Source: an uncultured Alphaproteobacteria bacterium (lineage in GTDB: Bacteria > Pseudomonadota > Alphaproteobacteria > Methylaequorales > Methylaequoraceae). Taken from it: a stretch of DNA of 64,000 bases. A program made the translations under genes and the position numbers. Numbering within the stretch: position 1 is the stretch's first letter; each line of letters starts with the position of its first letter. This document shows positions 1-64,000 of the stretch, in pieces. The notes beneath the pieces were generated by a model. That model was given only the letters and a program-made list of their open reading frames with translations, did no database searches and was not told where the DNA came from. The stretch covers positions 110,318 through 174,317 of the forward strand of contig CACEXK010000003.1 of NCBI GenBank assembly GCA_902563505.1. Reading direction: 5' to 3'.

Positions 1-847
1 AAAATACATTAGGGTGTATAACTACATCACTATCGATTTTTGTATCTGCACTAAAATAAACTGTTTGTGGATCAATTATTGTGGTTCCATTTTTTAGAGT
101 AAAGTTTCTAAAGTTTTCCTGAAACCGATTTTCAACTTCTGCCAAATCTCTTTTATCATTTACTCCCAAAGTTTCATTTTGGTTTACTTGAATATGTGAG
201 ACTTTTAAATTTTCATTATTCATAATTTCAACAATATCTGTGAGAAAAAACTCTTTCTTGTTATTTTTGTTTTTTATTTTCATTAATTTTTTGTGTAGAT
301 ATTTTGTTTTTGCTATCATAATTCCAGAGTTGCACAATTTTATTGATTTTTCATCGGCTTTAAGCTCTGACTTTTCGATTATTTTTTTTAATTTATCTCC
401 TGATGTAATTAATCTTCCATATGAGTGATTAGAGTTTTCTGGTATCATCGACAAAACACTTAAGTCATATTTTTTACTCCTAAAGTTCTTTAAACATTTA
501 TGTAATGTATTTTTTGAAATAAGAGGCGTATCTGCATATAAAATTATTGTTAATTCTGGCTTTTGCGATTCTTTTGTTTGTAAAGCTGATAAAACAGCAT
601 CTGCAGTTCCAAGTTGATTTTTTTGCAAAGCATAGTTCACTCTATTGTATTTTTTGGAGATTTGGTCCACATAATCGTTAAGATTTTTTGAAATTACTAA
701 TGTAATGTTTTGAGGTTTGAGATCTCTTGATGTATCCAAAACATGAAAAAGCATTGGATAATTTCCAACATTGTGGAAAATTTTGGGAGTTTTAGACTTC
801 ATCCTTTTTCCCTTACCAGCAGCTAAAATAATTATAGAAAGTGACAT
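1..847 (-). CDS. glmU: Bifunctional GlmU, N-terminal uridyltransferase part (gene continues past the window start)
   Basis: Reverse-strand translation from the ATG at 847-845 gives MSLSIIILAAGKGKRMKSKTPKIFH..., the LAAGKGKRM nucleotidyltransferase signature of GlmU. The ORF is open to position 1. Confidence 0.75.
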   Translation of the reverse strand, partial: MSLSIIILAAGKGKRMKSKTPKIFHNVGNYPMLFHVLDTSRDLKPQNITLVISKNLNDYVDQISKKYNRVNYALQKNQLGTADAVLSALQTKESQKPELTIILYADTPLISKNTLHKCLKNFRSKKYDLSVLSMIPENSNHSYGRLITSGDKLKKIIEKSELKADEKSIKLCNSGIMIAKTKYLHKKLMKIKNKNNKKEFFLTDIVEIMNNENLKVSHIQVNQNETLGVNDKRDLAEVENRFQENFRNFTLKNGTTIIDPQTVYFSADTKIDSDVVIHPNVF

Positions 848-913
848 TAACTTCCTTAGACTCTTTTTAAAAAAATGATATTATAATTCTTTCTAACAGA
901 CATTTACTTATTT

Positions 914-1570
914 ATGAATAAAAAATTTAAATGTATAATATTTGATCTTGATGGAACATTGATAGATAGCGGACCAGATTTACTTGATTCATTAAACCAT
1001 GTTTTAATTTCCAAAAAACTTCAACCAATTAGTAAGTCTGTAATTGGTAATTTAGTTGGTGGTGGAGCTGAGGCAATGATAAGAAAAGGGTTCAAATATT
1101 TGAAAAAAGAACTGGAGGAGGAGCAATTACCATCTTTAATCATGAATTTCCTAAAATATTACTCTGATAATTGTACAAAAAAAACAAAACTTTATCCAAA
1201 TGTAAGAGAAACCTTGTCATATTTAAGAAAAAAAAATTTAATGATTTGCTTATGTACAAATAAAAGACAAAAATTAGCTGAGAAAATTTTAAATGATTTC
1301 AAAGTTTCATTTTTATTTGATTTTATCTTAGGTTCACAAAAAGGAATGTTACTAAAGCCAAATATTGAAATGCCTAAAAAATGTCTCGAAAGATTAAATG
1401 TAAAACCAGAAAATTCAATTTTTGTTGGGGATAGTAATAATGATTTGATTCCAGCAAAAAAACTTGGGATTTTTTCAGCATTTGTAAAATATGGTTATGG
1501 AAATAAAAAAGATATAGAATATATGGATATTGAGATTGAAAATATAATTGATTTAAAAAAAATTATATAA
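914..1570 (+). CDS. gph: HAD-superfamily hydrolase, phosphoglycolate phosphatase-like
   Basis: N-terminal DxD motif (IIFDLDGTLIDS) and the later GDSNNDL motif are typical of HAD phosphatases. 218 aa. Confidence 0.7.
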   Translation: MNKKFKCIIFDLDGTLIDSGPDLLDSLNHVLISKKLQPISKSVIGNLVGGGAEAMIRKGFKYLKKELEEEQLPSLIMNFLKYYSDNCTKKTKLYPNVRETLSYLRKKNLMICLCTNKRQKLAEKILNDFKVSFLFDFILGSQKGMLLKPNIEMPKKCLERLNVKPENSIFVGDSNNDLIPAKKLGIFSAFVKYGYGNKKDIEYMDIEIENIIDLKKII

Positions 1571-1794
1571 GATTAAATCTTAATTCGCTCAGTAAAAAAA
1601 ATATTGATCTCATTTAATACTTCATAAATAGTTAGAACAGCTACAATTAATGCTAGAAAAGCTATTATATACATTATTTTATTAAATTTAGGATCCATAG
1701 ATAAAATTATATAAAATAAAAAATAATTGTACAGATCAAGTAATTTCATGAATTGAATACTTTAAAGTTTTTTTTTTTTCATATACTATGACCA

Positions 1795-2748
1795 ATGCAA
1801 AAAAATCTACTTAAAGAATCAAAGGATTCCATAAAGTTAGCCACAGATTATTTAAAACATGGAAAACTTGTATCAATAAAAACAGAAACAGTTTATGGCG
1901 TTGCTTGCAACCCTTCCAATATTATCGCAATTAAAAAATTATATAATCTTAAAAATAGACCAAGTTTTAATCCACTAATAATTCATGTTAATTCCGTTAA
2001 GATGGCTTCAGATTTTGTTGATTTTACTGAAGATGCAAAAAAAATTGCTCATGCATTTTGGCCTGGCCCGCTAACCCTTATTCTTAAAAAAAAAAAAAAT
2101 AATTTAATCAACGATTTTTCAATTTCTGGACTCGATACAATTGCAGTAAGAATGCCAAACTCGCAAATATTCCTTAATATAATAAAAAATTTTGGCAATC
2201 CAATTGCTGCACCTAGTGCAAATAAAAGTGGTTACATCTCTTCTACAACTGCACAACATGTTTTAGACTCTTTTGGGAGTAAAGTTGATTTAGTCATTGA
2301 TTCTGGAAAGTGTGAGTTAGGGCTTGAATCAACTATAATTGATTTATCAAATGAACCCTACATTATTAAAAGACTTGGTGTTCTGGATATTAAGAAGATT
2401 TATAAAAAAACAGGAATAAATGTAAAAACCGAGAGAAAAAATACAAAAAATATAAATTCTCCAGGACAATTAGAAAAACATTATTCACCTAAAACACCTC
2501 TAATAATGAATATAAAGATTCCAAAAGATGGTGATGCTTTTTTATCTTTTGGAAAAAATTATATTGATAACCACAAACCATCTTTAAACTTGTCTAGTGA
2601 AGGAAATCTTAAAGAGGCAGCTTATAATCTTTTTGATTTTCTCAGAAGGTTAGATAAATTAAGTATGAAAAGAATTGTGGTAACTCCTATTCCTAAACAC
2701 GGTATTGGCATTACTATTAACGAAAGACTAAATAGGGCTTCTTCATAA
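1795..2748 (+). CDS. tsaC: L-threonylcarbamoyladenylate synthase (Sua5/YciO/YrdC family)
   Basis: KTETVYGVACNP ... PLIIHV ... ESTIIDL motifs of the YrdC/Sua5 domain, plus a C-terminal Sua5 extension. 317 aa. Confidence 0.75.
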   Translation: MQKNLLKESKDSIKLATDYLKHGKLVSIKTETVYGVACNPSNIIAIKKLYNLKNRPSFNPLIIHVNSVKMASDFVDFTEDAKKIAHAFWPGPLTLILKKKKNNLINDFSISGLDTIAVRMPNSQIFLNIIKNFGNPIAAPSANKSGYISSTTAQHVLDSFGSKVDLVIDSGKCELGLESTIIDLSNEPYIIKRLGVLDIKKIYKKTGINVKTERKNTKNINSPGQLEKHYSPKTPLIMNIKIPKDGDAFLSFGKNYIDNHKPSLNLSSEGNLKEAAYNLFDFLRRLDKLSMKRIVVTPIPKHGIGITINERLNRASS

Positions 2749-4140
2749 ATGCAAGATAAAATAAAAAAAGAAATAATTAATGAACTTCTTCCCAATGAAT
2801 ATTCAACAGAACAAAGTGTAATTAAAAATTATTGTATCGATTGGAGAGGAGATTTTGAGGGGACATCAGATATAATTCTTTTTCCGAGCTCCGTGGCAAA
2901 AATCTCAAGAATTGTAAAAATTTGTAATAAAAAAAAAATTCCAATAGTGCCACAGGGAGGAAATACAAGTCTAGTCGGAGGTTCCGTGCCCAGAAAAAAT
3001 AAGGGTGAAATAATTTTAAATCTTTCAAAACTCAATAGAATTAGAAAAATAAATCTTATTGACTATACAATCACACTAGAAAGTGGATGTATTTTAGAAA
3101 ATGTTAAAAAGGAATTAGAATATTCTAAAATGGTATTCCCTTTATCAATGGGATCTAAGGGTAGTTGTCAAATAGGCGGAAATATAGCAACTAATGCAGG
3201 CGGAGTAAATGTTATCAAGTATGGTTCATTGAGAAGCAATATTTTGGGACTAGAAATAATTACCTATGATGGGGAGGTAGTATCTGAATTGAATGATATA
3301 AAGAAAAATAATACTGGCTTAGATTTAAAACAGTTATTTATTGGTTCAGAGGGAATTCTTGGAATAATAACAGCTGCAACGATGAAAATATTTAATCAAC
3401 CCAAAGAAAGAAATGTTTTGTGGATAGCACTAAAAGATTTTAAACAAACATTAAATTTATTCTCATTCATTACAAAAACTTTTAATGATCAAATTACAAG
3501 TTTTGAAATTATGAATAAAAAATCAATTTCGATAATTAAAGAAATAGAAATTAAATTTGATGTAAAAAATTATGAATTTTTTTGTTTAGTCGAAATATCT
3601 AATTTTCAAGGAATAGATAATTTTTATGAGTACATAGTTGATCGACTGAAAAAAATAAATTATTCCGAAATTGATATGATTATATCAAAATCAGAATCTG
3701 AAAATCAAAAAATTTGGAATATTAGAGAATCAATCCCTATCGAAGAAAAAAAACATGGTTATATAATTAAACACGATATTTCTATTCCTCTAGAAAAAAT
3801 GGAAGAGTTCATAATCAATACTGAAAATCAGATTAAGAAATATGACAATAAGGCTGAGGTGATTAATTTTGGTCATCTAGGTGATAATAATCTTCATTAT
3901 AATGTTATGATTAAAGATCCAAATAAAGTACAGCAAAAGAAAACTGAAATTAGGATTAATGAAATTATTTTTAATAATGTAAGAAAGTGCAAAGGATCAA
4001 TCAGTGCGGAACATGGAATTGGTCAACTTCGGAAGAAAGATCTTTTAAAATTTAGAGGTGGAAATGAAATAAAAAAAATGAAATTGATCAAGAATGCATT
4101 TGATCCTAACAATATCTTTAATCCTGGTAAAATTTTCTAA
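2749..4140 (+). CDS. FAD-linked oxidase (GlcD / D-lactate dehydrogenase-like)
   Basis: FAD-binding PCMH-type region (PQGGNTSLVGGSVP) and a C-terminal FAD-oxidase domain. The ATG follows the TAA of the upstream gene directly, suggesting translational coupling. Confidence 0.7.
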   Translation: MQDKIKKEIINELLPNEYSTEQSVIKNYCIDWRGDFEGTSDIILFPSSVAKISRIVKICNKKKIPIVPQGGNTSLVGGSVPRKNKGEIILNLSKLNRIRKINLIDYTITLESGCILENVKKELEYSKMVFPLSMGSKGSCQIGGNIATNAGGVNVIKYGSLRSNILGLEIITYDGEVVSELNDIKKNNTGLDLKQLFIGSEGILGIITAATMKIFNQPKERNVLWIALKDFKQTLNLFSFITKTFNDQITSFEIMNKKSISIIKEIEIKFDVKNYEFFCLVEISNFQGIDNFYEYIVDRLKKINYSEIDMIISKSESENQKIWNIRESIPIEEKKHGYIIKHDISIPLEKMEEFIINTENQIKKYDNKAEVINFGHLGDNNLHYNVMIKDPNKVQQKKTEIRINEIIFNNVRKCKGSISAEHGIGQLRKKDLLKFRGGNEIKKMKLIKNAFDPNNIFNPGKIF

Positions 4141-5045
4141 TCTAGTTTACTTTTATAAACCTTGTTTGCTTCCTCACAAGTTTTGATAATATTGAATGGC
4201 AATCTAAATAAACCAATACAATATAAAAAAAACCATCTTGAAAAAAAAATTGAGTGAAGGAATCTTTTTGCAAATCTCCATGACCTAGCAGTCAATCTTC
4301 TTTGTGCATATAATTTCAACCCCAGAGATAAATCTTTATTTTCCTTCAAAAATAATTCAAGTGCTTTAGACACTCTAAATATTTGTTGATTTTTTTTTTC
4401 TGATATTTGACCAGGTGCTTTAAATGGTAGAATTGCTAAAGCGTGGTTTAGTCTAATAAAACCACCAAACATAGAAAGTTTTAGTGTCAAAGAGTATTCC
4501 TGACTAAACTTTACTCTTTCATCGCAACCATTAGTCATTTGACATAAATCTGTTTTTACCATGAACTGAGATGGATTAAACATAGAATTCCTCATTGCTA
4601 ATTTCGCTGGGTTTTTTATGTAAGTTAAATTTTCTTTATTTATTTTTTCATCTAGATTTACATTATCAATATTTTGAACTTTTCTCTGGAGTCCATAAGC
4701 TAGATTACAACCCGGATTATTTTCAAAAATTTCTATCAAAATTTTAGTTGAATCACTAAGTATGACATCATCAGCATCTAGAAATTTGATATATTTCATT
4801 TTAGCAGCTTTAATTCCTACATTAGTGGCATTGGCTGATCCTTTATTTTTTTGGGAAATAATTTTACATTTTTTTAAGTTTTTGGTTTCTTTTTTTATTA
4901 TTTTTAGTGAATTATCAGTGGAACCATCATCAATAAAAATAAATTCTCTATCAAAATCTCCATTTTGTTTTTTTAAAGATTTTATTACAGTTTTTAAATA
5001 AGAAGATTTATTGAAAACTGGTATAACAAAAGTTACTGAACTCAT
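4137..5045 (-). CDS. Glycosyltransferase family 2
   Basis: VIPVFNKSSYL ... IFIDDGSTDNS ... DADD motifs of GT2 (GT-A fold). Confidence 0.75.
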   Translation of the reverse strand: MSSVTFVIPVFNKSSYLKTVIKSLKKQNGDFDREFIFIDDGSTDNSLKIIKKETKNLKKCKIISQKNKGSANATNVGIKAAKMKYIKFLDADDVILSDSTKILIEIFENNPGCNLAYGLQRKVQNIDNVNLDEKINKENLTYIKNPAKLAMRNSMFNPSQFMVKTDLCQMTNGCDERVKFSQEYSLTLKLSMFGGFIRLNHALAILPFKAPGQISEKKNQQIFRVSKALELFLKENKDLSLGLKLYAQRRLTARSWRFAKRFLHSIFFSRWFFLYCIGLFRLPFNIIKTCEEANKVYKSKLD

Positions 5046-5050
5046 GATAT

Positions 5051-5740
5051 TTAATCGAAGTTAATTAATTTCTTTACAAGTTTCATGTTGCCAAAGGCAG
5101 AAGCATCCGTATTTTCATATCTTTCTTGCATAATAACTCCAACACCATCACATATTATCTCGTTATTTTTTATTTTTACATCAATTGGACCTGATCTAGT
5201 ATCTGCTATAAAATTCGTCGTTCCTTGTCCGGAAATTTCAATGCAATTTTTAAAAACCTTTCCACTCATTCTATATTTCTTATATCTATTTATTATTTTG
5301 TATTGCATATCAAATTGACTTGTTGGTTTAACATTTAAAAGTGGTGGTTGAAATCCTCTAACTAAGAAAAGTTGTTCTCTTACTTGCCATTCTTCAATAT
5401 TAAAATTCATATCCGGATAAATAACCTTTTCAACTGGTTCTACAATTCCCTCATCAAAAGTTAGAATAACAGATTTTCTCGTTACCTTTTTTGAATTTAG
5501 ATTAATTTCGTAAGTATAATAACTACCATCAGAATATAATCTTGAAACTTCAAAAACATTACCGTTTTTCTTTTTTTCTGCATTAAGAATCATAATTCGT
5601 TTTTCAAAACTTTTTCCTGTATATGATGATTCAACAACAATGGAGTAAATCCATTTCAAACCTGGTTTTAAAGGAAAAAAATTTCCTTCACGGATATCAC
5701 ATGAAACAAGGAGAAATATAATGAAAAAAATTAATCTCAT
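5051..5740 (-). CDS. Lipoprotein of unknown function (paralogue of 31145..31834)
   Basis: Lipobox MRLIFFIIFLLVSC. Roughly 30% identity by my manual alignment along the full length with the 229-aa lipoprotein at 31145 (MRL..FLL.SC...PL..W.YS ... GKF..C..I.G.G..FI ... E.TD..FG). Confidence 0.6.
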   Translation of the reverse strand: MRLIFFIIFLLVSCDIREGNFFPLKPGLKWIYSIVVESSYTGKSFEKRIMILNAEKKKNGNVFEVSRLYSDGSYYTYEINLNSKKVTRKSVILTFDEGIVEPVEKVIYPDMNFNIEEWQVREQLFLVRGFQPPLLNVKPTSQFDMQYKIINRYKKYRMSGKVFKNCIEISGQGTTNFIADTRSGPIDVKIKNNEIICDGVGVIMQERYENTDASAFGNMKLVKKLINFD

Positions 5741-5745
5741 TTGAC

Positions 5746-5820
5746 GGTGCCCAGGGGAGGAATTGAACCACCGACACAGCGATTTTCAGTCGCTTGCTCT
5801 ACCAACTGAGCTACCTGGGC
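5746..5820 (-). tRNA. tRNA-Phe (GAA)
   Basis: The reverse complement folds as a cloverleaf: acceptor GCCCAGG/CCTGGGC, D-loop AGTTGGTAG with GG, anticodon loop CTGAAAA (GAA), T-loop TTCAATT, discriminator A. CC is encoded. Confidence 0.85.
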
Positions 5821-5872
5821 AAATAAAAATTTAGATTTCAAGATTAGTTATTACAATAGGTTGACAAAAATT

Positions 5873-6463
5873 TCAATTTTTAAATCCAAAGCCTTTTAAA
5901 ATTGAATATAAATCCGATATTGAGAGACCAACAACATTTGAATATGATCCTCTTATCTTTTTAACAAATTTTCCAGCCAAACCCTGAATAGCGTAACCGC
6001 CAGATTTTCCAATACCCTCATTGATTAAAGTTTTATCTTCAAGTTCTTTACAAGAAATTCTATTAAAATAAACCTCTGTTTTAACTAGTCGCTTAGAAAT
6101 TTTTCCCTTTGTATTCATTACGCATAATCCACCATAAACAAAATGTTTTCTTCCGGAAAGACTTTTAAGGTATGCGCCAACCTCTGTACGAGAAGATGTT
6201 TTTGAAAAAACTCTTCCGGATCTAAAAACTTCGGTATCTCCTGACACAATAATATAATTTCTATTTTTTATCTCTTTTAAAACAGAATTTGCTTTCAAAA
6301 ATGCGAACTCCACAACTTTTTTAGTAATTGGTAAGTCATATTTATAATTTTCTTCAGAAAAGCTAGGCCTTATGACTCTAAAATCATTGATTCCCATTTG
6401 TTTCAATATATGTTCCCTCCGTGGGGAGGATGAAGCTAAAACTATTTTATACTTTTCTGGCAA
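5873..6463 (-). CDS. maf: Maf-like nucleoside triphosphate pyrophosphatase / septum formation protein
   Basis: IVLASSSPRR N-terminus and overall Maf family similarity. 196 aa. Confidence 0.8.
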   Translation of the reverse strand: MPEKYKIVLASSSPRREHILKQMGINDFRVIRPSFSEENYKYDLPITKKVVEFAFLKANSVLKEIKNRNYIIVSGDTEVFRSGRVFSKTSSRTEVGAYLKSLSGRKHFVYGGLCVMNTKGKISKRLVKTEVYFNRISCKELEDKTLINEGIGKSGGYAIQGLAGKFVKKIRGSYSNVVGLSISDLYSILKGFGFKN

Positions 6464-6466
6464 AAA

Positions 6467-6685
6467 TTACTTGTGTCTGAAAGTTATTCTTCCTTTAGTC
6501 AGGTCATAGGGTGTCATTTCAACGGTAACTCTATCTCCTGCAAGTACTCGGATCCTAAATTTTCTCATTTTGCCAGCTGTATGAGCAATGATTTCATGAT
6601 TATTGTCAAGTAAAACTCTGAACATGGCATTTGGTAATAGTTCTTTAACTATTCCATTAAATTCCATCAGTTCTTCTTTTGCCAT
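6467..6685 (-). CDS. infA: Translation initiation factor IF-1
   Basis: The 72-aa product MAKEE...[14 protein letters not shown]...[14 protein letters not shown]...PYDLTKGRI is a near-canonical IF-1 S1 fold. Confidence 0.95.
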
Positions 6686-6695
6686 AAAACTCCTA

Positions 6696-7988
6696 TTATT
6701 TCATTCTGCATTCTATTGATAAAGCATGTGCTTGTAAACCCTCTTGATAAGCAAGGGTAATAGCATCTTTTCCTATCATTTTTATGTTTTTTTTATTACA
6801 ACTCACCACAGATGTTCTTTTAAAAAAATCCAAAACATTCAGACCAGAAGAAAATTTTGCTGTACGATCTGTTGGAAGCACATGATTAGGTCCTGCAACA
6901 TAATCGCCAATTGCCTCTGGTGTATATCTTCCTAAAAAAACTGCACCTGCATTTTTAATTTTTTTTAGAAATATTTCTGCCTTAGAAGTTGCTATCTCTA
7001 AATGCTCTGGAGCAATCTGATTTACAAGATCTGCAGACATTCTTAAATTTTTACAAATTATCACAGCTCCGAAATCGTTCCAGCTTTTTTTTGCAATTTC
7101 TCTTCTATCTAAATTCAGAAGGATTTGGTCAACTTTAAGAATCACATCTTTTGCAAAACTTTCATCATCAGTTATTAAAATTGATTGAGCAAGGATATCA
7201 TGTTCTGCTTGAGATAATAAATCTAAAGCTATATGTTCTGGATTATTTTTATTATCCGCAATCACAAGAATCTCTGATGGTCCAGCAATCATGTCAATGC
7301 CAACTTTTCCAAATAGTTTTTTTTTTGCTGTAGCAACATAAGCATTGCCAGGTCCAACAATTTTATCAACCTTATTAATTTTTTTTGTGCCAAGTGCTAA
7401 TGCCGCAACAGCTTGAGCTCCACCTATTTTATATATTTCTCTGATACCTAATAATTTTGCACTTGCCAATATCACAGGATTCAATTTACCACTCAAAGTT
7501 GGAACTGTTACAACTATTCTTTTAACACCTGCAACAATTGCAGGAATAGCGTTCATTATTAATGAAGAAGGGTAAGAAGCCGTACCACCTGGAACATATA
7601 AACACACCGATTCAACCGGATTCCACAATCCTCCTAAAATCACTCCCTTGTCATCTTTGTAAATATTATTTTTAGGTATTTGTTTTTTGTGATAGTCCTT
7701 TATTCTCTTGATTGCATTTTTCAAAGCCTTTAAAACTTTAGCATCAATAGCTTTAAGTGAATTTGACAATTCTTTTTTGCTTACTATCAAATCTTCAATT
7801 TTACTAATCTTGAACTTATCCAGATCTCTTGTATAAGCAATTAAAGCAGAGTCTGATTTACTTTCTATATCACCGATAATTTTGTCTACAATCTTTTCAA
7901 CCGATTTATCAGTTTGTTCTCTTTTCACTAACAATTCTGCAAATTTCTTTTGAAAGTCAGTTTGAGTTTCTCTTAAAATCCTAACCAT
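6696..7988 (-). CDS. hisD: Histidinol dehydrogenase
   Basis: 430 aa with the typical HisD core (GPGNAYV, SQAEHD). Confidence 0.9.
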
Positions 7989-8628
7989 TTAAAGTCTTTT
8001 TGAATTTATTTAATATTCGAGTTATTTTTTCGTTCATCAATTTATAGGCAATTTTATTAATTATAAGTTTTGATGTAATATTTAATAGTACATCACATTC
8101 TTCCAAGTTATTTTCTTTAATTGTTCTACCTGTTGAAACTAAGTCAACAATAGTCGAACAAATTCCTAATCTGGGAGCTAATTCAACTGCACCATTAAGT
8201 TTTATACACTCAGCTCTTATACCTTTATTTGCGAAGTAATTCGTTACAGTATTTTTGTATTTAGTTGCAACCATAATATGGCCCTGACTTCCTATATTAT
8301 TTTTCTTTTTTTCTATGGTTTTAGCTATTGACAATCTACATTTTCCAATTTTAAGATCTAGTACATCATATATTTCTTCATAACCAAACTCTGTTAAAAC
8401 ATCGTCTCCAGCAACACCAATATGCGCAGCACCGAATGCCACAAATGTTGCTACATCAAATGCCCTAACTCTAATAATTGATAAATCATTATTGTTGGTT
8501 GAGAACATCAATTTTCTCGACTTTTTATCAAAAAAATCAGCCTCTGGGATTATTTTTGATTTTTTGAGGAGTGGAACCAGTTCATCGAGGATCCTACCTT
8601 TTGGGACTGCCATAATTATTTTCTTCAT
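7981..8628 (-). CDS. hisG: ATP phosphoribosyltransferase
   Basis: MKKIIMAVPKGRILDE N-terminus and HisG-long architecture. Overlaps hisD by 8 nt. Confidence 0.85.
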   Translation of the reverse strand: MKKIIMAVPKGRILDELVPLLKKSKIIPEADFFDKKSRKLMFSTNNNDLSIIRVRAFDVATFVAFGAAHIGVAGDDVLTEFGYEEIYDVLDLKIGKCRLSIAKTIEKKKNNIGSQGHIMVATKYKNTVTNYFANKGIRAECIKLNGAVELAPRLGICSTIVDLVSTGRTIKENNLEECDVLLNITSKLIINKIAYKLMNEKITRILNKFKKTLNG

Positions 8629-9893
8629 CTATTTACACGTATAATTTTGATACCACAATTTTGTAGTTTCTTCTCAATATTTTCATATCCTCTATCTAAA
8701 TGATATACCCTATTAATTATAGTCTTACCCTTAGCCATTAATCCAGCAATTATTAAACACGAGGAAGCTCTCAAATCAGTTGCCATTACCTCAGCTCCAT
8801 AAATATCTTTTACTCCATTTATCAAAATTTTTGAACCCTCTAAGGTTAAATCAGCTCCCATTCGCTTTAATTCACTAACATGCATAAATCTATTCTCAAA
8901 AATATTTTCTTTTATTTCTGATTTACCTTTAGATTTTATCAAAGATGCTGTTAGCTGAGCTTGGAGGTCAGTTGGAAAACCAGGGTATTCTCTAGTACTA
9001 ACTTTTAAATTAACATTTTTTTTTCTAATTTTCTCTACATATAATTTTTCGCCATTATTTTTTTTTTCTAATTTAAGGTTTTTTAATGGTGAGAAAATTT
9101 TTATTAGATGGTCAGAGACATTATCATTTATATTTTCTAAAATCACCTTACCTGAACACCCAAATACCATTAGCACAAATGTTCCTGCTTCTATTCTATC
9201 CGGCATAATTTTAAATTTACAATCTTCTAATTTTTTTTTCCCTTTTATTATTATCTCACTTGTTCCGTAACCTTTTATATCGGCACCTATTTTGTTTAAA
9301 AAATTTGCTAAATCAATGATCTCGGGTTCTTTAGCAGCATTTTTAATTATGGTAATTCCATCAGCAAGAGTGGCAGCCATCATTAAATTTTCAGTAGCCC
9401 CAACAGAAATTTTCTTCAATTTAACAATATTTCCTTTTAGCTTTCCTGCGACTTTTCCTTTGACATAACCATTCTCAATTTTGAATTTGGCACCCATTTT
9501 TTCAAATCCATCTAAATGTATATCAACTGGCCTGGTTCCAATAGCACAACCTCCAGGCATTGAAACCTCAGCATAACCATATCTTGTTAGAAGTGGACCT
9601 AAAATCAAAAAAGATGCTCTCATTTTTCTCACAAGATCATAGGAAACATTAAGTGAGTCAGGTTTATTTGATTTTATAAGACAACAATTTTTTGAAAACT
9701 CAATTTTTGTATTTAATGATCTTAGTAAAGATATCATTGAATGAATATCTGCTAACTCTGGAATATTAGAAATCTGTAATTTTTTATCGGTTAACAAAGT
9801 AGCTGCTAAAATTGGTAAAGAGGCGTTTTTTGATCCGCTAATTTTAATTTTACCTTTTAATTGGATTCCTCCATCAATTTCAATTCTATCCAT
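8625..9893 (-). CDS. murA: UDP-N-acetylglucosamine 1-carboxyvinyltransferase
   Basis: 422 aa with EPSP-synthase-like MurA motifs (GGCAIGTRPVD, LRASSCLIIAGL). Confidence 0.9.
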   Translation of the reverse strand: MDRIEIDGGIQLKGKIKISGSKNASLPILAATLLTDKKLQISNIPELADIHSMISLLRSLNTKIEFSKNCCLIKSNKPDSLNVSYDLVRKMRASFLILGPLLTRYGYAEVSMPGGCAIGTRPVDIHLDGFEKMGAKFKIENGYVKGKVAGKLKGNIVKLKKISVGATENLMMAATLADGITIIKNAAKEPEIIDLANFLNKIGADIKGYGTSEIIIKGKKKLEDCKFKIMPDRIEAGTFVLMVFGCSGKVILENINDNVSDHLIKIFSPLKNLKLEKKNNGEKLYVEKIRKKNVNLKVSTREYPGFPTDLQAQLTASLIKSKGKSEIKENIFENRFMHVSELKRMGADLTLEGSKILINGVKDIYGAEVMATDLRASSCLIIAGLMAKGKTIINRVYHLDRGYENIEKKLQNCGIKIIRVNR

Positions 9894-9894
9894 T

Positions 9895-10449
9895 TCAAAG
9901 CTTTGGCAAAGTTACTTCTTTTTGATACATATATTTTCCTTTTCTATCAGCATAAGATTTTTCACAAACCTCTTCTCCATGAATAAATAAAAATTGAGCT
10001 GCCCCCTCATTAGCATAAATCTTTGCTGGTAAGGGAGTGGTATTTGAAAACTCTAATGTCACATGTCCTTCCCATTCAGGCTCAAGTGGAGTAACATTTA
10101 CAATTATACCGCACCTTGCATATGTTGATTTTCCAACACACACAACCAGGGTTTCCTTTGGGATTTTAAAATATTCAACAGTTTTTGCTAAAGCAAAACT
10201 GTTTGGAGGAATAATACAACAGTCTACTTTTCTATCCACAAAACTAGATTCTGGAAAGTTTTTTGGATCAACAGTTGCCGAATTAACATTAGTAAAAATC
10301 TTAAACTCCCTTGAAACTCTGGCATCATATCCATAGGATGACAAACCGTAAGATAAAACATTTTGCTTTACTAAATCTTCAACAAAAGGATTTATCATTT
10401 CTTGTTCTTGTGACATTTTTCTTATCCATGAGTCAGGCATTATTCCCAT
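9895..10449 (-). CDS. dcd: dCTP deaminase
   Basis: 184 aa with Dcd/dUTPase-fold motifs (GYDARV, VDPKNF). Confidence 0.85.
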
Positions 10450-10752
10450 TTTTTTTCTCCTTTCTTTTTCTCAAGTTTTCTCTTAGTGCCCTTGCAAGTT
10501 TTTTATCTGAATCGTTTTTATTCTTAATCATCTTTTTTTCGAATTTTATATTTATCAATTATTAACTAAAAAGATTTGTTAAACTGCCACTTTTTGCTTA
10601 CTTGCATACTATACTGAATAAATTTCTATATTGCTAATGGAATTAAGAATCAGCGAAAACAGAAGATTTTTTATAAAACCTTATTAGTTAATACTTTAGT
10701 TAAGTAAAGATTCTATCTTTTTTTTTTTTTAAAATATTGATATAAAGTATTT

Positions 10753-12372
10753 ATGAAAGAAATTATATGGGGAAGATATTCTTTACTAGTTTATACCGGA
10801 ATATTAACTCTTTTCTCTCTAGTTTTACTTTTTTATATTCCAGCATTAATTTTATTTTTTTTGCCTAGTGCAGTTTTGTTTGCAATTTGTTTAAAAGATT
10901 TTCTTCAAAAGAAAAGGTCTGTACTTTCAAACTTCCCATTATTAGGGAGATTTAGGTTTTTTTTGGAAAGCATAAGACCTGAGCTGAGGCAATACTATTG
11001 GGAGTCTGATGATGACGAAGTTCCATATTCAAGAAATCAAAGAAGTATGGTTTATCAACGGTCTAAAAATGAAGGAGGAGTTAGACCTTTTGGATCTCTA
11101 GAAAAATTTTATGAAAATGACTTCGTTTGGCTAAATCACTCAATATCACCCTCCAACATTAAATCACAAAACTTCAGAACCAAAGTTGGCGTAGGGAAAA
11201 ATGCCTATGAAATGTCTGTTCTTAATATTTCTGGCACATCATTTGGAGCAATTTCACCTCCAGCAATTACCTCCTTGAATAAGGCTGCAAGTATTGGAGG
11301 TTTTGCTCACAATACTGGTGAAGGCTCTCTCTCTTCTTATCATGAAGATGGTGGTGGTGATGCAATTTGGCAGATATCCACAGGATATTTTGGTTGTCGG
11401 GATAAAAAAGGAAATTTTTGTTCAAAGACTTTTTCTGAAAAAGCAAAAAAGAATCAAGTAAAGATGATTGAAATAAAATTAAGTCAAGGTGCAAAACCTG
11501 GACATGGCGGAATGCTTTTGGCACCAAAAGTTACTCCAGAAATTGCTAAAACTAGAGGTATAGCAATTGGAGTTGACTGTATTTCACCTTCACATCATAA
11601 AGAGTTTTCAAATCCTATTGAACTTTTAAATTTTGTTGAGAAACTTAAAAAATTATCAGGCAACAAACCAGTTGGAATAAAAATGTGCGTTGGTCACCCA
11701 TGGGAATTAATTTCAATTGTTAAGACGATGGTTCAAACAAAAAAAATAATTGATTTTATAACTGTAGATGGGTCTGAAGGAGGAACAGGTGCAGCTCCGG
11801 TTGAGTTTACTGATCACATTGGTTGTCCCTTGAAAGACGCCCTAGTTTTTGTAGATAATGCACTTATTGGGGCTAATTTGAGAGATAGAGTGAAAATTGG
11901 TGCTTCAGGAAAAGTTGTTTCAGCATTTGATATTGCTCATATATGTGCATTAGGAGCAGACTGGGTGAATATGGCAAGACCCTTCATGTTTTCGATCGGA
12001 TGTATTCAATGTAGATCTTGTCATACCGGTGAATGCCCAACAGGTATAGCCACAATGGATCCAATGAGATACAGAGCTATAGACATTGAAGATAGATCTA
12101 TTAGAGCTGCTAATTTTCATAAAAACACACTATTTGTTTTAAAAGAATTACTAGAATCTGTTGGTGTAAATCATCCATGTGAATTAAACAGAAGGCATAT
12201 TGTCAGAAGATTGTCAGAAAGTGAGATAAGACTGGCTGATCAAATTTATCCTCGGGCTGAAAAAGGAGAATTGTTAAAGAAAGGAAAGAAAAATATTTTG
12301 GATCCAAGATTAAATGTTTATTGGAATAAGGTATCATCAAAAAGTTTTAACTATTTGCCTGGTTCAATTTAG
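10753..12372 (+). CDS. FMN-binding glutamate synthase family protein (GltB domain 2-like) with N-terminal TM helices
   Basis: GAKPGHGG ... GSEGGTGAAP ... CIQCRSCHTGECPTG motifs of the glutamate synthase FMN domain. Hydrophobic N-terminus. Confidence 0.8.
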   Translation: MKEIIWGRYSLLVYTGILTLFSLVLLFYIPALILFFLPSAVLFAICLKDFLQKKRSVLSNFPLLGRFRFFLESIRPELRQYYWESDDDEVPYSRNQRSMVYQRSKNEGGVRPFGSLEKFYENDFVWLNHSISPSNIKSQNFRTKVGVGKNAYEMSVLNISGTSFGAISPPAITSLNKAASIGGFAHNTGEGSLSSYHEDGGGDAIWQISTGYFGCRDKKGNFCSKTFSEKAKKNQVKMIEIKLSQGAKPGHGGMLLAPKVTPEIAKTRGIAIGVDCISPSHHKEFSNPIELLNFVEKLKKLSGNKPVGIKMCVGHPWELISIVKTMVQTKKIIDFITVDGSEGGTGAAPVEFTDHIGCPLKDALVFVDNALIGANLRDRVKIGASGKVVSAFDIAHICALGADWVNMARPFMFSIGCIQCRSCHTGECPTGIATMDPMRYRAIDIEDRSIRAANFHKNTLFVLKELLESVGVNHPCELNRRHIVRRLSESEIRLADQIYPRAEKGELLKKGKKNILDPRLNVYWNKVSSKSFNYLPGSI

Positions 12373-12488
12373 AAAACCCTAAAACTTTGTAAATTATAAT
12401 TTAAACCAGAAAAGGAATAATATGTATTTCAAAAAAAATTTAGAATTTGAAAAACTATTTAGTTTGAGTATGGAAATTATAAGAAATA

Positions 12489-12562
12489 GCCCTCTTAGTT
12501 TAATAGTAAAACAGGGTCTTGGTAAGACTCAGCCACTGGAGCGTAACCAGTAGAGGGCACCA
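12489..12562 (+). tRNA. tRNA-Thr(GGU)-like gene with non-canonical D and T loops. CCA is encoded and the 3' end lies 2 nt before the symporter start codon.
   Basis: Acceptor GCCCTCT/AGAGGGC, U8 A9, D-stem GTTT/AAAC, anticodon stem GGGTC/GACTC, loop TTGGTAA (GGT), T-stem ACTGG/CCAGT, discriminator A, CCA. The T-loop is AGCGTAA instead of TTCRANY, and the D-loop lacks GG. Confidence 0.55.
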
Positions 12563-12564
12563 GG

Positions 12565-13776
12565 ATGATGAAAAACTTAACACAAAAAATTTTCTTTGGT
12601 TTCATTTTAGGAATTTTATTTGGAATTTTGCTAGGCTCAATTTCTTTACCATTTAACTTTAATCAGAAGATTATTTCAACTATCGGATTTGGTGGTGATG
12701 TTTTTCTTAAAACTATAAAAATGCTTGTCGTACCAATAGTCTTTTTTTCTCTCATAAATGGTGTGGCAAATTTAAATAATATTGGCTCACTAGGTAGGAT
12801 AGGAATTAAATCAATATCTATTTACATAACTACTACCTTTTTGGCAATAACCATTTCATTATTTTTTGCCAATTTAATTAATCCTGGAAAGGCATTGGAT
12901 ACAAATTTTGACACCGCAAATCTTGAAGTTTCTGATCCTCCTTCCTTTTTTGATATCCTATTAAATATAATTCCTGCTAATCCTTTTCAATCGTTAGTAG
13001 AAGGAGAAATGCTTCAAGTCATTTTTTTTGCAATTTTAATTGGGAGTGCATTATCGATGTCAAAAAAAGGTGGTGGTTTAAAAAAATTTTTTTTTGATTT
13101 TAACGAAATAATTATGAAGATTCTCTCAATTGTTATGATAATCGCGCCGATAGGTATCTTCTGTTTGATTGCAAAAACTTTTGCAACTCAGGGACTTTCA
13201 TCAATCTTAGAATTATTTAAATATTTTTTTTTAGTTATAGTTGTCCTGCTAATTCATGTAGTATTTGTTTACTTACCTATTGTTAAATTCATAGGAAAAA
13301 TAAGTTACAAAAAGTTTTTCGTTGGTATTAAAGAAGCTTTATTATTTGCATTTTCAACTTCAAGTAGTAGTGCAACAATACCAATCACATTAGAATGTTT
13401 GAAAAAAAACTTTGCAATTAGACAAAATGTAGCCTCATTTACAGTTCCGCTAGGAGCAACAATTAATATGGATGGAACCGCTATAATGCAGGGAGTAGCA
13501 ACTGTATTCATTGCTAATTTATACGGAATTGATTTATTTTTTTATGATTATCTTTCAATAATTCTTACAGCAACATTGGCATCCATAGGTACTGCTGGTG
13601 TTCCAGGTGTTGGTATAATAATGTTAGGTATGGTTTTAAGTCAGGTTGGATTACCTCTAGAAGGAATTGCAATTGTCATGGGCGTAGATAGATTTCTGGA
13701 TATGCTAAGAACATCCGTAAATATATCTGGTGATGCAATGGTTTCAATAATTGTCAATAAAACAGAGAAAAAATGA
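12565..13776 (+). CDS. Dicarboxylate/amino acid:cation symporter (GltP/DctA, DAACS family)
   Basis: 403 aa polytopic membrane protein with SLC1-family motifs (SSSSATIP, NMDGTA, the hairpin HP2 region GVPGVG). Confidence 0.85.
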   Translation: MMKNLTQKIFFGFILGILFGILLGSISLPFNFNQKIISTIGFGGDVFLKTIKMLVVPIVFFSLINGVANLNNIGSLGRIGIKSISIYITTTFLAITISLFFANLINPGKALDTNFDTANLEVSDPPSFFDILLNIIPANPFQSLVEGEMLQVIFFAILIGSALSMSKKGGGLKKFFFDFNEIIMKILSIVMIIAPIGIFCLIAKTFATQGLSSILELFKYFFLVIVVLLIHVVFVYLPIVKFIGKISYKKFFVGIKEALLFAFSTSSSSATIPITLECLKKNFAIRQNVASFTVPLGATINMDGTAIMQGVATVFIANLYGIDLFFYDYLSIILTATLASIGTAGVPGVGIIMLGMVLSQVGLPLEGIAIVMGVDRFLDMLRTSVNISGDAMVSIIVNKTEKK

Positions 13777-13949
13777 GATGGTATGAGGTAGAATTAGAAA
13801 TGCCTATTCTTGGAAAGAACATTGAAATGGTTCAAGCTATTGACCGTGAAAGTGCTAAAATTATTGCCATAAGAAAGACTGGAATAAATTATAATTTTAG
13901 TAAAGAAAATATATTTGTAACAAAGGTTAAACAAATTAAAGTTTAAAAT
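13773..13949 (+). CDS. Small ORF of 58 aa, coupled by ATGA to the symporter stop
   Basis: MRWYEVELEMPILGKNIEMVQAIDRESAKIIAIRKTGINYNFSKENIFVTKVKQIKV. Its ATG overlaps the symporter TGA. It is below the length cutoff of the supplied ORF track. Confidence 0.3.
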
Positions 13950-15276
13950 TTATTTTTCTTCCTAAAGGCTTTGAAATAATTTGCTGATCAGATACTACAA
14001 TACTTCCATTAACAATTGTAAATATTGGAATACCTTGAACTGTAAAATTATCATAAGGCGTCCATTTCGATTTACTTTGTATCCATTTATTGGAAATTTT
14101 AAACTTCTTTTTCATATCTATAATTGCTAAGTCTGCATCATAGCCAATTTTTATTTCACCTTTATCTACGACCTTATATATTTTACAAGGATTCTTACAA
14201 ACCATTCTTACAAGATCAAATATTGATAATTTACCTTGATTAACAAAATTTAGCATAATTGGTAATAATGTCTGAACACCCGTCATTCCTGATGGTGAAT
14301 TTGGGTATTTTTTTTTTTTTTCATCCAAAGTATGTGGAGCATGGTCAGATCCAATTACATCAATTACACCCCTTGACACACCATCCCATAAACCTTCATT
14401 ATGAGTTTTGTCTCTTATTGGTGGGTTCATTTGTGCTAGAGTACCTATGCTTTGATAACAGTCTGGTGAAATAAAAAAAAGATGTTGTGGAGTAACTTCA
14501 CATGTAGCTATATCCTTATTTGATTCCAGTAAAGATACTTCATCAGCCGTTGATAAATGAAGAATATGAATTTTTTTTTTTGCTTTTCTTGCTGCACTCA
14601 AAAGTCTTTTTGTACTTACAACTGCAGATGTAACATCTCTTATTTTTGGATGATCAGAAACTTTAATTTGTTTTTTTGAAAATAATTCTTTTCTCTCTCT
14701 TAGTCGGTATTCATCTTCACTATGAATAGCAATCATTTTTTTTACTTTTTTTAAAATTTTTTTAATATTTTCATCGTCTTCAACCAAAAGGTCACCAGTT
14801 GAAGAACCCATAAAAATCTTTATACCACAACAACCGGGTGTTTTTTCTAATTCATTTAATTCATAAACATTTTCTTTGGTTGCACCAATGAAAAAACTAA
14901 AATTACAAAAACTATTTTTACTTGCTATATTAATTTTTTTTTCAAATTCATTTTCATTAATCGTAGGTGGATTAGTATTTGGCATTTCAAAAATAGAAGT
15001 TGTTCCACCAAGAACTGCTCCTCTTGTTCCATGGTAAATATCTTCTTTGTGCGTAAGACCAGGTTCTCTGAAATGAACTTGAGTATCAATCGCTCCAGGT
15101 AAAACTAAAAGACCATTTATTTTTAAAATTTTCGTTGCTGATTTTCTTGATAAATCACCTAACATAGCAATTTTTGAGTCGATGATCCCTATATCCATTT
15201 TTTCAATCTTTGAATTAGGGAGCACCACTTCGCCTCCCAATAAGATTAAATCATAATTGTCTAGAATATTTTTCAT
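13936..15276 (-). CDS. pyrC: Dihydroorotase (cyclic amidohydrolase family)
   Basis: The metal-binding motif DTQVHFREPG (DxHVHxR) and 446 aa length match the multimeric-type dihydroorotase/allantoinase fold. Confidence 0.75.
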   Translation of the reverse strand: MKNILDNYDLILLGGEVVLPNSKIEKMDIGIIDSKIAMLGDLSRKSATKILKINGLLVLPGAIDTQVHFREPGLTHKEDIYHGTRGAVLGGTTSIFEMPNTNPPTINENEFEKKINIASKNSFCNFSFFIGATKENVYELNELEKTPGCCGIKIFMGSSTGDLLVEDDENIKKILKKVKKMIAIHSEDEYRLRERKELFSKKQIKVSDHPKIRDVTSAVVSTKRLLSAARKAKKKIHILHLSTADEVSLLESNKDIATCEVTPQHLFFISPDCYQSIGTLAQMNPPIRDKTHNEGLWDGVSRGVIDVIGSDHAPHTLDEKKKKYPNSPSGMTGVQTLLPIMLNFVNQGKLSIFDLVRMVCKNPCKIYKVVDKGEIKIGYDADLAIIDMKKKFKISNKWIQSKSKWTPYDNFTVQGIPIFTIVNGSIVVSDQQIISKPLGRKINFKL

Positions 15277-15278
15277 AA

Positions 15279-17012
15279 CTAGGAATACTCCGAAATAATT
15301 TCAAAAAAATTCCCATCTTTTTTTGGATTCTTTTCATTCATACAATACCATATAGAAAAAAAAATTATATTCCACAAAGGTCTAGCAAACTTTTTATTGT
15401 ATTTCACATTTCTACACATAATTATAATATCTTCTCTTTTTATAAATTCATTCAAGATTTGAACTTTAGGAAGTAACTGTTCTAGAATATTTGCTTTTTC
15501 AGAGATCCATTCTGCAATTGGAATTGTAAAACCTTCTTTCTTGGAAAATGAGTTATAATTTTTTATCCTTTTAGACAAGAATTTCCTTATAAAGTATTTA
15601 CCAAAACCTTTATTTATTTTTTCTTTATCATTTATATAGAAAAATTTTTCAAAAAGTTCTTTGTCTATTAATGGTGTCCTTCCCTCCATACCAAATGTCA
15701 TTAAACATCTATCAAGCTTAACAAGAAGATCATTTGGAAGCCAGTTTTCAAAATCAAAAGCTTGGAATCTTTGTAGTCTCGTAAGATTATTGTATTTATC
15801 TTTAAATTTTTTTAACTCAAAATCCCATTCACTATTTCTAAATAATTTCAAATCTTCAAAAGCACCTTTATAATACTTTCTTTTTAATAATCTCATTTTT
15901 GATCTATATCTTCCATACCCACCAAATAATTCATCTCCTCCTTCGCCAGTTAAAGCAACTTTAAAATTTTTTGATGCTTCTGATGCAAGTTTAAATGTTG
16001 GGATTATTGCATAGTCAGCGACTGGTTCATCTATATTTTTTGCTGCAAAAGGTAACAAATCCCAAAAATCTTTTTTTGAAAAAAAAATTTCATTAAAATC
16101 GATATTGAAATCCTTTGTAATTTGATTCATTGGACCTTTTTCATTTTCACTTTGCCCATCGATAGAAATTTTATAGGCGGTGTTTTTTTTTTTCAAATTA
16201 AGAATATGCATAAAATACATGATCAAAATCGAGTCGATTCCACCTGAAAAAAACAAACAATAAGGTACATCACTGCGCAAATGGTTTGAAACGCTATCTA
16301 AAATAGCTTCATGAATATATTCATCATTGATACTTTTTAAATTTTTATTTTCCTTAAATAAAACATTTATTAAACTTTTTTTTATCCTACCATTCTCCAG
16401 AACAATTAACTCACCGGGTCTTAATCTCTGAATCCCATTATAAATTGTATGTTTTCCTGAGGAATACTGTAACTGAAGAGTTTCTGAAAGTTTTTTATTG
16501 CATATATTTAGTTTACTGAAATTTATATTTTTTAATGCACTTATTTCAGAACTAAAAATTATACCATCCTCCAATAAAGAAAAATATAATGGTTTAATTC
16601 CAAAAATATCTCTACTCAGGATTAATATTTTTTTTTTTTTATCATACAAAGCAAAAGCATACATTCCTCTTAATTTTTCAAAACCAGAAATTCCAAATTC
16701 AGAGTAAACTGCAATTATTGATTCTGAATCTGATTTAGATTTGTATGAATATTTTTTTATTTTTTTTCTAATTTCTAGATCATTATAAATTTCTCCATTA
16801 GCTATCAGAACAAATTCATCATTTTGAATAGGTTGATTTCCTCCTTTTAAATCTACAATAGATAATCTTGTATGAATAAGTTTTATACATTTATCAGTGA
16901 ACGAACCCGATGAGTCTGGTCCTCTGTGCGATAATATTTTTTCCATTCTTGAGATTTTATTAATTATTCTCTTATCTGGTTTTTTTAGAAAAACTCCTGC
17001 TATACCACACAT
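15279..17012 (-). CDS. asnB: Asparagine synthase (glutamine-hydrolysing), polysaccharide-cluster type
   Basis: MCGIAG N-terminal nucleophile, PP-loop SGGIDS. 577 aa. Located in a glycosyltransferase cluster. Confidence 0.85.
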   Translation of the reverse strand: MCGIAGVFLKKPDKRIINKISRMEKILSHRGPDSSGSFTDKCIKLIHTRLSIVDLKGGNQPIQNDEFVLIANGEIYNDLEIRKKIKKYSYKSKSDSESIIAVYSEFGISGFEKLRGMYAFALYDKKKKILILSRDIFGIKPLYFSLLEDGIIFSSEISALKNINFSKLNICNKKLSETLQLQYSSGKHTIYNGIQRLRPGELIVLENGRIKKSLINVLFKENKNLKSINDEYIHEAILDSVSNHLRSDVPYCLFFSGGIDSILIMYFMHILNLKKKNTAYKISIDGQSENEKGPMNQITKDFNIDFNEIFFSKKDFWDLLPFAAKNIDEPVADYAIIPTFKLASEASKNFKVALTGEGGDELFGGYGRYRSKMRLLKRKYYKGAFEDLKLFRNSEWDFELKKFKDKYNNLTRLQRFQAFDFENWLPNDLLVKLDRCLMTFGMEGRTPLIDKELFEKFFYINDKEKINKGFGKYFIRKFLSKRIKNYNSFSKKEGFTIPIAEWISEKANILEQLLPKVQILNEFIKREDIIIMCRNVKYNKKFARPLWNIIFFSIWYCMNEKNPKKDGNFFEIISEYS

Positions 17013-18070
17013 TATTTTGATATTTTTTTAAAAAAATTTATATATTTATCAATGATTATTTCCTCAGAGTAAAGAGATTTATACTGATCGAATCCATTTT
17101 TGATAATTTTTTTTTTTAATTTAATATTTTTATCAATCTTATTTATTTGTTCCACTAAATCAAAATAATCTTCATTTCTAAATTTAAGCCCATTTATTTT
17201 ATTCTTTACTATTACTCTTGGACCACCAACATCAGATACAACTACCGGCAATTTATGAGCCCAGCCATCCACAATAACATTGCCAAATGGTTCATGTCTT
17301 GAAGGACACACTAAAACATCAGCTGAATTTAAATATTGTGAAACATTATTAGTCCATTCAAAAAAAAATACTCTATTTTCAATTTTTTGCTTTTTAATTA
17401 CATTGTCATAATGTTCTCGTTCTTTTCCTTTTCCAACAATCCATAATTCATGGTTAGGTAAAAAAGTCATTCCCTTCAAAAGTAGATCTATTCCTTTGTT
17501 TTTATGGAATCTTCCCATGCACAAAACAATTTTCTTTTCTGATTTAGATTTAATAATGCTATTATTATTTTTATTAACAAAATTAGGTATAAATTCGACT
17601 TTACTTTGATCCCAACCAAAGTCTAAAACATATCTTTTTAAGTCTAGGGTGTTAGTAATTAAGTAATCACAATTTACATAATTTTTTATTTTGTAATATC
17701 CTCCGAGTCTCCCTACAGTTCTAAAATTCGAGTTATTATCACGAGGCAAAATCCTTGAGGCCCTATTCATCCAAGTAAGAATAATATTTGGTTTAAATTC
17801 ATTAATTATTTTTTTAATTCTAAAGTGACAAAAAGGATTGAAGAAGTAAAAGTACTTTATTTCATTTATATCTTTGATAAAGGAATTCAGAAATGAAAAT
17901 CTTGATGAATTTTTCCGGATAATTAATTTTTGACTAATACCTCTTTTTTTTTCAATCCCAATTGCTAATCTCTCAAAAAATTTTTCTGCACCACCATCTT
18001 TTGAACCACCCAAGATATTTAAAATTCTCAATCTATTATTCTTTTCCATTCTTGTGCTACTTCTGACCAT
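17012..18070 (-). CDS. Glycosyltransferase family 4 (GT-B, RfaG-like)
   Basis: C-terminal GT1/GT4 motif (EPFGNVIVDGWAHKLPVVVSDVGG). Confidence 0.75.
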   Translation of the reverse strand: MVRSSTRMEKNNRLRILNILGGSKDGGAEKFFERLAIGIEKKRGISQKLIIRKNSSRFSFLNSFIKDINEIKYFYFFNPFCHFRIKKIINEFKPNIILTWMNRASRILPRDNNSNFRTVGRLGGYYKIKNYVNCDYLITNTLDLKRYVLDFGWDQSKVEFIPNFVNKNNNSIIKSKSEKKIVLCMGRFHKNKGIDLLLKGMTFLPNHELWIVGKGKEREHYDNVIKKQKIENRVFFFEWTNNVSQYLNSADVLVCPSRHEPFGNVIVDGWAHKLPVVVSDVGGPRVIVKNKINGLKFRNEDYFDLVEQINKIDKNIKLKKKIIKNGFDQYKSLYSEEIIIDKYINFFKKISK

Positions 18071-19074
18071 GAGAGATGATTGTTATCTTTAATTAAATTT
18101 TTATGCATTCTCATCCAAATATCATCATCATTCAAGATATTTATAGTATTATAACTGAATTCTTTTTCATCCTGACAAACAAACCCTGAAATATTATCCT
18201 GTATTCTTTCCTCCAATGACCCAAACTTACAAACCACTGCAGGTGTTCCAATTACCTGAGATTCTGCCGCAGACATACAAAAAGTTTCCTCTTTACTACC
18301 CTGATACAAAAATACCCGAGACTCAGCTATTTTTCTAAAAAGTTTTTTTCTATTAACTGGTGGATTCAATGAAACACCTTTACACTCCAATGATTTTGCT
18401 CTTTTTAAAATTTCAGAAATTCTTTTAGAATGTTTTTCACCAAATTTTCCATATGTTTCTGTACCGGTAAATAAAAACAACTTTGCTTTTTCTACTTTAG
18501 GGAAAATTTCGTATTCCCAACGATCCAATAGCCAATTTAAGCCGCGCATTGGGTTTGATGTAAAAATTGCTAATGGTTTTGGTGCTTTTATTTTTTTTGA
18601 ACTTTTAAATAAAGAATTATCTACTCCATAGGGTATTACAATTCTTTCTTTAGAAGGTGCCCACCATGGATAAGTTTTTTCATGATAATTGCTAGAAAAA
18701 ATTATTTTAAACTTATTAAAAAAAAGTTTTGAAATGTACCTATATTTGATTAAATATCTTGCTGGATTATGAATCCAAAAAAACCTGTTTTTACAACTTT
18801 TTTTAAAATTTAAAAATTTATCTCCTCTATTAACAATTAATACATCAAACTTTTCAGTATTAATTCTCTCATCAAGTTTTTTCCAATTCACATTTTTTAT
18901 ACAACCTTCATTTCTACAGTTATTGTAGACTACCACTTCATAGTTTAATTTTGCAAGTTCCTCGACTAGAGAAACAAAAGCTACCTCAGCTCCACCCAAT
19001 GGTCTTCTTCTATAGACCTCGGAATCAAATTCAATACCATTATCTATGAATAGTAATTTAGTCATGTAACTCAA
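18028..19074 (-). CDS. Glycosyltransferase family 4-like
   Basis: GT-B fold features (AESQVIGTPAVV). Overlaps the downstream GT by 43 nt. Confidence 0.65.
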   Translation of the reverse strand: MSYMTKLLFIDNGIEFDSEVYRRRPLGGAEVAFVSLVEELAKLNYEVVVYNNCRNEGCIKNVNWKKLDERINTEKFDVLIVNRGDKFLNFKKSCKNRFFWIHNPARYLIKYRYISKLFFNKFKIIFSSNYHEKTYPWWAPSKERIVIPYGVDNSLFKSSKKIKAPKPLAIFTSNPMRGLNWLLDRWEYEIFPKVEKAKLFLFTGTETYGKFGEKHSKRISEILKRAKSLECKGVSLNPPVNRKKLFRKIAESRVFLYQGSKEETFCMSAAESQVIGTPAVVCKFGSLEERIQDNISGFVCQDEKEFSYNTINILNDDDIWMRMHKNLIKDNNHLSWSEVAQEWKRIID

Positions 19075-19813
19075 TTTTATATTTTAAATATGATATTAGA
19101 GGATATAAAGATGCAACTACGGCTATAACGAAACCTACTTTTTTTTCTTTATATCCCTTTCTCAGAAAAAAACACTTCCAGAATCTTGAGAATAATCTTC
19201 TAATATTTTTTAACAGTGATTCAGAGTTTTTTGATTCTTTTAAATCAATTGCCCTTGCAGTTGAATAATTATCTAATTTAATTATTAAATCTGATATTGA
19301 TTTACAATAAAAATGATTCAATTTATTTTTCAAGTCTTGACCTTTTTTCCCATTCATAACTATTTTTGGATGTACTCTTTGTTTTCCCCATTTTTTTACA
19401 TTTTTTCTAAACAACCCTGAATAAGCAGATTTACCAAAATAAGCTCCCCAACCATAATTAATAACTTCGCTACCTAAAAAATTATTAACTTTAATTAAAT
19501 GCCAATCATATTTACTTGTATTTATGATTTTGAAAATTTCATTCTTAAGCATAATTGGAACTCTTTCATCTGCATCAATTTCAAGAATCCATTCATTTTT
19601 ACATTTTTTTAAACCATAATTTCTTCTATCACCCTCAATTTCCCATGAACCAGAAAAGGTATTTTTTGTATATTTTTTTGCAATTTTTTTTGAATTATCG
19701 GTACATTTATCTAAAATGACTATAATTTCATCTGCAAAACTTATAGTTTCAAGACAATCTTTAAGTTGTTTTTCTTCATTATGAACAATAATGAGTGCAG
19801 ATAATTTATTCAT
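19058..19813 (-). CDS. Glycosyltransferase family 2 (LPS-core type)
   Basis: ALIIVHNEE ... ILDKCTDNS ... EIDADE motifs. Confidence 0.75.
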   Translation of the reverse strand: MNKLSALIIVHNEEKQLKDCLETISFADEIIVILDKCTDNSKKIAKKYTKNTFSGSWEIEGDRRNYGLKKCKNEWILEIDADERVPIMLKNEIFKIINTSKYDWHLIKVNNFLGSEVINYGWGAYFGKSAYSGLFRKNVKKWGKQRVHPKIVMNGKKGQDLKNKLNHFYCKSISDLIIKLDNYSTARAIDLKESKNSESLLKNIRRLFSRFWKCFFLRKGYKEKKVGFVIAVVASLYPLISYLKYKIELHD

Positions 19814-19814
19814 A

Positions 19815-20771
19815 TTATTTTTTTATAAAATTCATTATTTTCTTTAATACATAATTAACATCAATATCCAACATAAGTGAACCAATATTTTTTGGATCAA
19901 AGCCTTTAAAACCCATAAGTTGTTGATAAGTTTTTGGACTTTTAATTGCCAATGTTTTTTCTCCCCACGGATGATATTTCTTTGAATCGCTCGGACCAAA
20001 AAGCCCAACTGTTGGAACTTTTGCTAACGCAGCAAGATGCATAAGTCCTGAATCATTCCCAATAAACAATTTTGATTCTTTCATTATTAGAAATATCTCT
20101 GCTAAATTTGTTTTCCCAACTAAATTATATAATAATGAATTATTTATCCTGAACAATTTTGAAATATGCGCCTTTTCTTCTTGAGAGCCAACAATTACAA
20201 AATAAGATTTTTTAAACTTTTTACTTTTTTGTATTTTATCAATTAACTCTGAAAATCTTTCTATTGGCCAAATTTTTCCAACCCAATTTGCACTTGGAGC
20301 AATAACAATAATCTCATGTCGAGCTTTAAGTTTTTTTATATTATTTAGATGATATTTCTTTAAAACTAAATTCTCATTAAAGTTGATAAAGGGTTCTAAT
20401 TTTTTTTTATTAAAAATTTTTGAAACTCTTTGAACAATGTGATCATCAGATGTTTTTTTTTGCCTAAAAATAAATCTTCTATTTGAAATCAAAAAATAAC
20501 TAATTGCACTTCCACGAAGATCAACAACATAATCCCATTTCTTAAAAAAAGTCAAAAACCATAAATAAATCCAATGAATAGATTTTTTTCTTTTTTTTAA
20601 AACAATAATCTCATCAATATTTTTACAAAATTCAAACAATTTAGAGGGCATTGGACCGCATACAAATGTTATATGAGATTTTGGAGACAAATCTCTAATA
20701 TATTTACAAACCCCTGATGTAAGAAGGCAATCACCTAATCTATTGGAAGAAATTATTAAAATCTTTTTCAT
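19815..20771 (-). CDS. Glycosyltransferase family 9 (ADP-heptose:LPS heptosyltransferase-like)
   Basis: MKKILIISSNRLGDCLLTSGV N-terminus and C-terminal GNDSGLMHLAAL motif typical of RfaF/RfaC. Confidence 0.8.
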   Translation of the reverse strand: MKKILIISSNRLGDCLLTSGVCKYIRDLSPKSHITFVCGPMPSKLFEFCKNIDEIIVLKKRKKSIHWIYLWFLTFFKKWDYVVDLRGSAISYFLISNRRFIFRQKKTSDDHIVQRVSKIFNKKKLEPFINFNENLVLKKYHLNNIKKLKARHEIIVIAPSANWVGKIWPIERFSELIDKIQKSKKFKKSYFVIVGSQEEKAHISKLFRINNSLLYNLVGKTNLAEIFLIMKESKLFIGNDSGLMHLAALAKVPTVGLFGPSDSKKYHPWGEKTLAIKSPKTYQQLMGFKGFDPKNIGSLMLDIDVNYVLKKIMNFIKK

Positions 20772-20817
20772 AAAATATAGTCTTGTCTAAAATCTAAAAT
20801 TTTATAAAGTTAACATA

Positions 20818-21693
20818 ATGTTTGAAAAAAAAGAATTATTCATATGTGCCGAAAACAATCTTATAAAAATTAAAGGCATTGATAAATTTAATTTCATTCA
20901 AGGAATTATATCAAATGATATTAATATTTTAAAAAAAAAAACATCAATTTTCTCATCGATGCTCACACCTCAGGGAAAATTTTTATTTGATTTTTTCATT
21001 GTCAATTTTAATGATAACTTTTATTTAGAGTGTAATAAGGAAAATACTCATGAAATCATACAAAAACTAAATCAATACAAATTAAGATCTAAAGTCGAAT
21101 TAGAGATAGAAAAGAATTTAATAGTTATTCTGACTAATGATAAAAATTCATCAAAAATAAAATCTATCTCCAAAAATACTTCCGTAGATTTTTTTGACCC
21201 AAGATTCAAGAAGTTTTTTAAAAGGATTTATTTAGATAAAATATTTCAAGAAAAAATAAATAATAACTCGGATTTTTTTGAAATTAATAAAATTAAATAT
21301 AATGAAAAGAGAATAAGAAACTCTATTCCAGATTTCTTTGTAGATTCTGTTAAACAAAAATCTTTACTTATGGAAATGAGATTCGATGATTTAAATGGCA
21401 TTTCTTGGGAAAAAGGTTGTTTCCTTGGACAAGAAATAACTGCAAGAATGAAATATAGAAATATTATAAAAAAAAAATTAGCTTTTATATCTATTAAATT
21501 TAATTCAAGATTAGCAAATGAAATTATTTGCAAAAACAATATCATTGGCACATTGCTTAGTCATACTAATAATTATGGAATTGGTTATGTAAATACCGAG
21601 TTTCTAATTAATAGTAATAAAGAAAAGATAATTTGCGGTGATTCAATAGTTAAAATATCAAACCCTTGGTGGAGTAAGATTGCTATCCCCTAA
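20818..21693 (+). CDS. ygfZ: Folate-binding protein YgfZ (GcvT-like)
   Basis: KGCFLGQEITARMKYR matches the KGC(Y/F)xGQE signature of YgfZ. Confidence 0.75.
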   Translation: MFEKKELFICAENNLIKIKGIDKFNFIQGIISNDINILKKKTSIFSSMLTPQGKFLFDFFIVNFNDNFYLECNKENTHEIIQKLNQYKLRSKVELEIEKNLIVILTNDKNSSKIKSISKNTSVDFFDPRFKKFFKRIYLDKIFQEKINNNSDFFEINKIKYNEKRIRNSIPDFFVDSVKQKSLLMEMRFDDLNGISWEKGCFLGQEITARMKYRNIIKKKLAFISIKFNSRLANEIICKNNIIGTLLSHTNNYGIGYVNTEFLINSNKEKIICGDSIVKISNPWWSKIAIP

Positions 21694-22579
21694 TTTTTTT
21701 TTTTAAATATAAAAGTTGTGAGAAAGGATTTTCTTTGTAATCAAATTTGCTTTTTAATTTTCTTAATCCATTCAAACCAAACTCTGTAAGCAAACTTTTT
21801 TTTATCCATTCACAATCTTGATCGAATCTTCTTTTTTTCAATCTCTCTTTTTTTTTCAACCAGTTCCACCTATTTTGAACCTCGAAGACTAAATCCTCAA
21901 AACCAAGATTTTTGTGAGAGGATGTCTGTATAATACTTATAGGCCAATCATTTTTTCTTTCAAAAAAACTCTTACTTGCCAACAAGTCAGAAAAAGTTAG
22001 ATTTGACAAACTGTCCATGTCACTTTTCGTAACTGTTATTATATCAGGAATCTCGAAAACGCCTGACTTCATAAATTGAATTGTGTCTCCACCTCCTGGT
22101 TGTACGCACAAAATCACAGTATCAACAATATCTTTTACACTAGTTTCCGATTGTCCAACTCCAACTGTTTCGATTATTATATAATCAAATTTCGACCTCA
22201 TTACTATCATAGATGGGAATGTTAATTCAGAAATACCCCCTAAATAGTCTTTTGCAGCCATTGATCGCACAAAAACATTTGTATCATTTGGATCCAATAA
22301 AAACCTAGTTCTATCTCCTAGAAGAGCACCACCCGAGTTATTTGAAGAGGGATCAATTGCGATAACTCCAACTGATTTTTTTTTTTTTCTAAAATTTCTT
22401 ATTAATTTGTCAATTAATGTTGACTTTCCAACACCAGGTGGACCTGTAACACCAATTACATGAGATTTTGGTGAAGAATGATAACTATCTAAAGTAACAC
22501 TCATTTGATCAGAATTCTTTTCAATCTCAATTGACTCTAGCATTTTTGATAATTCAATTTTCTTTTTTAAACTTTTCAT
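21683..22579 (-). CDS. meaB: MeaB/ArgK-type G3E GTPase (methylmalonyl-CoA mutase chaperone)
   Basis: P-loop GVTGPPGVGKST and an ETVGVGQSE switch motif. Confidence 0.75.
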   Translation of the reverse strand: MKSLKKKIELSKMLESIEIEKNSDQMSVTLDSYHSSPKSHVIGVTGPPGVGKSTLIDKLIRNFRKKKKSVGVIAIDPSSNNSGGALLGDRTRFLLDPNDTNVFVRSMAAKDYLGGISELTFPSMIVMRSKFDYIIIETVGVGQSETSVKDIVDTVILCVQPGGGDTIQFMKSGVFEIPDIITVTKSDMDSLSNLTFSDLLASKSFFERKNDWPISIIQTSSHKNLGFEDLVFEVQNRWNWLKKKERLKKRRFDQDCEWIKKSLLTEFGLNGLRKLKSKFDYKENPFSQLLYLKKKIRG

Positions 22580-22581
22580 AA

Positions 22582-24603
22582 TTAATTATCTAAAAGTGAA
22601 AAATTATAGTGAGAATTTAGGTTGTTTCTACATTCCAAAAGAAGATTTTTTCTATTTTTTCTAATTTTTTCATCAGTAACATTTACTTGAACATTATCTA
22701 GAAAATCATTTATGGGTTTTGCAATTCGTGCATAAATTTCAAGATTATCATTATCTTCATTTTTTTTAATCTGCAACCTAAGTTTTTTTATTTCTGAATA
22801 TAGTTTTTTTTCCTCTTTAACCTGAAAAATAGACTCTACAACAGATGAAATTTTTGCTGAGTTCTCTGTGATAGAATTGAGTCTTTTAAAAGCACTCATA
22901 AAAAACTTACCCTTATGCGAATTTAAAAAATTATCAAGCTTCTTCACTTTGATAAAGCTTTCAAATGGATTAATTATTTTTTCTATCAAGTTTGCTCTAA
23001 CCAAAGAGTGATTATATCCTTCTTCAATAAAATAACCTTCAGTTCTTTTATTAAAAAAATCAAAAACAATTGTTAAGTCAACTCTCTCTTTTATATTTTG
23101 TTTTTTGTAAATTAATCCGCACTCTTCAAATAGAATATTTAAATTCAAAGAAATTCTATTCTCAATTAATATTTTAATTATAGATAAAACATTCCTTCTC
23201 ACTCCAAAGGGATCGCCAGAACCTGATATTTTTTTTTGTGTGGAGAAAAAACCAAAAATACTATCGATTTTTTGAGCTAAGGATAAAATAACTGAAATAT
23301 TTATTTTTTTATTATTAATTGTATTCTTATATTGGCATGCAAAAGCATCACAGAGCTCACTGTCAAGACCTTCAAGTTTGGCATAATAACCTCCAACTTG
23401 ACCCTGAAGAGATGGAAATTCTTTTACAACTTCAGTCGTTAGATCAATATTTGAGAAAACTAAATTTTTTGAATAACGCCCAATATTATATGAAATTAAT
23501 TTTGATATAATTTTACAAAGATCAGAAATTCTTTCTGATCTATCTTGCAATGTTCCGAGGTTATCATAGAAAACTATAGTTGATAGCTTTGCATATCGTT
23601 CACTAAAACTTATTTTTTTATCTTCATTCAAAAAAAACTGAGCATCACTAAATCTAGCTTTTAGAACATTTTGATTTCCAGATATGAGTTTATCCTTTTT
23701 TGAAAATTCTTTATTAGATACAAATGCAAAGAAATTACTTAATTCATTATTTTTTTTTCTGAAACTAAAATTATCTTGTTTTTCAGTGATAATTGTTTCA
23801 AGAATAAAGTCAGGAATATTGAAAAAAGTTTCATCAAATTTGCCAAAGAATATATTTGGCCATTCAACTGAGTCTGACACTTTTGTCACCAAGGTGTCGC
23901 TGAATTTGTAAATTAAATTGTTTTTTTTACAAAAATTATCTAATTGTTTGTAAATATTTTTTTTTCTATCTTCTCCATCTATTTCTACAAATTTTTCTTT
24001 TAATTTTTTTTTGTAAGAATCTACATTCCTACATTTAATTTGATTGGTTGAATAATGATAATTTCCATAAAAGAAATTACTTGCACTAATTCCGGCATAA
24101 TTAAATTTGATTGTTTTTTCACCATATATGCAAAAAATATTTTTTATTGGTCTTATCCATTTCTCAGAAAAGCTTGACCATCGCATGGATTTTTTCCATT
24201 TAATATCATTAAGAATTTTTGGGATATTAATAAGTAAAATTTCTTCTATCTTTTTATCAGTCAATTCTTTATGAAAAAAAAAATATTCTTTTCCATTAAC
24301 AATTTTTTTCTTTAGATATTTTACATCTTTCACATTATTAGACCGCATGAAACCATCTAAAGCAATTTCATTAGCTGAGGTTCTTGGTCCTCTAATCTCA
24401 GTTTTTTTAGAATTTTTTTTTTTTAATAATTGTTTTGCTAAAATACAGATCCTTCTAGATGTAGAATAAACTTCAAGCTCTGAGAAACTAATTTTTTCTT
24501 TTAAGAAAAATGATTCAAAAATCAGTCTGAACTGCGATTTCATTAAGCTCTGACAAGAGGTTGGAATTTCCTCTCCATAAATTTCTAATAAAAAATCATT
24601 CAT
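22582..24603 (-). CDS. glyS: Glycine--tRNA ligase beta subunit
   Basis: 673 aa with GlyS family similarity. Overlaps glyQ by 8 nt (alpha-beta arrangement). Confidence 0.85.
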
Positions 24604-25444
24604 ATTTTTTGCTTATCAGTTGACAGCATTTCTGGACTAAAGATCTAATTCTCAAAATGTAAGCCTGTCGCTCTGCTGCAGAAATAAGTCCACGTGAATC
24701 AAGTAAATTAAAAGAGTGGCTAGCTTTAACACATAATTCATATGCAGGAAGGGGAAGATTGTTATCAATCAACTGCTCTGAACTCTTTTCAAGACTTGCA
24801 AAAGAATCAAATAAATATTTTTCTGGTGCATATTGAAAATTATAATGGCACATTTGCTCTTCATTTGTTTTAAAAATATCACCATATGTAGTCCCGGAAT
24901 CATCCCATATGATATCAAAGATATTATCAACATTTTGAATAAACATTGCTAATCTCTCAAGTCCATAGGTCAATTCTAAACTTACTGGGTCACAATCAAT
25001 TGAACCCATTTGCTGGAAATATGTAAATTGACTAATTTCCATTCCATTACACTGAACCTCCCATCCAAGCCCTGCAGCACCAAGTGTTGGGCTTTCCCAA
25101 TCGTCTTCTACAAATTTTATATCATTAAGATCCCAGTCTATTCCTACCTTTTCTAAACTCTTGATATACAATTCTTGGGAATCCTCAGGACTTGGTTTTA
25201 TTAAAACTTGCATCTGATAATAATGTTGCAATCTATTAGGATTCTTTGCGTAACGTCCATCTGACGGTCTCCTGCAAGGTTGAACAAATACAGCCCGCCA
25301 TGGATCTTTTCCCAATGCTCTAAAAACAGTTTGATGGTGAAAAGTTGCTGCACCCACCTCCATATCCAGTGGCTGAATCAAAACACAGTTATTCTTTATC
25401 CAAAAGTCCTGTAATTTATTAATTATTTTTTGAAATGAAAGCAT
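24596..25444 (-). CDS. glyQ: Glycine--tRNA ligase alpha subunit
   Basis: 282 aa, highly conserved GlyQ (FWIKNNC ... GAGLGWEV). Confidence 0.95.
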
Positions 25445-25547
25445 ATAAAAAAATTTAAACAGGAAAAAATGATTTATATAAAAAAAACATTATATTAATT
25501 ATAACATTACAAATGAAGATAAAATAGATTATTAATTAATTTAAACA

Positions 25548-26558
25548 ATGAAAATTATAAATTTAGATTCTGATTATAAAAAAGATTACTACTCAGATTT
25601 TGCGTCATGGTTGCAGGATGATTTAAACGCGGTAAACAAGATTATTTTGGACAGTCTATCCAATAGCTCAAAGCTCATATCAGATTTATCTAGTCATATA
25701 ATTAGTTCTGGAGGGAAAAGAATTAGACCACTTTTAACCTTAGCTTCTGCAAAATTGTGCGGATACTCCGGCTCAAGACATATAAATTTAGCATCTGTTA
25801 TAGAATTCATCCATACTGCGACACTTCTACACGATGATGTTGTTGATAATAGTAAAAAAAGAAGAGGAAAAGATACAGCAAATTATATTTGGGGGAATAA
25901 GTCAAGCATTCTTGTAGGAGACTTTTTATTGAGTAAAGCATTCAAACTTTTGACCAAAGACGGTTCTTTAAAATGTATAGAAATAATATCAAAAACATCA
26001 GAAAAAATATCCTTAGGAGAGGTCAAACAACTCATGTCTGTAAAAAATCTAGAAACAAGTGAATCTGATTATCTTGAAATCATTGATTTTAAAACAGCAG
26101 AATTGTTTTCAGCAGCTTGTCAAATAAGTTGTGAAATTAGCGAAATTGAGGACAAAAAAAAAAAATCATTAAGAGAGTTTGGAAAATTTCTTGGAATAGC
26201 CTTTCAGATTATAGATGATACTATTGATTATTTTTCTAGCGAAGAAAATTCAGGAAAAGAAATCGGAAATGACTTTAAAGAAGGGAAAATGTCCTTACCT
26301 TTAATACTTTCTTATAAAAGAAGTGACAGAAGAGAGAGAACATACCTAGAATATATTTTAAAAAAAGGGAGAATAATAAATGATGACTTTCTATGGGCCC
26401 AACAATTAATGAAAAAATATAATATAGAAGAAGATTGTATGAGCAAAGCCAAACATTTCTCCATAATGGCAAAAGATAGTTTAGGTACTTTTCAAAATTC
26501 TTTTGAAAAAGAAAAGATTCTTAATCTCACAGATTTTTTAATGTTTAGAAAGAGCTAA
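25548..26558 (+). CDS. ispB: Polyprenyl diphosphate synthase (octaprenyl-diphosphate synthase-like)
   Basis: First DDxxD motif LLHDDVVD and second motif IIDDTID. Confidence 0.85.
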   Translation: MKIINLDSDYKKDYYSDFASWLQDDLNAVNKIILDSLSNSSKLISDLSSHIISSGGKRIRPLLTLASAKLCGYSGSRHINLASVIEFIHTATLLHDDVVDNSKKRRGKDTANYIWGNKSSILVGDFLLSKAFKLLTKDGSLKCIEIISKTSEKISLGEVKQLMSVKNLETSESDYLEIIDFKTAELFSAACQISCEISEIEDKKKKSLREFGKFLGIAFQIIDDTIDYFSSEENSGKEIGNDFKEGKMSLPLILSYKRSDRRERTYLEYILKKGRIINDDFLWAQQLMKKYNIEEDCMSKAKHFSIMAKDSLGTFQNSFEKEKILNLTDFLMFRKS

Positions 26559-26736
26559 AATGGAATATTTTTTGCACAGAGTTCCTTATTATGAAACCAA
26601 AAATTGTAAGTACAGACGAATACCTGAAAATAAAATTTATTGAGTTTTTAACAAAAAACTATTTGCTGATTTTTTTCTTTTTTATAATTTTATTATTTTT
26701 TATTTAAAAAAAAAAAAAATTTATTAACTTATCCTT

Positions 26737-28068
26737 GTGGATGAATTAAATAAATTTTCAAAGAGATTTAAAAGATATGCAGATTTAGGGACTTCTGCAG
26801 GAACTGTTGCTCTAAATTTTATTGGAACAAAGGTTTTCAATAAAAAACATAAAGAGAATGCTGAAGAATTAACCAAGGTTCTTGGTAATTTGAAAGGTCC
26901 CATTATGAAAATTGCTCAATTACTTTCAACGGTTCCAGATTTACTGCCACAAGAATATATATCAGAACTGACTAAACTTCAATCAAGTGCCCCACCTATG
27001 GGATGGAATTTTGTTAAAAGACGAATGAAAAGCGAGCTTGGAAGTAATTGGGAAAAAGAATTTATTTTTTTTGAAAAAGAACCTTTTGCTGCAGCCTCAC
27101 TTGGCCAAGTCCATATGGCAAAATTTAAGAACCAAAACATTGTTTGTAAACTACAATATCCAGATATGCTCTCAATTGTGGAAGCTGACCTAAATCAGTT
27201 GAAACTAATCTTTTCAATATACAAAAAAATTGATTCCACAATTGATACCTCAGAAATTCAAAAAGAAATTTCCTTAAGAGTACGCGAAGAATTAGATTAT
27301 AAAAGAGAAAAAAATAATATGGACCTTTTTACCTCAATTTTTTCTAAGTCCAAAAATATTAAAATACCAAAGGCTTATGATGAAATTTGTACTGATAGAC
27401 TTTTATGTATGAGTTACTTAAAAGGCAAAAAACTTCTAAATTTCAAAAAAAGATCAAACTCAGAAAGGAAAACACTAGCATTGAATATGTTTAATGCATG
27501 GTATTATCCTTTTTATAAATTTGGAATTATTCATGGAGATCCTCATTTAGGAAATTATTCTGCAAATGATAATCTAGAAATAAATTTATTAGACTTTGGG
27601 TGTATAAGAATTTTCAAGCCTTCTTTTGTTAAAGGAGTTATTAATTTGTACTTTGCAATTATGAATAATAATGAAGAGCTTGCTGTCCACGCATATGAAA
27701 GCTGGGGGTTTGAAAACATTAATAAAGAATTAATTAATATACTAAACATCTGGGCTAAATTTTTGTACTCACCATTACTTGAAGATAAAGTAAGGAAAAT
27801 GCAAGAAACAAATTCAACAGCATATGGTGCTGAGGCAGCTACAAAGGTACACAAAGAATTAAAAAAAATTGGGGGAGTAAAGCCACCAAAAGAGTTTGTT
27901 TTTATGGATAGAGCTGCAATAGGCCTAGGGTCAGTTTTCCTTCACCTAGATGCAGAATTGAATTGGTACAAAGTTTTTAATGAATTAATAGATAATTTTA
28001 AAGAGAAAGAATTATTAAAAAAGCAACAAAATGTACTAAAAAAATCTAAATTGGTAAAATTTCTTTAA
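26737..28068 (+). CDS. ubiB: ABC1/UbiB-family atypical kinase
   Basis: AAASLGQVH ... HGDPHLGN motifs of the UbiB/ADCK family. The frame requires a GTG start. Confidence 0.8.
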   Translation: MDELNKFSKRFKRYADLGTSAGTVALNFIGTKVFNKKHKENAEELTKVLGNLKGPIMKIAQLLSTVPDLLPQEYISELTKLQSSAPPMGWNFVKRRMKSELGSNWEKEFIFFEKEPFAAASLGQVHMAKFKNQNIVCKLQYPDMLSIVEADLNQLKLIFSIYKKIDSTIDTSEIQKEISLRVREELDYKREKNNMDLFTSIFSKSKNIKIPKAYDEICTDRLLCMSYLKGKKLLNFKKRSNSERKTLALNMFNAWYYPFYKFGIIHGDPHLGNYSANDNLEINLLDFGCIRIFKPSFVKGVINLYFAIMNNNEELAVHAYESWGFENINKELINILNIWAKFLYSPLLEDKVRKMQETNSTAYGAEAATKVHKELKKIGGVKPPKEFVFMDRAAIGLGSVFLHLDAELNWYKVFNELIDNFKEKELLKKQQNVLKKSKLVKFL

Positions 28069-28630
28069 ATTTTCTTAAGAATTTCTCTGCCAATGATAAC
28101 AATCTGTCCAATTCAGACATTGTCTTTGACAAGTCCCTACTTGAATCATTTAACCAAACATTAAAACAATAGGAGTAAATCAAAAACAAAATATTTTTTT
28201 TAAAAACATCTAATATTGATTTATCGTATCCTCTGGCGACTTCCAGATAAAAATCAAGGGTATTAAAAATATTTTTTGAAATTTGGGTTAGTAATATTGG
28301 TTTATCTTTGGTACTTCTAATTATCATCTTTAATGAGTTCTTGTAAATCTGCATTTCCTCAAACCTCAACATTATCAACTCAAACAAATTATCTTTGATA
28401 GTAGATGAATTGATATCCTGAATTGATAAATTCAATTCAACTTTATGATCTATCATTTTTGAAAATTTTTTTAATAATATTGTTTTGGTTGAAAAAAAAA
28501 AATTTACTTTTTCTAATGGTATTTTTTCATCCTTCGAAAACTTTTCAATATTAAAATCATCCCAACCAAATTTTTCAATTTTTTTGAATGCATTATTAAT
28601 TAATTTATGTTCAGTTTCTAAAGAATTCAT
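28046..28630 (-). CDS. Hypothetical helical protein, possibly TetR-fold or COQ9-like. It sits between ubiB and apt.
   Basis: 194 aa with no strong motifs. Only the neighbourhood (ispB-ubiB) suggests a ubiquinone-related role. Confidence 0.3.
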   Translation of the reverse strand: MNSLETEHKLINNAFKKIEKFGWDDFNIEKFSKDEKIPLEKVNFFFSTKTILLKKFSKMIDHKVELNLSIQDINSSTIKDNLFELIMLRFEEMQIYKNSLKMIIRSTKDKPILLTQISKNIFNTLDFYLEVARGYDKSILDVFKKNILFLIYSYCFNVWLNDSSRDLSKTMSELDRLLSLAEKFLRKFKEILPI

Positions 28631-28789
28631 TGATTTTCTGGTTGTTTTTCAAATATATATATATATTCTTGTATAGTTGTAAATATAAAGAAAAAAAAAC
28701 TGTTATGACCATGCTTTTACAAATATTTAAAACAATCTCTTGTCCAAAAAAAATTTTTAAAATTTACCTCAATAATGCTATAGAACTAA

Positions 28790-29302
28790 ATGAATATCCA
28801 AGAAATTGAAAATCAAATTAATAAAGTTCCTGACTATCCTAAGCCAGGCATACTTTTTTATGATATATCGTCGTTAATTATCAACAATCAAGCCTTCTCT
28901 GCAACTATAAGTTTACTTGCAGATTTAGTTAAGAAGTTTGATTTTAATAGTGTTGCAGCTATTGATGCACGGGGTTTTATTTTTGGTTCAGCTTTGGCTC
29001 ACAAACTCGGCTTGGGACTTGTTATGATAAGGAAAAAAGGTAAATTACCAGGTAAAGTAATTACTCAAAGTTATGAGCTTGAATATGGCACCGATATATT
29101 AGAGATAAATGTGAATACAAAAAATAAAAAATTCATACTTGTTGACGACCTCTTAGCTACAGGGGGAACTGCTGCTGCTGCAATTGAATTGTTAAAAAAA
29201 TCAGGAGGTTCTGTCAGTTGTTTTTTAGCTTTAATTGAACTTACATTTTTAAATGGTAAAAAAAAAATTGATGATCCGGTGGAAACTCTAATTCGTTATT
29301 AA
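28790..29302 (+). CDS. apt: Adenine phosphoribosyltransferase
   Basis: PKPGILFYDIS ... PRPP-binding motif LVDDLLATGGT. Confidence 0.9.
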   Translation: MNIQEIENQINKVPDYPKPGILFYDISSLIINNQAFSATISLLADLVKKFDFNSVAAIDARGFIFGSALAHKLGLGLVMIRKKGKLPGKVITQSYELEYGTDILEINVNTKNKKFILVDDLLATGGTAAAAIELLKKSGGSVSCFLALIELTFLNGKKKIDDPVETLIRY

Positions 29303-29305
29303 ATC

Positions 29306-30016
29306 ATGACTAGAGCGCATAAATTATTTCTTAAATGGCTGCTACAATTCAGTATGATTTTCTTTTTCATTTTCTTTGTTTATGATCAAGGACTAATATT
29401 TAAAATTTTATCCTCAGACAAGAGTTATATTACAAGTTTGATTATTATTTCTTTTATAGTTATCACAGGTCACTGCGCGTTTTATACATTTTTAATTTCC
29501 GATGAACTCAATAAGGCACATATTATCAAAAAAAGTCTTTTGCAGGAAAATGTGAAACTGAAAATAATTGAAGATAATCTTATTTTAACTTCTAAAGGCG
29601 AGGTTTCATCAGGAATTGTTTGTGACTATTTTAAAGATTTGATTGGTTTAAAAAAAAGTGGAGCTTCTTCACATGTTCAAATTTTAGATACATATTTAAA
29701 AAAAACAATTGGTTATTATGAGTTTGGGTGGTTTTTCTCTGACATTATGCTTAAGCTTGGATTGATAGGTACAGTAATTGGATTCATTATAATGCTGAGC
29801 TCTCTTTCTGATATCACAACCTTTGATGTGACTTTGCTGCAAGGTGTTTTAACAACCATGGGGAGCGGAATGGGCGTAGCCTTGTATACAACGCTTTCAG
29901 CATTGGTGACTGGAGTTTTAATTGCAGTACAATACTATAATTTAGAAAGTGGTTGTGAAGAGCTTTTTTCTGTTCTTAATCAGATTTCTGAAGTAAGTAT
30001 AGATAAAAGTATGTGA
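29306..30016 (+). CDS. MotA/TolQ/ExbB-family proton channel protein
   Basis: Three predicted TM segments. LGLIGTVIGFIIMLSSL followed by GVALYTTLSALVTGVLIAV matches the TM2/TM3 signature of the TolQ/ExbB family. Confidence 0.7.
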   Translation: MTRAHKLFLKWLLQFSMIFFFIFFVYDQGLIFKILSSDKSYITSLIIISFIVITGHCAFYTFLISDELNKAHIIKKSLLQENVKLKIIEDNLILTSKGEVSSGIVCDYFKDLIGLKKSGASSHVQILDTYLKKTIGYYEFGWFFSDIMLKLGLIGTVIGFIIMLSSLSDITTFDVTLLQGVLTTMGSGMGVALYTTLSALVTGVLIAVQYYNLESGCEELFSVLNQISEVSIDKSM

Positions 30017-30017
30017 T

Positions 30018-30614
30018 ATGTCCTACTCCGGAAGAAGACTACGCACAGACCCTTTCACAGATTTGCTTTTTAACATTCTTTTATCTTTTACATTGTTAAT
30101 GTTTTTGGCAATTATATTCATGAACCCTATTCCTAAGTCAGGAGTCATAAATCCAAAAGCTGAATACATAATCACAATAAGTTGGAAAGATAATAATCCA
30201 GATGATATTGATACATATGTTCAAAGCCCTACGGGGGACTTGGTTTGGTTCAGGGGTAAAGAAGCTGGTTTCGTTCATTTAGATAGAGATGATAGAGGAT
30301 TACTAAATGATACGATTGTTGTTAACGGTGAAAAAGTACAAAACCCTTTGAACCAAGAAGTTGTGACTCTTAGAGCTGTGGTTCCAGGAGAATATATTGT
30401 AAATATTCATTATTATGCAACGGTAACAAATCTTCCTGTTGATGTTAATGTTAAAGTTGAGAAAGTTAATCCGCAACTCGAAGTAATATATTATGGAACA
30501 ATAAATTTAGAAAAAAAAGGTGTAGAAAAAACTGCAACAAGATTTAATATTACACAAGATGGAGTTGTAAATGTCACAGGGAATTTATTTAAAAAATTAG
30601 TTCCAGAAAATTAG
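30018..30614 (+). CDS. ExbD/TolR-like single-pass protein with an enlarged (about 150 aa) beta-rich periplasmic domain
   Basis: N-terminus RRLRTDPFTDLLFNILLSFTLLMFLAIIFM resembles the ExbD/TolR cytoplasmic-TM region, including a TM Asp. Starts 2 nt after the MotA-like gene. Confidence 0.5.
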   Translation: MSYSGRRLRTDPFTDLLFNILLSFTLLMFLAIIFMNPIPKSGVINPKAEYIITISWKDNNPDDIDTYVQSPTGDLVWFRGKEAGFVHLDRDDRGLLNDTIVVNGEKVQNPLNQEVVTLRAVVPGEYIVNIHYYATVTNLPVDVNVKVEKVNPQLEVIYYGTINLEKKGVEKTATRFNITQDGVVNVTGNLFKKLVPEN

Positions 30615-30623
30615 GAGAGAAAA

Positions 30624-31145
30624 ATGAATGCTGAAATCTTTATTATAATAATTTGTTATGTCCTTATAGGTTTCCTATTAGTCCTGTTTAATTTAAGAAC
30701 TAATTTTAACTGGTTTATAAAGGCCACGATGATACTAGTTGTTACTTCTTTTTATCTGCTCACCTATAAATCTTTTTCAAATCTTGTTGGATGGCCATCA
30801 AACAATCCTCTCCCTGACAGATTCAGATTAGTTGCTGCACAGATATATGAACCTAACGCTCTAATTAACTCAGAGGGAGCAATATTTCTTTGGGTTACTG
30901 ATATGGATAACTTAGCAGGTTTGAGTACTCCTCGTTCACATTCAGTTCCCTACAATAAAGAAATTCACGAAAGCATATCAAAAGCTCTTGTAAATCTTAA
31001 GAATGGTATTCCTCAAATGGGAGAAAATTCCTCGGAAGAAAAAACTGGATTAATCTCAGCTATTATTAAGAAAGAAAAAATATCTAGCACAAGCTCTACA
31101 CTAAACTTTTTTGACATGCCTAATCAGCTTCTTCCTGAAAAGTAA
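30624..31145 (+). CDS. Membrane protein (2 predicted TM helices), unknown function
   Basis: 173 aa with two N-terminal hydrophobic stretches. Lies within the operon. Confidence 0.45.
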   Translation: MNAEIFIIIICYVLIGFLLVLFNLRTNFNWFIKATMILVVTSFYLLTYKSFSNLVGWPSNNPLPDRFRLVAAQIYEPNALINSEGAIFLWVTDMDNLAGLSTPRSHSVPYNKEIHESISKALVNLKNGIPQMGENSSEEKTGLISAIIKKEKISSTSSTLNFFDMPNQLLPEK

Positions 31146-31834
31146 TGAGACTATTTCTTCTATTTTTTTTATTACTATCCTGTTCTGAGGATTCATCAAC
31201 ATATTATCCATTGGATAAAATTAAATCCTGGTCGTACAGTGTTGAGATAATACCTGAGGTTGAAAAAAGAGTTTTGTACAAAAAAACAAATCTATCAATT
31301 GGGGGAAAAAAAATAAAAATTTCGGGAAAATCAAAATCTCTCTTTCCTGTAATCAGAGAAGATGGAACGACTTTTTTTTATGATATTACTGATAAAGGAA
31401 TATACAGAAATGGTGTTAAGTTTTTAAAAGATACAGAGATGAAAATTGAAAAGGAAAAAAGAATTGTTTTACCATATCCTCTTAAAAAAAATAAACAATG
31501 GGAAGTTGAGAGCAAAACATATCTTATTTTGAGAAGATATCCTTATTATGATTATAGAGCTACAACTGATTTTAGACTAAATTATAAAATACTATCCTTT
31601 AGTGAATCAGTTAATACACCACTTGGAAAGTTTCAAGAATGCTTATTAATCAGAGGAGTGGGTCAGGCCAAATTCATTGATAGCGAAATTGGATCAATAA
31701 ATATAAAAATTATTTCTGAGGAATGGTATTCAAAAAATGTTGGGTTAGTCAAAATGGTTAGAATAGAAGAAACAGACACAGACTTGTTTGGTACTACAAA
31801 GATGATTCAATTACTTGAGAATATTCAAAAATAA
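31145..31834 (+). CDS. Lipoprotein of unknown function (paralogue of 5051..5740)
   Basis: Lipobox FFLLLSCSE. TAATG overlap with the upstream gene. Paralogous to the lipoprotein at 5051. Confidence 0.6.
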   Translation: MRLFLLFFLLLSCSEDSSTYYPLDKIKSWSYSVEIIPEVEKRVLYKKTNLSIGGKKIKISGKSKSLFPVIREDGTTFFYDITDKGIYRNGVKFLKDTEMKIEKEKRIVLPYPLKKNKQWEVESKTYLILRRYPYYDYRATTDFRLNYKILSFSESVNTPLGKFQECLLIRGVGQAKFIDSEIGSINIKIISEEWYSKNVGLVKMVRIEETDTDLFGTTKMIQLLENIQK

Positions 31835-31846
31835 ATAAGTTATAAT

Positions 31847-32863
31847 ATGAAAATAATTCCAGCGGTTTCCTTTTTATTTTTTTCATTAATTTTATTATAC
31901 CTAGGAAAATTTCTACTTTTACCCCTATTTATAGCTGTATTTCTATATATTATTATTAAATCCTTATCCAAAGACCTCAGAAGTCTAAGTTTAAAGTTTA
32001 AAATTAATTTGAATAGAATTCTTTCAATAGTTTTGATTTTTCTTTTTGCTATATTTTTGTGTTATTTTTCATTCAAAATATTCAAAATTAATGTGAATAA
32101 GGTGATTTCAAATACTAGCTCGTATCAACAAAATTTAGAAAATATTACTAATTATTTATCTGAAACATTTATAAGTAAGATTTTATCTGCAAACCAAATT
32201 TTTGGAAAGATTGATTTTTTTAAAATCTTCACTGAGTTTTTGAATTTTTTAACTAACTTTGCTGGAAATTTTTCTTTAGTTTTAATTTATCTTATTTTCT
32301 TTGTTCTAGAAGAAAAGTTTTTTGAAAAAAAATTAAATGAAATACTGGATAACAAAAATAAGATGAAAGTTTTTGTAAAAATTAACGACGAAATTTATAA
32401 CTATTTTAGGATCAAGGTATTTACTAGCTTTTTTACAGGAACTTTTACTTTTATAATACTCTTTTTTCTGGGAAATGACTTATCCACTGTCTTTGGAATT
32501 TTTTCATTTTTTTTAAACTTCATTCCATATATTGGCTCACTATTGTCGATTTTACTTCCATCAATTTTTTCTTATGTTCAATTTTTAGACCCACTAAATG
32601 CATTTCTAACATTATTTCTTTTATTTTTTATCCAGTTATTTTTTGGTAATTTCGTTGAACCAAAAATAATGAGTAAAACACTAAATCTAAGTCCAGTAAT
32701 ATTAATGATTTTTTTCTCACTTATGGGGAAATTATGGGGGGTATCAGGCATGTTTTTGAGTGTACCAATTTTGGTTGTTTTACTTATTATTTTTAATAAT
32801 TTTAAGGAAACCAAGAAGATTGCAATCTTTTTATCTGAAAAAGGAATTAATAAAAACTCATAG
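31847..32863 (+). CDS. AI-2E family transporter (PerM/UPF0118 permease)
   Basis: 338 aa polytopic protein with the PerM-like C-terminal region GKLWGVSGMFLSVPI. Confidence 0.7.
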   Translation: MKIIPAVSFLFFSLILLYLGKFLLLPLFIAVFLYIIIKSLSKDLRSLSLKFKINLNRILSIVLIFLFAIFLCYFSFKIFKINVNKVISNTSSYQQNLENITNYLSETFISKILSANQIFGKIDFFKIFTEFLNFLTNFAGNFSLVLIYLIFFVLEEKFFEKKLNEILDNKNKMKVFVKINDEIYNYFRIKVFTSFFTGTFTFIILFFLGNDLSTVFGIFSFFLNFIPYIGSLLSILLPSIFSYVQFLDPLNAFLTLFLLFFIQLFFGNFVEPKIMSKTLNLSPVILMIFFSLMGKLWGVSGMFLSVPILVVLLIIFNNFKETKKIAIFLSEKGINKNS

Positions 32864-33955
32864 CCGTAACTTTGAATGCCTTTGTAATGATAATATTAAT
32901 CCAAATCCAATAAAATATGACAACATTGATGACCCCCCGTATGAAACCAAAGGTAAAGGTAATCCTACAACTGGCAATATCCCAATTACCATTGACATAT
33001 TAATTAAAGAGGCAAAAAAGAAATTTGAAATTACCCCAAACCCTAACATTCTTGAAAAATTATCATGAGTAAAATGGTTGGAAATTTGGTAAGTAAGATA
33101 AGTTATCAAAGCAATTAAACCTATAACAGAAATGGTACCCAAAAAGCCAAACTCCTCACCTAACATAGAAAATATAAAATCAGTATGTTTTTCAGGTAAA
33201 AAATCAAGATGTGATTGTGTTCCCTTCATCCATCCTTTTCCTAATGTTCCTCCTGATCCAATTGCAATTTGAGATTGAATAATATGATAACCAGAACCTA
33301 GTGGATCATTTTCTGGATTAAAAAGAGTCAATATCCTTTGCTTTTGGTAATTTTTTAATGAATTCCATAAATAGGGAGCAATTATTAAAAAAAGAAAACC
33401 AAGAGACATAAAAAACTTCCAACTTAAGCCAGCTAAAAAGAAAACTACGAAACAAACAAAAAGAAATATTGATGCTGTACCAAGATCAGGTTGAGATAAA
33501 ATCAAAACAAATGGAATCACAGCCATCGTGATTGGAAGTATAAGAAAAAAATAATCTTTTTTTTCTTTTATTTTTTTTTCATCAAAAAACTTTGCTAAAG
33601 CAAGAATTATAACAATTTTCATTAACTCCGAAGGTTGAAAAAAAAAACCATGTAAATTAATCCATCTTCTTGAACCTTTCCCAATATAACCGAATAAAGA
33701 TGCCCATATTAATAATAGCAAACAAAAAACATAAAAATAAAATGCATTTTTTTTCCAAAAATCAATGTTAATCACACCAACTAAAAGCATTAAAGAAAAA
33801 CCAAAAGAGATTTTTAATATATGAGAAGAGAGGATGTCGTATTCCATCCCAGAAGTTGCACTATAGATCATTACAAATCCTACAAACGAGAGAAAAAATA
33901 CTAATGCAATAAAAAACCAATAAAGGTTCTTAAATCTGAAAAAAATTTCGTTCAT
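32858..33955 (-). CDS. mrdB: Rod shape-determining protein RodA (SEDS family)
   Basis: IYSATSG N-terminal motif and FtsW/RodA topology. Downstream of mrdA. Confidence 0.85.
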   Translation of the reverse strand: MNEIFFRFKNLYWFFIALVFFLSFVGFVMIYSATSGMEYDILSSHILKISFGFSLMLLVGVINIDFWKKNAFYFYVFCLLLLIWASLFGYIGKGSRRWINLHGFFFQPSELMKIVIILALAKFFDEKKIKEKKDYFFLILPITMAVIPFVLILSQPDLGTASIFLFVCFVVFFLAGLSWKFFMSLGFLFLIIAPYLWNSLKNYQKQRILTLFNPENDPLGSGYHIIQSQIAIGSGGTLGKGWMKGTQSHLDFLPEKHTDFIFSMLGEEFGFLGTISVIGLIALITYLTYQISNHFTHDNFSRMLGFGVISNFFFASLINMSMVIGILPVVGLPLPLVSYGGSSMLSYFIGFGLILSLQRHSKLRL

Positions 33956-33961
33956 AATTTG

Positions 33962-35740
33962 TCAAATAAATTTTTTCAATGCGAGTTCCATTATATTCTT
34001 TGCAATAGGAGCTGCAACCTTAGAGCCACTTCCCATATGTTCAGCAATAACTGTAAGAGCAAATTTTGGTTTGTCGTAAGGTGCATAACATGTAAAGATT
34101 GAATGATCTCTTAATTTGTACTGCAGTTCTTCATTCTTTAATACACCACTTTCTCTCTCTTCTTTAGAAATCCTTCTTACCTGAGAAGTTCCTGTCTTTC
34201 CAGCCATCTTATATTGATTTCTAAGTTTTGAACTATTAGCTGTCCCATCATAATCGTTGACTACTGAATACATGGATCTTCTTATAAAATCCAAATTCTT
34301 ATCAGAGAAAGGCAAATCTTCAAAAAATATATTTTTTGTTTTTAAAATACTTGGTTTGATATTTTTACCTGTAGCGACTCTGCCAGTCATAAGTGTAATT
34401 TGAAGAGGGGTAGATAGAGTAAAACCTTGACCGATAACTGTATTAAGAGTTTCTCCTCCCTGCCATTTCTCTCCCCTATTTTTAAGTTTCCATTTTTTAT
34501 CTGGCATAATACCTATGTGTTCATTTGGAATGTCAATTCCAGTAAACATGCCCAAAGAAAATTTTTTAGAAAATCTTGATAATGAATCAATATCAACTTC
34601 TTTTGCAAGATTATAAAAATAACAATCACAGGACTTTTTTATCGCATCAAACAAATTAACATTACCATGACCATTTTTTTTCCAACAATGAAATTTTCTA
34701 TTGCCAAACTCAACAAATCCTGGACAAAAATATATTTTATTATGGTCAAAACCAATTATCTCTAATGCATATAATGCAGTTAAAATCTTGTAGGTAGAAC
34801 CAGGAGAGTAAAGGCCCGCAATACATCTATTTAGCAAAGGATCTTTTTCATCTTCAATTAATTGCTTCCATCTTTCATTTGTAACACCATTACTAAATTC
34901 ATTATTGTCAAAAGATGGTGTTGATACCATGCAATTTACACCTCCAGTTTCACAATCCATCATTACTGCAGCTCCACTAATACCACTCAACAGATTAAAT
35001 GCTTTTTCCTGAATATCAGTAATTAGATTTGTTCTTATGTTTTTTCCTGGTATTGCAAGTTTCTTATTTATTTCTTTTTTTATCTTTCCTTTAGAATTAG
35101 TTTCAAGTTTTATCCATCCATCGGAACCCAATAATGTTGTATCAAAAATTTTTTCTATACCAGCAATTCCAAATTTAAGATTATTAAGTTTTTCTTCTTC
35201 AACATCCTGCTTATAACCAACATATCCGAGAACATGTGAAAAAATTTGATTATTATCATAATTTCTAACTTTTTCTTTAGTAATAAATAAAAATGGGAAT
35301 TTATTTGATATTAGTTCAAAAACCTCTAGCTCTTTCCAAGTCAAATTTTTTTTTATCACTATAAAATCTGATAAATTCTTTTGAGCAATATTCTTCTCTA
35401 AATCTTCAAGATCTCTTTGGGAGAAAGAAATTACATTGGCAAGAGTTGAAATATATTTTTTTATCAATTTTTTTTTTTCTCTAAATATGTTTAATTGAAA
35501 GTCAAGTCTATTTGAAGCAATTGGTTTGTTGTAGAGATCAAAAATTTTACCTCGCTCCGGGTATAGGATTTTCACTTTCGTTCTATTTAGGTCCGAAAGT
35601 TTTCCGTATTTAGACTTATTAAGTATCTGCAAATAATATAATTTTCCACACACTAAAAAAGTAAATAATGACTTACTGACACCTAAAATTAATGACCTTC
35701 TTCTCAGTTGCTGATATTTATTAAATTCACTACTCATCAT
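33962..35740 (-). CDS. mrdA: Penicillin-binding protein 2 (transpeptidase)
   Basis: SxxK (STYK), SxN and KTG(T) motifs. 592 aa. Downstream of mreBCD. Confidence 0.85.
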   Translation of the reverse strand: MMSSEFNKYQQLRRRSLILGVSKSLFTFLVCGKLYYLQILNKSKYGKLSDLNRTKVKILYPERGKIFDLYNKPIASNRLDFQLNIFREKKKLIKKYISTLANVISFSQRDLEDLEKNIAQKNLSDFIVIKKNLTWKELEVFELISNKFPFLFITKEKVRNYDNNQIFSHVLGYVGYKQDVEEEKLNNLKFGIAGIEKIFDTTLLGSDGWIKLETNSKGKIKKEINKKLAIPGKNIRTNLITDIQEKAFNLLSGISGAAVMMDCETGGVNCMVSTPSFDNNEFSNGVTNERWKQLIEDEKDPLLNRCIAGLYSPGSTYKILTALYALEIIGFDHNKIYFCPGFVEFGNRKFHCWKKNGHGNVNLFDAIKKSCDCYFYNLAKEVDIDSLSRFSKKFSLGMFTGIDIPNEHIGIMPDKKWKLKNRGEKWQGGETLNTVIGQGFTLSTPLQITLMTGRVATGKNIKPSILKTKNIFFEDLPFSDKNLDFIRRSMYSVVNDYDGTANSSKLRNQYKMAGKTGTSQVRRISKEERESGVLKNEELQYKLRDHSIFTCYAPYDKPKFALTVIAEHMGSGSKVAAPIAKNIMELALKKFI

Positions 35741-36227
35741 AACCCTTAAATCTTAAGGTAATTTTTTCGATTATAATAAAAATCATTGGGAAAAGTATTA
35801 CGGTAAGAATAAAACTTATAAAATTCTTTTTTAGATCGTAATCAAAATCCTCTACTAAAGAGTTTATTAAATAATTGCAAACAACATAAAAGAATAATAA
35901 CAACAGAAATCTAACCCATGTTTCTTTAAAATCAAATGACAATAAATTACCTGATTGTTTCCTCTGAAAGTGGTAAATAAATAAGAAAAACAAAGCTGAA
36001 ACCCCAATAATTCCGTCTTGAAGAAAATCATAGAATAAGCCAAATATTAAAAGCCAAATAGGCCTAAATTTTCCTATATCATGACAAATCCAACAATAAA
36101 CCATAGAAAAAGCTAAAAAGGGTTTGATTAATTTATTTTCAAAAAAATAAACTGGTGAAAACTCTAAATAGATAAAAAATAAAATGAAAACAAACGGAAA
36201 GATCTTGAGAAAAAAACTATTAATCAT
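35730..36227 (-). CDS. mreD: Rod shape-determining protein MreD
   Basis: 165 aa polytopic membrane protein located between mreC and mrdA. Confidence 0.7.
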   Translation of the reverse strand: MINSFFLKIFPFVFILFFIYLEFSPVYFFENKLIKPFLAFSMVYCWICHDIGKFRPIWLLIFGLFYDFLQDGIIGVSALFFLFIYHFQRKQSGNLLSFDFKETWVRFLLLLFFYVVCNYLINSLVEDFDYDLKKNFISFILTVILFPMIFIIIEKITLRFKGYDE

Positions 36228-36239
36228 TTTTTACTTTTT

Positions 36240-37079
36240 TTACCAATCAAGTTGCCTTTCAAAATCATAAACTAAAACATTAACATAAATTGAATCAGAA
36301 ACTTTTGCAAATGGTTCAATATAAACTTCATTTAAAGTTTTTTTAACTTTTCCAACTCTAATACCTTCTTTGAAGTATCCAGCTGCATTAGTTGTAACTA
36401 TTGTTTCATCATGCTTTAAATTAAAAAAATCTTCTATATGTTTCAATAATAATTTTTCATTACCCCCTTGAACAAAAAAAGATTTTTTTGAATCAATAGA
36501 AAAAACTGGGATTACAGAATCTTGATCATAAATAGTCATGACTTTTGAGGAAAATTCCCCCAATTCTGAAACTCTACCTATCATTCCATTTTCATTAAAA
36601 ACAATATCATTTAGTTTCAAACCATTAAGTTTTCCCAGATCTATAAAAAAAATAAATTCATTGCTTTTATACGGATCTATCAAAATCCTTCCTGTAATTT
36701 TTTGTGAATAACCTTTTTCATCAATTTTTAGGAGCTTTTTTAGTCTATAATTTTCCAATAAATAAAAATTTTTTTTATCAACTTCTTTCTTTAATTTTTC
36801 ATTTTCTTTCTTAAGAAAAATGTTTAATTCTTTTGATTCCTGAAGGTCACCAAAATAATGAAATGTATCACTTATAAATTCAAAAGGTTTGCTGACTAAT
36901 ATTAAGCCAGGCTTACTGAAGGAAATAACATAATATTTTATATTAATAACAAAATTATTTTTTGAAAAAGAGCCAATTAAGAAAATAATTGACAATATAA
37001 TTGAAAAAAACATTTCAACAGCATAAGGGGTTAAAAAACCTGACTGAAACCCCCTAGAAAAGGATGTTTTATATGCCAT
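36240..37079 (-). CDS. mreC: Rod shape-determining protein MreC
   Basis: N-terminal TM helix, coiled coil and a beta domain. Position after mreB. Confidence 0.75.
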   Translation of the reverse strand: MAYKTSFSRGFQSGFLTPYAVEMFFSIILSIIFLIGSFSKNNFVINIKYYVISFSKPGLILVSKPFEFISDTFHYFGDLQESKELNIFLKKENEKLKKEVDKKNFYLLENYRLKKLLKIDEKGYSQKITGRILIDPYKSNEFIFFIDLGKLNGLKLNDIVFNENGMIGRVSELGEFSSKVMTIYDQDSVIPVFSIDSKKSFFVQGGNEKLLLKHIEDFFNLKHDETIVTTNAAGYFKEGIRVGKVKKTLNEVYIEPFAKVSDSIYVNVLVYDFERQLDW

Positions 37080-37081
37080 AT

Positions 37082-39746
<2,665 letters not shown>

Positions 39747-39758
39747 AATTCAATAATA

Positions 39759-41310
<1,552 letters not shown>

Positions 41311-43068
41311 TTATACCAGAACCATGCCCTCTTCTGAAATTTCTCCATCCATTTTATCATCTGGGCCCAGGAGCATTTGATTGTGTGATGAACCTGACGG
41401 AATCATTGGAAAACAGTTTTCTGATGGATCAACAACGACATCACATATGACGGGACCTTTTATTTTTATCATTTCTTTGATGAGACCATCTAAATCCCCA
41501 GGTTTTGTTATCTGCAATCCAACTGCTCCAAAGGATTCTGCTAGTTTTACAAAGTCAGGCAACGAGTCCATATATGATTCCGACAACCTATTCCCATGAA
41601 GTAATTCCTGCCATTGTCTCACCATACCCATGTAATGATTGTTTAATATAAATACCTTTACGGGCAATCTATATTGTTTTATTGTCGACATTTCTTGGAT
41701 ATTCATAAGAATTGATGCTTCACCAGCAACATCAATTACCAAACTATTGGGATGAGCTATTTGAACCCCCATTGCGGCTGGAAGGCCATATCCCATCGTT
41801 CCCAGACCGCCGGATGTCATCCAATGCTTAGGTTTATTAAAAGTCAAAAATTGCGCTGCCCACATCTGATGTTGACCAACCTCTGTTGTGAAAAATGGTT
41901 CAAATTCTTTTGTGAGTTGATCTAATTTCTGTATTGCAAACTGTGGCTTAATAATCTCATTAGAATTTTTAAATTTTAAACAGTTTTTTCCTCTCCATTT
42001 ATTAATTTGATCCCACCATTTTTTTATTTTATTTTTTTGAAAAACAATTTTCTTTTTTTGAATTCTCTCATTAATTAATTTTAAAATAGCCCCTAGATCT
42101 CCCTGAACGGTCAAATCAACATTTACACTTTTATTGAAAGAAGAAGAATCAATATCTAAGTGTATTTTTTTTGATTTTGGAGAAAAACCAGAAACTTTTC
42201 CTGTAATTCGATCATCAAACCTTGCTCCAACACAAATTAAAAGATCTGATTGGTGCATTGACATATTCGCTTCATAAGTACCATGCATGCCTAACATCCC
42301 AATAAATTGTTTATCAGATGTTGGGAAAGCTCCAAGACCCATTAGCGTTTGTGTGCAAGGGAAACCTGTTTTTTTTATTATATCATGGAGATGATTGGAG
42401 GCAGAAAGCCCAGAATTAACTGTTCCACCACCCACATAAAAAATTGGCTTTACTGATTTTTTGAGCATTTCGACAATTCTGTCAATATCATCAGATTTGG
42501 GTTTTATATTAGGTTTATAATATGAAATTCTTTTTGTTAATCTTTTCCCTCTATAGACACTGTTGAAAGTCTGTATATCTTTTGGTATGTCAACCAAAAC
42601 TGGTCCTGGTCTTCCATTTTTGGCTATATAGAATGCGGAGTGAATTGCTCCAGCAAGTTTTTCAACATTTTTAACTAAATAATTATGTTTTGTGCATGGT
42701 CGGGTAATTCCAACAATATCTGCCTCTTGAAATGCATCATTTCCAATCATATGAGTAGGAACTTGTCCGGAAATACACACTACAGGAACTGAATCCATCA
42801 TTGCATCAGCCAAACCAGTAACTGTGTTGGTTGCTCCAGGACCAGATGTGACAAGAACAACTCCCACTTTACCCGTTGATCGAGCATAACCTTCAGCAGC
42901 GTGAACAGCACCCTGTTCATGTCTTACTAAGATATGTCTAATTTTGTTTTGTTTGAATAGCTCGTCATAAATTGGCAATACTGCACCGCCAGGATAACCA
43001 AAAATTACCTTTACATTCTCTTGAATTAAAGTTTCTATTACTATTCTTGCACCACTAATTTTTTTCAT
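41311..43068 (-). CDS. ilvB: Acetolactate synthase large subunit (ThDP-dependent)
   Basis: 585 aa with the ThDP motif GLGTMGYGLPAAMG. Directly followed by ilvH. Confidence 0.9.
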   Translation of the reverse strand: MKKISGARIVIETLIQENVKVIFGYPGGAVLPIYDELFKQNKIRHILVRHEQGAVHAAEGYARSTGKVGVVLVTSGPGATNTVTGLADAMMDSVPVVCISGQVPTHMIGNDAFQEADIVGITRPCTKHNYLVKNVEKLAGAIHSAFYIAKNGRPGPVLVDIPKDIQTFNSVYRGKRLTKRISYYKPNIKPKSDDIDRIVEMLKKSVKPIFYVGGGTVNSGLSASNHLHDIIKKTGFPCTQTLMGLGAFPTSDKQFIGMLGMHGTYEANMSMHQSDLLICVGARFDDRITGKVSGFSPKSKKIHLDIDSSSFNKSVNVDLTVQGDLGAILKLINERIQKKKIVFQKNKIKKWWDQINKWRGKNCLKFKNSNEIIKPQFAIQKLDQLTKEFEPFFTTEVGQHQMWAAQFLTFNKPKHWMTSGGLGTMGYGLPAAMGVQIAHPNSLVIDVAGEASILMNIQEMSTIKQYRLPVKVFILNNHYMGMVRQWQELLHGNRLSESYMDSLPDFVKLAESFGAVGLQITKPGDLDGLIKEMIKIKGPVICDVVVDPSENCFPMIPSGSSHNQMLLGPDDKMDGEISEEGMVLV

Positions 43069-43126
43069 AATTATTAAAGTAAACTAAAATAATTTATTAC
43101 TCAACTAACCAAAAATTTTTAAAAAA

Positions 43127-44020
43127 CTAAATATTACTTAATATATAGTTCTTAGCATCAGCAAAATCTAAATGTTTTGCAATAATTGCCTTATTATTAA
43201 ACCAAGTAATTTGTCTTTTTGCATACCTCCTGGTTTCTTGCATAAAAATCTTCATAGATTCATCAAGAGAAATTGACCCTCCAATATGCTGCTCCAGTGA
43301 TCTAAAACCGATAGATTTATGAAGAGGATGATTGATTTTTGATTTAATGTTAAGAAAACTACTTATCTCCTCTAAAACACCTGATTTTAACATTTTTTTG
43401 CATCTTTTATTGATATTTTCATAAAGAATATTTCTTTCAATCTTGAGTGCTACATAAATTAATTTTTTGATTCTTTGATTTTTTTTAGTCATATGCCACT
43501 CAGTCATTGATTTGCCTGTAGAAAAAGCTACTGCAGTTGCTCTTATTATCCTTTGTTTATCGTTTGAAGAGATTTTTTCTGCATATTTTGGGTCTACTTT
43601 TTTTAATTTTTCATAAAGATATTCATTGCCAAATTTTAGTTGAATTTTTTTAACATTAATTTCTACATCTTTTGGTATTTTTGGAATTGGAGATAAATCA
43701 TTAATTAATGAGTCGATATATAAACCAGTTCCTCCAACAATAATTGGAATCTTCTGATTAATCTTAAAAAGTTTCTCTACTTCTCTTTTCCATAAACCTA
43801 CGCTACAAATTTTTGGGTATTCCACAAAACTGAAGAGTTTACATTCGCTTTCTACCATCTCGGCTGAATCAGGTTTGTTGGTGAGGATATCAAGTTTATC
43901 ATAAACCTGCATACTGTCAGCATTGATGATATAACTTGGAAATTCTTTTTGAATAGATTTTGCTAATTTTGTTTTATTGGATGATGTTGGTCCACCTATG
44001 AAAATTGCAATGGGTATCAA
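43127..44020 (-). CDS. miaA: tRNA dimethylallyltransferase
   Basis: P-loop GGPTSSNKT and the MiaA family layout. Confidence 0.85.
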   Translation of the reverse strand: MIPIAIFIGGPTSSNKTKLAKSIQKEFPSYIINADSMQVYDKLDILTNKPDSAEMVESECKLFSFVEYPKICSVGLWKREVEKLFKINQKIPIIVGGTGLYIDSLINDLSPIPKIPKDVEINVKKIQLKFGNEYLYEKLKKVDPKYAEKISSNDKQRIIRATAVAFSTGKSMTEWHMTKKNQRIKKLIYVALKIERNILYENINKRCKKMLKSGVLEEISSFLNIKSKINHPLHKSIGFRSLEQHIGGSISLDESMKIFMQETRRYAKRQITWFNNKAIIAKHLDFADAKNYILSNI

Positions 44021-44024
44021 ATTA

Positions 44025-45491
44025 TCACTTTAGTTTTAAAATTAAAAATCTTGAAAAATCATTTTCAAAAACTTGTAACAAAACTGATTCTGCGCCTTTT
44101 TTCAATGCATCTTCAAAAATCTTTTTTGCTTCTTCTGGTTTTTTTACATTCTTTTGCGAGATTTGGGATATAACCGCACCTACATTCAGACCGGCCTTTG
44201 AAGCGAAAGAATCTCTTTTAACAGCTGTTATAACCACACCTATAACATTTTTTGATATACTGTATTGTTGTCTTGTTTCGTTATTTAAACCTGCGAACCG
44301 AAGACCTATCTCATCGAGCTCTATTTCATTTGTCTGAACTTCGTCACTTTCTTTTTTTTCATCTTTTGCTGTTTCATTAAATTTTTCAAGTTCACCAAGT
44401 TTTACAGTAAAACTCTTGACTTTCTTATCTCTCCAAACTTTTACAGAAGCTTTACTTTCAACTATTGAGTCTGCAACAGTTCTTTGCAAAGATTTTACAT
44501 CTTTGATTTTTTTTCCATTAAATTCTAAAATAACATCTCCTGCTCTTAAACCACCCTTTTCTGCAGGTTCACCAGGATTGACCATAGAAATCAAAACGCC
44601 TTCTTCGTTTTTAAGACCCAAGCTTTTGGCAATGTCAGGTGTTATTTCCTGTATTCTTACTCCAAGCCAACCTCTCTGGGTTTTACCAAATTTCTTTAAT
44701 TGTTCGATAATAGGTCTAGCAAGGTTTGAAGGAATAGAAAAGCCAATTCCAACACTACCTCCAGTTGGTGAGAAAATCGCTGTATTAATACCCAATACTT
44801 CACCTTCAAGATTAAAAAGAGGACCGCCAGAATTTCCTCTATTGATTGACGCATCGGTTTGAATAAAACTATCATATGGTCCTGCATTAATATCTCTATT
44901 GAATGCAGAAATTATTCCTGATGTAACTGTGCCTCCTAAACCGAAGGGGTTACCAATAGCTATGACTGAGTGCCCAACTCTTGCCAAATCTGAGTTGGCG
45001 AAATTAACATATGCCAGAGGTTTTTCTGGCTCAACTTTAAGTAAAGCCAGATCCGTTAATTTATCGGTTCCAATTAATTTAGCCTCTAATTCAGTTTCGT
45101 CTTGAAATTTTACTTTAATTTCTTTGGACTGCTCTATAACATGATTATTTGTAACAATATATCCGCTGGGGTCTATTACAAAGCCTGAACCTAATGCTTG
45201 AGGTCTTTCCTGTTCAGGCTGATTTGGTTGTTGTTGCTGCGGTCCAAAAGGAAATCCAGGCGGAAAATTCTTGAAAAAATCTCTGAATTGTGGAGGTATA
45301 TTATCAAATGGCATTTGGTTATTTGCTTGAGGCTTTGGTTTTTGAACAGTAAAAACATTTACTACACTGGGCGATAGTTTTTCCACAAGATCAGCTAATT
45401 CATCGGATAGTGGGTGTCCTTTTAAAAAACTAAAATTATAAAAAGTGAAAATTATAGTTAAAAAAATTAATTTTGAATATTGCTTTATCAT
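44025..45491 (-). CDS. degP: Periplasmic serine endoprotease DegP/HtrA (Do family)
   Basis: Signal peptide, catalytic GNSGGPL and two PDZ regions. 488 aa. Confidence 0.9.
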   Translation of the reverse strand: MIKQYSKLIFLTIIFTFYNFSFLKGHPLSDELADLVEKLSPSVVNVFTVQKPKPQANNQMPFDNIPPQFRDFFKNFPPGFPFGPQQQQPNQPEQERPQALGSGFVIDPSGYIVTNNHVIEQSKEIKVKFQDETELEAKLIGTDKLTDLALLKVEPEKPLAYVNFANSDLARVGHSVIAIGNPFGLGGTVTSGIISAFNRDINAGPYDSFIQTDASINRGNSGGPLFNLEGEVLGINTAIFSPTGGSVGIGFSIPSNLARPIIEQLKKFGKTQRGWLGVRIQEITPDIAKSLGLKNEEGVLISMVNPGEPAEKGGLRAGDVILEFNGKKIKDVKSLQRTVADSIVESKASVKVWRDKKVKSFTVKLGELEKFNETAKDEKKESDEVQTNEIELDEIGLRFAGLNNETRQQYSISKNVIGVVITAVKRDSFASKAGLNVGAVISQISQKNVKKPEEAKKIFEDALKKGAESVLLQVFENDFSRFLILKLK

Positions 45492-45500
45492 AATCTCAAT

Positions 45501-46367
45501 TTAGTTCGTACCTTTGGAGTTATTAAAAAATTCTAGAAATTCGCTATCTGGCGACAGTATCATAGTTGTTCCGTCTTCACCTAAAACATTTCCATATGCC
45601 TGCATGGATCTGTAAAAAGAATAGAAATCTGGATCTCTCTCAAATGCCTCAGCATATATTGAAACTGCATTTGATTCGCCTTCTCCTCTCAATATTTCAC
45701 CTTTTTTAGTAGCTTCTGCAAGTATTACAGTTCTATCTTTATCAGCTTCAGCTCGAATTTTTTGTGCAATCTCAGATCCTTTAGCTCTAAATTCTTTTGC
45801 CTCTCTAACCCTTTCACTAATCATTCTTTCATAAATCGCTTGACTATTTGCCTCTGGTAAATCTGCTCTTCTAATTCTCACATCTACCACCTCGATTCCA
45901 AATCTTGAAGCTTCATCATTAACTTCAACTTTAATATTTTCCATGATATTGCTTCTTTCCTCTGAAAGTAACTCATCTAAAGTAACTCTACCAACAACTC
46001 TTCTTAGTGAGGAGATTACATTTGAGTTGATTCTATTTCTTACACTAATTTCTGTACCAACGGTTTTGTAAAATTCGAGGGGGTCTACAATCTTGAATCT
46101 TGTAAAAGAATCAACCAACATTCTCTTTTTATCAACAGCAATGACTTCTTCAATTGGTAGATCATACTCTAGTATTCTTTTATCATATCTAACTACATTT
46201 TGGATTAATGGAACCTTGAAGTGTAAACCGGTTGTTTTTATTACTCTCTTTGGTTCACCAAACTGAAGAACAAGCCCCTGCTCTCTCTCATTCATAGTAA
46301 AAAAAGCATTTAAAGCAACAAAAAGTGATATAACCATGAATACTAGAAAAATTGATGATCTACTCAT
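45501..46367 (-). CDS. hflC: Protease modulator HflC (SPFH/band 7)
   Basis: N-terminal TM helix and SPFH domain. Follows hflK with an 8-nt overlap. Confidence 0.85.
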   Translation of the reverse strand: MSRSSIFLVFMVISLFVALNAFFTMNEREQGLVLQFGEPKRVIKTTGLHFKVPLIQNVVRYDKRILEYDLPIEEVIAVDKKRMLVDSFTRFKIVDPLEFYKTVGTEISVRNRINSNVISSLRRVVGRVTLDELLSEERSNIMENIKVEVNDEASRFGIEVVDVRIRRADLPEANSQAIYERMISERVREAKEFRAKGSEIAQKIRAEADKDRTVILAEATKKGEILRGEGESNAVSIYAEAFERDPDFYSFYRSMQAYGNVLGEDGTTMILSPDSEFLEFFNNSKGTN

Positions 46368-47481
46368 TTTTCTCTTCCCTTGTTTCTATATTTTTATTTT
46401 TTTTCTTCAGCTCTGGAAGCGGCAAATATGGAACAATTCCGCTACCTGCATTCTTGTCTACGATTATTTTATCTATTTTTCCTAATGTTTTTTCTAATGT
46501 TTCTAGGTAAATTCTTTCACGGGTAACATCTTTTGATGATTTATATGAATCATAAACTGATAAAAATCGTTGAGCCTCACCTTGAGCTTTTGCAACTACT
46601 TCCTGCTTGTATGCTTCAGCCTCCTGGATTTTTCTCTCGGCCTCACCTCTTGCTTTAGGAATAATATCATTTCTGTAGGCCTCTGCTTCGTTTCTCAGAC
46701 GTTGTTCATCAGTTTTTGCTCTTTGAACATCTCTGTATGATTCTATTACTAATTCTGGCGGGTCTGCTTTTTGGAGCTGTACCTGAGTGACTAAGACACC
46801 AGATTTATAGTAATCTAAAACACTTTGAACTTTATTCTTCACATCTTCTTCAACAATTGATTTTCCTTCAGAGAGAATTGGATCAATTGGTGTTTGTCCT
46901 ATTTTTTCTCTCATTACACTTTCTCCAATACTTTTAATTGTAATCTCTGGATTTCTTACATTGAATAAAAAATCTTTGGCATCATTGATGATCCAAAAAA
47001 TTGTGAAATTTAAATCAACAATGTTTTCATCGCCAGTCAGCATCAATGCTTCTTCAGGTACCTGCCTGGCTTGGGGATTTTGACTAAATTGTGATTGCGA
47101 GGTTCTAAAACCAACTTCAATTCTATTAACCCTAGTCACTTTTGGTTTAAAAACAGATTCAACAGGAAATGGAAGATGATAATGCAAACCAGGTTCCGTT
47201 GTTCTGACATATTGCCCAAATCTAGTAACAACTCCTTGTTCGTCAGTTCCAACTCTATAAAATCCACTTATTGCCCAAAAACCTAATATTATTAACAAGA
47301 CCAATGATAAACTGGCTGGGTTTTTGTTGGGAAAAAACTTCTTTAGTCTATCTTGAATATTTTTAAATGGATCATCATTACCGCCATCTCCGGTTGAACC
47401 GGAGCCGTTATATGACTTTTTGTTATCCTTGGAGCTTTTTCCCCAGGGACTATCATCATCGTTATTTGAAGACCAAGACAT
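46360..47481 (-). CDS. hflK: Protease modulator HflK (SPFH/band 7)
   Basis: SPFH domain, charged coiled-coil C-terminal region and a low-complexity N-terminus. Confidence 0.85.
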   Translation of the reverse strand: MSWSSNNDDDSPWGKSSKDNKKSYNGSGSTGDGGNDDPFKNIQDRLKKFFPNKNPASLSLVLLIILGFWAISGFYRVGTDEQGVVTRFGQYVRTTEPGLHYHLPFPVESVFKPKVTRVNRIEVGFRTSQSQFSQNPQARQVPEEALMLTGDENIVDLNFTIFWIINDAKDFLFNVRNPEITIKSIGESVMREKIGQTPIDPILSEGKSIVEEDVKNKVQSVLDYYKSGVLVTQVQLQKADPPELVIESYRDVQRAKTDEQRLRNEAEAYRNDIIPKARGEAERKIQEAEAYKQEVVAKAQGEAQRFLSVYDSYKSSKDVTRERIYLETLEKTLGKIDKIIVDKNAGSGIVPYLPLPELKKKNKNIETREEKNE

Positions 47482-47587
47482 AAATTTTATAGAAAATCCT
47501 TAATTCTTATATAAGAATTGTTTTGACTATGCAAAGATTTATTTTAGTTATTTAAAATTTTTTATACAGTATAATATACCAATCGTA

Positions 47588-48361
47588 ATGAAAAAAATAA
47601 TATTAGTGGGTTCTGGTAAAGGTGGAGTTGGGAAATCAACAGTTTCAGTAAATTTATCAATAGCTTTAAGTCAAATTAAAAAATTAAAAATTGGGTTGTT
47701 AGATGCTGATATTTATGGCCCTTCTATTCCTAAAATGCTGGATATTATTGAAAAACCCAAAGTAAATGAAAGTAAAAAAATAATTCCTTATGAAAAATTT
47801 GGAATTAAATCAATGTCAATAGGCAATATGATTCCATCGGATAATGCTATTATTTGGAGGGGAGCAATGGCTTCAAGTGCAATTAAACAATTATTCAATG
47901 ATGTGGATTGGGGCGAACTTGACTACCTGATTGTCGATCTTCCCCCAGGAACCGGTGATATTCAACTTTCATTGTGCCAAAACTTTTCAATAGATGGTGT
48001 AGTTATAGTTTCCACACCTCAAGAAATTTCGCTAATTGATGTTAGAAAAGCTATAAATATGTTTAAACGAGTTAAAGTACCCATAGTAGGATTAGTGCAA
48101 AATATGAGTTATTTTGAAAAAAATGATGAAAAAAATTATATTTTTGGAAAAAATGGAGTTTCTAAAGAAGCTAAAGCTCAAAGTTTGGAATTATTGGGAG
48201 AAATTCCAATAAAAGAAAATATTTCTGAATCATGTGAGAGCGGAATCCCAATATCAGTTAAAAAAAAATCTGAAACTTCTAAGTTTTTTTTTGATATTGC
48301 TCACAATTTTTTAGAAATACTGCCTAAATTTACAAAAAATGATGTGAAAATTGAGTCCTAG
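47588..48361 (+). CDS. apbC: Mrp/ApbC-type Fe-S cluster carrier ATPase (short form lacking the N-terminal DUF59)
   Basis: Deviant Walker [10 protein letters not shown] and the CxxC-region motif of Mrp/NBP35. Confidence 0.8.
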
Positions 48362-49284
48362 AGATCAAATATTTTTTTTAAATTGTCCAGTTCTCTCTTT
48401 GATATTGAAAATTTTTTTGTATTTTTCTTGTTAATTTTTGCTTTAAGAAATCTTACTGCTTCAGATGAAATCGTGAGTGATTCAACTCTATTCTTAATAA
48501 AAGCATCAAAAGTTAAAGGGACCCATTTCTTTACAATTTCAAGCATTATTTTTGCGTAAATTCTTATTTCATATTGTGCATGAACATCAAATCTCAAAGC
48601 AAGAAAATGCATTAAATTATGTAAATCAATCTTCCAATACCATTGAGTATAAGAATTTATTGGCAAAGTCATTCGTGCTAATTCTCTGGCTAATCCGCTT
48701 TTTTCAGTATCATTAATATTTCCATCTTCATCAATATTTAATAGGAAATTATAAATATCATAACTTTTTTTTGAGTGATCTTTTAAAGTTTTTATGTAAG
48801 ACTTTCCTTCTTCCTTATTCATTCCACCTCCTCTTCCTTGATTATTCAGTGTAGATTGAGGTTTAACATTTTCTAGTTTAGGAATATAAAATTCATTGTC
48901 TAGGATTGAATATCTCGCTGAATATTCATTTACATTAGCAGTTCTGTGGCGAATCCACTGTCTGGCAACAAAAATTGGGAGTTTTATATGAAATTTTATC
49001 TCATTCATCTCAAAGGGTGTAGTGTGTCTATGACTTAAAAGATAATTAATAAGACTTTTGTCTTGGTTTAATTTTTTTGTTCCCTTTCCATAAGAAACCC
49101 TGGCGGCTTGGACAATAGATGAATCATCGCCCATATAATCAATAACTCTTACAAAACCATGATCTAGTGCTTTATGTGGTTTGTATAAAATATTTTCCAG
49201 CTTTTTAACTGTAACTCTTTTAGTAGAAAAATTTGAGTTTCTTATTTTTCTAATTTCTGAATCTTCTATTTTTTTCTTTTTCAT
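48358..49284 (-). CDS. thyX: Flavin-dependent thymidylate synthase
   Basis: RHRx7S motif ([16 protein letters not shown]). 308 aa. Confidence 0.9.
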
Positions 49285-49399
49285 ATTTAATCAAACTTAA
49301 AATATCTTTTATATAAATAAATTTATAGGGTTTAATTTTTTTTTTTATTTAATATCATAAAAATGCTGTTTTACAGCTATGGCAATAAACGTTTGATTT

Positions 49400-49660
49400 G
49401 TGAACCGAGACGGACCCGGGGGCGGTACCCGGCGCCTCCACCAATAAATTAAGGGGGCGAAATAGGATCGACGTGCGTGGGAATTTTCAAAAACTTTGCC
49501 CGGAATGGTACCAACGTTATCGGACTAAAACTTATAAATGCCAACGATAATACAATGGCACTCGCTGCTTAATTTATTAAGTTAGCGCGGTTGTGAGATC
49601 ACCGGGCAACAGAAGTCTCATCGGCAAGGGCGGGCAATTGTTCGCCCTTGTTTGTTTTAA
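49400..49660 (+). ncRNA. ssrA: tmRNA (ssrA), circularly permuted two-piece type. The acceptor piece ends CCA at 49443 and the coding piece starts GGGGGCG at 49453.
   Basis: A GC-rich block in an AT-rich region. T-arm CCGGG-GGCGGTA-CCCGG, 3' acceptor strand CGCCUCC-A-CCA pairing with the downstream GGGGGCG, which gives a G3:U70 alanine identity pair. Tag reading frame 49540..49572 is GCC AAC GAT AAT ACA ATG GCA CTC GCT GCT TAA = ANDNTMALAA*. Terminator hairpin at 49626..49658. Confidence 0.8.
49626..49658 (+). terminator. Rho-independent terminator at the 3' end of the ssrA coding piece
   Basis: Stem AAGGGCG ... CGCCCTT with a 10-nt loop, followed by GTTTGTTTT. Confidence 0.6.
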
Positions 49661-50096
49661 GTAGACTCACAAAAGGTTTTAGAGGATTCACTCTTCAACA
49701 AATAAGGGAAAATGAAATAGGTTAAGTGTAACGCATTTTTTAAGAAACTCCATGTAATAAAGGAGTTCAGTTCATACTTTAAATATCTGTAAAATTTGAA
49801 GTGTAGTTTTTTCATATAAAAATGATTGCAAAAAACAGTAGATTAAACCTCAGGAAAAAAATTTCATCTACTAACTTTTCTTTTAAATATTTATTTCTAA
49901 TCATAATTTTTCCTGAAGGGTAAAAGTAATCTGAAAAACATGTTGAAATTTCAAATGCAAATGTTGCATCTTTTATTTTTGTTATTAATTTATTCGACCT
50001 TTGTGGATCAGACAATTTAATAAAAATAATTATAAAGTTGAAAATCTAATTCATTTTCCTGGGCATTAAGTGTTTTAATTAAATAAATTCATAAAT

Positions 50097-50864
50097 TTAA
50101 TGATTTTTTCTATAAATTCCTTTGATGGAGATAGAAAAATCTAAAAAAAATAAATTTGGTACTTTAATAACTTTAATTTTTTCAAGACTATTATCTAAAC
50201 ATTTCAAAATTTTGTCTGAGAAATTTGGGTGTTCCCAGCAAATTATTTTATCATAATCTAATCCAAGTTTTTTATAAACATGTCGTCTTGTAAAAAAAAA
50301 TCTTCCAAGTCCCCATGCTAAATGTCCCTCATTTGGAATTACAAAAATTAAGTATCCATCCTTTTTTAAAATTCTGTTTATTTGAACTACAAACTCCTCT
50401 AAATTCATTATATGTTCTAGTGAAAAAAAAGATAAAACATAATCATATGACCTGGAAGATATTTGACTCATATCTTTAACTTTATTTATTATAAACTTTT
50501 TAACCTTTATTTTTCGTTTATTTAATTTTTTTTCTGATATTTTTAAAAAATCTAAATTAGTGTCTATTAAATCAAAAGATTTTGGAGTTTTACTTTTCCA
50601 AAATTTTTCATGGTCAAGAAAACCTGGACCTATTTCTATTATATTTTTATTATGAAAGTTAATTAAAGAATTTTGAATAACCTTATATGCATTTAGTTTA
50701 ATTAATTTATCTATTAAACTTTTATCTCTATGCTCATAAGTTTTTGTTATATTATTAATCCAGGATAACCAATCTTGATCGTCTTTATCAAAATTATAAT
50801 AATATTTTCTTCTATCACCGAATAATTTTTTATATAAAAAATATGGCAAAAATTTTCTTATCAT
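50097..50864 (-). CDS. Class I SAM-dependent methyltransferase
   Basis: IIEIGPGF (motif I) and an acidic motif II region. 255 aa. Confidence 0.6.
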   Translation of the reverse strand: MIRKFLPYFLYKKLFGDRRKYYYNFDKDDQDWLSWINNITKTYEHRDKSLIDKLIKLNAYKVIQNSLINFHNKNIIEIGPGFLDHEKFWKSKTPKSFDLIDTNLDFLKISEKKLNKRKIKVKKFIINKVKDMSQISSRSYDYVLSFFSLEHIMNLEEFVVQINRILKKDGYLIFVIPNEGHLAWGLGRFFFTRRHVYKKLGLDYDKIICWEHPNFSDKILKCLDNSLEKIKVIKVPNLFFLDFSISIKGIYRKNH

Positions 50865-51307
50865 ATCAAATAAAATTTTTAAAAAGTTGTTTAAATTATA
50901 TATTTTTTTTTATTATAGCAAATTTTTTTTTTTTTATCTTCATAGGATGTTATGATTCTATTTTTTAGCTCATTATTGCCTAACCAATCATCAAAAGGTT
51001 CATCATTAATCCATTTTTCCTTTTTGTTTAAAAAAATTTCAATTGTTTCGGCTTTATATATTTTTTTTTCGAGCTGGCTTTCCATTTTCTAACTCTGTTT
51101 TGATGTTGCATTCAAGAATTATTTGATCAGAAAAAACAAAATGATGAAATAAAATAAAATAAAAAGAAAATAAAATATTTTTTCATTTACACCTTATATT
51201 AAATTTGCATTTCATTGAGAATTAAAATTGATACATTTTAAGATATCAAAAAATAAATTCTTTTACTATTCTGAAAATGTAGATTTCTTCTCTAAAAAAG
51301 TTTTTCT

Positions 51308-52144
51308 TTATTTCTTATAATTTGGATTTTTTTGATTTGATTTAGTAATTTTTGTCAGTTCAGAAAAATTCAAATTTTTTTCCTTAGGAAAAGCAAAAAT
51401 ATAAAACTTTCCAACTCTATCAAAATGATTTTCTGAATTAATAAAATAATTTTCTTCATTGAAAAATCTGTAGTCAAACCAGTATAAATCATAATTTTGC
51501 GTAAATAAGAAGTTATTTAATTCAAAAGGGTTTGTAGGGTTATTTTCACATATTATGATGGGTCTGAATTTTTTAATAAATTTCAAACCACCCTCTAATA
51601 TTTGCTTTTCAAGTAGCTCTGCTTCTAACTTAATTAAATTACATTTTTTAATATCTTCAAATAAATCTAAATTTTTTATCTGAACTTTAGTTTTATTACC
51701 TTTATTAATTTTTATAAATTCAGAATAATTATAATTTTCTCCCAAACCGAATCCGCCAAAATTACCAACTTCTGAATAATTTATTTCATCTACGAGTACT
51801 TCCGTTTGTATTTTACCCATACCTGCATTAAATACTTCGACATTTTTTATATCATTAAGTGCTAAATTTCCACATTGGAGGTAATAAAGCATTTTTTGTG
51901 GTTCAAAGGAAAATACTTTCCCCTCATATCCAATTTTTTTAGATATTGGAATTGTAAATAAGCCTACATGTGATCCAATATCAAAAACATAATCAGATTT
52001 ACTTATTAAAGATAAAATTTTATTTAGTAATTTTTCAGACCACTCGCCGTATTCTCTGATGCTAAGTCCCACAAATTCATCATAATTTAAGAACATAAAG
52101 TCACCATGCTTTGCATTAACAAAACCTACAGAATTATTTTTCAT
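51308..52144 (-). CDS. FkbM-family methyltransferase
   Basis: VFDIGSHVGLFTIP ... FSFEP, typical of the FkbM domain. Confidence 0.7.
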   Translation of the reverse strand: MKNNSVGFVNAKHGDFMFLNYDEFVGLSIREYGEWSEKLLNKILSLISKSDYVFDIGSHVGLFTIPISKKIGYEGKVFSFEPQKMLYYLQCGNLALNDIKNVEVFNAGMGKIQTEVLVDEINYSEVGNFGGFGLGENYNYSEFIKINKGNKTKVQIKNLDLFEDIKKCNLIKLEAELLEKQILEGGLKFIKKFRPIIICENNPTNPFELNNFLFTQNYDLYWFDYRFFNEENYFINSENHFDRVGKFYIFAFPKEKNLNFSELTKITKSNQKNPNYKK

Positions 52145-52472
52145 AAATGAACATCAGCAAAATTCATTCCATATTGTTAAAAAATAATTAAAAAAAAAGG
52201 GGATAGAAATCCCCTTTTCGTATTAAAGTAAATCAAATTAAAAAGATTATTTAACCTTTAGTCAAAGGTTGCTCCGATAAAAAGTTAAATACATTAAATT
52301 GAGTTAAATCTATAATACTAGACATCAGATCACCTCCTTAAAAAATAATTAATATTAATTTTAATATAGTGTGACATATTCAGATTCACAAGTTGAATGA
52401 AGGTATGGGAAAAAAATTCTAAAAATATTAAGTATTAATCATACAATTCTTCAATTTTTCTGCAAAAATTAT

Positions 52473-53567
52473 ATGATTAGAGTTATGAGTAGAAAATTAA
52501 ATGCTATTGATTTATTCGCAGGTGCTGGTGGTTTGTCATATGGATTGTCAGAAAGTGGGATTAAGGTTTTATTAGCTAATGAAATTGAGAATGACTTTTC
52601 TAAAACTTACATGCTAAATCATTCTAAAACGGAAATGCTTAACTGCGATATAAGTAAAATTGATTTTAAAAAAAAAATTCAAGACTTGGGTTGTCAAAAT
52701 ATTGATATTTTATGTGGAGGCCCACCTTGCCAAGGTTTTAGTACTGTTGGTAAAAAAGATCAAAGTGATAGGAGAAACTCACTCTTTTGGGAATTTCTTC
52801 GCGTAGTTAAAGAAACTAGTCCTAAAGTAATTTTATTTGAAAATGTCTCTGGCTTTAAAACTTTATATAAAGGTTTAGCTTTTTCAACTTTACTAAGTGA
52901 ATTAAAAATGATGGGATTCAAAACTTTTCATAATGTTTTAGATGCGTCTGACTTTGGCCTACCACAAAGAAGACTTAGAACTATAATTGTAGGTGTTATT
53001 TTTGATAAAGCCTTCCAATTTCCAAAGTTAACGCATTATAATTTAGATAATTTATTTGGGGAAAAAAAATTGACTTTGATGGATGCAATATCTGATTTAC
53101 CGAATCTTAAATCTGGAGAGTCAAAAGATTTTTACTCTACAAAACCAAATAACAATTTTCAAAAGAAAATGAGAGGAGATCTAGAGATTTTAACTGAACA
53201 CAATGCAACGAATTACGGAGAAAAAATGAAAAAAATTCTAAGTTTAATTCCAAAAAATGGTAGCGTGTTAAATTTACCTAAGGAATTAAGGCCAAAGAAA
53301 TATTTTAATAATGTATATGCTCGACTTGATGGTGAAAAAATTTGTCCAACTATAACAAGAAATTTTGGTACACCATCTTCATCAAGATGTATTCATCCTC
53401 ACCAAAATAGAGCATTGTCAACTAGAGAAGGAGCTAGAATACAAAGTTTTCCTGATAATTTTAGATTTTATGGAAGTAAGACAAGTAAAAATCTACAAAT
53501 TGGAAACGCAGTTCCTCCACTATTAGGAAAATTGCTTGGTAAAGAAATTAAAAAGTTATTTTCTTGA
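52473..53567 (+). CDS. dcm: DNA (cytosine-5)-methyltransferase (type II R-M modification subunit)
   Basis: C5-MTase motifs I DLFAGAGG, IV GGPPCQGFS, VI ENV, VIII QRRLRTIIVG and X GNAVPP. Confidence 0.9.
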   Translation: MIRVMSRKLNAIDLFAGAGGLSYGLSESGIKVLLANEIENDFSKTYMLNHSKTEMLNCDISKIDFKKKIQDLGCQNIDILCGGPPCQGFSTVGKKDQSDRRNSLFWEFLRVVKETSPKVILFENVSGFKTLYKGLAFSTLLSELKMMGFKTFHNVLDASDFGLPQRRLRTIIVGVIFDKAFQFPKLTHYNLDNLFGEKKLTLMDAISDLPNLKSGESKDFYSTKPNNNFQKKMRGDLEILTEHNATNYGEKMKKILSLIPKNGSVLNLPKELRPKKYFNNVYARLDGEKICPTITRNFGTPSSSRCIHPHQNRALSTREGARIQSFPDNFRFYGSKTSKNLQIGNAVPPLLGKLLGKEIKKLFS

Positions 53568-54146
53568 TTTTAAAATTGGCCTAAATACGAGCCCTTTATA
53601 TTCTTTAAATTCTATTTCTTGGCCCCAATTATTGCAATCAACGCACATTGGTACAATATTTCCTATTTCGTATGATTTACTCTTCAAAAGATGTCCTTTG
53701 TCATAGTGATTCATTTTTCGTCCACAAACAGCACATCCACGTTCTTTGAATTTTTCTAAAATTTTTTGCCAATCTTCATTTGTCAAATTATTTTCTCTCT
53801 TGATTGAATTTTTAGTCCAAACCGGATTAGGTTCTTCAATTGAATGTAAAGACATCTGATTATTTCTGAATTTCTTTTCATATATCCCTCTGGTAAATCT
53901 TTTATTTCCAGATTTTATATACCAACCTAAATCAGCTAAATGTCTAGCCTGCCTCTTATATTCAAAATTATTCTCACTGTGCCATCTTTCAATTTCATCC
54001 TGAGTCATTGGTTTGGGCATCTTTGCATATAGGCAAATCAATTCAATAAGTTTTTTCCCAGATGGAAAATCTACTCCTTCATTCCTGAGATTTGAATGCC
54101 ATTTAGTTCGTATTTTAATTTCTAAATCTTTTAAAATTCTATTCAT
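53556..54146 (-). CDS. HNH-motif endonuclease, candidate restriction enzyme partner of the C5-MTase
   Basis: CAVCGRK...H..GH...N..PMCVDCNN (CxxC...H...N...CxxC HNH core). Convergent with the MTase gene, with a 12-nt 3' overlap. Confidence 0.55.
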   Translation of the reverse strand: MNRILKDLEIKIRTKWHSNLRNEGVDFPSGKKLIELICLYAKMPKPMTQDEIERWHSENNFEYKRQARHLADLGWYIKSGNKRFTRGIYEKKFRNNQMSLHSIEEPNPVWTKNSIKRENNLTNEDWQKILEKFKERGCAVCGRKMNHYDKGHLLKSKSYEIGNIVPMCVDCNNWGQEIEFKEYKGLVFRPILKSRK

Positions 54147-54168
54147 TATGCAAAAGATAATATAAATT

Positions 54169-54453
54169 TTAGTAATTCATCCTTTTCTTTATTTCCTCGA
54201 CATATTCAGGAAAATAATCATTTATTTTCATTAATTTAAAAGATGCTAGTATTGAAGTGTTTGACTCATTATCTAGGAGAAACTCAAAACTTAAATACAA
54301 AAGTTTTTCCTTTGTAATTTTGCCATTCGTCAAATATTGATAAACTTCATCTGAAACATTTACAAGATGAGTCGTCACAGATTTTGAATTGATTGTAATA
54401 TGAAATTCATCATCTGAATTTTTCTTTATGTTTATTTTGTTATCAGCTACCAT
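54169..54453 (-). CDS. Hypothetical protein (94 aa)
   Basis: ORF only. No recognisable motifs. Confidence 0.3.
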   Translation of the reverse strand: MVADNKINIKKNSDDEFHITINSKSVTTHLVNVSDEVYQYLTNGKITKEKLLYLSFEFLLDNESNTSILASFKLMKINDYFPEYVEEIKKRMNY

Positions 54454-54571
54454 TACAAAAATAAATCAAAAATTTATCTTGAAAAAAAGAAAATGTATAT
54501 TACTTAAATTATGGAAGAAATTAAACTGACTATGTAAACTTACATAAATGTTATCATAGTCAGTTACCTGC

Positions 54572-54964
54572 TTAATTAAGTGGATCATCTCCCACCTCAT
54601 AATTTTTTAATTTACCCTCAATTAATTGAAAATCCTCCCCTTCATGAGTTGTTATAGTAACATATTGATTTGAAGTTTTAACATTGAATTGCTCGTTCAC
54701 AGCATTTATATATGTTTTAACAAGTTCCTCAATTTGCTCTTTAGACCTCCCTTTTCTAATATCAAGATTCATTAAGCAAATCAAATCACCTTTTTCCGCC
54801 CTACCTAAATTTATATTATTAATGTCATGTTCTCTCAGACTTATTGCAATATGAGAAGTTCCCGTTTTCATAATATAACTAAATTTCGATTTTACAAATT
54901 CGATAAACCTTATTCTTTGCTGATTTTTTAGTGTAAAATTTATATCAAACTGTAAATGAGGCAT
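54572..54964 (-). CDS. Hypothetical protein with a Met-Pro N-terminus, possibly tautomerase superfamily
   Basis: The product begins MPHLQFDINF. Pro1 after Met is the hallmark of 4-OT/CHMI/MIF tautomerases. 130 aa. Confidence 0.3.
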   Translation of the reverse strand: MPHLQFDINFTLKNQQRIRFIEFVKSKFSYIMKTGTSHIAISLREHDINNINLGRAEKGDLICLMNLDIRKGRSKEQIEELVKTYINAVNEQFNVKTSNQYVTITTHEGEDFQLIEGKLKNYEVGDDPLN

Positions 54965-55027
54965 AATATATGGGATAAACGGGTTAAAAAATTATTTTGA
55001 ATTATTTTACCACCGTTCTACCACAAT

Positions 55028-55849
55028 TCAATTAATTGTATAAAATAATTGTTGTCCTTTAACTCTAAAAGAAGAAATTAAATCTTTAGTTTTTCTTGAA
55101 TTTAACCAATTTACAAATTTACTTGTCTGAGACACCTTTGTGTCTGGACATTTATCGGGATTAATAGGAATCACACCATAGAAATTATATAAATTCGGCT
55201 CATTTTCAACTAATATTTTATGATCTCTTTTGTTGTTAAAGCTTACCCATGTTGATCTATCAGAAAGTATGTAAGCATTTTTATTTACAGCTATATTTAA
55301 TGAACCTCCCATACCTTGTCCAACAGAATAATACCAAGAATCTTCTCTTGGGTTCGGAACGAAATTAGTAAGTTCCCATAATTTTATCTCTTTTTTGTAA
55401 GTTCCACTTTCATCACCCCGAGAAATAAATCTAAACTTATTTTTTCTAATGATATTAAGTGAATCAACAATAGAATTTGATATACTAATTTTAGCAGGAT
55501 CATTACTAGGACCAATTAAAACAAAATCGTTGTACATAAATTCCTTTCTGAAAAGTCCAAAACCATCTTCAACAAACTTTTCCTCAGATTCTTTATGGTG
55601 AACTATAAGCAAATCACCATCACATCTCATGGAGTTTTTTATAGCTTGACCCGTTCCAACAGCTACCACTCGAACTTCAATATCATACTCATTTTTGAAG
55701 TTAGGTAAAATATAATCATATAAACCAGAGTCTCTTGTTGAAGTTGTAGATTGAAGAATAATAAAACTTTTGGATTTTGAAAAAGAATAATAATTTATAA
55801 ACAAAACTAAACTGAAAATAATTGAAATATATTTGGATATTGTTTTCAT
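55028..55849 (-). CDS. Periplasmic substrate-binding protein, tungstate/molybdate (TupA/WtpA-like PBP)
   Basis: Signal peptide, then ILQSTTSTRDSGLYDYILP, which resembles the TTSTxDSGLLD anion-binding motif of TupA-type binding proteins. No permease or ATPase gene is adjacent. Confidence 0.55.
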   Translation of the reverse strand: MKTISKYISIIFSLVLFINYYSFSKSKSFIILQSTTSTRDSGLYDYILPNFKNEYDIEVRVVAVGTGQAIKNSMRCDGDLLIVHHKESEEKFVEDGFGLFRKEFMYNDFVLIGPSNDPAKISISNSIVDSLNIIRKNKFRFISRGDESGTYKKEIKLWELTNFVPNPREDSWYYSVGQGMGGSLNIAVNKNAYILSDRSTWVSFNNKRDHKILVENEPNLYNFYGVIPINPDKCPDTKVSQTSKFVNWLNSRKTKDLISSFRVKGQQLFYTIN

Positions 55850-56008
55850 ATTAAAGAATAATAAATAATGTTCTAAATAATACTTATTCTATAAATTAGC
55901 AGCAATAAAGTTTTTTTATAAGAATCAAGACAAATGCCATAAACAAATTATTTGCATTTAAAAATCATTGATAATTTTTTTTAAAAACCAATATAACTTA
56001 TTAAGTTA

Positions 56009-56058
56009 TCCCACCCTAATTATTTTCCTTCATTTAATCCCAAAAATTAGGGTGGGTA
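56009..56058 (-). terminator. Perfect 12-bp inverted repeat (CCCACCCTAATT ... AATTAGGGTGGG), a hairpin immediately 3' of the 56060..56401 gene
   Basis: GC-rich stem that is unusual for this genome. There is no immediate U-tract, so it may be a terminator or an RNA stability element. Confidence 0.4.
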
Positions 56059-56059
56059 T

Positions 56060-56401
56060 CTAATGTAGACTATCAGAAAATTTAAATATTTTCTGTTCCT
56101 CTTTGGTTTTTTTGCAGATGGGGCACATTTTTGTTGCCAGTATCTGTGCTTTAATAAATAATTGGTCAGATTCTCTAAGTAATCTATTGAGTAGTTTCTT
56201 TGCAATTAATTTCTTTTCTGGAATCGACTTTGCTGATACCCAAAGTCTCTCAAATATTTGATTATATCTATAGTGCAGTTCTTTCTTTTTTTTAACTACA
56301 TCATCGATGATTTCAATTACGACATGGTCATAATTTTTTTCCTCATCAATTTCTTCAATTGAATCTGTTTCTTGACTAAATAAATCTATAAGTTTTCTCA
56401 T
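56060..56401 (-). CDS. Hypothetical protein (113 aa, acidic N-terminus, single C-terminal CxxC)
   Basis: ORF only. Confidence 0.3.
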   Translation of the reverse strand: MRKLIDLFSQETDSIEEIDEEKNYDHVVIEIIDDVVKKKKELHYRYNQIFERLWVSAKSIPEKKLIAKKLLNRLLRESDQLFIKAQILATKMCPICKKTKEEQKIFKFSDSLH

Positions 56402-56500
56402 TCTTAATTAAGTTATTATGTGATTGGACTTGTAAGAATTATTACTGGGGAGTGATATTCCTACAAGTCCTCTCAGCTTTTTTAGGACTTGAAAACCTTC

Positions 56501-58831
56501 CTAAAAACTTGCAATACCTTTAACCCATGCAGTTAGAGGTTTTCCCGCTCTTGCACCATCAGGATGTCTGGATGAAATATATTCTAGATCAGTTGCATTA
56601 TTTACTCCTGCAGTTATCGAGTAATTTTTGTTAATCTCATAACCAGCACGCAAATTCAGCAAGGTAGCTGAATCAATCTTTCCAGCTCTTGCATCAGGTG
56701 TTGATCCAGAAACTTCAGTATCAGTCTCCGCAGCAGTACCGTGTGTTTCAGAGTGGTGGGTTACATTTATTCCGAAAGTAAAAGGACCATATGCATAATC
56801 AATTCCACCAGAAAAAACATGCTCTGGAACATATGGGACATTATTACCATCTCGACCACCAGAGAAAATGGATTCAGAATCAGTTGAGGTTGAATCACCA
56901 TCTAAATTAGCATTTGTAAATGTGTAGTTTGCATAAAATGTTGTATCACCAGCAAAAGGCAAGAAATTTTCAGGTGAATAAGCGGTCATTAATTCAAAAC
57001 CCTTGGATACGATTTTACCTGCATTATCGGCATCACCACCTGTGTTCGAATTATCTAAAACCAAAACATTATCAAAGTCTGTTTTAAAACCAATAAATGA
57101 GGCCGAGAAGTTTTCATCAGCGTATCTAACGCCAAGCTCTTTCTGAACACTTTTTTCTGGTTGAATAGGTGTTCCATCATCTCTAGCTCCACTTGGAGAG
57201 GTAAAACCAAAACCTTTATAAACTGCACCATACCATTGCCAGTTTTCATCATGATTGTAAGTTAATCCACCGCCTGGAACAAATGCATAAGTTTTTTCTT
57301 CCAAGTTATTAGTGGTTCCCATTGTAGCAGCTCCACTTCTGTAATGCTGTTTTACATACTCAAATCGCGAGCCAAAGGATACAACAAAATTATTAATTGT
57401 AGCTGACTCTTCAAAGTAAGCCGCAGCTCCTTTTGTTTTTTGGTTTCTATCGGCATCAAAAGCATGTGAACTCGTTGTTAATGTCCCAGTATTTGCAGCC
57501 TGATTGTATGTATCAGTATATTGATCCCTGTTAATTGAATCATAATGAAACTTAAAACCAACTTTAAGGTCATGATCAATTCTTCTATTAAGAATATTAG
57601 TAGCAAAATCAAAATTAGTTTGGTTCATTACCCCGTAAGCATAATACTGTCTGTCGTTAGATTTATATCTCACAGTACCAGCTCTATCACCTCTATATAT
57701 TTCGATATCTGTTGTATTTCCGCCTCTAGCTGCTGTGTATGCTTTCGAAGAAATTGCTCTGATATTGGTGCCATTAACTCTATCTAACTTATACCAATCT
57801 CTATAAAACTGATTGTAATAAAAAGTAGTTGTATTCTTGATATCATCAGTAATCTCTGCATGAATCTTTGCGTAGTATGTTTTCGCTTCTGAGTTCATAT
57901 TGTCTAACTGACTGGCTACATACCTTTGAAAAGGGTCGTTATTAAAATCAGCAGTAGTTAAACCTGCATAACCCTCATAATAATCAAGACTATTATAAGC
58001 ACCTTTTAGCTCAAGAGTTACTTTGTTTCTTACAGGAAGCTGCCATAATAATTTTACCATTGGTGCAATCTGAGAAAGACCTCCCGCATCATCATCACCA
58101 TAATGATCTTGCGGACCTGCTCCATCTGCATCAACTGGACCAGTAAAATCTCTAAATCCGTCATTATCACGCCAGTATGCCTCCGCTAGAATAGCAATGG
58201 CACCATAGCGCCCAGTTATTCCATAATTTCCGTAAGCATGAGTTGAGATATCATTATGTGAGCCATACGATACACTTCCGTAGGCTCTTTGTCCGAAATC
58301 AATTGGTGTCGTTTGATAGTTTATAACACCACCGGTTGTATGTGGACCATACCTAAATTGCGCACTACCTTTTAAAATTTCAATCGAATTCATTTTTGCA
58401 GCTAATGGTGAATAATATGCATCTGGGGCTGAATAAGGGGCAGGGGCAATGTTGATACCATCTTCCAGCATAGTTACAGCTGCCGTACGTAAAGTGCTAA
58501 CCCCTCTCAAGCTAATGTTAGGAAAAATACCATAACCGTCTTCTTCACGAGAATAAACACCCGTTGAATTTCTTAAAATATCATTAATATTCTGAAAATT
58601 ATATTTTCTGATTTGTTCAGTTGGAATGTAATCACCAGAGCCGGGAAGTTCAAAATCCTGCTCTGGCGACTCATAAATGTTTACATCAGGAGCTACATAA
58701 GCGTAGTCCTGAGCATAAACATTGGCACTTAACATAAAGCAAAAAGTAAATGCTAACCTTGACATTTGACGAGCATATTTAGGTGCTAACCTTTCAGTCA
58801 TAACTGAACTAGTATAAATTTTTTTGCGCAT
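56501..58831 (-). CDS. TonB-dependent outer-membrane receptor
   Basis: Signal peptide (MSRLAFTFCFMLSANVYAQ), a plug domain with IEILKGSAQFRYGPHTTGGVINY, a long beta-barrel region and a C-terminal aromatic residue (…GIASF). Its GC content is visibly higher than the flanking DNA (roughly 40-47% by eye). Confidence 0.85.
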   Translation of the reverse strand: MRKKIYTSSVMTERLAPKYARQMSRLAFTFCFMLSANVYAQDYAYVAPDVNIYESPEQDFELPGSGDYIPTEQIRKYNFQNINDILRNSTGVYSREEDGYGIFPNISLRGVSTLRTAAVTMLEDGINIAPAPYSAPDAYYSPLAAKMNSIEILKGSAQFRYGPHTTGGVINYQTTPIDFGQRAYGSVSYGSHNDISTHAYGNYGITGRYGAIAILAEAYWRDNDGFRDFTGPVDADGAGPQDHYGDDDAGGLSQIAPMVKLLWQLPVRNKVTLELKGAYNSLDYYEGYAGLTTADFNNDPFQRYVASQLDNMNSEAKTYYAKIHAEITDDIKNTTTFYYNQFYRDWYKLDRVNGTNIRAISSKAYTAARGGNTTDIEIYRGDRAGTVRYKSNDRQYYAYGVMNQTNFDFATNILNRRIDHDLKVGFKFHYDSINRDQYTDTYNQAANTGTLTTSSHAFDADRNQKTKGAAAYFEESATINNFVVSFGSRFEYVKQHYRSGAATMGTTNNLEEKTYAFVPGGGLTYNHDENWQWYGAVYKGFGFTSPSGARDDGTPIQPEKSVQKELGVRYADENFSASFIGFKTDFDNVLVLDNSNTGGDADNAGKIVSKGFELMTAYSPENFLPFAGDTTFYANYTFTNANLDGDSTSTDSESIFSGGRDGNNVPYVPEHVFSGGIDYAYGPFTFGINVTHHSETHGTAAETDTEVSGSTPDARAGKIDSATLLNLRAGYEINKNYSITAGVNNATDLEYISSRHPDGARAGKPLTAWVKGIASF

Positions 58832-58870
58832 AATTTAAATTTCCAAAAAATCTTAATAAAGTAATCTTTA

Positions 58871-58962
58871 TTATGATAATAGTTATCATTATCGTTATTA
58901 ATAATAATGATTATCATTACCAAAACTTATTGTCAACAAGATAATGATAATTATTATCATTA
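58871..58962. promoter_or_regulatory. Three Fur-box-like operators in the divergent promoter region between the TonB-dependent receptor and the MBL-fold gene
   Basis: 58875-58893 GATAATAGTTATCATTATC, 58903-58921 AATAATGATTATCATTACC and 58940-58958 GATAATGATAATTATTATC, compared with the Fur consensus GATAATGATAATCATTATC. A minus-strand TTGACA -35 lies at 58931-58936 and its -10 region overlaps box 2. Confidence 0.7.
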
Positions 58963-59052
58963 GTTTTTTTTATCTTCTTAACTAATTTTTTTAATACTTT
59001 ATAAACTATCTATTAAACCTAAAATCAAAGACAAGAAACTATTCTATAGAAT

Positions 59053-59982
59053 ATGAAAAAAACATTTTTTGCCATAATAATTGTCTTTTTTTTCAGGATT
59101 AACGCTTTTGAAATCTCTGAGATTGATAAAGGAATTTTTGTTCATTATGGAATTCAGCAAGATTCCAACAAAAATAACGCCGGAGATATCGCAAATATTG
59201 GCTTTATAATTGGAAAAAAATCCATATTAGTCGTTGATACAGGTGGAACACCAATAATTGGCCAAAAACTTTTACAAAAAATTAAAGAAATATCTAATTT
59301 ACCTATTTCTCATGTTGTTATTACCCATTCCCACCCTGATCATTTTTTTGGAACTCAGGCTTTCTTAGCTGAAAACCCCAAAATTGTTGGGCATGAAAAA
59401 CTCAATAGATCTCTTTTAAGCAATTTTAATTTTTACAAAAACCAACAACTGAGTAATATTCAAGATGATTCAATCCAAGAGGCTCAACTTGTTAAGGCTA
59501 ATGTTTTAATCAAAACTAATAAAACAAAAATTATTGATCTTGGCGAGAGGTTTGTTGAAATCAAGGCATGGGAAACTGGCCATACTGATAATGACCTCTC
59601 AATTTATGATAAAAAAACAAAAACTTTCTGGTCGGAAAATATTTTTGTTAAAAGAACACCATCAATTCGTGCTAGTATCTTAGGTTGGAGAAAAAACTTA
59701 GAAGAAATTTCAAAAATGGAAATTAAACTGATAATACCAGGCCACGGAAAAGCTGTAGATAAAGAAAAAGCAATTAAGCCTATGATCAATTATTTTGATA
59801 GAATTATTGTCAAATTGAGAGAATTGCAAAAAAAGAATAAATCACTGCAAGAGTCAATAAATATAATTCTCCAAGAGTCAATTTTAGAGCCCTCAGAAGT
59901 TAACAAAGAAAATTGGATTTTATTTGATGAATATCATTATTCGAACATTACAAAAGCCTTTACCGAGCTTGAATGGGAATAA
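59053..59982 (+). CDS. Exported metallo-beta-lactamase-fold hydrolase
   Basis: Signal peptide and the HxHxDH motif (ITHSHPDHFFG). Confidence 0.7.
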   Translation: MKKTFFAIIIVFFFRINAFEISEIDKGIFVHYGIQQDSNKNNAGDIANIGFIIGKKSILVVDTGGTPIIGQKLLQKIKEISNLPISHVVITHSHPDHFFGTQAFLAENPKIVGHEKLNRSLLSNFNFYKNQQLSNIQDDSIQEAQLVKANVLIKTNKTKIIDLGERFVEIKAWETGHTDNDLSIYDKKTKTFWSENIFVKRTPSIRASILGWRKNLEEISKMEIKLIIPGHGKAVDKEKAIKPMINYFDRIIVKLRELQKKNKSLQESINIILQESILEPSEVNKENWILFDEYHYSNITKAFTELEWE

Positions 59983-60235
59983 TACTTAACAAAACAGATT
60001 ATTTGTCGATGATAAATACATGTTTCCAATTTTTTTTAAAACAATTATTTACTTAAACATAAGTTTTATTCTTTTAATTTCCTTTTACCTTATATTCTCA
60101 AAAAAAAATGAACCCAAAGAATTTCCTGAAAAATTTAGTAAAAAATATCTGCTTAAACTACCTAAATTCTAGCTCTTAAAAGTAATTTTTCAAAAAACTA
60201 TTTACTATTTTTAAGCTAGCAACTAAATTACAAAT

Positions 60236-60409
60236 ATGGATAATATGGATTCAAAAGAGCAAATTCAAAGACTGGAGGAAAAAATTGACAAGCTTCAACG
60301 ATCAATTTCTAAGCTAGAAAAAAAACTTTCAAGCCACATTGAATTTATCGATAGAGTCTACGAACCACTTAGAAGTCCAATATCAAAAATAAAAAATTTT
60401 TTTGGGTAA
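60236..60409 (+). CDS. Small coiled-coil ORF (57 aa)
   Basis: MDNMDSKEQIQRLEEKIDKLQRSISKLEKKLSSHIEFIDRVYEPL.... It is below the ORF-track cutoff and heptad-like. Confidence 0.3.
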   Translation: MDNMDSKEQIQRLEEKIDKLQRSISKLEKKLSSHIEFIDRVYEPLRSPISKIKNFFG

Positions 60410-60424
60410 CTAAAGAGGTATCTG

Positions 60425-60763
60425 GTGATTTTTTTTTTGACTAAGATAATATTTTCAAGCTTTCTTATTGCTTTTGCTAGTTGGTTGTCAATCAAAAAAC
60501 CTGTACTTGCCGGTTTTATTATAGCTTTACCAATTGTTAGTATGATTTCAATTTTCTTTTCCTATTTTGAAAAAAAAGATTTTGAAAAAACAATGCTTTT
60601 TGCAAAAAGTATTTTTGTAGGAGTTCCACTCACATTAACATTTTTTATTCCTTTTTTATTTGCTAAAAATTTGGGATTGAATTTTCTACTAACTTACTCT
60701 CTTGGAATAATCTTCTTAATTGCTGGTTATTTCCTTCACAAAATAATAATGAATACAATTTAA
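60425..60763 (+). CDS. Small membrane protein (3-4 TM helices), unknown function
   Basis: 112 aa, hydrophobic throughout. Confidence 0.4.
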   Translation: MIFFLTKIIFSSFLIAFASWLSIKKPVLAGFIIALPIVSMISIFFSYFEKKDFEKTMLFAKSIFVGVPLTLTFFIPFLFAKNLGLNFLLTYSLGIIFLIAGYFLHKIIMNTI

Positions 60764-60907
60764 TGTATGAATTTAACAGACTTCTTATTTATCTGTCAGT
60801 AATTCTATCCATTTCATCACTTGTGGTATTTCTTTTTGTATAATTAGAAAAATCTTTGTATTTAAAAAATAATTATTTTTGATAGTATTTAAAGTATAGA
60901 AAATTTT

Positions 60908-61369
60908 ATGAAAAAAATCTTTATAGATTATGGACAAAGAATCAATACGGCAATTCTTGGTGTCATTCAGGATATTCTTCGGGATCTCTCAGAATCAAAA
61001 ATATCATCTAATCACTGCTTTTATATTACATTTAAGACAAAAGATGAGGATGTAAAGATTTCTAAAAATCTTCAGAAAGATTATCCCAAAGAGATGACTA
61101 TAGTACTACAAAATCAATACTGGGACCTAAATGTAAGAAAAAATCATTTCACAGTTACCTTAACTTTCAACAAAAAAAAAGAAATGCTCCAAATTCCATT
61201 TAAATCAATTATTAAATTCTATGATCCGTTTGTTAAATTCAGTATTCAACTTGAATTAAAAGATAATAAAATTAAAAGTCAAAAATCACTTATCAAGAAA
61301 AAAACAAAGAGTTCAGAAAAATCTCGGAAAATAATTACATTAGATGACTTCAGAAAAAAAAATAAATAG
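60908..61369 (+). CDS. sspB: ClpXP adaptor SspB (stringent starvation protein B), alphaproteobacterial type
   Basis: The spacing of hydrophobic and aromatic residues (…YITFKT…TIVLQNQYWDLNV…FTVTLTF…IPFKSIIKFYDP) matches the SspB substrate-binding domain. A Lys/Ser-rich tail ends in a probable ClpX-binding segment. Confidence 0.6.
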   Translation: MKKIFIDYGQRINTAILGVIQDILRDLSESKISSNHCFYITFKTKDEDVKISKNLQKDYPKEMTIVLQNQYWDLNVRKNHFTVTLTFNKKKEMLQIPFKSIIKFYDPFVKFSIQLELKDNKIKSQKSLIKKKTKSSEKSRKIITLDDFRKKNK

Positions 61370-62744
61370 TTTTAGAACCGAAAAAGATAGTATTGGAAAG
61401 ATTCAAGTTCCAAAAAATAAATACTGGGGGGCACAAACCCAAAGGAGTCTTGAAAACTTTAGAATTGGGTCAGACATAATGCCCAAAGAATTGATTCAAG
61501 CTTTTGCAATACAAAAGAAAGCTGCTGCAATTAGCAATATTGCATTAAATAAACTCGATTCAAAACTTGGTAATAAAATTATTCAGGTTTGTGATGAAAT
61601 TATTAAAGGTAAACTTTTAGATCATTTTCCACTATCAGTTTGGCAGACTGGTTCAGGCACGCAAACAAATATGAATCTTAACGAAGTCATAGCAAATAGG
61701 GCTAATGAAAGTTTAGGAAAAAATCTTGGCGAGTATGACCCTATTCACCCGAATGATCATTGTAATCTTGGGCAATCATCTAATGATTCTTTCCCAACTG
61801 CAATGCATATTTCAATAGTTCTTAAAGCTAAAGAAAAACTCTTTCCATCGATTGACATAATGTCAAACACACTAAAGAAAAAAATAAATCATTTTGAAAA
61901 AATAATAAAGGTTGGTAGAACGCATTTGCAGGATGCAACACCATTAACTCTTGGTCAAGAATTTCATGGTTATGTTGGTCAGGTTGAAAGTGCAAGAAAA
62001 AGAATTTCAGAATCTTTAAATAATCTCCTATATCTAGCACAAGGTGGTACAGCTGTTGGAACTGGATTGAACTCCTCTAGTAAATTTATTGCAGGCTTCA
62101 TAAAAGCAACTCAAATGATTACAGGAATGCCGTTTAAAGAATCAAAAAATAAATTTGAACTACTCTCGTCTCATGAATCAATAATTCATTTTTCAAGTTC
62201 AATGAACACATTAATTATTGCTTGTTACAAAATAGCAAATGATATCAGACTTATGGCATCAGGGCCAAGGTGTGGAATAGGTGAAATCACTTTACCTGCC
62301 AATGAACCTGGTTCGTCAATTATGCCAGGAAAAATAAATCCAACTCAGTGTGAAGCCATGACTCAGGTTTGTTTGCATTTAATGGGACTTAATTATTCAA
62401 ATTCAATAGCAGGAACCCAAGGACATTTTCAGCTCAATGCTTATAAAACATTGATTATTTTTAATACATTAAGAAGCATGCGGCTTATTTCGGATGCTAT
62501 TGAATCCTTCAGCAAAAAATGTTTAGATGGAATCGTTGCAAACAAAACAGTAATTGAAAAAAACTTAAAGAATTCTCTTATGCTTGTTACGGCTCTAAAT
62601 CCAAAAATAGGTTATTCTAAAGCTTCTGAAGTTGCAAAAAAAGCCTTTGAAGAAAATATTACGCTCAAAGAGGCAGTTGTAAAACTCGGTTATTTGAATG
62701 AAAAAGAGTTCGATTTAATTGTTGACATAAAAAAAATGATTTAA
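61344..62744 (+). CDS. fumC: Fumarate hydratase class II
   Basis: GSSIMPGKINPTQCEAM is the fumarase/aspartase signature (GSSxMPxKxN). 466 aa. Confidence 0.95.
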   Translation: MTSEKKINSFRTEKDSIGKIQVPKNKYWGAQTQRSLENFRIGSDIMPKELIQAFAIQKKAAAISNIALNKLDSKLGNKIIQVCDEIIKGKLLDHFPLSVWQTGSGTQTNMNLNEVIANRANESLGKNLGEYDPIHPNDHCNLGQSSNDSFPTAMHISIVLKAKEKLFPSIDIMSNTLKKKINHFEKIIKVGRTHLQDATPLTLGQEFHGYVGQVESARKRISESLNNLLYLAQGGTAVGTGLNSSSKFIAGFIKATQMITGMPFKESKNKFELLSSHESIIHFSSSMNTLIIACYKIANDIRLMASGPRCGIGEITLPANEPGSSIMPGKINPTQCEAMTQVCLHLMGLNYSNSIAGTQGHFQLNAYKTLIIFNTLRSMRLISDAIESFSKKCLDGIVANKTVIEKNLKNSLMLVTALNPKIGYSKASEVAKKAFEENITLKEAVVKLGYLNEKEFDLIVDIKKMI

Positions 62745-62749
62745 ATAAA

Positions 62750-64000
62750 TCAATCAAGAAATAAGTCAAGTATCTCATTTGGATTAATATCATTATTAAT
62801 TTTTCCTTTTTTCAGAAAATCTTTTAGAGAACCAGGATCAATAACTATAGATTTTTTTTCTTTTAATATTTTATTAATACCTTCATTAAAAAGTCTTTCT
62901 TTCAGCTTTTCAAAATCATACGATATTTTATAATTTTTTAATGTTCCATTCATATCAATTCCTAAAGGTGGAAGATTAGAATATTTTTTAGTTTTGAATT
63001 TAGCATCTGAATTAAGTATCAATTTGTCACTTATCATTTGATAGTTACCCACCGACGAAATTTCCAGGTTTTCATGCTTTGCAACTAATTCTTTAATTTG
63101 AAAGAAAGCATTCTTTGTAAAAAAATTTAATTTTATTGAATCTAGCATTGAATTCCCTTGAAAATTTTTGAATTTTAGAAAGCTTAGTAGAGCAGAAAGA
63201 TCATTAATTTCATCTACCCTTTTAGCTGCTTTTTTTAGATCTATTCCACTTAATTTAATTTTACCTACACTACAGAAACCTCTAGAATCAAGATTATTAA
63301 TTACATTCTCAAAATCTAAAGATTTAGTGGTAGTTGAAAAATTTATCGAACAATCTGCAAGACCATCATATAAATCAAAATCTGTTGAACCAAATAACTT
63401 TTTGTCTATCATAAAATTTGAGAAATTGATCAAACCATTTAATTTTTTTTTTTCTACATAATAAATTGAATCAATTCTGATAACTGAATTATTTTTCATT
63501 TTACCTGAAAACTTTTTTATTAAGATATTTCCCTTATCTATTATAAGATTAAAAACATTTTCTTTTATAGAAAATTTCTTCAAAGCGATTTCATTTATAT
63601 TGAAATCAAAATTTACTTTTAGATTTGTTGATAAATTATTTGTAAAATAAATCTTACTGTTTTTAAGATTAATCAATTGCCCAGACATAAATATAAATTC
63701 TTCTAGGGACAAAAATTTACTTTTTGCCTTTCCAAATATCTCAAAACCGTTTTGACTTATCAACAGTTTGCCGTTGTAATCAATTTTATTTCTATCTTTG
63801 ATTTTTTGTTGAATAATGAAATTTAAATCATCAAAATTTTTTCCATTAAAATCAAATTTTATTTTAGAATAGTATTTTTTTAATTCAAACTCCCCGCTTC
63901 CAACAAAATCTTCTTTACCCCGCAAAGTAAAATTTAAATCATTAAAAACAAGATTTTCTTTTTGATTAAGGTTAATAATACCTTCATATATTTTTATTAA
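62750..64000 (-). CDS. AsmA-family-like envelope protein, C-terminal part (the ORF stays open to the window end)
   Basis: The frame continues without a stop from 63925 to 64000. The product is repetitive and Asn/Lys-rich with a beta-rich character, like the C-termini of AsmA/TamB-like proteins. Low-confidence family call. Confidence 0.4.
   Translation of the reverse strand, partial: LIKIYEGIINLNQKENLVFNDLNFTLRGKEDFVGSGEFELKKYYSKIKFDFNGKNFDDLNFIIQQKIKDRNKIDYNGKLLISQNGFEIFGKAKSKFLSLEEFIFMSGQLINLKNSKIYFTNNLSTNLKVNFDFNINEIALKKFSIKENVFNLIIDKGNILIKKFSGKMKNNSVIRIDSIYYVEKKKLNGLINFSNFMIDKKLFGSTDFDLYDGLADCSINFSTTTKSLDFENVINNLDSRGFCSVGKIKLSGIDLKKAAKRVDEINDLSALLSFLKFKNFQGNSMLDSIKLNFFTKNAFFQIKELVAKHENLEISSVGNYQMISDKLILNSDAKFKTKKYSNLPPLGIDMNGTLKNYKISYDFEKLKERLFNEGINKILKEKKSIVIDPGSLKDFLKKGKINNDINPNEILDLFLD

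Follow-up and report, generated by a model that had tools for sequence, protein, structure and literature searches.

A FecA-like TonB-dependent receptor of the alphaproteobacterial order TMED127 ("Methylaequorales"), preceded by conserved putative Fur boxes and most likely used for an iron complex

The window, that is the whole 64-kb stretch of DNA analysed here, carries on its minus strand an ORF for a TonB-dependent outer-membrane receptor. The receptor and its predicted parts are placed as follows.

56501..58831, minus strand: ORF of the TonB-dependent outer-membrane receptor, 776 aa, FecA-like, without N-terminal signalling domain
58712..58831, minus strand: predicted signal peptide, residues 1-40, from the translation and a 31-sequence alignment
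58676..58705, minus strand: putative TonB box region (YAYVAPDVNI, residues 43-52), which the alignment places opposite the E. coli FecA TonB box (DALTV)
58325..58651, minus strand: Plug domain, residues 61-169 (Pfam PF07715, score 61.2 bits, cut-off 23.9)
56504..58294, minus strand: beta-barrel, about residues 180-776, with Phe as the last residue (Pfam PF00593, score 131.7 bits, cut-off 27)

The n-region of the signal peptide is long and basic, contains a conserved R-L/V-x-P-K-Y-T/A-R motif and is followed by a hydrophobic core. Cleavage is predicted between V-Y-A and Q-D, residue Q41 being invariant in the 31-sequence alignment. Within the putative TonB box, Y45, P48 and V50 are invariant among the 31 orthologues, and D49 and I52 are kept in at least 90% of them. 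The protein ends in ...GIASF, and F776 is likewise found in at least 90% of the aligned orthologues. Judged from its translation, the ORF has the hallmarks expected of a TonB-dependent transporter: a plug, a barrel, a signal peptide followed by a putative TonB box, and a C-terminal aromatic residue. The AF2 model of the receptor (pTM 0.73) displays the barrel strand pattern at a pLDDT of about 80, the plug region being of low confidence. When this model was submitted to Foldseek, FecA with ferric citrate ranked top (TM 0.82). In a profile search of the PDB, FecA scored 196 bits and the next match 60 bits. A reading as the PQQ transporter PqqU/YncD was rejected, the corresponding structures scoring 38 bits, as compared to the 196 bits of FecA. 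The best NCBIfam match was also FecA (NF041676), with 143.5 bits, which does not reach the 1100-bit cut-off of this equivalog.

Around the receptor, the following genes and RNA elements were identified.

59053..59982, plus strand: divergent gene for a periplasmic MBL-fold zinc hydrolase (TIGR04559, 'quinoprotein relay system zinc metallohydrolase 2'; NCBIfam score 288.6 bits, cut-off 280)
56421..56475, minus strand: RNA stem-loop without U-run, just past the receptor stop codon (MFE -26.2 kcal/mol, z -4.1)
56060..56401, minus strand: conserved 113-aa ORF, called C1, immediately following the receptor gene in 23 loci
55984..56056, minus strand: terminator-like element after C1 (MFE -21.9 kcal/mol, z -3.2)
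55028..55849, minus strand: orphan tungstate-binding protein TupA (204 bits to 5MY5, 195 bits to 3LR1)

The hydrolase gene adjoins the receptor in 16 loci; in L014, the locus where the two are separated, the hydrolase gene lacks a Fur box. TupA is found in 16-17 loci. Its TTTST and SRGD-SGT motifs are conserved, and its score for the NCBIfam TupA family is 224 bits (cut-off 400). We rejected this protein as an FbpA-like iron partner, since it is a close TupA homologue with tungstate motifs; its function is probably distinct from that of the iron receptor. Several neighbours point to metals other than iron and so count against the iron reading, namely TupA (tungstate), the 'quinoprotein relay' hydrolase and, in sibling genomes, a DUF3299/FtsX/ABC gene set.

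The receptor gene had been noticed in a sequence-only reading as visibly GC-richer than its neighbours. This is indeed the case: its GC content is 0.376 as compared to a mean of 0.295 (sd 0.038) for the 58 ORFs of the window (z 2.1), the second-highest value after that of mreB (0.398). Several 60-nt lines with 40-47% GC had been pointed out; half of the lines within the gene actually reach at least 40%, with a maximum of 52%, as compared to 10% of the lines elsewhere. The excess is real, but modest. It sits in codon positions 1 and 2, GC2 (0.434) being the highest of the window, and GC3 is ordinary (0.229 versus 0.203±0.031, z 0.8). From amino-acid composition, a GC content of 0.363 is predicted, which corresponds to 84% of the excess. 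The protein is enriched in Y (2.4x), A (2.2x), T (2.1x), G (1.5x) and D (1.5x) and depleted in K (0.37x), L (0.49x) and I (0.52x). The earlier description of a G-, A-, D-, T- and Y-rich protein poor in K and I is therefore accurate, but N, which it also listed as poor, is not depleted (1.08x). In a length-corrected test, synonymous codon usage was the most atypical of the 58 ORFs (z -3.4). The bias is however mild, with an effect size per codon equal to that of the native hflK and MBL hydrolase genes. It consists of more GGT, AAC, CAG and CGY and less ATA, and is common to 22-26 of 26 orthologues, showing that it is maintained by selection. A GC offset like that of the receptor is also present in all 23 orthologous loci tested. 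Two causes together account for the excess: the plug-and-barrel fold demands a Gly/Ala/Thr/Tyr/Asp-rich and Lys/Ile/Leu-poor composition, and a mild expression-type codon bias adds to it. More generally, in AT-rich genomes it is their amino-acid content that makes barrels of the outer membrane, and proteins that are highly conserved, appear rich in GC. Calls of transfer in such genomes should use GC3 and the synteny of orthologues rather than bulk GC.

Orthologues of the receptor were found in 33 species-level genomes. Those that can be placed represent at least six genera of the order TMED127, to which the syntenic relatives of the window belong (cf. PMC12542740). An assignment to SAR11 subclade V (HIMB59/AEGEAN-169) was considered and then rejected, AG-892-F10, MED652, MED657, SP101 and others having turned out to be members of TMED127. 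An exact look-up of the receptor protein in public assemblies gave no entry. The synteny of the receptor with fumC-sspB is conserved, so that the gene occupies the same chromosomal frame across genera, and its pairwise divergence tracks that of FumC, SspB and the neighbouring MBL hydrolase (Spearman 0.75-0.83). The receptor borders a variable segment, which here contains a small restriction-modification island; no integrase or transposase gene lies beside the receptor in the window. The sequence-only reading had considered recent horizontal acquisition, by which the gene would have been imported from a GC-richer donor and would still not have adopted the composition of its host. Such an import could account for a GC content 8 points over the window mean, for the atypical codon usage and for the position next to a variable segment. 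It is nevertheless contradicted by the normal GC3, by the large part of the excess that follows amino-acid composition and by the order-wide occurrence of orthologues, an observation that the same reading had set against transfer and that is essentially borne out by at least six genera of a single order. The recurrence of codon bias and GC offset throughout the order, the effect size shared with native genes and the divergence that follows FumC and SspB also argue against it. Of the features of a recently acquired island, that is atypical GC3, patchy distribution and flanking mobility genes, none is found at the receptor. Overall, we regard recent acquisition as hardly credible. Strong selective constraint, which had been offered as the alternative, is supported by composition, recurring codon bias, synteny and tracked divergence.

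Upstream of the receptor, one further element was found.

58875..58964, no strand assigned: Fur-box cluster of 3-4 sites, matches to GATAATGATAATCATTATC with 1-3 mismatches

These boxes sit in the 221-bp divergent region common to the receptor and MBL hydrolase genes. There is overlap with the receptor's best sigma-70-like promoter (minus strand, TTGACA at 58931-58936), and the promoter scan gave 10 of 12 matches. The 64-kb window contains seven Fur-box matches, all of them in the receptor promoter, whereas 0.09 would be expected by chance; none of 100 shuffled controls reached seven. A Fur box was present in the orthologous promoter at 25 of 30 loci. Across these 30 loci, the density of boxes was 6.9/kb upstream of the receptor as compared to 0.002/kb elsewhere, an enrichment of about 3,600-fold. 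From these matches, the receptor promoter is predicted to contain a Fur operator conserved in orthologues, at which Fur would repress the gene. No Fur-family protein is encoded in the 64-kb window; AG-892-F10 (GCA_902617375.1), the reference SAG for TMED127, has an annotated fur gene.

E. coli FecA (PDB 1KMO, 1KMP, 1PO3) is by far the closest solved relative of the receptor by sequence profile, and the first by fold too. The two proteins share a plug and a 22-strand barrel, their TonB boxes align, and iron regulation would be common to both, as predicted for the receptor from its Fur boxes. They also differ in several respects. Identity is 28%, with a score below the NF041676 cut-off. The receptor lacks the ~80-residue extension that forms the N-terminal FecR-signalling domain of FecA, its plug starting about 20 residues after the signal peptide. 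It has neither fecIR nor fecBCDE as neighbours, and its control is predicted to be exerted directly through the Fur boxes, without the FecI sigma-factor cascade.

The residues of FecA that bind citrate, R365, R380, R438 and Q570, were compared with their counterparts in the receptor; nine of the ten pocket residue types checked agree with the E. coli sequence. FecA R380 corresponds to receptor R394, conserved in 31 of 31 sequences, and the equivalent of FecA F333, Y304, is conserved as well. R365 is replaced by Y/A/L/F, R438 by A/D/S/E and Q570 by N, in loops whose alignment is uncertain at this level of identity. One of the three citrate-binding arginines of FecA is thus kept. Since the pocket differs from that of FecA, diferric dicitrate itself is unlikely to be the ligand. 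Identity with the FecA ferric-dicitrate equivalog was rejected on the score against NF041676, on the lack of the signalling domain and of the characteristic neighbours, and on the pocket residues.

A homologue in Methylohalomonas lacus (L040, 38% identity) lies between bacterioferritin/Bfd genes and an FbpABC-type Fe3+ ABC transporter. FecA-like receptors of this type, associated with FbpABC, belong to the same subfamily as the TMED127 protein, are of similar length and also lack the signalling domain. In contrast to L040, neither FbpABC nor ferritin or Bfd adjoins the receptor at the TMED127 locus, which contains the 113-aa ORF, the MBL hydrolase and TupA. No inner-membrane or periplasmic iron partner was found adjacent to the receptor. 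Genes for a Peripla_BP_2 protein and for a siderophore-interacting reductase occur 5-8 kb upstream in two TMED127 genomes, L025 and L030. Overall, we consider it probable that the receptor is a native, vertically inherited and Fur-repressed component of TMED127, and that it most likely takes up an iron complex.

The metal sensed by a member of the Fur family can also be Mn, Zn or Ni, and a Fur homologue is the manganese regulator in some Alphaproteobacteria. This counts against the iron reading and in favour of a receptor for tungstate/molybdate, zinc or manganese, the Fur-like boxes being read by a Zur- or Mur-type paralogue. A bona fide TupA encoded two genes downstream in 16-17 genomes would agree with this alternative, as would the sibling genomes in which the DUF3299/FtsX/ABC set is accompanied, within a few kb, by a second regulator of the Fur family. 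However, the boxes fit the classical Fe-Fur 19-mer with 1-3 mismatches and none occurs upstream of tupA or of the DUF3299 ABC genes, while the link between receptor and Fur box persists in loci without TupA and without the DUF3299 ABC set. In addition, the terminator-like element lies between the small ORF and tupA. The close solved relatives of the receptor are all iron systems, and the context of its remote homologue is also one of iron. A metal other than iron is therefore unlikely in this form.

Known lanthanophores resemble citrate-type siderophores, a point in favour of a lanthanide or lanthanophore receptor that would bring in a rare-earth chelate for a lanthanide-dependent XoxF lifestyle. 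The members of TMED127 are lanthanide-dependent methylotrophs, the most transcriptionally active ones of oligotrophic surface ocean water, and no lanthanophore system was found in them (PMC12542740); iron uptake and TonB are not discussed in that study. The bacterium of the window is accordingly read as a streamlined marine methanol user. The family of the neighbouring MBL hydrolase is named for quinoprotein-dehydrogenase contexts, and in genus TMED13 (L004) a PQQ-type glucose/sorbosone dehydrogenase is encoded directly downstream. With LutH of Methylorubrum extorquens, the receptor shares being a TonB-dependent receptor of a lanthanide-dependent methylotroph. It differs in lying outside the lut cluster, in being preceded by Fur boxes, and in that TMED127 has a distinct lutH homologue: AG-892-F10 encodes a separate receptor, CDS.109 (836 aa, contig 1), which its authors matched to M. 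extorquens lutH, and the present receptor lies on another contig of that genome, CACMWI010000002.1, at about 151.7-154.0 kb and outside the lut/xox clusters. LutH identity, that is being the best homologue of META1p1785 within a lut/methylotrophy island, was rejected, this role being assigned in AG-892-F10 to CDS.109. No lut, xox or pqq gene was found in the 64-kb window. Moreover, the operators fit the iron Fur consensus, and the Methylohalomonas homologue stands in a ferritin-FbpABC locus. Taken together, these data make a lanthanide receptor very unlikely.

Even at loci that have kept nothing else of the synteny, the ORF C1 stays beside the receptor. A search of 1.84 billion proteins yielded only 29 representatives of C1, and no Pfam or NCBIfam family was matched. 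Residues H43, Y46, R73, E77, S78, C93, P94 and the C-terminal H113 are conserved, as is usually C96; from the alignment, they may form a metal site. No signal peptide was detected in C1, and its single-sequence AF2 model is a helical hairpin of moderate confidence (pLDDT 67). C1 is best read as a lineage-specific His/Cys protein paired with the receptor. It would be co-transcribed with the receptor, 3′ of a conserved hairpin, and would act in the cytoplasm. At the position of this hairpin, between the receptor and C1, z values below -2 were obtained in 18 of 20 orthologous loci, with a sequence that varies between genera; the stem-loop may be an attenuator or a transcript stabiliser. The terminator-like element after C1 consists of a hairpin with a 12-bp stem, a second short hairpin and a U-run, and probably ends the receptor-C1 transcript ahead of tupA. 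In Rfam searches, no riboswitch was found near the receptor, the window containing only tmRNA and one tRNA. Altogether, C1 is a small conserved partner protein worth characterising.

As the sequence-only reading had stated, no TonB, ExbB or ExbD gene is adjacent to the receptor. Neither a TonB_C nor an ExbD domain was found in the 55 of the 58 window ORFs scanned against family libraries (all but three at 21.7-26.6 kb), and phmmer with the lineage's own TonB gave no match in the six-frame translation of the window. This arrangement is unremarkable, genes for TonB-dependent receptors being usually located away from those of the Ton system. In L012, the orthologue has a TonB gene as its neighbour, and TonB also occurs in contigs syntenic with the TMED127 genome SP101; ExbBD was found in none of the related loci examined. 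A TonB encoded elsewhere in the genome would engage the conserved TonB box and drive import into the periplasm.

An ExbB/ExbD-like pair had been reported at 29.3 kb. It is part of a four-gene module conserved in the lineage (71-99% identity), with a gene order kept in other Alphaproteobacteria. The claim stands for the first protein, which has a weak MotA_ExbB domain and gives a faint match to E. coli ExbB over the channel helices only. It does not stand for the second (198 aa), in which no homology to E. coli ExbD was detected (hhalign probability 0.2%). From these comparisons, the pair is not a recognisable ExbBD system. The module might still be thought to drive the receptor in place of a canonical ExbBD-TonB system, in view of its channel domain, of its high conservation and of the lack of ExbB/ExbD in the window and in the related loci examined. 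This is most improbable: TonB_C is absent from all four module proteins, the second lacks ExbD homology, and the module is never found next to a receptor or a TonB gene in the loci examined. A canonical TonB exists in the order, and the window represents only some 64 kb out of roughly 1.5 Mb of genome, so that ExbBD or TolQR may sit elsewhere. A broader proposal combines several of these elements. In it, the receptor and its His/Cys partner would constitute an undescribed Methylaequorales-specific metal module, handling both iron and a rare-earth chelate under Fur control, with the small protein as a new cytoplasmic metal-sensing or metal-release factor and perhaps with a MotA/ExbB-like drive. 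We consider this proposal quite unlikely.

With the preferred reading of an iron-complex receptor, the following mechanism can be proposed. When iron is plentiful, Fe-Fur bound to the 3-4 operators over the -35/-10 region would keep the receptor gene off. When iron is scarce, the receptor would be made in quantity and would bind an iron chelate at the cell surface.

TonB-dependent transporters had been described as scarce in streamlined oligotrophic alphaproteobacteria. This holds for SAR11, which lacks TonB-dependent transporters as well as siderophore and heme uptake (PMC4771312, PMC3400609), Pelagibacter ubique having none (PMC3400609); in two papers on SAR11 subclade V (HIMB59/AEGEAN-169), TonB is not mentioned. 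It does not hold for TMED127, the order of the window, whose genomes carry at least two TonB-dependent receptors, lutH and the present one (PMC12542740; AG-892-F10). Like TMED127, SAR11 is a streamlined, AT-rich marine alphaproteobacterium with canonical Fur boxes on iron-uptake genes, in its case together with Fe3+ ABC transporters (PMC4771312). The present results suggest that TMED127 genomes, although of about 1.5 Mb, keep an order-wide and tightly Fur-controlled receptor for complexed iron, whereas SAR11, which shares their habitat and streamlining, has no such receptor. The receptor and its operator provide concrete markers for how TMED127 cells compete for iron.

The receptor ORF lies exactly where the sequence-only reading had placed it, among the following features.

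56501-58831, minus strand: TonB-dependent receptor, 776 aa
56421-56475, minus strand: stem-loop
56060-56401, minus strand: 113-aa ORF
55028-55849, minus strand: tupA
54572-54964, minus strand: 130-aa tautomerase-like protein, weak DmpI match
54169-54453, minus strand: 94-aa ORF, no family matched
58875-58964: predicted Fur boxes
59053-59982, plus strand: periplasmic MBL-fold hydrolase, divergent from the receptor

Pfam matches comprised a Plug domain (residues 61-169, 61 bits) and the TonB-dependent receptor barrel (132 bits). Residues 1-22 (58766-58831, minus strand) include an unusually long basic n-region ahead of the signal-peptide hydrophobic core. Its motif R-L/V-V-P-K-Y-T-R-x-x-S-W-L is kept across orthologues, and the upstream translation start is supported by strong Shine-Dalgarno sites in sibling loci.

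Base composition was compared with that of 58 non-overlapping ORFs of the window, each of at least 100 codons.

Table. GC content of the receptor gene and of the 58 ORFs (mean, with sd in brackets)
GC: receptor 0.376; ORFs 0.295 (0.038); z 2.1
GC1: receptor 0.465; ORFs 0.380 (0.060); z 1.4
GC2: receptor 0.434, the window maximum; ORFs 0.301 (0.052); z 2.6
GC3: receptor 0.229; ORFs 0.203 (0.031); z 0.8

The gene is indeed GC-richer than its neighbours, as first noticed. Half of its 60-nt lines reach at least 40% GC, versus 10% elsewhere in the window, and only mreB (GC 0.398), very conserved and Gly/Ala-rich, lies above it. The described protein composition held for Y, A, T, G and D, raised 1.5- to 2.4-fold, and for the shortage of K and I (K, I and L at 0.37-0.52-fold), but N was not lowered (1.08-fold). 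At window-average codon choice, the receptor's residues predict a GC content of 0.363, so that protein composition accounts for 84% of the 8-point GC excess. In 23 orthologous loci of other genomes, receptor GC exceeded that of the neighbours by 6-9 points (z 1.3-3.3) and GC3 stayed near the local mean (z -0.7 to 1.4 in 22 of the 23).

In a length-corrected likelihood test, no ORF of the window departed further from typical synonymous usage than the receptor (z -3.4); the per-codon size of this bias equals that of the native hflK and MBL hydrolase genes. Relative to neighbouring genes in 26 orthologous loci, the receptor favours GGT (26 loci), CAG (25), AAC (24) and CGY (23) and shuns ATA (22). 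Because the orthologue genomes are 40-50% apart at the protein level, synonymous sites are saturated. A common codon bias at such sites must therefore be kept by selection, as in strongly expressed genes, and cannot be the leftover of a foreign donor.

The distribution of the receptor was then considered. Among 5.8 billion proteins, its relatives form an unbroken series from 97% down to 50% identity, followed by a gap to about 40%, where matches are labelled generically 'Fe(3+) dicitrate'. With each species represented by a single genome, orthologues turned up in 33 species-level genomes; almost all of these bear the label uncultured Alphaproteobacteria, Rickettsiales or Pelagibacteraceae. Three of them, AG-892-F10 (locus L023), MED652 (L024) and MED657 (L030), are placed by Glass et al. 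2025 (PMC12542740) in order TMED127, for which the name Methylaequorales is proposed. Its members are marine, lanthanide-dependent and probably obligate methylotrophs with streamlined genomes of ~1.5 Mb. From the supplement of that paper, further orthologue genomes were assigned to the TMED127 genera MED-G10 (AG-901-J22, L002), GCA-2691245 (AG-337-K15, L006), GCA-2711625 (SP101, L028), GCA-2710765 (MED723, L021; SAT45, L025) and CACBWF01 (AG-896-A16, L027). TMED13 (L004) was assigned by name to genus TMED13, a TMED127 genus in the supplement. An affiliation with HIMB59/AEGEAN-169, suspected at first, was dropped: no match was found in that group's papers, and the orthologue genomes that could be placed are TMED127. 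The representatives closest to the window, AG-901-J22 among them, share 74% identity in the receptor and 72-73% in FumC. Only two Rfam matches were found in the window, a tRNA (5748-5820, minus strand) and a two-piece (permuted) alphaproteobacterial tmRNA (49327-49623, plus strand, 203 bits), the latter agreeing with the class.

Gene order around the receptor is common to 13-16 genomes. It runs ftsZ-mraZ-...-fumC-sspB, a 112-aa membrane protein and the MBL hydrolase on one flank, and continues with the divergent receptor, the 113-aa ORF, tupA, the tautomerase-like gene and the 94-aa ORF; the last two follow tupA in 11-14 genomes. On the other flank, L038 carries thyX-apbC-hflKC-degP, matching the window at 44-49 kb. 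The receptor thus sits within a conserved backbone, next to a variable segment. Pairwise receptor identities correlate with those of FumC, SspB and the MBL hydrolase (Spearman 0.75, 0.77 and 0.83), and mean identity is equal for the receptor (0.69) and FumC (0.68). The sequence-only reading had offered recent horizontal acquisition or selective constraint as the cause of the high GC. Orthologues in the relatives, which it had named among its refuting findings, are in essence what the loci show. Acquisition is contradicted by the unremarkable GC3 and the share explained by composition, together with synteny and a divergence that tracks the neighbours. The receptor is a native, order-wide gene of the Methylaequorales genome, FecA-like and under predicted Fur-box control.

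The variable segment of sibling genomes holds a Fur-family regulator, a second receptor, UPF0114 and a DUF3299/FtsX/ABC set. Downstream of the receptor block in L016 (15831-19761), with equivalents in about ten loci, are UPF0114, an ABC ATPase, an FtsX-type permease, a DUF3299 protein and a second Fur-family regulator; this group resembles zinc-regulated ZrgBCD-type systems and is wholly missing from the window. There, the segment holds two methyltransferase genes (50097-52144), a sibling-gene remnant (50894-51088) and a small restriction-modification-like island (52473-54146) that breaks the synteny retained by siblings. The island's dcm cytosine methyltransferase gene (213 bits) is overlapped on the opposite strand by a 196-aa Cys-rich ORF.

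Three to four near-perfect Fur boxes surround a TTGACA -35 hexamer in the 221 bp that precede the receptor gene. Over the full 64 kb, the 19-mer GATAATGATAATCATTATC was matched at 7 sites when at most 3 mismatches were allowed, all within 58875-58964 (chance expectation 0.09); none of 100 dinucleotide-preserving shuffles gave as many. At least one box lies within 300 bp of the receptor start in 25 of the 30 orthologous loci with enough upstream sequence, and most match-less loci have the related variant TAATAATnATTATTA. Across the 30 loci, density was 6.9 per kb upstream of the receptor versus 0.002 per kb elsewhere. In the orthologous loci, the receptor is the only gene with boxes; tupA, the second receptor and the DUF3299 ABC genes all lack them. 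The MBL hydrolase, kept across the Fur-box region from the receptor in 16 genomes, may share this divergent control region; in L014, where it is separated from the receptor, it has no box.

No NCBIfam equivalog was reached by the receptor, the best being FecA (143 bits, cut-off 1100). When a 31-orthologue profile was run against every PDB sequence, E. coli FecA scored 196 bits (E 6e-57) and all other receptors 60 bits or less. In the AlphaFold model (pTM 0.73), the barrel is confident and the plug is not; its best structural match is FecA with ferric citrate bound (TM 0.82), followed by ferric-siderophore receptors. The segment YAYVAPDVNI, aligned to the FecA TonB box, is conserved in orthologues. 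Even so, the receptor does not qualify as a FecA equivalent: it is just 28% identical to FecA, lacks the N-terminal FecR-signalling domain and has neither fecIR nor fecBCDE beside it. Among R365, R380, R438 and Q570, which we take to be the citrate-binding residues of FecA (nine of ten residue types so assumed agreed with the E. coli sequence), R380 alone is retained, corresponding to the invariant R394. In Methylohalomonas, a 38%-identical homologue is flanked by bacterioferritin/Bfd on one side and an FbpABC-type Fe3+ transporter on the other, and L025 and L030 encode, a few kb upstream, both a Peripla_BP_2 protein and a siderophore-interacting reductase. A fur gene is annotated in AG-892-F10 (PMC12542740). 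Fur boxes, FecA likeness and homologue context together make iron the best-supported predicted cargo.

In a lineage of lanthanide-dependent methylotrophs, a lanthanide receptor is an attractive alternative, but a distinct lutH homologue (836 aa) is present on another contig of AG-892-F10. In genus TMED13, a PQQ-type glucose/sorbosone dehydrogenase (GSDH, 249 bits; L004, 12756-13952, minus strand) directly follows the receptor-small ORF pair; PQQ glucose dehydrogenase has been proposed as maker of a lanthanide chelator (Glass et al., PMC12542740). For the MBL hydrolase, the family reached was TIGR04559, 'quinoprotein relay system zinc metallohydrolase 2', at 288.6 bits, slightly over the cut-off of 280.

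With 204 bits to PDB structure 5MY5, 195 bits to 3LR1 and the tungstate motifs retained, the tupA product is by sequence a genuine TupA. The gene is an orphan with no adjoining tupBC, conserved in 16-17 genomes. Its presence agrees with the prediction of a tungsten formate dehydrogenase in the order (PMC12542740); a tungsten transporter is also reported in the AEGEAN-169 paper, on a different clade. Since a hairpin with a U-run separates tupA from the 113-aa ORF and tupA has no Fur box, we treat it as a neighbour.

Twenty-three loci carry the 113-aa ORF next after the receptor, among them loci with no other synteny left. Its product matched no Pfam or NCBIfam family and has only 29 representatives among 1.84 billion proteins. 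It has no signal peptide, is modelled as a helical hairpin (pLDDT 67), and conserves H43, Y46, R73, E77, S78, C93, P94, usually C96, and a C-terminal His. Between the receptor stop codon and this ORF lies a stable stem-loop (z -4.1), found directly 3' of the stop codon in 18 of 20 loci with a sequence that varies between genera. We infer from this layout that the two genes are probably co-transcribed, with attenuation. Loci of genus GCA-2691245 share a long post-receptor stem whose loop, about 28 nt, is conserved.

The remark that no TonB or ExbBD adjoins the receptor was borne out: neither Ton nor Tol components turned up in the window, where 55 of the 58 ORFs, all but those at 21.7-26.6 kb, were scanned against family libraries. 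The genes at 29.3 kb, read as an ExbB/ExbD-like pair, belong to a four-gene module.

29306-31834, plus strand, in order:
gene 1: 236-aa protein, weak MotA_ExbB domain (32 bits)
gene 2: 198-aa single-pass protein with Asp in the membrane helix
gene 3: 173-aa membrane protein with two helices
gene 4: DUF3108-like lipoprotein

The first protein keeps a weak ExbB likeness, but ExbD homology was not detected for the second (hhalign probability 0.2%), and TonB_C is absent from all four proteins. The module order recurs in distant Alphaproteobacteria in unrelated contexts (L035, 5001-7634; L036, 5001-7720). A canonical TMED127 TonB (TonB_C, 70 bits) lies 450 bp from the receptor orthologue in L012. 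Each of its relatives (38-46% identity), on AT-rich contigs syntenic with SP101, has a second receptor of about 675 aa as its partner. Such pairs occur in L012 (12749-15472), L042 (5964-8687), L044 (6621-8723) and L038 (12425-14946); the second receptors, of about 660-680 aa, match the Plug domain only. A Fur-family gene separates the two receptors in L038. In L012, the second receptor has no Fur box upstream, and no ExbBD was seen in the related loci examined.

A published survey reported no TonB-dependent transporters in Pelagibacter ubique (PMC3400609), and another reported the absence of siderophore and heme uptake from SAR11 (PMC4771312). The receptor is of a kind already known, and its small partner protein is an uncharacterised addition. 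That TMED127, as streamlined as SAR11, retains this receptor system is of moderate ecological interest.

Follow-up and report, generated by a model that had tools for sequence, protein, structure and literature searches.

The 221-nt intergenic region between a gene for a TonB-dependent outer-membrane receptor (ORF 56501-58831, minus strand) and a gene for an exported MBL-fold protein (ORF 59053-59982, plus strand) contains a cluster of Fur-box-like sequences. This raises the question of which of the two divergent genes, if either, these boxes control. According to the original prediction, three near-consensus boxes repress the receptor gene in response to iron and probably co-regulate the MBL gene, the product of which would then take part in iron or siderophore processing. 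Operators with multiple Fur sites are well known, for example those of the aerobactin (iucA) and fepA-fes/entC genes of Escherichia coli, and boxes of the 7-1-7 type are established in Bacillus subtilis. As judged by the evidence presented here, the array is probably a multi-site Fur operator on the promoter of a FecA-like receptor gene, and the MBL gene is merely its neighbour.

The window, i.e. the whole 64-kb stretch of DNA analysed, has a GC content of ~29%, and that of the receptor-MBL intergenic region is 16.7%. On the strand of the receptor gene, the genes that follow it are orf113 (56060-56401), located 99 nt downstream, a gene for a TupA-like periplasmic binding protein (55028-55849) and a tautomerase-like gene. 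A scan that included one genome per species identified 25 relatives of the MBL gene in low-GC (27-31%) marine single-cell and metagenome-assembled genomes, which are labelled as uncultured Alphaproteobacteria, 'Rickettsiales bacterium MED652/MED657/MED715' or 'Pelagibacteraceae bacterium TMED13'. Proteins encoded in the window are 52-75% identical to those of MED/TMED13/AG-892-F10-type loci. The order TMED127 (proposed 'Methylaequorales') takes in MED652, MED657, MED715, the genus TMED13 and the single-cell genome AG-892-F10 (Glass et al. 2025, PMC12542740), the last of which is locus L005 of the present comparison, and in view of these identities the window most likely derives from the same order. 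Its members are streamlined marine methylotrophs (~1.5 Mb) that depend on lanthanides (XoxF5) and are apparently obligate, with XoxF5 and PQQ biosynthesis present in the order. Their role as a major consumer of methanol in oligotrophic surface oceans was recognised recently, and the order is without a cultured representative (PMC12542740). No work on iron regulation in TMED127/'Methylaequorales' was found in the literature, and the order lies outside the genomes analysed by Rodionov et al. 2006 (PMC1698941).

Fur-box matches and promoter elements

Both strands of the whole window were searched with the 19-bp consensus GATAATGATAATCATTATC, allowing up to three mismatches. Matches were found only at 58875-58893, 58903-58921, 58940-58958 and 58946-58964, the last of which overlaps the third, and their mismatches on the better strand numbered 2, 2, 1 and 3, respectively. 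The three 19-mers that had been described as agreeing with the consensus at 16-18 of 19 positions are therefore present, with 17, 17 and 18 agreements on the better strand, and they are unique in the 64 kb. Box 1 (58875-58893) is the one closest to the start of the receptor gene, its distance from the downstream ATG at 58831 being 44 nt; it agrees with the consensus at 17/19 positions on the minus strand (2 mismatches) and at 16/19 on the plus strand (3 mismatches). Box 2 (58903-58921; 17/19 on the minus strand, with 3 mismatches on plus and 2 on minus) overlaps the predicted -10 element of the receptor gene. Box 3 (58940-58964; 18/19), the distal one, consists of the two overlapping 19-mers at 58940-58958 (1 mismatch on plus and 2 on minus) and 58946-58964, and is located just upstream of the receptor -35 element. 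A 7-1-7 inverted-repeat model, TGATAATnATTATCA, which is independent of the 19-mer, had five matches in the window, and four of them fall in this region. A perfect 7-1-7 unit, TGATAATtATTATCA, occurs at 58945-58959 within box 3, and boxes 1 and 2 can each be read as a 7-1-7 unit with one mismatch (TGATAATaGTTATCA at 58874-58888 and TAATAATgATTATCA at 58902-58916, respectively).

Since the window has a GC content of ~29% and the intergenic region one of just 16.7%, and the Fur consensus is likewise rich in A and T, functionless chance matches in AT-rich low-complexity DNA had to be considered, and harsher backgrounds than whole-window shuffles were tried for this reason. The window contained 7 strand-hits for GATAATGATAATCATTATC, as compared with 0.09 expected from whole-window shuffles. 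When the 221-nt region itself was subjected to mononucleotide shuffling, one box appeared in 8/5000 shuffles and two or more in 0/5000, against three observed, and no box at all was found in 5000 Markov-1 sequences modelled on the intergenic DNA of the window. The other intergenic segments of the window had no match even at four mismatches. Together with the conservation described below, in which the same architecture is kept in 16 loci with receptors 52-97% identical, these statistics effectively refute a chance origin of the boxes.

Boxes 2 and 3 are separated by a stretch that includes a perfect TTGACA hexamer on the minus strand (58936-58931), exactly where a -35 element of the receptor promoter had been placed. 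In a consensus scan, the best promoter-like match on this strand was TTGACA-18-AATCAT (10/12), the candidate -10 hexamer of which (58907-58912, minus strand) lies inside box 2. The earlier proposal that the -10 element falls within this box is in agreement with this best match, but at the conserved spacing the predicted hexamers are weak, namely AATCAT or TAATCA in the window and poorer ones in the related locus L085. Given these weak hexamers in DNA that is so AT-rich, the exact overlap between box and -10 element is insecure, and the -10 element, like the start of transcription, is put forward here as a candidate.

Read along the receptor strand, the predicted order of elements would be box 3, the TTGACA -35, a spacer of 17-18 nt, a -10 element in box 2, box 1 and the start codon. 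The end of the spacer and the -10 element would then lie inside box 2, with box 1 occupying the stretch between the -10 element and the start codon. When iron is sufficient, dimers of Fe(II)-Fur would be expected to occupy the boxes and exclude RNA polymerase, probably spreading cooperatively over ~90 bp as in other multi-box operators. Under iron limitation, Fur would leave the DNA and the receptor would be made.

Comparison of receptor-bearing and receptor-less loci

Two sets of related loci were compared with the window. The receptor-bearing set includes 13 genome loci (L001-L010, L014, L021 and L024) and three metagenome contigs (L081, L084 and L085), whereas the receptor is missing from a set of 10 loci (L011-L013, L015-L020 and L026). 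All 13 receptor-bearing genome loci have the gene order of the window, with the TupA-like gene, orf113 and the receptor gene on one strand and the MBL gene, orf112, SspB and FumC on the other, and in the three metagenome contigs the receptor and MBL genes are likewise divergent and adjacent. In the receptor-less loci, the TupA-like and MBL genes are directly divergent, 7-114 nt apart as measured between the longest ORFs, and the right-hand neighbours of the MBL gene (orf112, SspB and FumC) are retained where the contig reaches them.

Every receptor-bearing locus scanned contains 2-5 matches to GATAATGATAATCATTATC with up to three mismatches, and all of them are upstream of the receptor gene. 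No match to the Fur consensus was found between the TupA-like and MBL genes of the 10 receptor-less loci. In ~450 kb of related low-GC DNA, the sole match with up to three mismatches away from the receptor gene is inside the coding sequence of mraZ. This weak Fur-like match, which recurs in five relatives at ~7.3 kb past the MBL gene, was rejected as an operator because of its location within a coding sequence.

The architecture of the window, with 2-4 boxes flanking a minus-strand TTGAC(A), is found in 16/16 receptor-bearing loci, the receptors of which share 52-97% identity, and a box at the position equivalent to box 2 is likewise present in all 16. Distances were tabulated for the window and 15 of these loci, with L007 omitted as its receptor start could not be set. 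Most loci have their first proximal box beginning 30-48 nt from the ATG of the receptor gene; in L081 and L084, which have a degraded box 1, this distance is 65-75 nt. Counted from where TTGAC begins, the distal box starts 7-15 nt further on at every locus. As judged by column conservation, a measure that is inflated by close relatives, the boxes (0.88-0.94) are better kept than the spacers (0.77-0.81) and the MBL-proximal DNA (0.66). Box 1 is the least conserved of the three; in L081 and L084, which are the closest relatives with receptor identities of 97% and 88%, boxes 2 and 3 and the -35 element persist while box 1 is degraded, and the conserved core therefore consists of the two boxes that bracket the -35 element. 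Fur control of the receptor gene, as originally predicted, is thus supported by boxes that exceed chance expectation and flank the conserved -35 and predicted -10 elements, and by an architecture that persists in 16/16 loci down to 52% receptor identity.

The same comparison bears on the other half of the prediction, namely that a shared bidirectional Fur operator also represses the MBL gene, the exported product of which processes iron or siderophores. The MBL ATG follows the end of box 3 at a distance of 94 nt, and a plus-strand promoter-like site, TTGTCA(58930)-16-TATTAT(58957), which scores 10/12, has its -10 hexamer inside box 3. Moreover, 65-125 nt separate the end of the last box from the MBL start in the window and in 12 of the 15 other receptor-bearing loci. 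However, 10 sister genomes retain the MBL gene and its right-hand neighbours with neither the receptor gene nor a Fur box. Between the distal box and the MBL ATG, the tabulated loci have anything from 65 to 583 nt, with ~200 nt in L014 and L021 and 583 nt in L024, where an ORF of 137 aa intervenes. The first base of the plus-strand TTGTCA also varies (T, A, C or G), whereas the minus-strand TTGAC is constant. Further plus-strand promoter-like sites are located downstream of the boxes, such as TTTATA(58998)-16-TAAAAT(59025), and since the consensus scan found 11 promoter-like sites in this AT-rich region against 3.9 expected, it cannot discriminate the MBL promoter. Co-regulation of the MBL gene is hence unlikely and, in view of the 10 receptor-less genomes, the variable distance and the unconserved plus-strand -35, the claim finds no support here. 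An effect of Fur on MBL transcription in the genome of the window itself is possible, with no backing from the comparison of loci.

As the MBL gene lies beside the TupA-like gene with no Fur box in the 10 receptor-less genomes, the boxes belong to the receptor cassette. The receptor gene, orf113 and the operator would together form a dispensable cassette, inserted between the TupA-like and MBL genes and absent from some genomes of the lineage. The window receptor is 74% identical to those of one group of receptor-bearing loci and 52-60% identical to those of the other, and the corresponding values for FumC are 73-74% and 64-68%; the insertion point is identical. Because receptor identity roughly tracks that of FumC and the insertion point is the same, an ancestral cassette that was lost in several lineages would fit better than a recent transfer. 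The MBL identities run opposite to those of FumC, at 64-68% to the FumC-distant group and 52-59% to the FumC-closer group, and this pattern, opposed to that of the receptor and FumC, hints at recombination near the receptor-MBL junction.

The receptor and the MBL-fold hydrolase

Domain matches, and a signal-peptide-like N-terminus in the MBL-fold protein, identified the two flanking genes as had been described, the receptor gene on the minus strand and the gene for the exported MBL-fold protein on the plus strand. The receptor (776 aa; 56501-58831, minus strand), the predicted target of Fur, consists of a PF07715 Plug domain (residues 61-169, 1.6e-16) and a PF00593 TonB-dependent barrel (9.2e-38), and a 776-aa product is also given by gene callers for its 97%-identical relatives. 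Its best NCBIfam matches are FecA (NF041676; 143.5 bits, cutoff 1100) and TonB-siderophore (TIGR01783; 129.8 bits, cutoff 223.5), both below the curated cutoff. By sequence, the nearest solved structure is that of E. coli FecA (1e-38), and homologues outside the clade, at 36-40% identity, are mostly named 'Fe(3+) dicitrate transport protein' by JGI. The receptor can therefore be described as FecA-like in the sense of its best match. It shares with E. coli FecA (PDB 1KMO, 1PNZ), its closest solved structure, the family of a Plug and a 22-stranded barrel. It differs from FecA in its score (143.5 bits against the cutoff of 1100), in having no FecA-type N-terminal signalling domain reported by Pfam, and in the lack of fecIR, sigma/anti-sigma or fecBCDE partner genes among its scanned neighbours. 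No inner-membrane transporter for a ferric chelate adjoins the receptor gene. The receptor would import a ferric chelate, either ferric-citrate-like or a siderophore of other organisms, across the outer membrane using energy supplied by TonB.

Identity with the lanthanide receptor LutH was also considered and rejected. The part of the AG-892-F10 data available for comparison contains a separate lutH homologue (836 aa) on another contig, and hence the 776-aa receptor is not the LutH orthologue.

A search of the 64-kb window for TonB and ExbD revealed no clear candidate, and only a weak MotA/ExbB-like ORF was found, at 29306-30016. This ORF sits beside ORFs with no family match.

The MBL-fold protein (309 aa; 59053-59982, plus strand) is a SoxH-like zinc hydrolase with a signal-peptide-like N-terminus that predicts its export. 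In comparison with TIGR04559 ('quinoprotein relay system zinc metallohydrolase 2'), its score of 288.6 bits exceeds the cutoff of 280. The zinc motifs H92-x-H94-x-D96-H97 (HSHPDH), H177 and H231 show no variation among 23 homologues. The nearest solved structures are an unnamed protein of the MBL superfamily, chlorothalonil dehalogenase, class B beta-lactamases and alkylsulfatases. The siderophore esterases described so far (Fes, IroD, IroE and PfeE) are alpha/beta-hydrolases and are not known to have an MBL fold. Comparison with siderophore esterases, which had been suggested as a check on the proposed role, was carried out by NCBIfam, Pfam and PDB sequence searches and revealed no such similarity, the matches being confined to SoxH-like hydrolases, beta-lactamases, the dehalogenase and alkylsulfatases. 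TIGR04559 is a family from clusters for PQQ/lanthanide alcohol dehydrogenases, for example PP_2678 in the ped cluster of Pseudomonas putida (PMC12997753). The family accompanies PQQ/XoxF dehydrogenases and is not one of siderophore esterases. A role of the MBL enzyme in iron or siderophore processing is thus unsupported, both by its TIGR04559 match and by nearest structures that include no siderophore esterase, and an attractive functional guess about the neighbouring hydrolase can be set aside.

The window protein resembles other members of TIGR04559, such as PP_2678, in its score above the cutoff, its HxHxDH/H/H zinc motifs and its predicted export, and differs from most TIGR04559 loci in having no gene for a SoxYZ-like carrier (TIGR04557) nearby. 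In Methylophaga, for instance, the TIGR04559-type gene is directly followed by the carrier gene. Within the flanking sequences fetched, the carrier gene was present at 53 of 55 non-TMED127 loci, usually immediately downstream, as compared with 0/25 TMED127-type loci, and it was not found in the window. A PQQ enzyme was not found among the scanned ORFs of the window either. In two TMED127 genomes, L022 and L023, the MBL gene sits amid unrelated housekeeping genes, and its context in this order is therefore fluid, the neighbourhood of the receptor being one of several. The MBL gene is, in short, a positional neighbour of the receptor cassette and belongs to a PQQ/XoxF-associated hydrolase family.

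The cassette thus sits between a gene for a tungstate-type binding protein and one for a XoxF-associated hydrolase in an apparently obligate lanthanide-dependent methylotroph, and could for this reason be read as part of a metal-acquisition hub, in which iron status gates uptake of another metal chelate or an accessory hydrolase of XoxF. If true, this reading, which is very improbable, might involve for example a siderophore-like ligand that carries lanthanides, and the economies of iron and lanthanides in the open ocean would be linked.

The regulator and the predicted Fur-controlled unit

If the array is a Fur operator, as preferred here, a fur gene should be present in the lineage. No Fur-family gene is encoded in the 64-kb window. 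In the part of Table S5 of PMC12542740 that was available, a transcribed gene named 'fur' (CDS.235, 138 aa) is assigned to contig 1 of AG-892-F10. The Fur-family genes located near the locus in relatives were considered as candidates for fur and rejected, as they score 103.6 bits against the NCBIfam model for Zur and at most 30 bits against that for Fur. Given that these near-locus genes are Zur-like and that one of them is on contig 2 of AG-892-F10, the fur gene on contig 1 is a second gene of the Fur family.

Should the boxes instead be bound by another regulator of this family, i.e. Mur, Zur or PerR, the receptor would answer to manganese, zinc or peroxide. This is decidedly unlikely. In several relatives, a Zur-like gene is located within ~1-10 kb of the locus, but a perfect palindrome of Zur type just upstream of the Zur-like gene of L021, TGTTATATTATAACA (L021:5238-5252), is unlike the TGATAATnATTATCA boxes of the receptor gene, and this difference argues against Zur as the binder. 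In Bacillus subtilis, positions 2 and 14 of the 7-1-7 unit tell Fur sites from PerR sites, and the receptor boxes have G and C at these positions, which is the Fur type and not that of PerR. Mur regulons typically consist of manganese transporters, and a FecA-like receptor is typical of the content of a Fur regulon. What favours Mur is that Rhizobiales and Rhodobacterales have, as their Fur orthologue, a manganese-sensing Mur that recognises Fur-like boxes (PMC1698941). For alphaproteobacteria that lack the RirA and Irr regulons, a classical-looking Fur box was predicted, and the predicted Fur regulons of those bacteria include more TonB-dependent iron receptors than any other kind of member (Rodionov et al. 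2006, PMC1698941). The boxes of the window are of the same type as in the predicted Fur regulons of alphaproteobacteria (PMC1698941; Caulobacter Fur, PMC2724300) and have the same kind of target, a TonB-dependent receptor.

The array further resembles the operators of E. coli and B. subtilis in its agreement with the 19-bp consensus, in the perfect 7-1-7 unit, in the adjacent or overlapping boxes over the predicted -35/-10 region of the receptor promoter and in its location in a divergent region. It differs from them in that its host is an uncultured, streamlined marine alphaproteobacterium of ~29% GC and its sites are predicted from sequence. Unlike in the E. coli operators, comparative evidence of control was obtained here for the receptor side only. 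The locus would accordingly count as an ordinary new instance of Fur repression of a FecA-like receptor, located on a cassette that is either present or absent, and would add nothing new to Fur biology. Its value may lie in providing a testable marker of iron stress for TMED127, namely a predicted Fur-controlled receptor that is carried by some populations and lost by others, the presence or expression of which in metagenomes and metatranscriptomes could report iron limitation of this order.

The predicted Fur-controlled unit may extend beyond the receptor gene. The small protein encoded by orf113 (113 aa; 56060-56401, minus strand) is co-inherited with the receptor, being found wherever the contig of a receptor-bearing locus extends far enough and missing from 10/10 receptor-less loci. 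It has no signal peptide and no significant match in Pfam or NCBIfam, and includes the conserved motif RLLRESD...AQ.LA..LCPxC...KLH. The gene is probably transcribed together with that of the receptor and would be derepressed likewise.

Just past the stop codon of orf113, a stem-loop with a 12-bp stem and a 23-nt loop (56010-56056, minus strand; dG -21.9 kcal/mol, z = -3.6) was identified. It has no match to an Rfam family, and the Rfam scan of intergenic regions gave sub-threshold chance hits only. In L085, L014 and L024, the stem has a different sequence yet remains complementary, and the motif in the loop is conserved. The stem-loop may therefore mark the 3' end, or a boundary, of the unit predicted to be under Fur control.

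Neighbourhood and divergence of the MBL gene

The TIGR04559 (SoxH-like) MBL-fold hydrolase gene at 59053-59982 was compared with its counterparts in loci L001-L080. In 53 of the 55 loci from other proteobacteria, a gene for a SoxYZ-like carrier protein lies near the MBL gene, mostly directly 3' of it; no such gene was present in the fetched flanks of the 25 loci from genomes of the TMED127 type, the marine methylotroph order to which the window most probably belongs. In these, the MBL gene either adjoins a gene for a TupA-like binding protein or sits amid unrelated housekeeping genes.

Identities to the window were also compared for the products of the MBL gene, the FecA-like receptor gene (56501-58831) and fumC (61344-62744). 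The receptor and FumC of loci L014, L021 and L024 are the closer to those of the window (74% and 73-74% identical, respectively), as compared with 52-60% and 64-68% for the L001-L010 group. For the MBL protein this pattern is reversed, with 64-68% identity in the L001-L010 group and 52-59% in L014, L021 and L024, which suggests recombination near the MBL/receptor junction.

The gap of ~440 nt 3' of the MBL gene (59983-60424) is retained in relatives. It includes two small ORFs, one encoding a hydrophobic product of 50 aa (60020-60172) and the other a coiled-coil-like product of 57 aa (60236-60409); gene calls for L085-L087 likewise include the latter. On the other side of the MBL gene, between it and the Fur boxes, locus L024 carries an ORF of 137 aa (9433-9846, forward strand) that is divergent from the receptor gene and has a helix-turn-helix appearance. 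In the databases it matched only the N-terminal domain of phage O (NCBIfam), weakly and below threshold. At this position L014 and L021 are longer by ~200 nt, and the window lacks a counterpart of the ORF.

Orf113 and the adjacent stem-loop

Downstream of the receptor gene, orf113 (56060-56401, reverse strand) encodes a small helical protein without a signal peptide, which includes the conserved motif RLLRESD..F..AQ.LA..LCPxC...KLH and was assigned to no family. Orthologues were found in 12 loci, and orf113 and the receptor gene are both present or both absent in every case.

Directly 3' of the orf113 stop codon is a stable stem-loop (56010-56056, reverse strand) with a 12-bp stem and a 23-nt loop (dG -21.9 kcal/mol, z = -3.6), which lies ~160 nt 5' of the TupA-like gene. 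Counterparts are located in L085 (~1950-2040), L014 (~6885-6975) and L024 (~6465-6553). Among relatives the stem sequence varies (CCCACCCTAATT, TCCCACTCTGA, TCACTCTGGATT, TCACTCTGGGTT) with complementarity kept, and the loop motif GGGAUUAAAUGAAGGAA is conserved. An Rfam search of the element gave no family match. A similar stem (TCCCACTTTGAT/ATCAAAGTGGGA) is retained in L019, which has no receptor gene, and is flanked there by the TupA-like gene and the MBL gene. Possible readings of the stem-loop are a terminator, a deletion scar and a leader element for the TupA-like gene.

Zur-like genes and other stretches of the window

No Fur-family gene was found within the 64-kb window. A gene for a Zur-like regulator lies near the locus in many relatives, including L021 (5262-5708), L024 (4303-4728), L003 (3-368) and L005 (1-303), and in L003 and L010 it is adjoined by a DUF3299 gene. 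The perfect palindrome TGTTATATTATAACA upstream of the Zur-like gene in L021 (5238-5252) is likely a Zur box.

Despite the TonB-dependent receptor encoded in the window, neither ExbD nor TonB could be clearly identified there. An ORF of 236 aa with a weak MotA/ExbB-like match precedes two ORFs without a family match (198 and 173 aa), after which comes a DUF3108-like ORF (together 29306-31834).

The segment at ~49300-54500 looks like a variable stretch. It includes FkbM-type and other methyltransferase genes (50097-50864 and 51308-52144), a gene for a C-5 cytosine DNA methylase (52473-53567) and two ORFs without a family match (53556-54146 and 54169-54453). The GC content falls to 22% at 50-52 kb, and the make-up of this flank varies among relatives.
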